Assembly (NCBI RefSeq): GCF_007748075.1
Contig: NZ_CP036280.1
Coordinates: 960,001-992,000, forward strand
Source of the DNA: Mucisphaera calidilacus
GTDB lineage: Bacteria > Planctomycetota > Phycisphaerae > Phycisphaerales > Phycisphaeraceae
Length of the DNA: 32,000 bases
Direction of reading: 5' to 3'
The position numbers and the translations under genes were made by a program. The notes beneath the pieces are model-generated. The model made no database searches. It had not been told where the DNA came from and was given only the letters and a program-made list of their open reading frames with translations. This document shows positions 1 through 32,000 of this stretch, one piece after another; within the stretch, counting starts at the first letter, position 1; each line of letters opens with the position of its first letter.

Positions 1-169
1 CAACGCCCGACTGGCGGATGACCTGCGCGGAGTTGTCGGATGAGTTGTCGTTGACCGCGATGATCTGGTGGGGCGGCAGTGTCTGTGTGGCTGCGCTCTT
101 GAGCGCCTGTTCGACGTAGCGCTCGGCGTTGTGACAGGGCATGATCACACTGAATCGAAACTCGGGCAT
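1..169 (-). CDS. Glycosyltransferase family 2, N-terminal fragment (gene runs off the left edge)
   Basis: Not in the supplied track because it is truncated by the window edge. The reverse complement from ATG (169-167) reads MPEFRFSVIMPCHNAERYVEQALKSAATQTLPPHQIIAVNDNSSDNSAQVIRQSGV. This is the textbook GT2 N-terminal signature (beta-strand-P-x-(Y/H)-N ... Q-T ... I-I-x-V-x-D-x-S-S-D). A GAGGGA Shine-Dalgarno-like motif (176-181, minus) lies 6 nt upstream of the ATG. Confidence 0.8.
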   Translation of the reverse strand, partial: MPEFRFSVIMPCHNAERYVEQALKSAATQTLPPHQIIAVNDNSSDNSAQVIRQSGV

Positions 170-337
170 GAAGGTTCCCTCAAGGATCGGCCGGCATCGC
201 TGCGCTTGTCCCGACGCCCGCGAACCCTACCCCTTCCAACGCCGTGTTGCCAGCGGGGCAGGGCTGTGAGGATGGTGTCAGCACCGCCGGCCGTGCTGGT
301 AAGCTACCAGCCCTCCACACCCCCCCCCGAGAGGCCC

Positions 338-1858
338 ATGGATCAGCCGAACACCGAGCAACCACGCGTCGAAGCGATTGGCTCGCGTGTGCGCGGCGGG
401 GCGGTGATCCTCCTCGCCGGCCGCCTGATGGCCGGGGGTTTTGGCACGCTGGTGAGGATGGTGATCCTGGCGAACCTGCTGGGGCCTGATGAGTTCGGTC
501 TCTTCGGCGCAGCGCTTCTCGCGGTCGGCCTGCTGGAGGTCTTCACGCAGTCGGGCCTGCGTCACGCGGTGATCCAGACGGATGATGTGAGTCGGGACAC
601 GCTCGATACCGCCTGGACCATCCAGGTGCTGCGTGGCTTGCTGCTGGGGCTGTTGCTGCTGGTGGCGGCGCCGTGGCTGGCGATGTTGACGGACCGCCCG
701 GAAGCGGCTGCGCCGATCCGAGGCCTCGCGCTGGTTCCCGTGCTGATGGGGCTCTCGAGCATCGGCATCAACTTTCTGGAACGCCGGCTTCAGTATGGCC
801 GCTACGTCGTCCTGACTGCTGGTATCTCGCTGATTGAGCTCGTTGTCAGTGTCTTGTACGCCCTTTACAGCCCGACCGTCTGGGCGCTGGTCGTCGGCCG
901 TATTGCAGCGACCGCGATGCGTCTGATCCTTTCTTACTTCCTCTGCGACACGCACGCGTGGTTCGGGTTCAAGCTGGGCAAGGCCAAGGCTCTGTTTTCC
1001 TACGGCATCTGGATTCTTGTCTCGGGGCTGATCGCCTACGCCCTGATCAAGGGCGGCGACTACGTGGTTCTCCACTGGCTGACCGAGAGTGATTTCGGTC
1101 TTTACTTCCTTGCTTACCAGCTGGCGACGCTCCCCATCATGCAGGTTGTCCAGACCGTGGACGCGGTGACCTTCTCGGGGTACAGCCGGCTCAAGAACGA
1201 GATCCCGCGGCTGCGTGAAGCCTTTCTCAAGTCTTTCCTGGTGATCGCGACGGTCAGTTTCTTCCTCTGTTCGATGGTGATCGCGGTTGCCTACCCGTTC
1301 GAGCGGCTGTTTTTGAGCGATGCTTACACGGGGATCAGCCGGCTGATCGAGATTCTCGCGATCTGGGGGCTTTCGCGCGGGCTGGGAGCCGCGAACAACT
1401 CGCTCTTCCTGGCGGTCGGTCGTCCTGCGCTCGCCTCCATCTTCCAGGCTGTCATGCTCGTGCTCTTCGCCGCTGCGGCCATACCGGCTGTCACCACCTA
1501 TGGTCTGGAAGGGATCTGCTGGACGCTGGCGTGTGTCGGTGCGGTTGTCCAGCCGATGCGCTATCCCCTGACGGCGAGAGACCTGCAGATGTCATCGTGG
1601 AAGATCTATCTGCGTGTCGCGGTGCCGTTATCGGCGGCTGTGGCGGCGGTTGCCGCGGCGAAGGCTCTGGCGTGGGTGATGCCCGGCTGGAACCCGTGGT
1701 TGCACCTCTTCCTGGACCCCCTCGCCGGGACGATCGGTTTTGCCGCGGTCATGATGCTGTGGATGGCCAACCGCGAACTCGACCTGAAGCGGGTTCTGAC
1801 CGAACTCATTCCTGTGAGGTACCAGATCTGGAGGGCCATCGGTGTTGGGACTGGTTAG
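338..1858 (+). CDS. Polysaccharide biosynthesis protein, Wzx-like MOP-family flippase
   Basis: Track ORF 68..1858, a multi-pass membrane protein. The N-terminal pattern GRLMAGGFGTLVRMVILANLLGPDEFGLFGAAL is typical of PST/Wzx flippases. I place the start at ATG 338 (MDQPNTEQ...), preceded by GAGAGG. The 90 upstream codons from GTG 68 are Arg/Pro-rich and overlap the divergent promoter region. Confidence 0.8.
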   Translation: MDQPNTEQPRVEAIGSRVRGGAVILLAGRLMAGGFGTLVRMVILANLLGPDEFGLFGAALLAVGLLEVFTQSGLRHAVIQTDDVSRDTLDTAWTIQVLRGLLLGLLLLVAAPWLAMLTDRPEAAAPIRGLALVPVLMGLSSIGINFLERRLQYGRYVVLTAGISLIELVVSVLYALYSPTVWALVVGRIAATAMRLILSYFLCDTHAWFGFKLGKAKALFSYGIWILVSGLIAYALIKGGDYVVLHWLTESDFGLYFLAYQLATLPIMQVVQTVDAVTFSGYSRLKNEIPRLREAFLKSFLVIATVSFFLCSMVIAVAYPFERLFLSDAYTGISRLIEILAIWGLSRGLGAANNSLFLAVGRPALASIFQAVMLVLFAAAAIPAVTTYGLEGICWTLACVGAVVQPMRYPLTARDLQMSSWKIYLRVAVPLSAAVAAVAAAKALAWVMPGWNPWLHLFLDPLAGTIGFAAVMMLWMANRELDLKRVLTELIPVRYQIWRAIGVGTG

Positions 1859-1862
1859 ACGC

Positions 1863-2894
1863 ATGCTGCCTCGGGGACTCAAGCTGTGGGCGTTCGAGCG
1901 TGTGGTGCGTTCGCCCGTTCTCTCGCGCTGCTATTACCTGTTCAGCGGCGCGTTCTCGCGCGAGTACGCGGCGGTGCTCTACGGCCGGCTCCAGCACGTC
2001 CGAGAAGCTGAGGCCAAGAGCGACGACGGGGCTCGTTACACCCTCCGCAGGAACACGCACCGGCTTGAGAAGGGGCTGATCATGCGTCCCCGCCGGGAGG
2101 TCTTCGCCACCGGTTATCTCGGCGAGACGGTCAATATCTTTTGCGCCCTCGCGGATCAGGATGACGGCTCCGCGACCGCCAAGGCGCTGCTGGACTGGTC
2201 GGGCGACGTTCTCTACCGCTATTTCGAGGCGGTGCCCGAAAACGCTGACGGCAAGGTTGACCGTCTTCGCGTCAAGTTCACGGAGTCGTTCGAGAAGCAC
2301 GCCCGTCAGCCGGGTCAGTGTGCGCCCTTTGTTCGTGACCAGACGCCGCTGCGGGTCACCATCGACGACATGATCGAACTCGCGCGCCGGCGGCGTAGCG
2401 TCCGGTGGTACCTCCAGCAGCCGGTTCCGCGGGAGATCATCGACAAGGCCATGCTTGTCGGCGGCTACTCGCCGTCTGCCTGTAACCGCCAGCCCTTCGA
2501 GTTTCGCGTGTTCGACCGGCCGGAGCGGGCGGCCGAGATCGGCGCCATCGCGATGGGGACCGCGGGGTTCGCGCAGAACTTCCCGTGTCTCGTTGTCATC
2601 GTCGGCCAGCTGCGGGCATTTCCGTTTGATCGCGACCGCCACGTTCCCTACATCGACGGGTCGCTTGCCGCGATGGCTTTCCAGTTTGCGCTCGAGGTTC
2701 AGGGCGTCAGTTCCTGCTGCATCAACTGGCCCGATATCCCGGAGCGTGAGGCCGCCATGGCCAAGGCGCTTGATCTCGAACCCGACCAGCGCGTCGTGAT
2801 GCTCATGTCGGTCGGCTTTCCTGATCCCGAGGGCAGCGTTCCCTATTCCCAGAAGAAGACCGTTGACGAGCTGCGGAGTTACGACCCGTCATGA
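1863..2894 (+). CDS. Nitroreductase-family domain protein with an approximately 170-aa N-terminal extension
   Basis: Track ORF 1842..2894. The C-terminal half has nitroreductase hallmarks (RRSVRWY..., SPSACNRQPFEFRVF, then CCINW). GTG 1842 overlaps the flippase stop, and ATG 1863 lies 4 nt after it. Either start is possible. Confidence 0.75.
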   Translation: MLPRGLKLWAFERVVRSPVLSRCYYLFSGAFSREYAAVLYGRLQHVREAEAKSDDGARYTLRRNTHRLEKGLIMRPRREVFATGYLGETVNIFCALADQDDGSATAKALLDWSGDVLYRYFEAVPENADGKVDRLRVKFTESFEKHARQPGQCAPFVRDQTPLRVTIDDMIELARRRRSVRWYLQQPVPREIIDKAMLVGGYSPSACNRQPFEFRVFDRPERAAEIGAIAMGTAGFAQNFPCLVVIVGQLRAFPFDRDRHVPYIDGSLAAMAFQFALEVQGVSSCCINWPDIPEREAAMAKALDLEPDQRVVMLMSVGFPDPEGSVPYSQKKTVDELRSYDPS

Positions 2895-4072
2895 TGATTG
2901 AGATCCACGGTGCCGGCTTCACGAACAAGGGTGCGCAGCTGATGATCCGGACGGTCATCAACCGCGTGCGCGAGTCCCTGCCCGATGCGGACTTCTGTAT
3001 CGAGACCGGTTCTGACGCACGATATCCGCGGGTCGCAGAGTACGGCCTGCACATGCTCTACCCGCAGGCGACTTGGGACCGGCCTCGACGCATCCCTTAT
3101 CTGTTGCGGCTGAGTCATCTTCTGGGGCGTGTGATTCCCGCGTCGTTCGTGCGGCCTTTCGGCCTGGTCCGGCGGCAGGACGTGGACGCGCTGATTGACG
3201 TTTCGGGTTACGCCTTCGGCGACAAGTTCGGGGTCTACAAGAGCCGGGTGTTTAATCAGCGGGCGGCCGCCTACGCGCAACGGGGCAAGCCGGTGATTGT
3301 TCTCCCGCAGATGCTTGGGCCCTTTCAGGAGGCCGGCTTTGAGAAGGTCATGGCCGAGATGGTCAGCCGCTCGAGCCTGTTTTATGCGCGCGACCGCATG
3401 TCGCTTGATGACTGTCGGCGGCTGCTGGGCGATCGTGCCGAACCGATCCGACTCGCGCCCGACATCACGATCTACCAGTCGCCCGGGCGACGGGACGTGG
3501 CCATGCCCGACAACCCCGCGCGGACCGTGGCGATCGTCCCGAACATCCGGATGCTTGATAAGGGCGACCCGCGCTGGAAAGAGTCGTACCTCCCGCGGCT
3601 CACCGCTGTCGGCAAATCGCTGCGCGAGCGCGGCTACGACCTGCACGTCGTGATCCACGAGACGCGTGGTGGCGACGCTCGTCTGGGCGAGCAGCTGCGG
3701 GACGCCATCGACCCCTCCGGCGTGCCTGTGATCGCGTACGAGGATCCGCTTGACCTCAAGGCTTATCTCGGGCAGTGTCGGCTCGTGATTGCCTCGCGCT
3801 TCCACGCGGTTGTCGGTTCGCTGGCCATGGGTACGCCGGCCGTTGTGATTGGCTGGGCGCACAAGTACGAGATGCTGCTTGAGGATTTTGGTATCCCGCA
3901 GATGATTCACGGCATCGACGACGGCCCCGACGACCTTCAGGGCAAGGTGGACCAGCTCCTGGACGATGGCCGCCGGGAGGCGATGCACCAGACTCTCGTT
4001 CGGCGTAAGGCCGAGATGAAACCGCTGAACGATGAGATGTGGGAGAGGGTCGTCGCTGCGCTGCGGCGATGA
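2891..4072 (+). CDS. Polysaccharide pyruvyl transferase family protein (WcaK/CsaB-like)
   Basis: Track ORF with an ATGA start/stop overlap with the preceding gene. Starts MMIEIHGAGFTNKGAQLM and has the C-terminal motif IASRFHAVVGSLAMGTPAVVIGWAHKYEMLLEDFG, typical of the PF04230-type pyruvyl transferase family. Confidence 0.8.
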   Translation: MMIEIHGAGFTNKGAQLMIRTVINRVRESLPDADFCIETGSDARYPRVAEYGLHMLYPQATWDRPRRIPYLLRLSHLLGRVIPASFVRPFGLVRRQDVDALIDVSGYAFGDKFGVYKSRVFNQRAAAYAQRGKPVIVLPQMLGPFQEAGFEKVMAEMVSRSSLFYARDRMSLDDCRRLLGDRAEPIRLAPDITIYQSPGRRDVAMPDNPARTVAIVPNIRMLDKGDPRWKESYLPRLTAVGKSLRERGYDLHVVIHETRGGDARLGEQLRDAIDPSGVPVIAYEDPLDLKAYLGQCRLVIASRFHAVVGSLAMGTPAVVIGWAHKYEMLLEDFGIPQMIHGIDDGPDDLQGKVDQLLDDGRREAMHQTLVRRKAEMKPLNDEMWERVVAALRR

Positions 4073-4081
4073 GGTCGGGGT

Positions 4082-5503
4082 TTACTTTCGCTTTTTCCGC
4101 TGCTTGCGCGGTGCCGTTTTTTTTGTCGAGGGGAGCAATTCTGCCGGGACCTGCTCGGGCGGCATCTGCCCCTGCTTGAGGAAGTTCGCGATCCACTGGA
4201 GTCTGGGCATGGCGTGGGGGTAGAAGGTTCGGTACCCGTCGCAGAGGACCGTCGGGCCGGGCAGTTCGCCCCGGGCGGGGCGGTGCTTGGGGCAGCCGCC
4301 GTGGCAGAGCTGGAACCAGTCGCAGGAGGCGCAGGGTTCGCCCAGGTCGAGTTTGCGGTCTGCGAATTCCGTGGCGCGGGCGCGGTCGAGTCCGCTCATC
4401 CATCGTCCGCCGATGGGTGCCGATTCACGCTCCTGTTCCGGAACGCTGCTGTTGATGGTCAGCGGAACCGTGCGGGCGGCTCCGCCGTGCACGTGGCCGA
4501 GCCGCCATTCGGGCTGGACGTAGTGGTCGCAGCCGAACACGGTGCCGTCGTGTTCGATCGTCACCTGCCCCGCGCAGGAGTGGGAGTAGATGCACTCCGA
4601 GGCCCGCCCCATGACGAGGGTGTTGAGCACGCTGTCGAAGAAGCGCACGGAGACCTCGTAGCGGTGTTTCTCGAACCAGAGGTCGAACACTTCGCAGAGG
4701 AACCGGCCGTACTGCTCGGGTGTCGGCGAGAAGCTCGCGGTGTGCCAGCCCTTCCAGTCGCCGAGGTCGGCGGGGGCGGCGTGCCAGTCGCCGTCGTGTC
4801 GGTTCACGCGTTCGGCGTCGTCGGGCGAGAGCCACTCCACGGCGGGGATGAACTGCACCCATCTGGCCTCGATGCGCATCAGTTCGCGCCAGACTTCTTT
4901 GGGGTGCACCACGTTTTTGTTGTTGAGCACCATGAGGATGTTGTGCTCGACGCCGTGCTTGCGGAGCAGTTCGAGTCCGCGCATCACCTGGGCGTAGCTG
5001 CCTGAGCCGTCGGTGGTGACCCGGTAGTGGTTGTGGTCTGAGGCGAGTCCGTCGAGGGAGATGCCGATCAGGAATTCGTGCTGGCGGAGGAAGGCGCACC
5101 ATTCGTCGTCGAGGAGCGTCCCGTTGGTCTGGAGGCAGTGCACGACGCGTTGGTCCGGCCGCCGGTGCTTGTCGACGAGTTCGATCATGCGCTTGAACCA
5201 GTCGAGGCCTGCGAGTGTCGGCTCGCCTCCCTGCCAGGACAGGGTCACGGTCTTGTTGCTCTCGGGCAGGTAGCCGGCGAGTGTTGCCTCGAGTGTCTCC
5301 TCGCGCATGCGCTGGGCGTTGCCGTCGTAGATGCCCATGACCGGGAGGTAGTAGCAGTAGTGGCAGCGGAGGTTGCAGGCGGCCCCCACGGGCTTGATCA
5401 TGAGCATCGATGACTTGGGCGACAGGTCGACCTCACGGCGCTCGGTCAGCGAGCGTCGGAGGGCGTGGGTCTTGAGGATCTGCGCAGCGTCAGCTTGAGA
5501 CAT
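4082..5503 (-). CDS. Radical SAM/SPASM enzyme, anaerobic sulfatase-maturating enzyme-like
   Basis: CNLRCHYCYY (CxxxCxxC radical SAM cluster), WQGGEPTLAG, NGTLLDDEW, GISLDG...HNHYR, VQFIPAVE, and C-terminal Cys clusters (CDHY..., CASCDWFQLCHGGC). This pattern matches AslB/ChuR/anSME-type maturases. It has an unusual basic tail, TKKTAPRKQRKKRK. Confidence 0.75.
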   Translation of the reverse strand: MSQADAAQILKTHALRRSLTERREVDLSPKSSMLMIKPVGAACNLRCHYCYYLPVMGIYDGNAQRMREETLEATLAGYLPESNKTVTLSWQGGEPTLAGLDWFKRMIELVDKHRRPDQRVVHCLQTNGTLLDDEWCAFLRQHEFLIGISLDGLASDHNHYRVTTDGSGSYAQVMRGLELLRKHGVEHNILMVLNNKNVVHPKEVWRELMRIEARWVQFIPAVEWLSPDDAERVNRHDGDWHAAPADLGDWKGWHTASFSPTPEQYGRFLCEVFDLWFEKHRYEVSVRFFDSVLNTLVMGRASECIYSHSCAGQVTIEHDGTVFGCDHYVQPEWRLGHVHGGAARTVPLTINSSVPEQERESAPIGGRWMSGLDRARATEFADRKLDLGEPCASCDWFQLCHGGCPKHRPARGELPGPTVLCDGYRTFYPHAMPRLQWIANFLKQGQMPPEQVPAELLPSTKKTAPRKQRKKRK

Positions 5504-5547
5504 CGGTCCTCATCGTAGGCTTGAGTCATATGGATCAAGGGGGGGAA

Positions 5548-5620
5548 TGGAGCCGATGGGGATCGAACCCACAACCTCTGCATTGCGAACGCAGCGCTCT
5601 CCCAATTGAGCTACGGCCCC
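5548..5620 (-). tRNA. tRNA-Ala (anticodon CGC)
   Basis: The reverse complement folds by hand into a 73-nt cloverleaf: GGGGCCG-TA-GCTC-AATTGGGA-GAGC-G-CTGCG-TTCGCAA-TGCAG-AGGTT-GTGGG-TTCGATC-CCCAT-CGGCTCC-A. Anticodon CGC, G3:U70 alanine identity pair, T-loop TTCGATC, discriminator A. CCA is not encoded. Confidence 0.93.
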
Positions 5621-5631
5621 TGCGTGTGAGC

Positions 5632-5660
5632 AGGATACCGCCGATCGCCGCGCAGTCCAA
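5632..5660 (-). promoter_or_regulatory. Candidate sigma70-type promoter for tRNA-Ala
   Basis: The minus strand reads TTGGAC - 17 nt - TATCCT, and the -10 element ends 11 nt before the mature tRNA 5' end. Motif match only. Confidence 0.4.
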
Positions 5661-5743
5661 CCCCGCCCCCCGCAGGACGCACACAAGACCCCGATTCCGT
5701 TTAACTTACGCCGACAAAGTGTCGGATGTTCGCCACGGATTTC

Positions 5744-5772
5744 TTGACCCCCGCCATTGTGACGGGTTAAAT
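5744..5772 (+). promoter_or_regulatory. Candidate sigma70-type promoter for the pilM-like operon
   Basis: TTGACC (5744-5749) - 17 nt - TTAAAT (5767-5772), about 45 nt upstream of ATG 5817. GGAG (5808-5811) sits 5 nt before the ATG. Motif match only. Confidence 0.4.
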
Positions 5773-5816
5773 GTTCATCAGGGTTGCAGTTGTTCCCTGA
5801 ACCTACCGGAGTTGTC

Positions 5817-8078
5817 ATGGCCAGTCGTAATGATTGTTGGGGGATCGAGATCGGCTCCTACGCCATCAAGGCAATGCATCTTGTTCGCAGCGGGGCCGAC
5901 GTCCGGCTGGTGGACTATGTGCAGCTGCCTTACAAGCAGGTTCTCTCGACGCCTGACATCGACGCCGACGAGCAGATCCGCCTGCAGCTGACGGCCTTTC
6001 TCGCTCAGCACGACGTGTCCAAGTCGACGGTGGTCGCGTCCGTCCCCGGGAACATGGCTTTTGCGCGGTTCGCGAAGCTCCCGCCGGTCGAGCCGAAGCA
6101 GGTTCGGAAGATCGTCGAGTTCGAGGCCAAGCAGCAGATCCCCTTCCCGATCGATCAGGTTGAGTGGGACCATCAGGTGTTTCAGCAGCCCGATTCGCCG
6201 GACATCGAGGTCGGCATTTTCGCGATTACCAAAGAGCGGGTGATGTCGTTCCTGGCCAACTTCCGCGCGGTCAACGTCCGTGTCGACGAGATCACGCTGG
6301 CCCCCGTCGCGGCCTACAACGCCTTTATCTACGACCAGGCCGAGCAGCAGAGCACGGGCACCATCTACCTTGACATCGGCACCAGTTCCACGGACGTGAT
6401 CATCGTCGAGGACGAGAGCATCTGGCTGCGGACCCTGCCGATCGGAGGCAACAACTTCACCGAGGCGCTGGTCCGCTCCTTCAAGCTCTCCTATCCCAAG
6501 GCGGAGAAGCTCAAGCTCGAAGCCAGCACGTCAAAGTACGCCCGCCAGATCTTCCAGGCGATGCGGCCTGTTTTCGCGGATCTTGTTCAGGAGATTCAGC
6601 GTTCGCTGGGCTACTACCAGTCGATCCATCGCGATTCGGAGATCACGCGCATCGTCGGGCTCGGCTCCACGTTCCGTCTTCCCGGTCTGACGAAGTTCCT
6701 CAAGCAGCAGATGCAGATCGAGGTTCAACGCCCCGACACTTACGCGCGTCTGGACATCGACGGCAAGCGTGAGGCGGCTTTCGCCGAGGACGCTCTCAAC
6801 CTCGCGACCGTCTACGGGCTGGCGATTCAGGGTCTTGGCGAGGAGAAGGTTCACGCTAACCTGATGCCCACGCCGATCCTGCGTCAACGCGTCTGGAACG
6901 CCAAGCAGCCCTGGTTTGCAGCGGCGGCGGCCTGCATGGCCGTTGCGGCGGCCATTCCGGTCTACAAGTACTACACCGATCAGACCGCCATCAGCAAGGT
7001 GGAGGACGAGATCGCGCCCAGCGTGCAGGCCGTCACGCGTGAGGCCGACAAGTACAAGAAAGATTTTCAGGCGATTCAGTCGGGCGGCGAGCCGATCCGG
7101 CGTATCGAGGGTCTCCAGTCGCTGGCGCAGATGCGCACCATCTGGCCCTCGATCATGCAGGATGTCAGTCTTGCCGTGAACGCCGCTGACCCCCAGCCGG
7201 AGCTTCGGCAGGGCAGCGATATCGAGAAGATCAAGACGATCCCGCGGACCGAGCGGCGGCAGATCATCATCGAGCAGTTCAGCACCGACTACATCCCCCA
7301 GCCCGAGGATGAGACCGACCAGGAAGAGGACGGCAACAACTTCAACAACTTCGGCAAGGACCCCATGGGCATGGGGATGGGGATGGGTCCGGGGATGGGG
7401 CCGGGTATGGGACCCGGCATGGGGATGGGGCCCGGGGATATGGGCATGGGGATGGGGATGGGGATGGGCGGCATGCCTTCGGGTGGTGACGGCGAGTTCT
7501 CGCGTACTTATCCGCTCGAAGACTTCTTCACCGAGACAACGGGCCCGCGTTTCCACGCCGTCATTGTCGGGACCACCCCCAACGGTCAGGCGGCTGACTT
7601 CCTGACGCGGACGCTCATCAAGTATCTCCGCGATAACGCCGACCGCGAGGGCAGGCCTTACAAGTTCGTCTTCCCGGATACGGTTCTGGTCAACATCGAG
7701 CGTGTCCAGGTGGATCCCGGCCAGCGCGGCTCCGGATCGTCACGCGGCTCTCTCGGTGCGACCAGGAACCCCATGGGTGCGGGCATGCCGCCCGGCATGG
7801 GCATGGGCCCCGGCGACATGGGCATGGGCATGGGCATGGGCCCCGGCGACATGGGCATGGGTATGGGGATGGGGGCACGCTCGCGTTCTTCGACGAATGC
7901 TGAGGATCTGATCCCTCGCCACCCGCTGGCCGACGAGCCGCGTAACACCGACACCCGTTTCCGCATCGAGTTCTTCATCGAGCTCAAGTCGCCCGAGAAG
8001 TCCAAGGCGGCTTCGGGCGAGTTGAGCGCGAGGAGCCCACGCGACGACCACAAACAGCAGACAGGCCGCGATTCATGA
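5817..8078 (+). CDS. PilM-like actin-fold ATPase fused to a PilN-like transmembrane/periplasmic segment (GspL-like architecture) with a Met/Gly/Pro-rich C-terminal region
   Basis: Track ORF 5784..8078; ATG 5817 with a GGAG RBS is preferred. The first 350 aa or so are classic PilM (GIEIGSYAIKAMHL..., YLDIGTSSTDVIIV, LPIGGNNFTEAL, GLGSTFRLPGL). An ANLMP motif follows (6858-6869, like the PilN N-terminal INLLP peptide that binds PilM), then a TM helix (about 6907-6966). After that come a coiled-coil/PilN-like stretch and two GMGMGPG tracts. Confidence 0.85.
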   Translation: MASRNDCWGIEIGSYAIKAMHLVRSGADVRLVDYVQLPYKQVLSTPDIDADEQIRLQLTAFLAQHDVSKSTVVASVPGNMAFARFAKLPPVEPKQVRKIVEFEAKQQIPFPIDQVEWDHQVFQQPDSPDIEVGIFAITKERVMSFLANFRAVNVRVDEITLAPVAAYNAFIYDQAEQQSTGTIYLDIGTSSTDVIIVEDESIWLRTLPIGGNNFTEALVRSFKLSYPKAEKLKLEASTSKYARQIFQAMRPVFADLVQEIQRSLGYYQSIHRDSEITRIVGLGSTFRLPGLTKFLKQQMQIEVQRPDTYARLDIDGKREAAFAEDALNLATVYGLAIQGLGEEKVHANLMPTPILRQRVWNAKQPWFAAAAACMAVAAAIPVYKYYTDQTAISKVEDEIAPSVQAVTREADKYKKDFQAIQSGGEPIRRIEGLQSLAQMRTIWPSIMQDVSLAVNAADPQPELRQGSDIEKIKTIPRTERRQIIIEQFSTDYIPQPEDETDQEEDGNNFNNFGKDPMGMGMGMGPGMGPGMGPGMGMGPGDMGMGMGMGMGGMPSGGDGEFSRTYPLEDFFTETTGPRFHAVIVGTTPNGQAADFLTRTLIKYLRDNADREGRPYKFVFPDTVLVNIERVQVDPGQRGSGSSRGSLGATRNPMGAGMPPGMGMGPGDMGMGMGMGPGDMGMGMGMGARSRSSTNAEDLIPRHPLADEPRNTDTRFRIEFFIELKSPEKSKAASGELSARSPRDDHKQQTGRDS
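7365..7475 (+). repeat. In-frame (ATG-GGN / CCN-GGN) hexanucleotide tract encoding MGMGMGPGMGPGMGPGMGMGPGDMGMGMGMGMGGM
   Basis: Read directly from the sequence. It is an imperfect microsatellite-like run that uses mixed synonymous codons (GGG/GGC/GGT, CCG/CCC). Confidence 0.9.
7773..7875 (+). repeat. Second Met/Gly/Pro tract, containing a 33-nt tandem duplication (7803-7835 / 7836-7868)
   Basis: ATGGGCCCCGGCGACATGGGCATGGGCATGGGC is followed immediately by ATGGGCCCCGGCGACATGGGCATGGGTATGGGG (31/33 identical). This encodes (MGPGDMGMGMG)x2. Confidence 0.9.
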
Positions 8079-9502
8079 ATGCTTTGATCAACTGGATCCG
8101 TAACAACCCTCTCTCGCTGGTCGCCATTCTCGTCAGCGTTGCTTCGCTGGTCGTCATGACCTGGTTCATGATCGGCTCGGGCGGGCTGCGTGATCAGCTC
8201 AGCCAGCAGGCGCAGGCGATCAAGAAACTCCGCAGCTACCGAGCGGTACAGGTTTCGCTGCCGCCCTCCAAGCCCGGCGAGCAGGGCTACGAGGCCTCGG
8301 GTGTCATGGTCAACGCCCAGGCGATCGAGAAGGTGGAGGCGATCAACCAGCAGATGGACAGGCAGTCGCGTCTGGTGGGTGAATTGGCCCTGAATTTCAA
8401 CCGTGGCACCGTGAACAACGCCGACGTCCGTCTGATGTTCGGGAGCGTGGCCGCGGGTCTCGAGCGGCGGCCGATGCGTGAACGTCTCTTCCCGCGGACG
8501 GGCAGTGACAGCGACGCCTACGCCGCGCGCGAGGATTACCTGCGTGCCTTCAGGGACATGCTTGGGCCGTGGTCACCCGACGGGCCCGCCTGGCGGCTCG
8601 ACGCGGGCAACCCGCCCTCGCCCGAGGAGATCGCCGCCCGGATCGGCGAGGTCGAGGCCGATTTGTTTCAGGATTCGGACCGCGGGCAACTCGACGAGGC
8701 CGCCATCCAGCACGAGATGGAGACCAAGCGTATCGCCCTGCTTCAGCTGTTTAAGGAGAAGGCCGAGTCGATCCACGTCTACACGGCCTTCACGCCGGAT
8801 TTGATGATCTCGCCGTTCCAGATCGGCGCCTGGGCGCAGGGCACGATGAAGCCCGACATGCTGACCCTCTGGGAGGCCCAGATGGAGCTCTGGATCCAGC
8901 AGGATCTCGTCGCGGCCATCGCCTGGGCCAATCGTGTTTGGGAAGCCTCGAGCCTCGAGGGCGGCACGGGCACTTCGGTCATCAACGCGCCGGTCAAGCG
9001 GTTGCTGGGCATCACGGTTATCCCCGGGTACGTGGGGACGCATACCGCGGGCGGTATGGGGCAGACGGCCGTGATCAACACCGGCGGCAGCCGGTCGCGT
9101 GGCGGCGGCTTTATGGGGTCTTCGGCGGGTATGGGCGGCCGAGGCGGGCAGGGCGGTGGCGCCTCAGAGCACGGTCCTACCGACCGCAACTTCTTCGTGT
9201 CGCCCACGGGGCGGTTGAGCAACTCGATGTACGACGTGCGTCACGCCGCCATCACGCTTCACGTCGACGCCAAGCAGTTGCCCCGGGTCTTTGAGTCTTT
9301 TTCACGCATCAACTTCATGACCGTGATCGACTGCAGCATGCAGGACGTGGACGAATTCGGACCTGAAGGCTACGCGGGCGGTTTTTACTACGGCGACGCC
9401 GACGTGATCCGTGTTGATCTCGTGATCGAGTGCGTCTTTCTCAGGCAGTGGACGACCACGCTCATGCCCGATGAAGCCAAGGCCTACGTAGGCGTCAACT
9501 GA
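8075..9502 (+). CDS. Bitopic membrane protein of unknown family (N-terminal TM, long periplasmic region with a Gly/Arg/Met-rich tract)
   Basis: ATGA overlap with the pilM-like gene implies translational coupling. The N-terminal TM is LSLVAILVSVASLVVMTWFMIG, followed by the coiled-coil-like QLSQQAQAIKKLRS. A low-complexity tract GGSRSRGGGFMGSSAGMGGRGGQGGGAS lies at about 9083-9165. By position it could be a PilO/GspM analogue, but I cannot see a family signature. Confidence 0.8.
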   Translation: MNALINWIRNNPLSLVAILVSVASLVVMTWFMIGSGGLRDQLSQQAQAIKKLRSYRAVQVSLPPSKPGEQGYEASGVMVNAQAIEKVEAINQQMDRQSRLVGELALNFNRGTVNNADVRLMFGSVAAGLERRPMRERLFPRTGSDSDAYAAREDYLRAFRDMLGPWSPDGPAWRLDAGNPPSPEEIAARIGEVEADLFQDSDRGQLDEAAIQHEMETKRIALLQLFKEKAESIHVYTAFTPDLMISPFQIGAWAQGTMKPDMLTLWEAQMELWIQQDLVAAIAWANRVWEASSLEGGTGTSVINAPVKRLLGITVIPGYVGTHTAGGMGQTAVINTGGSRSRGGGFMGSSAGMGGRGGQGGGASEHGPTDRNFFVSPTGRLSNSMYDVRHAAITLHVDAKQLPRVFESFSRINFMTVIDCSMQDVDEFGPEGYAGGFYYGDADVIRVDLVIECVFLRQWTTTLMPDEAKAYVGVN

Positions 9503-9566
9503 AGCCGAGCAGACGGCACCCCAGCAGCAACGGCGGGCAGAATCATCCCCGCCGAAAGGAAGGCCC

Positions 9567-11567
9567 ATGAAAGGCATCGGAATCCTCGAACTGCACGTCG
9601 AGAAGATCGTCCTCTCCGTGACGATCCTCATCCTCGTTGCTGTCTTCTACACGCAGTTCGTCATGGAACCCAACAGCATTGACGAGGGCACACCCGCCGA
9701 GGTCCAGCGCAAGGTCAACGACGAGGTCGAGGCTCTTGAGCGACGACTCCGCGGCGATTCCAACGTCCCCAACTACAGCGTTTCGGGGTTCGACGACCAT
9801 TTCCTGAACACCACCATCGCCAACCCGCCGGGCAACAACATCCAGATGGCCGGTATCGTCGGACGCACCCCGTTCGAGCCGGAGATCGGCAAGGGCGGCG
9901 GCAAGCAGTACACCCTTCCCCGGCCGCCTGTTGCTACGGGCTTCGAGGTCACGCACGGCCACGCGTTGTTGATGGCTGATGGCGAACTCGGGCGCGAGCT
10001 CGCGCAGATCATCGACCGCCGGGCACCGTACGACTTTCAGTATGTGAGCGTGGCCGCCACGTTCCCCTTTGCTCAGTGGATCAGCCGGCTCGAATCGGGC
10101 CCGGAACGCGACCGCGTGCCCACCCGTTGGTGGGGCGGGCGGCGGCACATCGCCGGCGTGCTGCTCCAGCGGCAGGAACTCGACCCGGAGACCGGGGCGT
10201 GGTCCGAAGTGGTCACCCTCCCGCCACTGCCCGGCCAGATCGGCTATGCCGAGAACGGCCAGCAGAACTGGCAGCCCGGCGAGGTGCAGCAGGCCCTGAC
10301 GCTCGTGACCGGGCAGCCGGACATGGTCCAGAAGTCGCCTTTCGTCCCGACGCAGGGCGGCCTTCCCTGGACGCCTCCGGGTGAGGGCCTCGGCAGCCTC
10401 GCTCAGGACACCCACCGCGAACTGCGGAGCCTCTTTAACAAGCTCGAGAAGGTGCGTGAGATGATCACGCGCACTATGGAACGCGAACGCAACTCGGCCA
10501 ACCGGCAGTCTGCTTCGCGATCGCGATCCGAACGCACCACCACCCGACGCTCCGTCGGCGACGGCGGCATGGGCGGTATGGGGATGAGCCCCGGCATGGG
10601 TGGCAACACACGGCGTGCCGCACCCACCTCACGCAGCTCCACCCGAGACATGTCGCCTCTTGAACGTCTCCAGCAGCAGGAAGCCGAACTCGTCGACGAG
10701 ATCATGGCGATCCTGATGCCCGCTGACCCCGAGGACCAGAACGACAACATGCCCAGCAACAACATGGGCATGGGGATGGGGCCGGGCATGGGCCCTGCCG
10801 GCATGGGGATGGGCATGGGCGGGATGCCCAACACGAGACGTGCCAATCCGGGCCAGGCCGCCTCCAGTGCCGGGATCACCAAGTCGGAGGTCCGCGTCTG
10901 GGCACACGACATCACCGTCGAGCCGGGACGCACCTATCGCTACCGCGTCATCGTGAATGTTCTCAATCCCCTCTTCCGACGCTCGAACATCGAGAAGAGC
11001 CAGCGCGACGAGAACTACCGCAAGATCGCGCTCGGCCCCAGCCAGCAGGAGATCGAAGCCGCGCCGTGGTCCCCGCCGGTGACCACGGATCCCACGAATT
11101 TCTTCTGGCTCGTCGAGGGTCGGCTCCAGCAGCAGGCGGCAGAGATCGAGATCTGGACGCGTTTCAGCGGTCAGTGGGAACGGCTCACCACCGACTTCTA
11201 CGCGGGCGACGCCATCGGCGGGACGTCCACCATCGAGGGCCCTATGGGCATTCAGGCCCTCCGCATGTTCACCGGGCACACGATGGTCGACTATGCCTCC
11301 ATCGGCGGGGGAGCTGCCTCCGCGGCCATGCTGTACGTGGACGACGAGACGGGCGAGCTTGACTACCGCACGGTCGAGGGTGATCAGGAAAACATCAACC
11401 ACATACGCCTGCTCAACGAACTCGATGCCGTCGCGTTCCTGCAGGAGATGGGGGCCGGGGGTATGCGTCGCCAGCGTCCCGGCATGATGAACGACCCGAT
11501 GATGGGCCCCGGTATGGGACCGGGCATGGGCCCGGGCATGGGGATGCCGCCCGGGCAGAAGTTCTGA
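9567..11567 (+). CDS. Bitopic membrane protein of unknown family with three Met/Gly/Pro tracts
   Basis: ATG 9567 is preceded by GAAAGGAAGG. The N-terminal TM is IVLSVTILILVAVFYTQFV. Tracts: GGMGGMGMSPGMGG (about 10569-10602), NNMGMGMGPGMGPAGMGMGMGGMP (10764-10826) and the C-terminal MMNDPMMGPGMGPGMGPGMGMPPGQKF. Confidence 0.8.
   Translation: MKGIGILELHVEKIVLSVTILILVAVFYTQFVMEPNSIDEGTPAEVQRKVNDEVEALERRLRGDSNVPNYSVSGFDDHFLNTTIANPPGNNIQMAGIVGRTPFEPEIGKGGGKQYTLPRPPVATGFEVTHGHALLMADGELGRELAQIIDRRAPYDFQYVSVAATFPFAQWISRLESGPERDRVPTRWWGGRRHIAGVLLQRQELDPETGAWSEVVTLPPLPGQIGYAENGQQNWQPGEVQQALTLVTGQPDMVQKSPFVPTQGGLPWTPPGEGLGSLAQDTHRELRSLFNKLEKVREMITRTMERERNSANRQSASRSRSERTTTRRSVGDGGMGGMGMSPGMGGNTRRAAPTSRSSTRDMSPLERLQQQEAELVDEIMAILMPADPEDQNDNMPSNNMGMGMGPGMGPAGMGMGMGGMPNTRRANPGQAASSAGITKSEVRVWAHDITVEPGRTYRYRVIVNVLNPLFRRSNIEKSQRDENYRKIALGPSQQEIEAAPWSPPVTTDPTNFFWLVEGRLQQQAAEIEIWTRFSGQWERLTTDFYAGDAIGGTSTIEGPMGIQALRMFTGHTMVDYASIGGGAASAAMLYVDDETGELDYRTVEGDQENINHIRLLNELDAVAFLQEMGAGGMRRQRPGMMNDPMMGPGMGPGMGPGMGMPPGQKF
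10764..10826 (+). repeat. In-frame ATGGGN/CCNGGN tract (MGMGMGPGMGPAGMGMGMGGM)
   Basis: Read directly from the sequence. It is the same repeat class as in the pilM-like gene. Confidence 0.9.
11484..11552 (+). repeat. C-terminal in-frame Met/Gly/Pro tract (MMNDPMMGPGMGPGMGPGMGMPP)
   Basis: Read directly from the sequence. The tract ends 15 nt before the stop codon. Confidence 0.9.
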
Positions 11568-11585
11568 TCTGACCCGATCCGGTCT

Positions 11586-12227
11586 TCAGCCACGCACACC
11601 CACCACCGCCACGCTGCACCAGCCGTTGCCGATGCGGTTCGTGATGGGCAGACCACGTGTGCTCGGCACGGAAGCGGGCAGCCCCTTCGCCATGCAGCGT
11701 TCGTGCCACACGCCCAGGTCGTGCTCGGCGATCTCGCGTCGTTCCGTGCAGAGGATCAGGCAGAGCCCGGCGTGCCTGATTCGTGAATCGTTCCAGAGCT
11801 TGATCAGATCCTTACGCACCGGGTTGAGTAACTCCGAGCTGTACCCGCGGAAGGGCCCCGTCGTCTCGTGCTGGGCGACATACTTCACCTCCAGCCAGTA
11901 CGCCTCGTCGGCCTCCGCTCCGGGCTGTTGGTCAAAGAGCGTGTTGACGACCTGCTCGTCCTTGAGGGGCAAGCCGTCACGCGTGAGGACGAGGTCGCAC
12001 CGCTCGCCACGGCTGCGTTTGCGCTCGTCCCACCGGCCGGGGTAACGCTGCTCCCGGTGCACGCCAAAGCCCGCGTGTTCCAGGATGGTTGCGAGGATCG
12101 GGTGCAGGCCCAGTTCGTCCTTTGCGTCGAAGCCGTAGACGGCCTGTTCGAGGTCGTCGGCCGCCGCCTGACGCTTCAATCCCTCGAAGAGCACGTCCGC
12201 GAGTTCGGCCGTCGACCAGCTGATCAT
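11586..12227 (-). CDS. Hypothetical protein with a PD-(D/E)xK nuclease-like motif arrangement
   Basis: The order of elements fits a restriction-endonuclease-like core: helix with E (ILATILEHAG), strand FGVHREQRY, strand RCDLVLTR (Asp78), then YWLEVKYV (Glu113-x-Lys115). No other recognisable domain. It lies 12 nt downstream of the CNNM gene on the same strand. Confidence 0.55.
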   Translation of the reverse strand: MISWSTAELADVLFEGLKRQAAADDLEQAVYGFDAKDELGLHPILATILEHAGFGVHREQRYPGRWDERKRSRGERCDLVLTRDGLPLKDEQVVNTLFDQQPGAEADEAYWLEVKYVAQHETTGPFRGYSSELLNPVRKDLIKLWNDSRIRHAGLCLILCTERREIAEHDLGVWHERCMAKGLPASVPSTRGLPITNRIGNGWCSVAVVGVRG

Positions 12228-12239
12228 CGTGGTCAGCTC

Positions 12240-13220
12240 CTACCAGCTCGACAGCTCGCCGGTGATCGGCTCGACCAGGTCCTTGATCGTGACCAGTCCA
12301 GCCGGCTGGCCGTCGTCGTCGACCACCATCGCCATCGGCATCCGGTGCGCCTGCATGGTGCTCAACGCGCGGCGGATCGGCATCGTTCCCTCGAGGATCT
12401 CAACCGGCCCCATCAGCTCCGAGACGCTCGGGCAGGAGGCTCGCTCACAGATCAGCGCATCGCGCAGGTTCAGCACGCCGGCCACGTCACCCGCCTCATC
12501 GACGACCGGGAAGCGTGAGCGTCCCGTGCGGTCCGCGATCGCCCAGAGGTCGTCTGTTGTCGCTTTCAGGCTGACCGTCATGACCTCCTGCCAGGGCGTC
12601 ATCTCGTCCACCACACGCTTGTCACTCAGGCCGAGCACGCGGCCCACGATCGCCGTCTGTTCGTCACTCAGCAGGCCGTGCCCCAACCCTTCCTTGACCA
12701 GCGCCTCGACACGCCATCTGGGGTGTACCGGCCCGCTCGCGCCTCGGCTGACCAGCCGGCCGACGCCCTCGGTGATGGCGACCAGGCCGGCCGCGGTAAA
12801 CACCCAGCGTGATACGCGCAGCACCCCGGCCAGCCGGTACATCAGCCGATCCGCGTAAGCGGCGAAGAGGTCTTTGGGCAGCGTCTCGCCGAACACGAAG
12901 AGCACGGGCGTCACGATCATGGTGTTGACGATCACGTTTGCCCAGCCCGTCACGCCCCGGGACTCGAGCAGGATGCCCAGCATGGCGACGCCCAGGTTGT
13001 TCATGATGTTGTTGCCGATGAGCAGCGTGCTCAGCAGCGTTGTCACGCGCTCGGTTTCGGCACGCAGGAGCCGTGCCGCGGCGAGGCCCTGATGCGCGAG
13101 AACCTGCAGGCGCACGCGGTTGAGGCTGTAGACACCCGTTTCCAGGCCGGAGTAGAGCGCCGAGCCGACAAACCCCACCATCATCCCCGCCACGCACAAG
13201 GCACTCTCGGTGGGTGTCAT
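12240..13220 (-). CDS. CNNM/DUF21 + CBS-pair membrane protein (HlyC/CorC-family transporter, lacks the CorC C-terminal domain)
   Basis: N-terminal DUF21 pattern (SALYSGLETGVYSLNRVRLQVL; LLIGNNIMN; GETLPKD), then two CBS-like modules (RFPVVDEAGDVAGVLNLRD; MAMVVDDDGQPAGLVTIKDLVE). ATGA overlap with the upstream paralogue. Confidence 0.8.
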   Translation of the reverse strand: MTPTESALCVAGMMVGFVGSALYSGLETGVYSLNRVRLQVLAHQGLAAARLLRAETERVTTLLSTLLIGNNIMNNLGVAMLGILLESRGVTGWANVIVNTMIVTPVLFVFGETLPKDLFAAYADRLMYRLAGVLRVSRWVFTAAGLVAITEGVGRLVSRGASGPVHPRWRVEALVKEGLGHGLLSDEQTAIVGRVLGLSDKRVVDEMTPWQEVMTVSLKATTDDLWAIADRTGRSRFPVVDEAGDVAGVLNLRDALICERASCPSVSELMGPVEILEGTMPIRRALSTMQAHRMPMAMVVDDDGQPAGLVTIKDLVEPITGELSSW

Positions 13221-14521
13221 CGCGTTCCCCCCTCGCCACGACGCACCATCGACACCACGACGGTGACGACCCGGTTCCTGGCCATACGCTCGACGCGCAG
13301 CCGCACATTCCCGACCACCAGCTCGTCGCCTTCCTCAGGCAGCCGCCCGAGCTGATCCATGACCAGGCCGCCGAGGGTTGTGGAATCCAGGGCTTCGAGG
13401 GCTTCTGCCCCGAGGTTCAACTCGCGGCCAAAGAGGTCGGGCCAGTCATGCACCGCGAGGTCGCCGTCCACGCGCCACCGGCCCAGCCCGATCATCCTTA
13501 CCTCGGGTCGGCCGCTCGCTTCGAACTCGCCCGCGATATCGCCCACCATGTGCTCGACGATGTCTTCGAGCGTGATCAGTCCCGCGGTACCGCCGTACTC
13601 GTCGACCACGATGGCGAAGGTGGTCCCCGAGCGGCGGAGCTCGACCAGCGCCTTGTCCGCGGTGGTCACCGCGGGCACGTAGTGCACCTGCCGGATCAGC
13701 CGATTCACCGCCTCATGCGTTGTTGGCTGAGCGACCAGCACCTGGCGCGAGTAGAGCAGCCCGACGATCGTGTCCAGGCTGTCATCCTTCACGGGGATGT
13801 GTCGCAGGCCGGTATCCCTGATGAGCGTCATCAACGCCTGCGGGTCTTCACGGACGTCGAACGCCTTGATGTCCACCCGCGGGATCATCAGGTCTTCGAC
13901 CCGGAGTTGTCCGAGTTCGAGCACCTGCAGCAGCAGTCGCTCTTCCTCGGTGTCGAGAATCCCGTGGTCCTCGCTAAGGCGCAGCAACGATTCCAGCTCG
14001 TCCGTGCTCAGGCCCGCCACGCGTGTCCGCGGCGCGATCAGGCGTGCCAGGGGTGTGATCACGCCATGCTGCGCCACCATCCGCACGGGTGTGAGGGCCC
14101 GGTGGACCATGAGCAGCGGGATGGAGGCGTAGCCCGACCACGTCACGCGTGACCTCGACGCCACCAGCTTCGGCAGCACCTCGCCGAGCAGGATGATGAT
14201 GAGCAGGGGCAACAGCGAGAGCACCGACAGGACCCAGGCATCCGCCCACGGCCGCTCGCTGATGCGTATGGTCGCGGCAGAGCTCACGGCGAAAAACAGC
14301 ACGTTCACCGTCATGTTGCCCAGGAGCAGCGTGATCAACAGGCCACGCGTCTCCGAGAGCAAGACCCCGATCGCCGCTGCCGAGGCACCTTTGCGGCGTT
14401 CGAGGACCAGCCTCTGATGGCGGCTGAGGCTGAAGAGTGCCGTCTCGCTGCCCGAGAAGAAACCACTGGCGACAATCAGCACCGGGAGGAACGCGAGCAT
14501 AAGCCACAGCGTCGGGTCCAT
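13217..14521 (-). CDS. Hemolysin-family/CorC-type transporter (DUF21 + CBS pair + CorC_HlyC domain)
   Basis: Track ORF 13217..14623. I prefer ATG 14521 (MDPTLWLMLAFLPVLIV...), which lies 4 nt after the upstream gene's stop. Supporting motifs: SGSETALFSLSRHQ, LLLGNMTVN, GEVLPK, a CBS pair (HIPVKDDSLDTIVGLLYSRQ; FAIVVDEYGGTAGLITLEDIVE) and a C-terminal transporter-associated domain (WRVDGDL...VGNVRLRVERM). Confidence 0.85.
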   Translation of the reverse strand: MDPTLWLMLAFLPVLIVASGFFSGSETALFSLSRHQRLVLERRKGASAAAIGVLLSETRGLLITLLLGNMTVNVLFFAVSSAATIRISERPWADAWVLSVLSLLPLLIIILLGEVLPKLVASRSRVTWSGYASIPLLMVHRALTPVRMVAQHGVITPLARLIAPRTRVAGLSTDELESLLRLSEDHGILDTEEERLLLQVLELGQLRVEDLMIPRVDIKAFDVREDPQALMTLIRDTGLRHIPVKDDSLDTIVGLLYSRQVLVAQPTTHEAVNRLIRQVHYVPAVTTADKALVELRRSGTTFAIVVDEYGGTAGLITLEDIVEHMVGDIAGEFEASGRPEVRMIGLGRWRVDGDLAVHDWPDLFGRELNLGAEALEALDSTTLGGLVMDQLGRLPEEGDELVVGNVRLRVERMARNRVVTVVVSMVRRGEGGTR

Positions 14522-14525
14522 GGCG

Positions 14526-15575
14526 TCAGATCTTGGCTCCGGAGAAGCCTTCCCAGCGATGCGCACGCATCGCCGCGAGGACGCGTTCTGCCGCGTCCAC
14601 GGCCGTGTAGCCGGCCTCGGCATCCACGGTCGGCTGTTGGCCCGTCCGGGCCGCGTCGAGGAAGCTGGTGAGCTCCGCGGTCAGCGGGTCTTCTTCGCCC
14701 GGGGGCAGGTCCATGGTGAGTTCGTCGAGGTTCACGAGCGAGGAGTAGTCCAGTTCGGTCAGATCCACGCCGTCCTGCAGCAGTCGGCGGATTTCGTCCA
14801 GCGCTTCGGCGTTTTCTGCCAGACGGATCACCACGCCCGTTCGCGCCTGATAGTCGAGACTTACGTAGGCGGTCTCGCTGAAGATGCGCATTTTGCGCTC
14901 GGTCTTGAGCGCGAGGCGTGACGCCTTCACGTTCGCCACGCAACCCGACTCAAAGACGAAGCGAGCGCTCGCCACGTCTTCGTACTGGCTGATCACCGAG
15001 ATGCCCGCTGCCTCGACCCGCTGGACCTCCGAGTTCACCAGCATGTGCATGATGTCCAGGTCGTGGATCATCATGTCCATGACGACCCCCACGTCCAGCG
15101 AGCGGAAGGTCATCGGACTGACGCGGTCCACCTCGATGAACCGGGGCGTGATCCCCATCGCCGCCACGGCGCGCACGGCGGGGTTGAACCGCTCGGTGTG
15201 CCCCACCTGGAGCACCGCCTTGTGCTGCTTAGCCACTTCAGCCAGCTCGCGTGCCTCTGCCCGGCTCGGTGCCAGTGGTTTTTCGACCAGACAGGCGATC
15301 TGGCGCTCCAGCAGGGGGCGCGCCGCCGACATATGGAACTGCGTCGGGACCGCTACTGTCGCCGCCTTGAGGGCCGGGTGTTTTTCCAGCAGCTCCTCGG
15401 TGGTGGTGTAAGCGGCACACCCGTACTGGTCGGCGACAACGTAGGCGCGATCCTCGTCCGGATCGACGACCGCCACGAGCCGGGCGCCGTCGAGATTCTT
15501 ATACGTCCTGGCGTGGTGGTTGCCCATACGGCCGACACCAAGCACCGCACAATCAAGAATAGGCTGATCCGTCAT
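14526..15575 (-). CDS. Gfo/Idh/MocA-family NAD(P)-dependent oxidoreductase
   Basis: N-terminal Rossmann motif CAVLGVGRMGNHHARTY...ARLVAVVDPD, followed by EKPLA and the typical C-terminal alpha/beta domain. Confidence 0.85.
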   Translation of the reverse strand: MTDQPILDCAVLGVGRMGNHHARTYKNLDGARLVAVVDPDEDRAYVVADQYGCAAYTTTEELLEKHPALKAATVAVPTQFHMSAARPLLERQIACLVEKPLAPSRAEARELAEVAKQHKAVLQVGHTERFNPAVRAVAAMGITPRFIEVDRVSPMTFRSLDVGVVMDMMIHDLDIMHMLVNSEVQRVEAAGISVISQYEDVASARFVFESGCVANVKASRLALKTERKMRIFSETAYVSLDYQARTGVVIRLAENAEALDEIRRLLQDGVDLTELDYSSLVNLDELTMDLPPGEEDPLTAELTSFLDAARTGQQPTVDAEAGYTAVDAAERVLAAMRAHRWEGFSGAKI

Positions 15576-15655
15576 CCCAATATCCTAGCCGATTGCGGCA
15601 GGCCTATCGCGTGATTCAGGGTGATCCGCCGCGCCGTCCCGCATACGATGTGCCC

Positions 15656-16711
15656 ATGCGCGAACCGCCCACATCCCGAAAACCGGTCATCGGTATCACG
15701 ATGGGTGAACCCGCGGGCATCGGGCCGGAAGTCGTCATCAAGGCGCTGGCCGACCCCGAGGTCCGACGGCTGGCCCGCTTCGTGATTTACGGGATGAACG
15801 AGCTGCTCACCTACGCCGCCGACCTCGCCGAGATCGACCCGTTCTGGCACCGCGTCCAGAACGACTCGAGTCGCACCGAGTACGACCTCACGCACAGCGT
15901 CGTCTGCATCGACTACGACCAGTACTCCGTGCTCGGCCCGGGGATGCACGGCCCGACCAAGATCGGCGGGCAGGCGAGCCTCCGTTTCCTCGACGACGCC
16001 ATCAACGCGGCCTCACGGCCCATCGAGCAGGGGGGTATCGACGCCATCGTGACCGCCCCCATCTGCAAGGAGTCGTGGGCACTCGCCGGCTTCCAGCGTT
16101 TTCCGGGGCACACCGAGCTTCTGGCCAACCGCACGCGTGCACGCCGTGTGGTCATGATGTTCGACGCGCCGCGTATTCGCGTTGCCCTCGCCACGGTGCA
16201 CGTTCCCCTCATGGACGTGCGCAACGTCCTGACGATCGGCTCCGTCTTCGATCCCATCGACCTGGGTGCCGAGGCCTGCCGGCGACTGGGCATCGACGAG
16301 CCGCGTGTCGCTGTTGCCGGGCTCAACCCCCACGCATCGGAGAACGGGTTGTTCGGCGACGAGGAACGACGACTGATCACGCCCGCCATCGAGATGGCCA
16401 GGCAGCATGGCATCCGTGCCGAGGGGCCCTTTCCCGCCGACACCCTCTTCACGCCCTCAAACCTCGACCGCTACGACCTCTTCGTCGCCATGTATCACGA
16501 CCAGGGGCTGATCCCCGTCAAGATGATCGCTTTTGATTCAGCCGTGAACGTCACCCTGGGGCTCCCCATCATCCGGACCTCGGTGGACCACGGCACCGCT
16601 TTTAACATCGTGGGGCAGAACACCGCGGACCCCGGGTCGATGAAAGCCGCGATCAGGCTCGCCTACGAGCTGGCGCTGAGTCACGCCAATCTCGCCCGCG
16701 AGGCCGGCTGA
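15656..16711 (+). CDS. pdxA: 4-hydroxythreonine-4-phosphate dehydrogenase
   Basis: Track ORF 15593..16711; ATG 15656 is preferred. PdxA hallmarks: GITMGEPAGIGPEV, VTAPICK, GHTELLA, NPHASENGLFG, MYHDQGLIPVK, RTSVDHGTAF. Confidence 0.9.
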   Translation: MREPPTSRKPVIGITMGEPAGIGPEVVIKALADPEVRRLARFVIYGMNELLTYAADLAEIDPFWHRVQNDSSRTEYDLTHSVVCIDYDQYSVLGPGMHGPTKIGGQASLRFLDDAINAASRPIEQGGIDAIVTAPICKESWALAGFQRFPGHTELLANRTRARRVVMMFDAPRIRVALATVHVPLMDVRNVLTIGSVFDPIDLGAEACRRLGIDEPRVAVAGLNPHASENGLFGDEERRLITPAIEMARQHGIRAEGPFPADTLFTPSNLDRYDLFVAMYHDQGLIPVKMIAFDSAVNVTLGLPIIRTSVDHGTAFNIVGQNTADPGSMKAAIRLAYELALSHANLAREAG

Positions 16712-16715
16712 TCCC

Positions 16716-17708
16716 TCATTCGTCGAAGCAGGCCTCCACGACCAACGCTTCGAATACCTGCGCGTACAGCGTGTGGGTGTCCTCCGACGGATGGATCACG
16801 TCCCGGTAATGCACCCGATCCTCCTTCGCGCCTTCGCGCAGCAAGGGCAGCATATCGACCGTCTGCACGCCCAGGCGTTCCGCCTCTGCGAGCATCGCAC
16901 GTCCGTTCGCGTGCAGTTGTCCGCTTGTCACCTCGTTCGCATCGGGGTGCACCACGAGAATCGCCTCGGCTCTCGTTGTCCGAGCCGAGTCAAACAATCC
17001 CCGAAGTGCCGACAACGATTTCTCCGCCGCCGGCATGTTGATGCGCGGTTGAAAGTCGGAGTCTGATTCCGGCGCGGGCTTCCGCGTGAGGTAGCGCCAC
17101 AGCGGCGGGCCGTAACGCACCAGGGCCTCGGTCGTTGCCGAGAACGGCTTGGCCGTCGGGTGCTCGCGTTCGTTGAGGGGCCCATAACCGGGCATGTCTG
17201 TCAGGTCGTGACTGGACACCACCACGATGACGACGTCCAGAGCTTCCAGCTCCAGCTGATCGAACGCCGCTGCCATGTTCACCGGTCCCCAGGAACCCGC
17301 CGACACGTTCCCAACCTCGATCGAACGATCGGTCATCGCTTGCAGACGTGCCCGCAGCACCTCCGCGGCGAGGTCCGACTGGTCCATCAGTGTCCCGCCG
17401 TTCATCACGCTGTCGCCCACGATCACCACGCGCACCCCGTCGTCTGTGTCGCGGGTTCTCGAAAAGGGCCCGGAACGCATCCCCAGTTCGTTGACGACGA
17501 TCCGGTTGCCCCAGCGGCGGCAATCCTGATTCGCAGCGAGCTTGTACTCCACCTCGGGGTCGGCGACCCACAGCGGCGGATCGCCCAGCCCCACGCCCCA
17601 ACGCAGATAGGCTTCCAGCCCGAGCAGCCCGAGCACCACCACGACGCCCAGAGCGATCAGCACCCGGCGAGGCCAGCGTCGTCGTTCGCTCGGCTCACTC
17701 AACGTCAC
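16716..17708 (-). CDS. SGNH/GDSL-family hydrolase, membrane-anchored or secreted
   Basis: GTG start. N-terminal TM RVLIALGVVVVLGLLGL, block I VVIVGDSVMNGG (GDS) and block V DVIHPS (DxxH). Confidence 0.75.
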   Translation of the reverse strand: MTLSEPSERRRWPRRVLIALGVVVVLGLLGLEAYLRWGVGLGDPPLWVADPEVEYKLAANQDCRRWGNRIVVNELGMRSGPFSRTRDTDDGVRVVIVGDSVMNGGTLMDQSDLAAEVLRARLQAMTDRSIEVGNVSAGSWGPVNMAAAFDQLELEALDVVIVVVSSHDLTDMPGYGPLNEREHPTAKPFSATTEALVRYGPPLWRYLTRKPAPESDSDFQPRINMPAAEKSLSALRGLFDSARTTRAEAILVVHPDANEVTSGQLHANGRAMLAEAERLGVQTVDMLPLLREGAKEDRVHYRDVIHPSEDTHTLYAQVFEALVVEACFDE

Positions 17709-18861
17709 GGCCCTCGATCCACGGGCGAAGCTCCTGCAAGGCCAGTATCGCGTAGGCCGTCGCCAGATTGGGATCGCCCTCCATCCAGCGCGGGCTGTCG
17801 TTCACCCAAAGGCCATCCTCACCCTGCAACTCAAGCAGGCGCTCGGCCAGCGCCTCTGCCCATGCCACCCCGCCCTCGTCCGTTACCAGTATCGGATCGC
17901 CCCACGCACTCAACGCCCGCGCCATGACGAGGTAGTAGTAGAACAGGCCCTCGCGTGCCTGCGCCTCGGGCATCCCCGGGTTGTGGTCGAGTACGTAGTT
18001 CTCGCGCAGCCAGCCGTACGCGGCACGCACTCTGGGGTCGTCCCTGTCCAACTCGGCGTAGAGGTAGCTCATGAAGCCAGCGTAGGTCATGGTGCCATAC
18101 GACCGCAGGCCCGACACCGGACGTCCTGCCAACGCTTCGTCGATCATCGCCGGGCTTGCTTTGGATTCCGGCACGCCGATCCGGTCGAGGTTGACCGACG
18201 TCGCGTAGATGAACCCGCCGTCACGCGGCAGCACCGCCTGGTCAAACAGATCGTTTTCACGCACCCCCTGCAGACGGGTCAGGAAGACCAGCGCACGCTG
18301 ATAGACCACGTCTTCCGCGTCCAGGCCGGAGCGGCGCAGGCCCGAGATCATCATCGCGGTGTTCGACAGGTCCGGCCGGCCGTGCCCGCCGTAGCCCGCG
18401 CCGCCGAAGTATGGGTGCGTCGGCGTCACCTTGTCGCCCTGGGGGTCTGCCTGATCGACCCACTGCAGGCCGCGCAGATAGTCGTGCGCACGATCGATGA
18501 CGTCCGCGACCTCGACCCGATCTGACACATAAGCCAGCGCGGCGATCGAGATCGAGGTGTTGTAGTTTTGCAGAAACCCGCCGTGGATCCCGCCGTCTTC
18601 TCGGGCGAAGGACAAGACGTATCCCAGTGCTCGCTCGGCAGGGGGGTATTCAATCCCGTACCCCGGCTCCGCCAGCATCCCCTCCAGTACCATCGCGGTG
18701 ACCGCGGGCCCGGGTTCGGGCGTCCATGCGCCCGTCTCGCGCTGTCGCTCGGACAGGGCCTCAATCGCGTGGCCGACCGCCGCGTCAACGCGTTTCGATA
18801 CAGCTTCGCCGCTCGCTACCCCCGTGATCATCAGCCAAACCACCAGCATCAGGACACGCAT
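17695..18861 (-). CDS. Secreted prenyltransferase/squalene-oxidase-repeat (terpenoid cyclase-fold) protein
   Basis: Track ORF 17695..18888; ATG 18861 (MRVLMLVVWLMITGVASG signal peptide) is preferred. Repeats of the type GGIHGGFLQNYNTSISIAAL and GGAGYGGHGRPDLSNTAMMISGL are typical of this fold. It overlaps the SGNH gene start by 14 nt. Confidence 0.75.
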   Translation of the reverse strand: MRVLMLVVWLMITGVASGEAVSKRVDAAVGHAIEALSERQRETGAWTPEPGPAVTAMVLEGMLAEPGYGIEYPPAERALGYVLSFAREDGGIHGGFLQNYNTSISIAALAYVSDRVEVADVIDRAHDYLRGLQWVDQADPQGDKVTPTHPYFGGAGYGGHGRPDLSNTAMMISGLRRSGLDAEDVVYQRALVFLTRLQGVRENDLFDQAVLPRDGGFIYATSVNLDRIGVPESKASPAMIDEALAGRPVSGLRSYGTMTYAGFMSYLYAELDRDDPRVRAAYGWLRENYVLDHNPGMPEAQAREGLFYYYLVMARALSAWGDPILVTDEGGVAWAEALAERLLELQGEDGLWVNDSPRWMEGDPNLATAYAILALQELRPWIEGRDVE

Positions 18862-18889
18862 CGACCGCTCCTTGCCCCCGCACCACACG

Positions 18890-19327
18890 TCAGATCAGCC
18901 CTTCCCACGTCGCGGGACAGAGCAGCACGGGGATCGTCGCGTTCCGGATGATGTTCGATGGCACGTCGCCTGAGATCATCCGCTTGAGCACCCCGCGGCC
19001 TGTCAGCCCGAGCACGATCATCGAGCACTGGTACTTGCTCGCGGTGTTGAGGATCGCCTTGGCCACGTGATCCGAGTAGAGCATGATTCCCTCCGACTCG
19101 ATCCCGTGCTCGCTGAGGCCGTCGGTCAGCGTTGCCAGCGTCTGCTCGCCACGCTCGCTCGCCTGTTCCTCGGTCTCCTCGTCATCCATCAACATCGCCA
19201 CGTGCGCAACGACAACACTCGCGTTCAGGCGTTTGGCCAGGTCTGCCATCGGCCGAACCAGCTTCTCGCTGGCCCAGGGTGACGAAACCGCAATCAGAAT
19301 CCGCGAATCGGGCACGGGCAACTCCAA
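18890..19327 (-). CDS. Universal stress protein (UspA family)
   Basis: ILIAVSSPWASEKL...VVVAHV...MIVLGLTGRGVLKRMISGDVPSNIIRNATIPVLLC is a typical Usp fold pattern. The track start is TTG 19327 and GTG 19315 is an alternative. Confidence 0.8.
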   Translation of the reverse strand: MELPVPDSRILIAVSSPWASEKLVRPMADLAKRLNASVVVAHVAMLMDDEETEEQASERGEQTLATLTDGLSEHGIESEGIMLYSDHVAKAILNTASKYQCSMIVLGLTGRGVLKRMISGDVPSNIIRNATIPVLLCPATWEGLI

Positions 19328-19370
19328 AGCTCACGATCCAACACAACATCCTACGCCCCACCGCCCCGAC

Positions 19371-19889
19371 TCACCAACCGCCGCCCTCGGGGTCTGAGAT
19401 CTCGAGCGGCTGATCGGGAATGGCCCCGGCCGCCAGCGAACGGATCAGGTTTCCAAGGTCACGCGGCGCAAACCGCGTTGTTGCGTCCCGGCCGATCTCC
19501 GAAACCGGCCACCATCGAAATTCGCCGAGCGTCATAAGCTCGTCCTCGGTCGGGTCGTGTCGTGTGACGGTTGGCCGTTCGGTGACCCGGCAGAGGAAAA
19601 ACTTTTCCCGCTGATCGTAAATCCGTCCCAGCCATGGGAATACATGCCGACGCTTCCAGACCCACGACCCCAGGGCGAGCCCCTCGATCCCCGTTTCCTC
19701 ACGCAGTTCACGCAGTGCCGCCGCCTCGTGCGTCTCGCCCGTCTCGCACCCGCCGCCTGGCGTGATCCAGAACACCTCCCCCGTCTGCGGATTACGGCAG
19801 GCGATCAGCAGCAGGCAGTCCGACGCGTCCAGCAACAGCACACGCCCCGCCTGGCGAACCCAATCAGCGGTAGGCGTCGACGACGTCAT
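19371..19889 (-). CDS. NUDIX hydrolase
   Basis: Complete Nudix box Gx5Ex7REUxEExGU: GGCETGETHEAAALRELREETGI. Confidence 0.9.
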   Translation of the reverse strand: MTSSTPTADWVRQAGRVLLLDASDCLLLIACRNPQTGEVFWITPGGGCETGETHEAAALRELREETGIEGLALGSWVWKRRHVFPWLGRIYDQREKFFLCRVTERPTVTRHDPTEDELMTLGEFRWWPVSEIGRDATTRFAPRDLGNLIRSLAAGAIPDQPLEISDPEGGGW

Positions 19890-19918
19890 GCAACTCGGAT
19901 CCTCCCGGAACCTCGCCC

Positions 19919-20851
19919 TCAGGCATCAAGGGAACGCAGGCCCAGGCCGTTCTCGGTGAGCTTTTCCTTGATCTCGACCAGCGAGGTCATGCCGAAGTTC
20001 TTCACGCCCATCAGTTCGGCTTCGGTCTTCATCGCGAGGTCGCCGATGGTCTGCACGTTGAGCAGCGCCAGCGCCTTGCGGGCACGTACCGACAGGTTCA
20101 ACTCGTTGACCGACTTGCTCAGCATCTCGTCGTTGCCACCCTGCTCGCGCAGCTGCTCGTAGACCTGCTCCTTGACCGACTCCTGGTGCTGTTCTACGGC
20201 CTGACCGAGTTTGAGGCCCTTCTGAGCCAGCATGGTCTTGATTTCTTCGAGCGACGCGTCGCCGAAGTTCTTGAAGGACCGAAGCTCCGGCTCCGTCACA
20301 CGCAGCAGGTCGCCGAGCGTACGGATGCTCATCTTTCGCAGGGCGTTTCTGGTCCGCACCGACAGCTCGAAGTCGGTGACCGGCGTGTCGAGCATCGCGT
20401 TGTGCTTCTCGAGTCGCTTCTCCTGCTCGTCATCGATGAGCATGCCCTTCGACGCCATGATGTCCTTGATGAACAGGCGTGCACGCGGGTGATTCGGCTC
20501 GGTGTTGAGCACCTGGCGGATGCAGCGCTCGGCCCGCGCGAAGTGGCTGCGGTCTTCGTAGAGGACCGCGAGGTTGATCAGTGCCTGGAGCGAAGGTCGT
20601 TCCTGGCGGACCGCTTCTTCGTAGAGGTGCAGGGCCTCGTCTTCTTCGCCGAGCAGGTCGAGGTTGTAAGCGAGGCGGAAGCAGACGTTCGCGTCCTGCG
20701 GATCGGCCGTGTAGGCCGCCTCGTAGGAGGAGATCGCCGCCATGCGGTCGCCGGACATTTCTGCCTGCCACCCCTGATCGAAGTACTTCTTCGCCGTCTC
20801 GGTATCACGAACCTCGCTGGAGTCGCCAGCGTACGCCGCGGTTTCTGTCAT
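19919..20851 (-). CDS. TPR-repeat protein fused to two RNA polymerase alpha-subunit C-terminal-domain (alphaCTD, helix-hairpin-helix) modules
   Basis: TPR-like N-terminal half (YFDQGWQAEMSGDRMAAISSYEAAYTADP...). It is followed by FELSVRTRNALRKMSIRTLGDLLRVTEPELRSFKNFGDASLEEIKTMLAQKGLKL and LNLSVRARKALALLNVQTIGDLAMKTEAELMGVKNFGMTSLVEIKEKLTENGLGL. Both match the RpoA alphaCTD pattern (LxLSVRxxNxL...I.T.GdL......eL....NfG.kSl.EI...L...GL). Confidence 0.85.
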   Translation of the reverse strand: MTETAAYAGDSSEVRDTETAKKYFDQGWQAEMSGDRMAAISSYEAAYTADPQDANVCFRLAYNLDLLGEEDEALHLYEEAVRQERPSLQALINLAVLYEDRSHFARAERCIRQVLNTEPNHPRARLFIKDIMASKGMLIDDEQEKRLEKHNAMLDTPVTDFELSVRTRNALRKMSIRTLGDLLRVTEPELRSFKNFGDASLEEIKTMLAQKGLKLGQAVEQHQESVKEQVYEQLREQGGNDEMLSKSVNELNLSVRARKALALLNVQTIGDLAMKTEAELMGVKNFGMTSLVEIKEKLTENGLGLRSLDA

Positions 20852-20936
20852 AGTGCAGCCTCATGCATGGTGCTTTGGGAAGCCCATCAGTGTATCGCCA
20901 CCCGGATAAATTGACAAACGACGCTATGGCCGATGC

Positions 20937-21476
20937 TTACGGCTGCCCCGCACGCTCTGACACCGCCTCCGACAGCCGTATCTCCAGGCGATCCAGAGCC
21001 TCGACCACGTCCTGAATCTCGCGTGCGATTCGCCCGTAACGGCTCAGCGTCGCGGCTTCTGGGGTAATCATCTCGGGCGGAGCGTCGGAAACCACCGGTT
21101 CTCTGAGCACGGGTTGCTGCGTGCTCGTCGCCCCGTCAGGCGGGCCAGCGGGCCCGATCCGGAGCATGCGCTGTTCCCGATGAACCTTGCCCGCTTCCGC
21201 GTCGGCGTCTTCACGCCGGATGTAGTCCAGAACCTCGGATGAGCCTGATTCGACCGGGGCGGATGCCTGAGGCTCGGTCTCCGGTTCCGCTTGTTCAGGC
21301 TCTTCGACAGCGGGTGGAACACGCGTCTCGTTGGTCTGCTCCGAGCCCCAGTACCACCAAGCAGCAGCGGCACCCAGTGCGAGTGTCGCCGCAACCACCA
21401 GCACGATCAGCATGCCGCACTTGCAGCACGGCCCCTCGCCGCTGCAGCCATCACACCGGTTCTTCTGGTCACTCAT
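20937..21476 (-). CDS. Hypothetical bitopic membrane protein with a Cys-rich cytoplasmic N-terminus
   Basis: MSDQKNRCDGCSGEGPCCKCG, then the TM MLIVLVVAATLALGAAAAWWYW, an acidic/Pro-rich linker and a helical C-terminus. Its start overlaps the upstream gene's end by 8 nt. Confidence 0.65.
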   Translation of the reverse strand: MSDQKNRCDGCSGEGPCCKCGMLIVLVVAATLALGAAAAWWYWGSEQTNETRVPPAVEEPEQAEPETEPQASAPVESGSSEVLDYIRREDADAEAGKVHREQRMLRIGPAGPPDGATSTQQPVLREPVVSDAPPEMITPEAATLSRYGRIAREIQDVVEALDRLEIRLSEAVSERAGQP

Positions 21477-21918
21477 CGCTCAGGAACTCCGTGAAGTCCA
21501 GCTCTGCCAGGAATGCTTCTGTTTCCTGCCGGACCACCGCGAGTGCACGCTCACGGCCTCGTTCCAGCAGGGCTGATGCGCGTTCCACGGTTCTGGCCCG
21601 CTGTTCATCGCTCAATTCGTGCGCGGTTCCCAGTTCGGGCACGGACTGGTGCGTCCTGGCTGCCAGCATCTCGATCCGGTTCACCAGCGTGTCGAGCCGA
21701 CGCTCCACCTCGATCTGACGCGCGTAGAGGTCAAGCGGTCGCTCGCCGTCCAGGACACGCACCGCTGCGAGTTGATCCAGTTCCTCGAGCTGCCGTGCGA
21801 GGCCGTCTCGCTGCTCAAGCAGTCGGCGCATCTCGGCACGCTCCGTCGGCGTCGCCGCCCAGGTTGTTGCGCACAGGCACAAGGCAACCAGCACACTCAG
21901 ACAGGGCACACGCATCAT
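21469..21918 (-). CDS. Hypothetical secreted coiled-coil protein
   Basis: Signal peptide MMRVPCLSVLVALCLCATTWA, followed by heptad-like Arg/Glu/Leu-rich sequence. ATGA overlap with the upstream gene. Confidence 0.65.
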   Translation of the reverse strand: MMRVPCLSVLVALCLCATTWAATPTERAEMRRLLEQRDGLARQLEELDQLAAVRVLDGERPLDLYARQIEVERRLDTLVNRIEMLAARTHQSVPELGTAHELSDEQRARTVERASALLERGRERALAVVRQETEAFLAELDFTEFLSDE

Positions 21919-22892
21919 CGTGACTCCTCTCGCAGCCGCTCCATCCGGAGCAGTAACTCGGGATCGGTCGCCTCGTCCACCAGCCGACCCCGTTCGTCGG
22001 TGTCCAGAGCTTCCGCGTCGTCCAGCCTCTGCTCAAGCTCCAATGCCTCGCCTTCGATGGCCACCTCGGCCGCCTCGGTGAAGCGATCGGCCTGCTGCTG
22101 CAGACGCCGGAGCGTGTCCTGCAGGCCACGCATCGGGCCGTCGGAACCGTCGTCGAACATTTCCATCAACTGCTGGGCACCCTCGACCGTCCGGATCAGC
22201 TCCAGGTTGTCTCGAAGCCGACGCTGCGTCGTTTCGAAACGGGCAAACAGCATCTCCGTTGCCATGACCAGTTGCTCGTGCACCAGCGCCGCTCGCTCCA
22301 GCACACTCACCACGTTGACCCACACGCGTCGCTGGTCCGGTGTCATCCGGAGACTCAGCAGCCGAACCTCCGCCAACTCGCGTACGGAGCGGTAATGAGC
22401 CACGAGTCGCGCGCGGCGGGCAGTGTCCTGCTCATCCATGATCCGTCGCGCAATTCCATCCAGAAGGTCCTGATCCTCGTGGGTCAGGCCTGACAAGTCA
22501 GGCGCCACGTCGGTGTCCAGAGCTTGCGCCAGACGACGGCGCGCCCACGCGATCTGTTCCGCGAGGTCTTCCTGACCGCGCCACATGGCGTTGAGCACCG
22601 AACGACGGTGCGCGACCACATCGTCCACCGCCAAAAGGCAGACACGGACCGCAGCCTCGACATCACCACGCCCGAGGAGCACCTCCGCCTGATCGACGGC
22701 GTGCACAAAGCCAGCGAAGGATCCGCTCAGTTCACGCTCAAGCGGAGAGACCGAGGCACCGAGTCGTTCGATGGTCAGACCGAATCCATACCCCTCGACA
22801 CCGACCGACGCACGGTCCGCCCACGCCGCGGACCCGATCAGGCCACACAGCAGGACCCCCAGCATGAGAGGCAGGCGATGATGAGGTCTCAC
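21915..22892 (-). CDS. Hypothetical secreted all-alpha protein
   Basis: GTG start in a GTGA overlap with the upstream gene. Signal peptide RLPLMLGVLLCGLIGSAAWA, then 300 aa of predicted helical Arg/Glu/Leu/Asp-rich sequence. No family recognised. Confidence 0.65.
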   Translation of the reverse strand: MRPHHRLPLMLGVLLCGLIGSAAWADRASVGVEGYGFGLTIERLGASVSPLERELSGSFAGFVHAVDQAEVLLGRGDVEAAVRVCLLAVDDVVAHRRSVLNAMWRGQEDLAEQIAWARRRLAQALDTDVAPDLSGLTHEDQDLLDGIARRIMDEQDTARRARLVAHYRSVRELAEVRLLSLRMTPDQRRVWVNVVSVLERAALVHEQLVMATEMLFARFETTQRRLRDNLELIRTVEGAQQLMEMFDDGSDGPMRGLQDTLRRLQQQADRFTEAAEVAIEGEALELEQRLDDAEALDTDERGRLVDEATDPELLLRMERLREESR

Positions 22893-23383
22893 CTGGGCTT
22901 ACCTCCGTCGTGATGAGGCGGCTCGGGTACCGCCACCGGCGTATCAGGAACGGTGACGCGCAAGCGATCGGCGCTTTGGGCGACCTGTGCGCGCAAGCCC
23001 GGATCGCTGATGTTGGACCAGTAGGCACCCGCCAGGCGTGCATCGCCCTCCATCACCGCCTCGCTGCCCGCGACGAGGTAGGCCAGGCTGCTCACACGCT
23101 CTCGCTCACGATCCTGTTTTGATTCTGAAGCCGCCGCGGCGATCTCAAGCTTGGCTAGCTCAAGATCGGCCGTTTGGATGGCCACCGTCGCCGCCTCCAG
23201 GTGAGAAGCCACACGTTCCGCTCGCGACGGGGCTGACTGGCACCCCCACGCCGGCAGCAGCAACGCCGTCACCAGCAGCCAACGAAAAGCCCATCCCGGC
23301 AGGCGGGAACACTCGTGCGCGTGTCTGTCCATCCTTCTTATATTCGGACGTTCTCGCACGCCGACTCGAACAACCTCGTCCAC
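22889..23383 (-). CDS. Hypothetical lipoprotein-like exported protein
   Basis: WLLVTALLLPAWGC resembles a signal peptide plus lipobox Cys. The start is uncertain (GTG 23383 or ATG 23332). The mature part is helical with a Pro-rich C-terminus. Confidence 0.55.
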   Translation of the reverse strand: MDEVVRVGVRERPNIRRMDRHAHECSRLPGWAFRWLLVTALLLPAWGCQSAPSRAERVASHLEAATVAIQTADLELAKLEIAAAASESKQDRERERVSSLAYLVAGSEAVMEGDARLAGAYWSNISDPGLRAQVAQSADRLRVTVPDTPVAVPEPPHHDGGKPR

Positions 23384-23398
23384 GCTCCTGACGTCATC

Positions 23399-24745
23399 TC
23401 ACTCCGAATCGCTGCGACCCTTCCGACCGGCAGAAACCGGACGCTTGAGCAGTGCCGCAGCACCCGCCATCACCGTCAGCGTCCCCGGCTCGGGGATTTC
23501 GGCGGGCGGCCCGACCAGATCTACCAGAATGGTGTCGAGCAGGCCGCGCCACTGACCCCAGGAGTGGCCCTCGTTGACTTCTAAGTAACTGTAGTCGTAG
23601 CCGTTAGCGCCGAGTATGACGTCCATGGTCGCCCCGCCGGTGCCGTCGTATTCTGCGCCCCCGGTCATGCTGATCCGTACCTGGTCCTGGAGATCGAGCG
23701 TCTGGTACCAGCCGTAGATCTCCGTGAACGTCCAGAAGGCGGGCGACTGAACCCCCGCGTTCCCGAAGACGTCAGGCCGCAGGGCAGTTGTGTAGGCCGC
23801 GTTGAGACCGCCCAGTGACGTCCCCATGATCGTTCGCGCTGTGGCCGAAGCATCCGTGCGGAAGTTCCGATCGATCAGCGGCACCAGGTCTTCGGCCAGA
23901 AAGGCCACGAAGTTGCCGTTGTCGATGTACTGCTCGGCGCGACGATTCTGACCGGTCTGCGGGTCACGCGGGTCCACGAACACCGCGATCACGGGGCGTA
24001 AGACCTCGTCCGCAATCAGGTTGTCCAGCACAGTCACCATGCCACCGAGGCGTTCATCCAGATACTCGTGGCCATCCGTGACATACACCACCGGGAGGTC
24101 CTTGAGGCCCTCCTCGGCGTAGCCCGCCGGCGTGTAGACCCGCACATTGACGTCGTAGGGCAGGTGCGGTGTCTCGACCCTTGCATTGCCGGTGACCGTC
24201 CCGCGTGGGACCTCCGGCCGACGCACCGTCTCCATCGGGAATTCGTAGCCGTCCATGCGGAGTTCCGAGTTCGGCCCGAAACCACTCCACATCGTCAGCG
24301 GGTTGATCGGATCGAGAACCCAGGCACCGTTGCGGATCACCTTGTAATCCAGCCGGCTGTCCGCGTGGAAGGTCCGCTCGAGCACCCAGAGGTCGGTTCC
24401 CGGGACGTTCTCGCCGGCGACCGGGCGCCAGCCCGAGAAATCACCCGCCCAGCTCACAGAACTCGCGACGCCGCGGTAGAGGAACGCGACCCGATCATCA
24501 AAGACGTAAGGCACCTGATTCGAGGAGACCAGGTTGCTCCACAAGGCGTTGAGTGCCGCAGTCCGCTCGCCGTCATCCGTGATCGCCGGGAGAGCCATCA
24601 CCTCGGCACGCAGTTCCTCGTACGAGCCGTAGGGCTGCTCACGTTCAAAAAACGGGTCGTACTGACCGTGACTCATGGTTGCTGCTCCCAGAATCAATCC
24701 CAAGGCTGGACCACCACACAACTTCCGGCAGAACGACCGCATCAC
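23399..24745 (-). CDS. Secreted esterase (PF00756-type alpha/beta hydrolase) with an N-terminal CBM48/E-set-like module and a C-terminal PEP-CTERM anchor
   Basis: Signal peptide, then VSWAGDFSGWRPV...DYKVIRNGAWVLDPINP (glycogen-binding-module-like). Next come YVTDGHEY, the nucleophile elbow GTSLGGLNAAY and EGHSWGQW. The C-terminal sequence IPEPGTLTVMAGAAALLKRP plus a basic tail is a PEP-CTERM motif. A GAGGAG RBS favours ATG 24742 (GTG 24745 in the track). Confidence 0.8.
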   Translation of the reverse strand: MMRSFCRKLCGGPALGLILGAATMSHGQYDPFFEREQPYGSYEELRAEVMALPAITDDGERTAALNALWSNLVSSNQVPYVFDDRVAFLYRGVASSVSWAGDFSGWRPVAGENVPGTDLWVLERTFHADSRLDYKVIRNGAWVLDPINPLTMWSGFGPNSELRMDGYEFPMETVRRPEVPRGTVTGNARVETPHLPYDVNVRVYTPAGYAEEGLKDLPVVYVTDGHEYLDERLGGMVTVLDNLIADEVLRPVIAVFVDPRDPQTGQNRRAEQYIDNGNFVAFLAEDLVPLIDRNFRTDASATARTIMGTSLGGLNAAYTTALRPDVFGNAGVQSPAFWTFTEIYGWYQTLDLQDQVRISMTGGAEYDGTGGATMDVILGANGYDYSYLEVNEGHSWGQWRGLLDTILVDLVGPPAEIPEPGTLTVMAGAAALLKRPVSAGRKGRSDSE

Positions 24746-24800
24746 AGAATCTCCTCAGTCGCAGGGATCGGCATGGTTGCCTCGTGAAAAACCGATCCAG

Positions 24801-24812
24801 TGAATCGTTTAA
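24801..24812. promoter_or_regulatory. Candidate LacI-family operator (TGAATCGTTTAA) upstream of the esterase gene
   Basis: This 12-mer matches the site at 29478-29489 in 11 of 12 positions and fits the generic LacI half-palindrome TGxAxCGxTxxA centred on CG. It lies about 56-70 nt upstream of the esterase start. On the minus strand it sits just downstream of a TATGAT -10-like hexamer (24821-24826). Confidence 0.45.
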
Positions 24813-25054
24813 CTACGCCAATCATACATCACGCAGGGGCCGCTACACCGCGCGGTTCATCATTTCACGCAAAGTCTGAGTGATGCCCGCACAGGCTTAA
24901 GGCTGCAAGGATCACGTCTCGTGGACGACCACCCACCACCAGCCCCTGCCGCTCAATAGCCCACCTACGCCCCGTGTTCCTGATGCCGGTCAACGTCGCG
25001 GTCTCGATCGGCGCAGGAAGCGGTTGTTACCGGGGGATGCCGTAGGGCGGGGCA

Positions 25055-25091
25055 GGCCGTGACCCGATCAGGCGGACGATCGGGCACGGCC
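25055..25091 (-). terminator. GC-rich hairpin downstream of the GH13 gene (terminator-like, no U-tract)
   Basis: GGCCGTGACCCGATC - 8-nt loop - GATCGGGCACGGCC forms a 14-bp stem with one bulged base. It starts 26 nt after the amylase stop codon (25117-25119). Confidence 0.5.
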
Positions 25092-25116
25092 ACTTCTCTA
25101 TGCCCCGAGTGATGCA

Positions 25117-28100
25117 TCACGCGGCGCGACGGCGCAGTGCCGATCCCAGGACCAGCAGCACCAGAGCCGTCGTCGGCTCGGGGATGCCGTTCGCACGCCC
25201 GAAATTCGACGCCAGAATCGACAGGTCCAGCAGGTCCACCACGTTGTTGCCGTCGAAGTCACCCTCCGACCAGCTCGACGCCGGATCACCGAAACGCGAA
25301 GCCAGGCTGCTCAGGTCCAGCAGGTCGACGCTGCCGTCCAGGTTCGCGTCCCCCATGAAGGTGCCGCCGATCACTTCAATCAGGTAGGTCACGTCGGCTG
25401 TATCGGAGACGCCATCGCCCGTGTAATCGAACACGGCGTCGCCGAGTTCATCCAGCAGCAGGTCCACGTCCGTGAGGTCGAAGTCGCCATCCAGATTCAG
25501 GTCGCCGGGCAGGCCGATCGTCAAAGCACGGCCGATGAGGTCGTCGTAGGCGTCCAACGCCTCCTGCGGCCCGCCGGCCAGCGCATCGCCCAGCGGCGTC
25601 AGGTCACGCAGGTCCAGCCTGCCGTCGCCGTTGCCGTCGCCCGCGGCCCGGAAGAAGCCGTTGTCGCTGCTCAGGTAGATCTCCATCAGTTCCACGTCTC
25701 GTGCCTCGAAGACGCCGTCAGAATCGAGATCGCCGATGCCCAGGCCAAAGCCTGTGTCCAGCTCGATCCCCGTCAGGTGCTGGATGCTCATGCTGCCGGT
25801 GACTTCGTACGTCACGACTGTCACCTTGTGCTTGCCCGAAACGACATCGGTCAGGTTCCGTGCCCAGAGGTTCCGGTCCAGCAGCGAGGCCGCGTTGCTC
25901 CCCGATACCGCGTCAAGAATCTGCTGGTCCGTGATGTTGGCTGCCACATTGAAAAACACGTGCACCGAGTTCGCTGTGCCGTCCTCTGAACGAAGCACCA
26001 GCTGGCGGTCGCGGGCATAGTCCTCTTCCAGCGCCTCGAAGCTCTCGAACGAGACCTCCGGCGCCTCTCGGTCGATGTAGATCACCTGACGGAAGTCGGT
26101 GAAGACCTCGGGCTCGTCACCGTTACGGCGACGGAAGACACGGCCGGTGATCGTGTGCTCGCCCTCTCCGAGCAGCGACGTGTCGATGATCTGCTCGTAG
26201 CGGCCCACGCCGGAGGCGTCGGAGTATCCCGGCAGGTTCACGTCCGTGAAGGACTCGAACGCGTAGGTCACTTCGCCGGGGGTCACGTTGTCAACGTACC
26301 CATTGCCGTTCGCGTCCAGCCCGTCATCAATACGGAAGATCGCTGCGTCGCCGTCCGCGTCGCGGTCGCGATGGATACCCAGCAGTGTCACCGGGTTGGT
26401 GTCGATCTGGATCTTGAAGGTATCCGCCGTCACCACGGTGATGTCCGTCAGACGCGTCAAGCCGTTGAGCCGATCATTCTGTAATTCGTCGTCGCCCAGC
26501 GTCGGGACGCTCCCCGCCAGCACGTCCGTGATGGCCGCATAACCTCCCTCGCCATCGGGCTCCATGAACTGCATCACGCCCTGCGGTCCCGACACGCCGT
26601 AGATCAGATAGCCACGCCCGTGCTCTACGCCGTTCTCCCCCGGTGCGACGTTTCGCGGGACACGAAGGTCCACCGTCCCGTCATCCTTGACGACCAGAAG
26701 GGAGGGGAAGTCGTTGTTGCCCGGGTCGAAGACCGGGTCTGCCGCGTTCCCGGTCAGCTCGATGAGCGGCGTCCCGGGTTCAAAAGCTGTCTGCACCGTC
26801 CGGGAATCAAACCCGCCGTCCAGCCGGTTGCTGAGCACCACCAGGGCCGAGTTTTCGCGCTCGTAGATGAGCATCTCTTTCTCATCGCCACCAGGTGTCC
26901 GGTCGAGGTAATTACCCCGGCCGTGTGTGTTGCGGATACCCACCAGCGTCGTGATGTCCTCGCCGTAGACGCCTCCCAGCGCATCGCCGCGCCCCGGCTC
27001 CGGGAAGGCACGGAAACCGTCCGCCACCTTTTCGCCGTTGAAGTAGACGATCGCCTCGCCGGGGAGCATCAGCATGTAGGCGTGTGCAACGCTGTTGAGG
27101 TACGCGCCGCCCTCGTCGTGACTCTGGACGAACCGCGTGCCCTGCGAGCCGTTGTTCGCATAGCCATCATCGTTCCCGTCGACACTCGCGTTCTTGACGT
27201 TCCGCCAGTCGTTGGCCAGCCCGTTATCCGAGAGGTTGTTCTTCACCGCGCCGAAGAAGTTGAAGTCCAACGCATCGCGGTTGCCGCCGAGCTGTCCGAG
27301 GTTGTCGTTGTCGATGTCCTTGCGGATGTACTGCTGGATAAAACCCGCCGAGTCAAAGCCCGTCTCCGAGAAGGAGAAGACGTGATCATGGCTGCCGTCC
27401 AGGTTCTTCCGCGGGTTCGCCAGGTACATCCCCTGATCCAGGAAGTTCATCACCCACGGATCGAAGTGACGCACCGCGTCGAAGCGGAAGCCGTCGACAC
27501 CGACCTCCTGAATCATCCAGCGAAGGTTGCGCATTAGCAGCCCGGTCGCGTTTTCGGTGAAAGCGTCGCCCTGCATCGGGTCAGCGAGGTTGTAGTTATA
27601 GAGCGTCACGTTCTGATTCAACGCCGGGTCCCACACCGTCGTTCCGCCCAGGTCGCGGTCGGGGTAGAACTGCGCGTTGCGCGGGTCGGGCCGGTCGTGG
27701 AAACTTCCGGCGGGGATATTCAGCGGATCGCCTTCGGTCACCGGGTGGCGGATGAACTGGTGGTTCTTGCTCTGGTCGATGTCGATGAGGCCTGACAGTC
27801 GGAAGTCTCGCTCGCCGCCCGCGAACGCGCTGTGGAAGTCGCCGTCGACGTCGTTGGGCAGGGTTGTCACGAAGCCGGGGTAGTCGCCCGCCGCGACAAA
27901 ACCGGGCGTGCTCGAATCGCTGAAACCGTTGTGATTCGCGATGAAGTCGGTGTTCACCTTGATCCCGGCGCGGTGTGCCGTATCGATCAGCGTCTTCAGT
28001 TCGCCCTCGGTGCCGTAGAGCGTCGGGTTCCCGGGCGTTCCCAGATCAAACCGGTCGAAGACGTCGTAGCCCACCGAAAGCCCGCCCGAGTCTGCGCGTG

Positions 28101-28305
28101 CAGGCGGGGGCAGCCAGAGGCGGCCGTAGCCGACCACAAAGATGTCCGACATCCGCTCGTCGATCACCGTCCAGTCCTGCTCGAAGAACTGCAGGATCGG
28201 CTCGGACGAAACGTCCATCGCACGCGCGCGATCAGTCTCGGCGACGAGTGATATCGCGATGACCACAACGGGGAAAAGACTCAGGCGTTGCAGACTCTCA
28301 AACAT
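25117..28305 (-). CDS. Secreted GH13 alpha-amylase-family enzyme with Ig-like middle region, six dockerin-like Ca-binding repeats and a PEP-CTERM anchor
   Basis: Signal peptide. GH13 conserved regions I-IV: VNTDFIANHNG, GFRFDAVRHF, FSFSETGFD, FVQSHDE. C-terminal repeats: GDLDSDGVFEARDVELM, GDGNGDGRLDLRDL, GDLNLDGDFDLTDVDLL, DYTGDGVSDTADVTYL, GDANLDGSVDLLDLSSL, GDFDGNNVVDLLDLSIL (25189-25740). The final GIPEPTTALVLLVLGSALRRRAA (25120-25188) is a PEP-CTERM motif. Confidence 0.9.
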   Translation of the reverse strand: MFESLQRLSLFPVVVIAISLVAETDRARAMDVSSEPILQFFEQDWTVIDERMSDIFVVGYGRLWLPPPARADSGGLSVGYDVFDRFDLGTPGNPTLYGTEGELKTLIDTAHRAGIKVNTDFIANHNGFSDSSTPGFVAAGDYPGFVTTLPNDVDGDFHSAFAGGERDFRLSGLIDIDQSKNHQFIRHPVTEGDPLNIPAGSFHDRPDPRNAQFYPDRDLGGTTVWDPALNQNVTLYNYNLADPMQGDAFTENATGLLMRNLRWMIQEVGVDGFRFDAVRHFDPWVMNFLDQGMYLANPRKNLDGSHDHVFSFSETGFDSAGFIQQYIRKDIDNDNLGQLGGNRDALDFNFFGAVKNNLSDNGLANDWRNVKNASVDGNDDGYANNGSQGTRFVQSHDEGGAYLNSVAHAYMLMLPGEAIVYFNGEKVADGFRAFPEPGRGDALGGVYGEDITTLVGIRNTHGRGNYLDRTPGGDEKEMLIYERENSALVVLSNRLDGGFDSRTVQTAFEPGTPLIELTGNAADPVFDPGNNDFPSLLVVKDDGTVDLRVPRNVAPGENGVEHGRGYLIYGVSGPQGVMQFMEPDGEGGYAAITDVLAGSVPTLGDDELQNDRLNGLTRLTDITVVTADTFKIQIDTNPVTLLGIHRDRDADGDAAIFRIDDGLDANGNGYVDNVTPGEVTYAFESFTDVNLPGYSDASGVGRYEQIIDTSLLGEGEHTITGRVFRRRNGDEPEVFTDFRQVIYIDREAPEVSFESFEALEEDYARDRQLVLRSEDGTANSVHVFFNVAANITDQQILDAVSGSNAASLLDRNLWARNLTDVVSGKHKVTVVTYEVTGSMSIQHLTGIELDTGFGLGIGDLDSDGVFEARDVELMEIYLSSDNGFFRAAGDGNGDGRLDLRDLTPLGDALAGGPQEALDAYDDLIGRALTIGLPGDLNLDGDFDLTDVDLLLDELGDAVFDYTGDGVSDTADVTYLIEVIGGTFMGDANLDGSVDLLDLSSLASRFGDPASSWSEGDFDGNNVVDLLDLSILASNFGRANGIPEPTTALVLLVLGSALRRRAA

Positions 28306-28325
28306 GATGTCTCCGGCGACGAAGG

Positions 28326-28337
28326 TGATACGGTTAA
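28326..28337. promoter_or_regulatory. Weaker candidate LacI-family operator (TGATACGGTTAA) just upstream of the GH13 gene
   Basis: Matches the 29478 site in 9 of 12 positions, in the same orientation, 21-32 nt upstream of ATG 28305. This is the weakest of the three sites. Confidence 0.25.
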
Positions 28338-28342
28338 CCCAA

Positions 28343-28368
28343 AGCCCCGGGAAAAAGGCGTCCGGGCT
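28343..28368 (-). terminator. Possible weak intrinsic terminator/attenuator between the PEP-CTERM gene and the GH13 gene
   Basis: The minus strand reads AGCCCGG-acgcctttttc-CCGGGGCT followed by TTTGGGTT. This gives a 7-bp GC stem with one bulge and an 11-nt loop, about 60 nt after the upstream stop. Confidence 0.3.
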
Positions 28369-28427
28369 TTCGCCCAGACGCCCTTCTTGATGATCAGATT
28401 CTGCCCGTTCTCACAGGCGTCAAAACA

Positions 28428-29372
28428 TCAGGCGCTCCGGCGGATCGCCAGCAGGCCGCCAAGACCCAGCAGGGCCAGCGAGGCGGGCTCGGGGACGACC
28501 ACTTCGAAGTACTGGTTGCCAGCGAACTGGTTGAAATCGATACCCGACAGCGTGCCGGTGAAACCGCCACCACCGTCACCGCCCAGGTTGCCCTGCGGGG
28601 CCGGCAGGCCGCCGAGGATCTGGTTCGAGTGGTAGTTGTGGTCGCCGTTGCCGTAGGCCACGTGGATCTTGACGGTGTCGCCCGCGACGGGATTGCCAAG
28701 GTCGTTCAGGCCGATCGAGAACTCGAAGCCGGTCGTTACCGCAGCGGCAGCTACCTGGTCAGCGGCCTGATCACCAGGGCCCACGCCGGCGGTGTTGGTG
28801 TTGTTGAAGCCGAAGGGGATGTCCCAGGCGATCGGGTTTCCACCTGCCGAGACCACGCCCGACTGCACGCCCGTGCCCGTACCGGCTGAAGCCGCGCCGA
28901 AACTCACGGGAACCGCTGCGTTCACGCCGCCCTGACGATCGACGAAGTCGACCTCGAAGGCGCCGCCGCCCCAGCGACCGAACATGTGGAAATCAGCCTC
29001 GAACCCGGCGTCAAACGTCAGGCCGCCGTAGTTGCTGCCATTGCCGTTGAAGTCGTAAACGGGGGTGCTGCTCAGGACGTTCTCGCCGCCGGCTTTGGAG
29101 TCGATGAAGATGTTGAGCTTGTTGAAGTTCGGCTCAACGTTGCCGGTGATCGTGACATAGAGACGGCCGTTGACGGCTTTGGCGTAGGCAGCGTCGAGTT
29201 CGCCGCCGCCGCCCAAACCGGCGGGGTCCGTGGCATCACCGAACTGGGTCTGAACCGTCTGCACACTCAGGGCAGGGCCATAGGCAGCATCGACGGTGCC
29301 GTCGACCGTCGGGGCCGCAAGGGCAGGAACCGTAAGAGCAAGCGTCATCAGGGAAGCGGTTGTGCGAATCAT
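28428..29372 (-). CDS. Secreted PEP-CTERM-anchored protein, possibly a carbohydrate-binding (CBM9/DOMON-like) beta-sandwich
   Basis: Signal peptide MIRTTASLMTLALTVPALAAP. The TVDGTVDAAYGPAL...ELDAAYAKAVNGRLYVTITGNVEPNFNKLNIFIDS pattern resembles CBM9-like modules (weak call). The C-terminal VVVPEPASLALLGLGGLLAIRRSA is a PEP-CTERM motif. GGAG RBS present. Confidence 0.8.
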   Translation of the reverse strand: MIRTTASLMTLALTVPALAAPTVDGTVDAAYGPALSVQTVQTQFGDATDPAGLGGGGELDAAYAKAVNGRLYVTITGNVEPNFNKLNIFIDSKAGGENVLSSTPVYDFNGNGSNYGGLTFDAGFEADFHMFGRWGGGAFEVDFVDRQGGVNAAVPVSFGAASAGTGTGVQSGVVSAGGNPIAWDIPFGFNNTNTAGVGPGDQAADQVAAAAVTTGFEFSIGLNDLGNPVAGDTVKIHVAYGNGDHNYHSNQILGGLPAPQGNLGGDGGGGFTGTLSGIDFNQFAGNQYFEVVVPEPASLALLGLGGLLAIRRSA

Positions 29373-29477
29373 GATTCTCCATCTCCTATTTGAGAGAACA
29401 CGGGGTGAACAGAAACGAGATCCTCCAGTAGCGGGTTAGCACCCGCGTAAACACTACACTATACGTCATCATTCTGT

Positions 29478-29489
29478 TGAATCGATTAA
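29478..29489. promoter_or_regulatory. Candidate LacI-family operator (TGAATCGATTAA) in the divergent lacI / PEP-CTERM gene intergenic region
   Basis: Near-palindrome centred on ATCGAT (5 of 6 half-site pairs). On the minus strand it lies 14 nt upstream of a TATAGT -10-like hexamer (29458-29463), i.e. over the -35 position of a putative promoter for the 28428-29372 gene. Confidence 0.5.
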
Positions 29490-29832
29490 CCGGTCGAAAA
29501 AAGGCGAAAGAAAGACTCCTCAGCTACGACGACCCGACGAGTAGTGATTCAAAAAAACAATGAGACGTTTTACTAACACGTAAACACGACCCTTAAATGA
29601 ACCCCAAGACGCCCCCCTAGGCAACTCAATCCGAGTGATTTTCTTGTCTTACACGGCACTATATTGCCCAGATTCTCGCCGGCAGGCCCTCATGAGGCTC
29701 TCCGCGGTAATCTGAGAAAAACAGAGATCCCACGGATTGTGTTGATCCGTTTTACTTATGTGTTAAACTCTCCAGCGTGAAGACTCGATGTTCTGACTCG
29801 CTCTGATTAGACCTCGCCATCCAGACAAGACT

Positions 29833-30924
29833 ATGTCCAGCAGCTCACCGCGCATCCCGAACCCGACGGCCAGCGACGCCGACCAGACGCCCGCTCGCAA
29901 GCGGACCAAGCGTGTCAGCATGCGCGAGGTTGCCGAGCACTCGAACGTGTCCGTGGCCACCGTTTCCATGGTCCTGAACAACAACCCGCGAATCTCGCGG
30001 GCCACTCAGGCACGTGTTAGGCGGTCCATGGATGACCTCGGCTATCGGCCCGACCGCGTCGCCCAGAGCCTTTCCTCCACCTACACGCGGCTGCTCGCCG
30101 TGATGATCCCTCCGCTGAGTCACGCTTTCGCGGACACCTACTTCGGCGAGATCATTTCGGGCATCTACGACCGGGCGGCGCGCCTCGGCCACAAGATCAT
30201 CATCGAGCAGGCCAAGCCCAAGTTCATCGAGTCGGGGCAGCACCTTGAGCTCGTTGAGCGTCGATTCGTCGACGGGCTGCTCTGCCTGGGCTTCATCGAG
30301 AATTACGAGTTCATGCACGACCTGGTCGAGCGTGGGCAGCCCGTACTCTCGGTGAACTCTCACTTCGTTGATCTCGAAGTTGACTCCGTCGTCTGTGATT
30401 ACACCGCCGGTGCCGAGCAGGCGATGAATTGCCTCCGGCAGCTCGGGCACAAGAAAGTCGGGATGATCATCGGCGGCAGCAAGGGTGTCACCACGCAGGA
30501 CATCATGGCCGTCTTCAAAGCCAACACGGAGGAGTTGGGGACTTACGACCCCAGCCTCATCGTCGACGGCCGATACTCCGAGACCGGCGGCGCCGAGGCG
30601 GCGCGGCAGCTGATCGACAAGCATCCCGACGTCAGCGCGGTCTTCTGTTCGAATGACAAGATGGCGATGGGTGCCATGCACTACATGCACCAGTCCGGCC
30701 GAAAGGTCCCCGAGGACATCTCCGTGGTTGGTTTCGACAACCTCTACGTCTCGCAGTTTCTCAACCCGCCGCTGACCACCGTGCACCTGCCGCTCTACGA
30801 CCTGGGCGATCTCGCCTGCGAACGCATTATTCAGCGTATCCGCGGGCGTCGCGAAGCCGTCTCCGAGTTGCTACCGACGCACCTCATCCTCCGTGAATCC
30901 ACGGCCATCGCACCCGGACGATGA
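29833..30924 (+). CDS. LacI-family transcriptional regulator
   Basis: N-terminal HTH VSMREVAEHSNVSVATVSMVLNNNPRISRATQARVRRSMDDLGYRPD, followed by a periplasmic-binding-protein-like sugar-binding core (AVFCSNDKMAMGAM, VVGFDN). Confidence 0.9.
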   Translation: MSSSSPRIPNPTASDADQTPARKRTKRVSMREVAEHSNVSVATVSMVLNNNPRISRATQARVRRSMDDLGYRPDRVAQSLSSTYTRLLAVMIPPLSHAFADTYFGEIISGIYDRAARLGHKIIIEQAKPKFIESGQHLELVERRFVDGLLCLGFIENYEFMHDLVERGQPVLSVNSHFVDLEVDSVVCDYTAGAEQAMNCLRQLGHKKVGMIIGGSKGVTTQDIMAVFKANTEELGTYDPSLIVDGRYSETGGAEAARQLIDKHPDVSAVFCSNDKMAMGAMHYMHQSGRKVPEDISVVGFDNLYVSQFLNPPLTTVHLPLYDLGDLACERIIQRIRGRREAVSELLPTHLILRESTAIAPGR

Positions 30925-31006
30925 CCCGGATTCGAGCACGCACGCACACACGATTCACCCTGGAAGGGCCTCGAGTTTGAACCCCTCACCTCAAGGCAGC
31001 AAGACG

Positions 31007-32000
31007 GTGCCCCTGTGGCCGCCTCTGTTAATCCTCACCAGCCTGACCCTCGTCGTTGGTGCCCTCATCTTCTATCTGGCGCCGACGCCCGCCTCGCCTC
31101 GGGCCCAGACGAGTTGGGATCAACTCGAAATCCGCTACGCCGACAGCGAGGGGCGGGCACACATCCATGCCCTGCGCACCGACGAGCACGCGGACCCCAC
31201 GCTGCGTTTCGCAGTCATCGATCATCTCGATGATCCCGTAAAGGTGACCGTCGCCGTGCCCGGCGAAGAGGGCCGGCCGCTGGCACAACTGGACATCACG
31301 CCGCGTCATCATCAGGCGGCGATCGTCGCCGATCCCGCCAGCCAGACCGTGCGCCAACGCGATGGCCTCTGGAGAGCCTTCCACTGGCAGCCCGAACCCG
31401 AGGACGCCGAGCACATCCGAGCCGTCCACCTGGCCGGTTCTTTCAACGGCTGGTCCGCCAACGAACACCCGATGACACGCCAGCCCGACGGTAGGTGGTG
31501 GACCTGCCTCCGCCTGCCCCCGGGCACCCATTACTACAAGTTCGTGCTCACGACGCCCGACGCGCAGTTGTGGATCTACGATCCTAACGGCGATCCTGAT
31601 CTTGCCGAATCGGACGGCCACGGGGGACAGAACGCCGCCTTCATACTCGGCCCGGACCCCCGCAAACTGCCGCCCGCGCGCGCCGACAACATCGAGCCAA
31701 GAGGCGTTTACTTCGATGCCGAGTCACGCTCCGATCTTGCGATCAACAGCACCGGTAAATCCTACGTCAGCATCCGGACGCAGCCGGGCGACGTCAGCAG
31801 CGTGAGGCTGCGGACGTCCACGGACAACGCGACCTGGGCCGATCAGCCGCTGGAGCGTGTGCATGCCGCGGGGCACTTCGACCGCTTCGCCGGATTCGTT
31901 GACATGGACCCGGGCACCTCGAGCTATTACTTCGAGCTGCGCGACGGCAGCGCGCGACGATTCCTCGCCGGCGGCAACGTTCTCGACAGCGAGCAGGAGG
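31007..32000 (+). CDS. Membrane-anchored alpha-glucan-active enzyme, N-terminal part (CBM48 + GH13 N-terminal Ig-like domain); gene runs off the right edge
   Basis: Not in the track because there is no stop codon in the window. The frame is open from GTG 31007 to 32000: VPLWPPLLILTSLTLVVGALIFYLAP (TM) ... HIRAVHLAGSFNGWSANEHPMTRQPDGRWWTCLRLPPGTHYYKFVLTTPDAQLWIYDPN (a clear AMPK-beta/CBM48 pattern) ... SSYYFELRDGSARRF (alpha-amylase N-terminal domain-like). The start is uncertain (TTG 30977 is an alternative). The track's antisense ORF 31028..31621 is judged spurious. Confidence 0.7.
   Translation, partial: MPLWPPLLILTSLTLVVGALIFYLAPTPASPRAQTSWDQLEIRYADSEGRAHIHALRTDEHADPTLRFAVIDHLDDPVKVTVAVPGEEGRPLAQLDITPRHHQAAIVADPASQTVRQRDGLWRAFHWQPEPEDAEHIRAVHLAGSFNGWSANEHPMTRQPDGRWWTCLRLPPGTHYYKFVLTTPDAQLWIYDPNGDPDLAESDGHGGQNAAFILGPDPRKLPPARADNIEPRGVYFDAESRSDLAINSTGKSYVSIRTQPGDVSSVRLRTSTDNATWADQPLERVHAAGHFDRFAGFVDMDPGTSSYYFELRDGSARRFLAGGNVLDSEQE

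Follow-up and report, generated by a model that had tools for sequence, protein, structure and literature searches.

Three genes lie in tandem on one strand of the 32-kb stretch of DNA that was analysed here (the window), and together they make up what we call the trio, g1, g2 and g3 (Table 1). The source is Mucisphaera calidilacus, a marine planctomycete of the class Phycisphaerae, and partners missing from the locus were searched for in this part of its 3.49-Mb genome. The layout put forward in the initial annotation, with g1 and g2 translationally coupled and g3 following with a ribosome binding site of its own, can be read directly in the sequence: g1 and g2 overlap in ATGA, and a spacer of 64 nt leads to g3, with a GGAAGG box 5 nt upstream of the ATG. 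The start methionine of g1 is common to its orthologues. The trio is bordered by a tRNA-Ala gene and by a convergent gene, which ends 18 nt past the g3 stop codon. Domain scans of the window ORFs of at least 180 aa gave no T2SSE, GspF/PilC, secretin or peptidase domain, and no prepilin N-methylation motif was found in any frame of the window, which agrees with the earlier statement that it holds no pilin, ATPase, platform protein, peptidase or secretin.

Table 1. Genes and features of the trio and its border, in positions of the 32-kb window.
Feature	Position	Strand	Extent	Remarks
tRNA-Ala	5548-5620	-		
g1	5817-8078	+	753 aa, counted from the ATG	natural PilM-PilN-type fusion
g1 PilM actin-fold domain	5817-6836	+	residues 1-340	cytoplasmic; full-length alignment to PilM_2 (9-338) and to PDB PilM chains
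g1 ANLMP peptide	6855-6869	+	residues 347-351	equivalent of the PilN N-terminal INLLP, which docks into PilM
g1 TM helix	6912-6965	+	residues 366-383	single; sole hydrophobic window of g1
g1 periplasmic part	6972-8075	+	residues 386-753, ~370 aa	consensus of 45 orthologues
g1 tract 1, (MG)n/(MGPG)n	7362-7496	+		ATGGGG array, 16.8 copies
g1 tract 2, (MG)n	7770-7877	+		holds a recent 33-nt duplication
g2	8075-9502	+	475 aa	bitopic; predicted expanded PilO/Amuc_1100-like fold
g2 PilO-like core, alpha-beta-beta-alpha-beta-beta	8858-9442	+	residues 262-456	predicted; model secondary structure, pLDDT, PilO match
g2 Gly-rich loop	9083-9160	+	residues 337-362	in the first hairpin; disordered in the model (pLDDT <50)
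g3	9567-11567	+	666 aa	bitopic; PilP/Amuc_1099 operon position
g3 N-terminal alpha/beta domain and long helix	9894-10541	+	residues 110-325	from the model
g3 insert: MG tract, helix, MG tract	10557-10832	+		disordered in the model
g3 MG tracts within the insert	10557-10607 and 10764-10832	+		M/G/P-rich
g3 C-terminal beta-rich domain	10878-11462	+	residues 438-632	from the model
g3 C-terminal tail, (MGPG)n	11496-11558	+		M/G/P-rich

The cytoplasmic part of g1 is a PilM domain. It matched PilM_2 (PF11104) at 3.9e-34 over 338 of the 340 model positions, scored 158.7 bits against TIGR01175 (pilM, cutoff 133), and aligned with the PDB PilM chains 2ych (5.6e-23, the best), 3jc8 and 5eou; the orthologues in relatives are annotated as 'type IV pilus assembly protein PilM'. 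The first 492 residues share 52-62% identity with most of the Phycisphaerales orthologues compared, and 36-37% with those of Sedimentisphaerales. The best-scoring family of all is that of the Akkermansia PilM-like protein Amuc_1101 (NF045709, Amuc_1101_fam; 3.9e-69, 234 bits), and this match, over model positions 1-461 of 608 and up to residue 454 of g1, reaches from the PilM domain across the TM helix into some 70 residues of the periplasmic part. Its score is far below the equivalog cutoff of the model, 234 as compared to 650 bits, and g1 is a relative, and not a member, of the Amuc_1101 family.

The short peptide that follows the PilM domain pairs with ARINLLP of PDB 5eou at equal linker length in the alignment, and is predicted to dock in the same way; the motif N-[LIVM]-[LIVM]-P was found in 41 of the 45 g1 orthologues. 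The combination of a PilM domain, a PilN-type docking peptide and a TM helix in a GspL-like architecture, which had been claimed from the start, was confirmed by PF11104, TIGR01175 and the 5eou alignment. Periplasmic residues 386-753 and their 45 orthologues gave no Pfam or PDB sequence match, PilN (PF05137) included. The consensus of these orthologues has a coiled coil followed by alpha-beta, beta-alpha-beta and beta segments, broken by two disordered linkers, and its conserved hydrophobic pattern is compatible with the order alpha-beta-beta-alpha-beta-beta. This half of g1 is inferred to be PilN-like in fold.

For g2, which has 52 homologues, no Pfam or NCBIfam family was found when it was scanned singly or across family members (n=49). 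The AF2 model (pLDDT 85.6, pTM 0.78), with one N-terminal TM helix, matched PilO 2rjz in Foldseek with an E-value of 1.2e-3, a probability of 1.0 and an rmsd of 2.6 Å over 76 columns, and further PilO matches were 5uvr and M. xanthus 3jc8_O. The Amuc_1100 structures 6lad, 6kny and 6laf matched with a probability of 0.96-0.99 in the best six of ten chains and 0.77-0.89 in the others, at a target TM-score of about 0.5. The best 14 PDB fold matches were all PilO or Amuc_1100. Sequence profiles gave less: the Amuc_1100 HMM touched 2 of the 49 family members (best E 0.088), the GspM HMM also two, at 0.041, and hhalign with GspM reached E 0.011 in the TM region only. By its predicted fold alone, and at a modest E-value, g2 is PilO/Amuc_1100-like.

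The AF2 model of g3 (pLDDT 78.7, folded domains above 90) also has one N-terminal TM helix, and a lipobox is absent. At E<=0.001 the model matched no fold in the PDB, and PilP and GspC structures were not among the 50 best Foldseek matches listed. Neither g3 itself nor its family members (n=40 and n=51) matched any Pfam or NCBIfam family, the Amuc_1099 model touched 1 of 40 members (E 0.22) and none of the 51 in the other set, and hhalign against E. coli GspC and HofP was negative. As modelled, the fold appears to resemble no solved structure, and similarity to PilP, GspC or Amuc_1099 is not detectable; g3 agrees with PilP and Amuc_1099 only by its place next to a secretin in relatives. The N-terminal domain has four invariant residues, P118, R202, W212 and W268, and the C-terminal domain carries the signature VWAHDxTVxPGxTYRYRxxVxVxNPLF, with which 120 metagenomic loci were retrieved. 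In a compact g3 homologue of 475 aa (locus L178) the insert is missing and the two domains are joined directly. The C-terminal part of g1, g2 and g3 show no mutual profile similarity. The description of g2 and g3 as large bitopic proteins of no recognised family stands after the Pfam and NCBIfam scans; as to the possibility, also raised there, that they match PilO and PilP, g2 does match PilO, by fold only, and g3 matches nothing.

Low-complexity tracts are present in all three genes, as had been noticed, with five M/G/P tracts confined to g1 and g3 and a Gly-rich one in g2. The five are the sole such tracts on the coding strand, in any frame, of the window, and also its only long tandem DNA arrays, imperfect ATGGGN hexanucleotides in up to 16.8 copies. 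The repeat in tract 2 of g1 has a period of 33, 2.4 copies and 95% matches. The other M/G/P matches in the window are antisense shadows of the same five tracts. The low-complexity linkers of g2 and g3 are disordered in the AF2 models, and the linker at tract 1 of g1 is conserved in position and differs in composition between lineages. The initial annotation had considered that the Met/Gly tracts might be absent from orthologues and mere lineage noise. They are indeed missing in 27 of the 38 genomes in which g1 and g3 are complete, where Gly-Tyr, Gly-Phe, Pro-Gly or Arg/Ser/Thr-rich linkers hold the same positions, but they recur in distant lineages, in trio proteins only, and g1 and g3 tend to have them together (Fisher p = 7e-4; Spearman rho for Met content 0.60; phylogeny ignored in both). 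The Met/Gly tracts are places where a disordered linker, conserved in position, has expanded in particular lineages; like the Gly-rich tract, they most probably serve as flexible spacers or tethers.

Fifty-nine GTDB genomes keep the order g1-g2-g3 on one strand, as do 120 metagenomic loci, which gives about 180 throughout the class, Sedimentisphaerales included, and the neighbouring genes are reshuffled independently of the trio. At two loci, L109 and L178, where the identity of g2 and g3 was confirmed by profile (8.3e-22, 5.6e-54 and 5.8e-44), the next gene after g3 encodes a secretin of ~1100 aa with TPR repeats (PF00263; 3.7e-22 and 4.6e-26). In L059, L126 and L168, too, g3 is followed by this secretin, which makes five divergent relatives in all, and in L043, L050 and L053 it is encoded on the same strand ~3.6 kb upstream. 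No secretin was found downstream in 76 of the 80 loci whose flank past g3 is 3.5 kb or longer, and secretin linkage is therefore the exception. Related trios embedded in complete T4P or T2SS operons, another possibility that had been named, were never seen in the loci examined; what exists is the secretin linkage, in a minority of loci. Phycisphaeraceae genomes encode T2SSE ATPases and prepilin-type (N_methyl) proteins.

We propose that the trio is the inner-membrane alignment complex, in the positions of PilMN, PilO and PilP, of a secretin-containing and envelope-spanning machine of the PVC type, like a type IV filament system, with its other parts encoded elsewhere. The probability of this reading is, in our estimate, about 0.62. 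Since the gene of the outer-membrane pore, the secretin, adjoins the trio in some relatives, the trio is an unusual form of a known system and not a new kind, and the locus is most likely split, not orphan. The initial annotation had taken it for an orphan module re-used outside any pilus or secretion machine. This reading is not supported, given the PilO/Amuc_1100 fold of g2, Amuc_1101 as the nearest family of g1, and the secretin that adjoins the trio in some relatives.

In such a machine the cytoplasmic PilM module of g1 would be tethered by its own NLMP peptide to the membrane-spanning half in the position of PilN. Coiled coils and ferredoxin-like cores would join the PilO-like g2 to the periplasmic half of g1, and g3, anchored in the inner membrane, would cross the periplasm to the ~1100-aa TPR-secretin and take the place of PilP, GspC or Amuc_1099. 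These contacts within the trio, the one between g3 and the secretin included, are what the arrangement suggests. In Mucisphaera and most Phycisphaeraceae the secretin, the ATPase, the platform protein and the (pseudo)pilins would be encoded elsewhere. The Met/Gly and Gly-rich tracts are disordered loops and linkers that would have grown by repeat slippage at fixed positions. The cargo of the machine may be fimbriae, or it may serve secretion or uptake; a polar matrix or fimbriae have been reported for M. calidilacus (PMC8882080).

Uptake is at the centre of another explanation, in which the trio and its secretin are the Phycisphaerae counterpart of Akkermansia MUL2 (Amuc_1099-1102), a system needed for mucin to enter the cell, and import polysaccharides or glycoproteins to the periplasm, with no motility pilus or secretion involved. 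We consider this unlikely. It is true that g1 scores best against Amuc_1101, that the fold of g2 matches Amuc_1100 and that the gene order with the secretin last is shared, but no Amuc_1102-like pilin gene lies upstream and no relation of g3 to Amuc_1099 can be detected. Akkermansia needs MUL genes for pili and periplasmic complexes to accumulate mucin (PMC12418764, PMC13174399, PMC13524802), and carbohydrate-degrading enzymes are abundant in Phycisphaerae (PMC11131199), but none of the loci examined has a gene for a carbohydrate-active enzyme or a transporter linked to the trio. Internalisation of whole polysaccharides is proposed for planctomycetes in the introduction of PMC8882080, citing Boedeker 2017; uptake has, however, been shown only in Planctomycetia with crateriform structures, which M. 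calidilacus does not have (PMC8882080), and the direction of transport cannot be read from a sequence.

The direction preferred in the initial annotation was a scaffold without a pilus, either an envelope organiser or an FtsA-like anchor for binary fission in the FtsZ-less Phycisphaerae, and this seems improbable. PilM and FtsA have the same fold and g1 matches PF14450 (FtsA) at 9.3e-11, but that model covers a region of the fold which PilM-family proteins match too, and it is listed for every close g1 homologue. Against TIGR01174 (ftsA) the score was 41.8 bits, far below the cutoff of 175.85, and the PilM models score far higher. A scaffold would go well with a cytoplasmic g1 domain that is well conserved, with a trio that appears to be conserved throughout the class and mostly unlinked to pilus genes, and with binary fission without FtsZ in Phycisphaerae (PMC8882080), but the docking peptide, the secretin adjacency (eight loci) and the PilO fold of g2 all indicate a machine coupled to a secretin. 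Where the neighbours of the trio are annotated, they include no division or cell-wall gene, and nothing was found in support of the division idea. It is very improbable that the Met-rich tracts are the functional centre, by Cu(I)/Ag(I) thioether binding, as a sacrificial methionine antioxidant or by binding of hydrophobic peptides, which would make the trio a metal or stress device on a PilMN chassis. All five Met/Gly tracts are predicted to be periplasmic, and their recurrence in the trio proteins of distant lineages and co-occurrence in g1 and g3 could speak for a function of their own. Against this, other linkers take their positions in the 27 of 38 genomes without them, the compact g3 is linker-free, and the tracts are slippage-prone hexanucleotide arrays, one of them recently duplicated. 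They contain none of the His/Asp partners typical of CopA/PcoA/CusF motifs, no copper-resistance gene is found nearby in the domain scans of the window ORFs, and nothing supports the Cu(I) and SRP-M-domain roles once suggested for them.

An alignment complex of this kind can be compared with several known systems. The T4aP complex PilMNOP with PilQ (P. aeruginosa, M. xanthus, T. thermophilus) shares with the trio the PilM domain, the docking peptide with a TM helix, and a PilO-like protein from the next gene, and in some relatives the third periplasmic protein and then the secretin give the order of pilMNOPQ. In the trio, however, a single chain combines PilM with PilN, its partners exceed PilO and PilP in size by a factor of two to four (475 aa for g2, 666 aa for g3), and all three proteins carry long disordered low-complexity loops. 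PilP is a lipoprotein with a beta-sandwich that binds the N0 domain of the secretin, whereas g3 is TM-anchored and has no PilP-like fold match. The secretin of the relatives, ~1100 aa with TPR repeats, also differs, and the trio is mostly unlinked to pilus genes. In T2SS, GspL has a PilM-like cytoplasmic domain, one TM helix and a PilN-like periplasmic domain, GspM is PilO-like, and GspC is a bitopic inner-membrane protein that contacts the secretin. The architecture of g1 is GspL-like and g3 is bitopic like GspC, but g1 scored only 19.3 bits against TIGR01709 (cutoff 65) and E 0.022 against PF05134, with PilM models far better, g3 has no HR or PDZ match, the similarity of g2 to GspM is marginal, and there is no gsp operon context.

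Akkermansia and Mucisphaera both belong to the PVC superphylum, and Amuc_1101, PilM-like itself, continues past its TM helix into the periplasm. In Akkermansia the gene order is Amuc_1101, 1100, 1099, 1098, with the secretin last (PMC5332112, PMC13174399), and the five relatives in which the secretin follows g3 have the same order as this locus (Amuc_1098-1102, MUL2): PilM-like, PilO-like, third protein, secretin. Amuc_1101 is the best family of g1, and g2 matches the crystal structures of Amuc_1100 in fold. The differences are that no significant sequence match links g2 to the Amuc_1100 family or g3 to that of Amuc_1099, that an Amuc_1102-like pilin gene is lacking, that the secretin is mostly unlinked, and that the proteins are much larger, with low-complexity linkers. 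A further likeness is that of g1 to 5eou, an engineered chimera of P. aeruginosa PilM and PilN(1-12), all of which is covered by g1 residues 5-351 with an equally short linker. The chimera ends after 12 PilN residues, whereas g1, the natural version of this fusion, runs on into a TM helix and a periplasmic region of 370 aa.

The three genes studied here lie head to tail (see the table), and their layout, the ATGA coupling and the 64-nt spacer with its ribosome-binding site were all read in the sequence. A domain search of the window returned no T2SSE ATPase, GspF/PilC, secretin or peptidase domain, and no prepilin N-methylation motif occurs there in any frame. The description in the initial annotation, a three-gene module flanked by a tRNA and a convergent gene and with no pilus or secretion partner in the window, is therefore accurate. 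The other genes of the window encode polysaccharide-synthesis enzymes, a radical-SAM protein, two CNNM/CorC transporters, a GFO/IDH/MocA oxidoreductase, PdxA and other housekeeping proteins, and the polysaccharide genes together with a PEP-CTERM protein fit the slime matrix described for M. calidilacus (PMC8882080). A promoter and terminator scan of the locus gave nothing usable. An M. calidilacus hypothetical protein matches the gene 2 product at 100% identity; the word-indexed protein search that returned this entry gave no identical one for gene 3 (best match 61% identical), which may carry a different annotated start or be missing from that protein collection.

Features of the locus and its surroundings (window positions)
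Feature	Position	Strand	Remarks
Polysaccharide block	68-4072		upstream of the trio; flippase-type Polysacc_synt_3 gene, nitroreductase-family gene, polysaccharide pyruvyl transferase
tRNA-Ala(CGC)	upstream of the trio	opposite	
Gene 1	5817-8078	+	753 aa counted from ATG; same start residue in orthologues
Gene 1, second Met/Gly tract	7794-7873		33-nt unit (GGCATGGGCATGGGCCCCGGCGACATGGGCATG) x2.4, 95% identity
Gene 2	8075-9502	+	475 aa; ATGA overlap with gene 1
Gene 2, cytoplasmic N-terminus	8075-8120		W-I-K-x-N-P just before the TM helix
Gene 3	9567-11567	+	666 aa; 64 nt after gene 2; GGAAGG 5 nt before ATG
Gene 3, cytoplasmic N-terminus	9567-9610		F-F-E-x-H-V-E-K just before the TM helix
Antisense ORFs	6531-7556, 7658-8053, 10403-10933	-	long; opposite Met/Gly tracts; read PMPMP or HPHPH
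213-aa gene	downstream	convergent with gene 3	ends 18 nt past the gene 3 stop
Downstream block	11586-16711		family-less 213-aa protein, two CNNM/CBS/CorC transporters, GFO/IDH/MocA oxidoreductase, PdxA
PEP-CTERM protein	28428-29372		near the far end of the window

Residues 1-340 of the gene 1 product form a full PilM domain (PF11104, 3.9e-34; TIGR01175, 158.7 bits against a cutoff of 133; PDB 2ych, 5.6e-23). The most informative match was PDB 5eou, an engineered P. aeruginosa PilM joined to the first 12 residues of PilN. The alignment spans the fusion junction, with VHANLMP of gene 1 pairing with ARINLLP at equal linker length, which implies that gene 1 is the natural counterpart of the laboratory fusion and makes it plausible that the peptide docks into the PilM domain of the same chain. 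The N-[LIVM]-[LIVM]-P motif is kept in 41 of 45 orthologues and is followed by a single TM helix (residues 366-383), so that the PilM domain joined to a PilN-type ANLMP peptide and a TM helix, as proposed initially, stands. The 370-aa periplasmic part that follows gave no Pfam or PDB sequence match, even with a 45-sequence profile. Its conserved pattern in the 45 orthologues (helix, strand, linker 1, strand, helix, strand, linker 2, strand) is the one expected from the ferredoxin-like core of PilN/PilO, and it is from such patterns that we infer the fold of this part. The top-scoring family for gene 1 was NCBIfam NF045709, "Amuc_1101 family PilM-like pilus complex protein" (3.9e-69, 234 bits), over the PilM domain, the TM helix and about 70 periplasmic residues. 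The score is far under the 650-bit equivalog cutoff, thus gene 1 is a relative of the Amuc_1101 family and not a member of it. The FtsA and GspL models scored far lower on gene 1.

Neither gene 2 nor gene 3 belongs to a sequence family in Pfam or NCBIfam, whether searched as a single protein or with every alignment member. The AlphaFold2 model of gene 2, built from 49 homologues, is confident (pLDDT 85.6, pTM 0.78), and all 14 of its best PDB fold matches in Foldseek were PilO or Akkermansia Amuc_1100. The P. aeruginosa PilO structure 2rjz was matched with an E-value of 1.2e-3 and probability 1.0 over 76 columns at 2.6 A, and further PilO matches were 5uvr and chain O of M. xanthus 3jc8. For 6lad/6kny/6laf the probability was 0.96-0.99 in the six best of ten chains and 0.77-0.89 in the rest, with a target TM-score of about 0.5. 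The PilO-like core comprises residues 262-456, and its first hairpin contains the Gly-rich residues 337-362 as a disordered loop. Gene 2 is thus probably PilO-like, judged from a predicted fold with a modest E-value in Foldseek (1.2e-3). The GspM and Amuc_1100 models were each touched by 2 of the 49 family members, at E 0.04-0.09, and these sequence echoes are suggestive only.

The model of gene 3 has a pLDDT of 78.7 overall and above 90 in its folded parts. The first half consists of a TM helix and an alpha/beta domain (110-325) closing with a long helix, and the second half of a Met/Gly linker, a helix, a second Met/Gly linker, a beta-rich domain (438-632) and a Met/Gly tail. The near-invariant signature VWAHDxTVxPGxTYRYRxxVxVxNPLF stands at the start of the C-terminal domain. 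A Foldseek search of the PDB gave nothing at E<=0.001, and PilP and GspC were absent from the 50 best matches listed; gene 3 is related to Amuc_1099 or PilP by gene position only. The family and fold searches proposed in the initial annotation were in this way productive for gene 2, with its PilO/Amuc_1100 fold, and left gene 3 without a match at that threshold. With hhalign there was no paralogy among the periplasmic parts of the three proteins, and the three families were negative against E. coli GspC, GspL, GspM, HofN, HofO, HofP, GspD and HofQ. In all, the sequence-level searches with gene 2, gene 3 and the periplasmic half of gene 1, which covered Pfam and NCBIfam for single proteins and for the members of four alignments as well as profile searches of PDB sequences, returned no family and only marginal GspM and Amuc_1100 echoes.

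The cytoplasmic N-termini of genes 2 and 3 also carry short conserved motifs. W-I-K-x-N-P of gene 2 is found in 27 of 49 members, and in gene 3 H-x-E-K is kept in 37 of 51 members, with E12 and K13 nearly invariant. By analogy with the PilN INLLP, a cytoplasmic partner may dock onto these peptides.

Homologues of gene 2 (52) and gene 3 (42) come mostly from Phycisphaerae MAGs. With 1081 clusters at E<=1e-30, fusions of the gene 1 type make up a large family, and the best 150 of these are mostly 650-850 aa long, every named one being from Phycisphaerae and annotated as PilM. A genome scan with the gene 2 motif, one genome per species, gave 59 loci, and tblastn showed the order gene 1-gene 2-gene 3 on one strand wherever the contig permits. 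The same trio was present in Pfam-annotated neighbourhoods from Phycisphaerales and Sedimentisphaerales. Metagenomes, scanned with a hand-built degenerate DNA pattern for the gene 3 signature, added 120 loci of unchanged order, including far more divergent versions (gene 1 E-values 1e-73 to 1e-95). Synteny often extends to the downstream block (213-aa gene, two CNNM genes, GFO, pdxA), which nevertheless moves independently of the trio. Together this implies that the trio is a conserved unit across the class, which answers a question raised when the locus was first described. The block accompanies the trio in many Phycisphaeraceae and is moved or inverted in loci L002, L035 and L052 (L-numbers denote trio-bearing loci of relatives), where the trio is intact. 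Two different trios, L006 and L046, lie on contigs of one MAG (JBBDRF01, LejiaC_63_19), so that either the bin is mixed or the trio has a second, paralogous copy.

Machine parts near the trio were searched for with E. coli GspD/E/F/G/O and Hof queries, the only finds being a single T2SSE ATPase in L036 and some DUF1559 genes of prepilin type in L029. No secretin was found with these queries, owing to the low sensitivity of the search. The metagenomic loci L109 and L178 gave weak secretin matches, which Pfam then confirmed (PF00263, 3.7e-22 and 4.6e-26). Here the product of the gene directly after gene 3 is 1097 or 1111 aa long and combines TPR repeats with a secretin domain at its C-terminus, and the genes upstream are true members of the gene 2 and gene 3 families (profile HMMs: 8.3e-22, 5.6e-54, 5.8e-44). 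When these secretins were used as queries, the same gene was found directly after gene 3 in L059, L126 and L168, and about 3.6 kb upstream of the trio on the same strand in L043, L050 and L053. The linkage is the exception, the secretin being absent in 76 of 80 loci with at least 3.5 kb of sequence downstream of gene 3, but it exists, and the linked loci reproduce the gene order pilM-N-O-P-Q and that of Akkermansia Amuc_1101-1100-1099-1098 (PMC5332112, PMC13174399).

In the complete genome that carries L053 (CP050848.1, strain ZRK34; region 759-5426 of that locus), the 1097-aa TPR-secretin has a long Pro/Lys/Ala/Glu-rich low-complexity segment, and STAS-like, anti-sigma-kinase-like and convergent argS-like genes lie between it and the trio. 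Judged from translations, the three small genes after the secretin resemble a partner-switching set (STAS / anti-sigma-kinase / STAS), a possible sign that the machine is regulated. In L115 (1771-7480) a 23S-5S rRNA operon comes after the trio, and then an RRM-domain protein and a T2SSE ATPase with an FHA domain, an unusual fusion for a type II/IV ATPase, next to CNNM genes. This ATPase was rejected as part of the trio operon because of the rRNA operon in between. By tblastn, L160 has gene 3, gspE-like and CNNM matches as in L115 and a comparable gap free of long ORFs.

The five M/G/P tracts of genes 1 and 3 are the only ones in the window, and they coincide with its only long tandem arrays, of ATGGGN units in up to 16.8 copies. 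The near-identical 33-nt repeats in gene 1 imply recent in-frame duplication and ongoing expansion. The ORFs antisense to the tracts were rejected as genes, being shadows of the repeat arrays. The tracts are disordered in the structure models, and in orthologue alignments the linker positions are conserved, length and composition not. Linkers of (MG)n type occur in the Mucisphaera clade, L001, L014/L021/L022 and a Sedimentisphaeraceae genome (L063), (MMPG)n in L058, Gly-Tyr repeats (DPYGG) in L005, L023 and L032, GYPG in L046 and GEFGEF in L053; the remaining lineages have Arg/Ser/Thr/Pro-rich stretches at these positions. Among 38 genomes with complete genes 1 and 3, tracts are present in both in 6, in one only in 5 and in neither in 27, so that the tracts are lacking in most orthologues and nevertheless recur in distant lineages. 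The compact 475-aa gene 3 of L178 is without the whole helix-linker-helix-linker insert. The variable linkers, the tract-free genomes and this compact protein imply that the core machine can do without the tracts and that these evolve by slippage. The co-occurrence between genes 1 and 3 (Fisher p = 7e-4) and the correlation of their Met content (rho 0.60) are both uncorrected for phylogeny. A genome-wide composition effect was rejected, as the flanking genes of eight tract-carrying genomes have no such tract. That the tracts recur, are confined to the trio proteins and occur jointly suggests that linker chemistry is under some selection. The most economical role for them is flexible spacing; nothing was found in support of the specific Cu(I) role that had been offered for the Met-rich tracts.

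The best-supported reading is that the trio is a split-locus alignment (assembly-platform) complex. Gene 1 would fill the PilM and PilN positions with one fused protein, gene 2 would be the PilO-like component, and gene 3 would be a new protein in the PilP/GspC/Amuc_1099 position, bridging the periplasm to the TPR-secretin; all protein contacts of the trio are here inferred. The ATPase, platform protein and (pseudo)pilins would be encoded elsewhere, and for M. calidilacus we assume this of the secretin and ATPase. T2SSE ATPases and prepilin-type proteins are encoded in Phycisphaeraceae, and a polar matrix or fimbriae have been reported for M. calidilacus (PMC8882080). The initial annotation was right in what it observed, whereas its proposal of a re-use outside any pilus or secretion machine is not supported, in view of the secretin linkage and the PilO fold. 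A pilus-independent division scaffold is unlikely for these two reasons and because of the PilN-type peptide, and our literature search on PilM in Planctomycetota division, or pili in Phycisphaerae, found nothing relevant.

A live alternative is that the machine works in polymer uptake, given its kinship with the Akkermansia muciniphila cluster Amuc_1098-1102 (MUL2), which is needed for mucin accumulation (PMC12418764, PMC13174399, PMC13524802). It is conceivable, and in our opinion improbable, that the trio and the TPR-secretin are the Phycisphaerae form of a PVC-wide polymer-import nanomachine homologous to MUL2, in which the lineage-specific Gly-[Met/Tyr/Phe] loops of all three proteins would act as cohesive 'sticker-spacer' segments and surround the conduit with a selective mesh in the periplasm, in a loose parallel to FG-nucleoporins. 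Such a mesh, a speculative role for the tracts, would be compatible with their recurrence in distant lineages in trio proteins only, with the co-variation of their composition between genes 1 and 3, and with their replacement elsewhere by Gly-Tyr or Gly-Phe repeats and not by arbitrary sequence.

With the trio as an alignment complex, two uncharacterised families of about 50 public sequence clusters each gain a place in a known machine, and the PilM-fusion family is likewise tied to a secretin-coupled inner-membrane/periplasmic scaffold of the Phycisphaerae, to our knowledge a class with almost no cell-biological data. Genes 2 and 3 are a class-wide, previously unnamed pair, and the trio likely represents the assembly-platform proteins, equivalent to GspL/M/C or PilN/O/P, that were missing alongside the many scattered planctomycete genes for secretins, ATPases and pseudopilins. 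Furthermore, gene 1 by sequence, gene 2 by fold and the trio by gene order are linked to Akkermansia Amuc_1098-1102, whose products matter in mucin foraging and host signalling, which suggests an older apparatus, PVC-wide, of which the Akkermansia cluster forms one branch.
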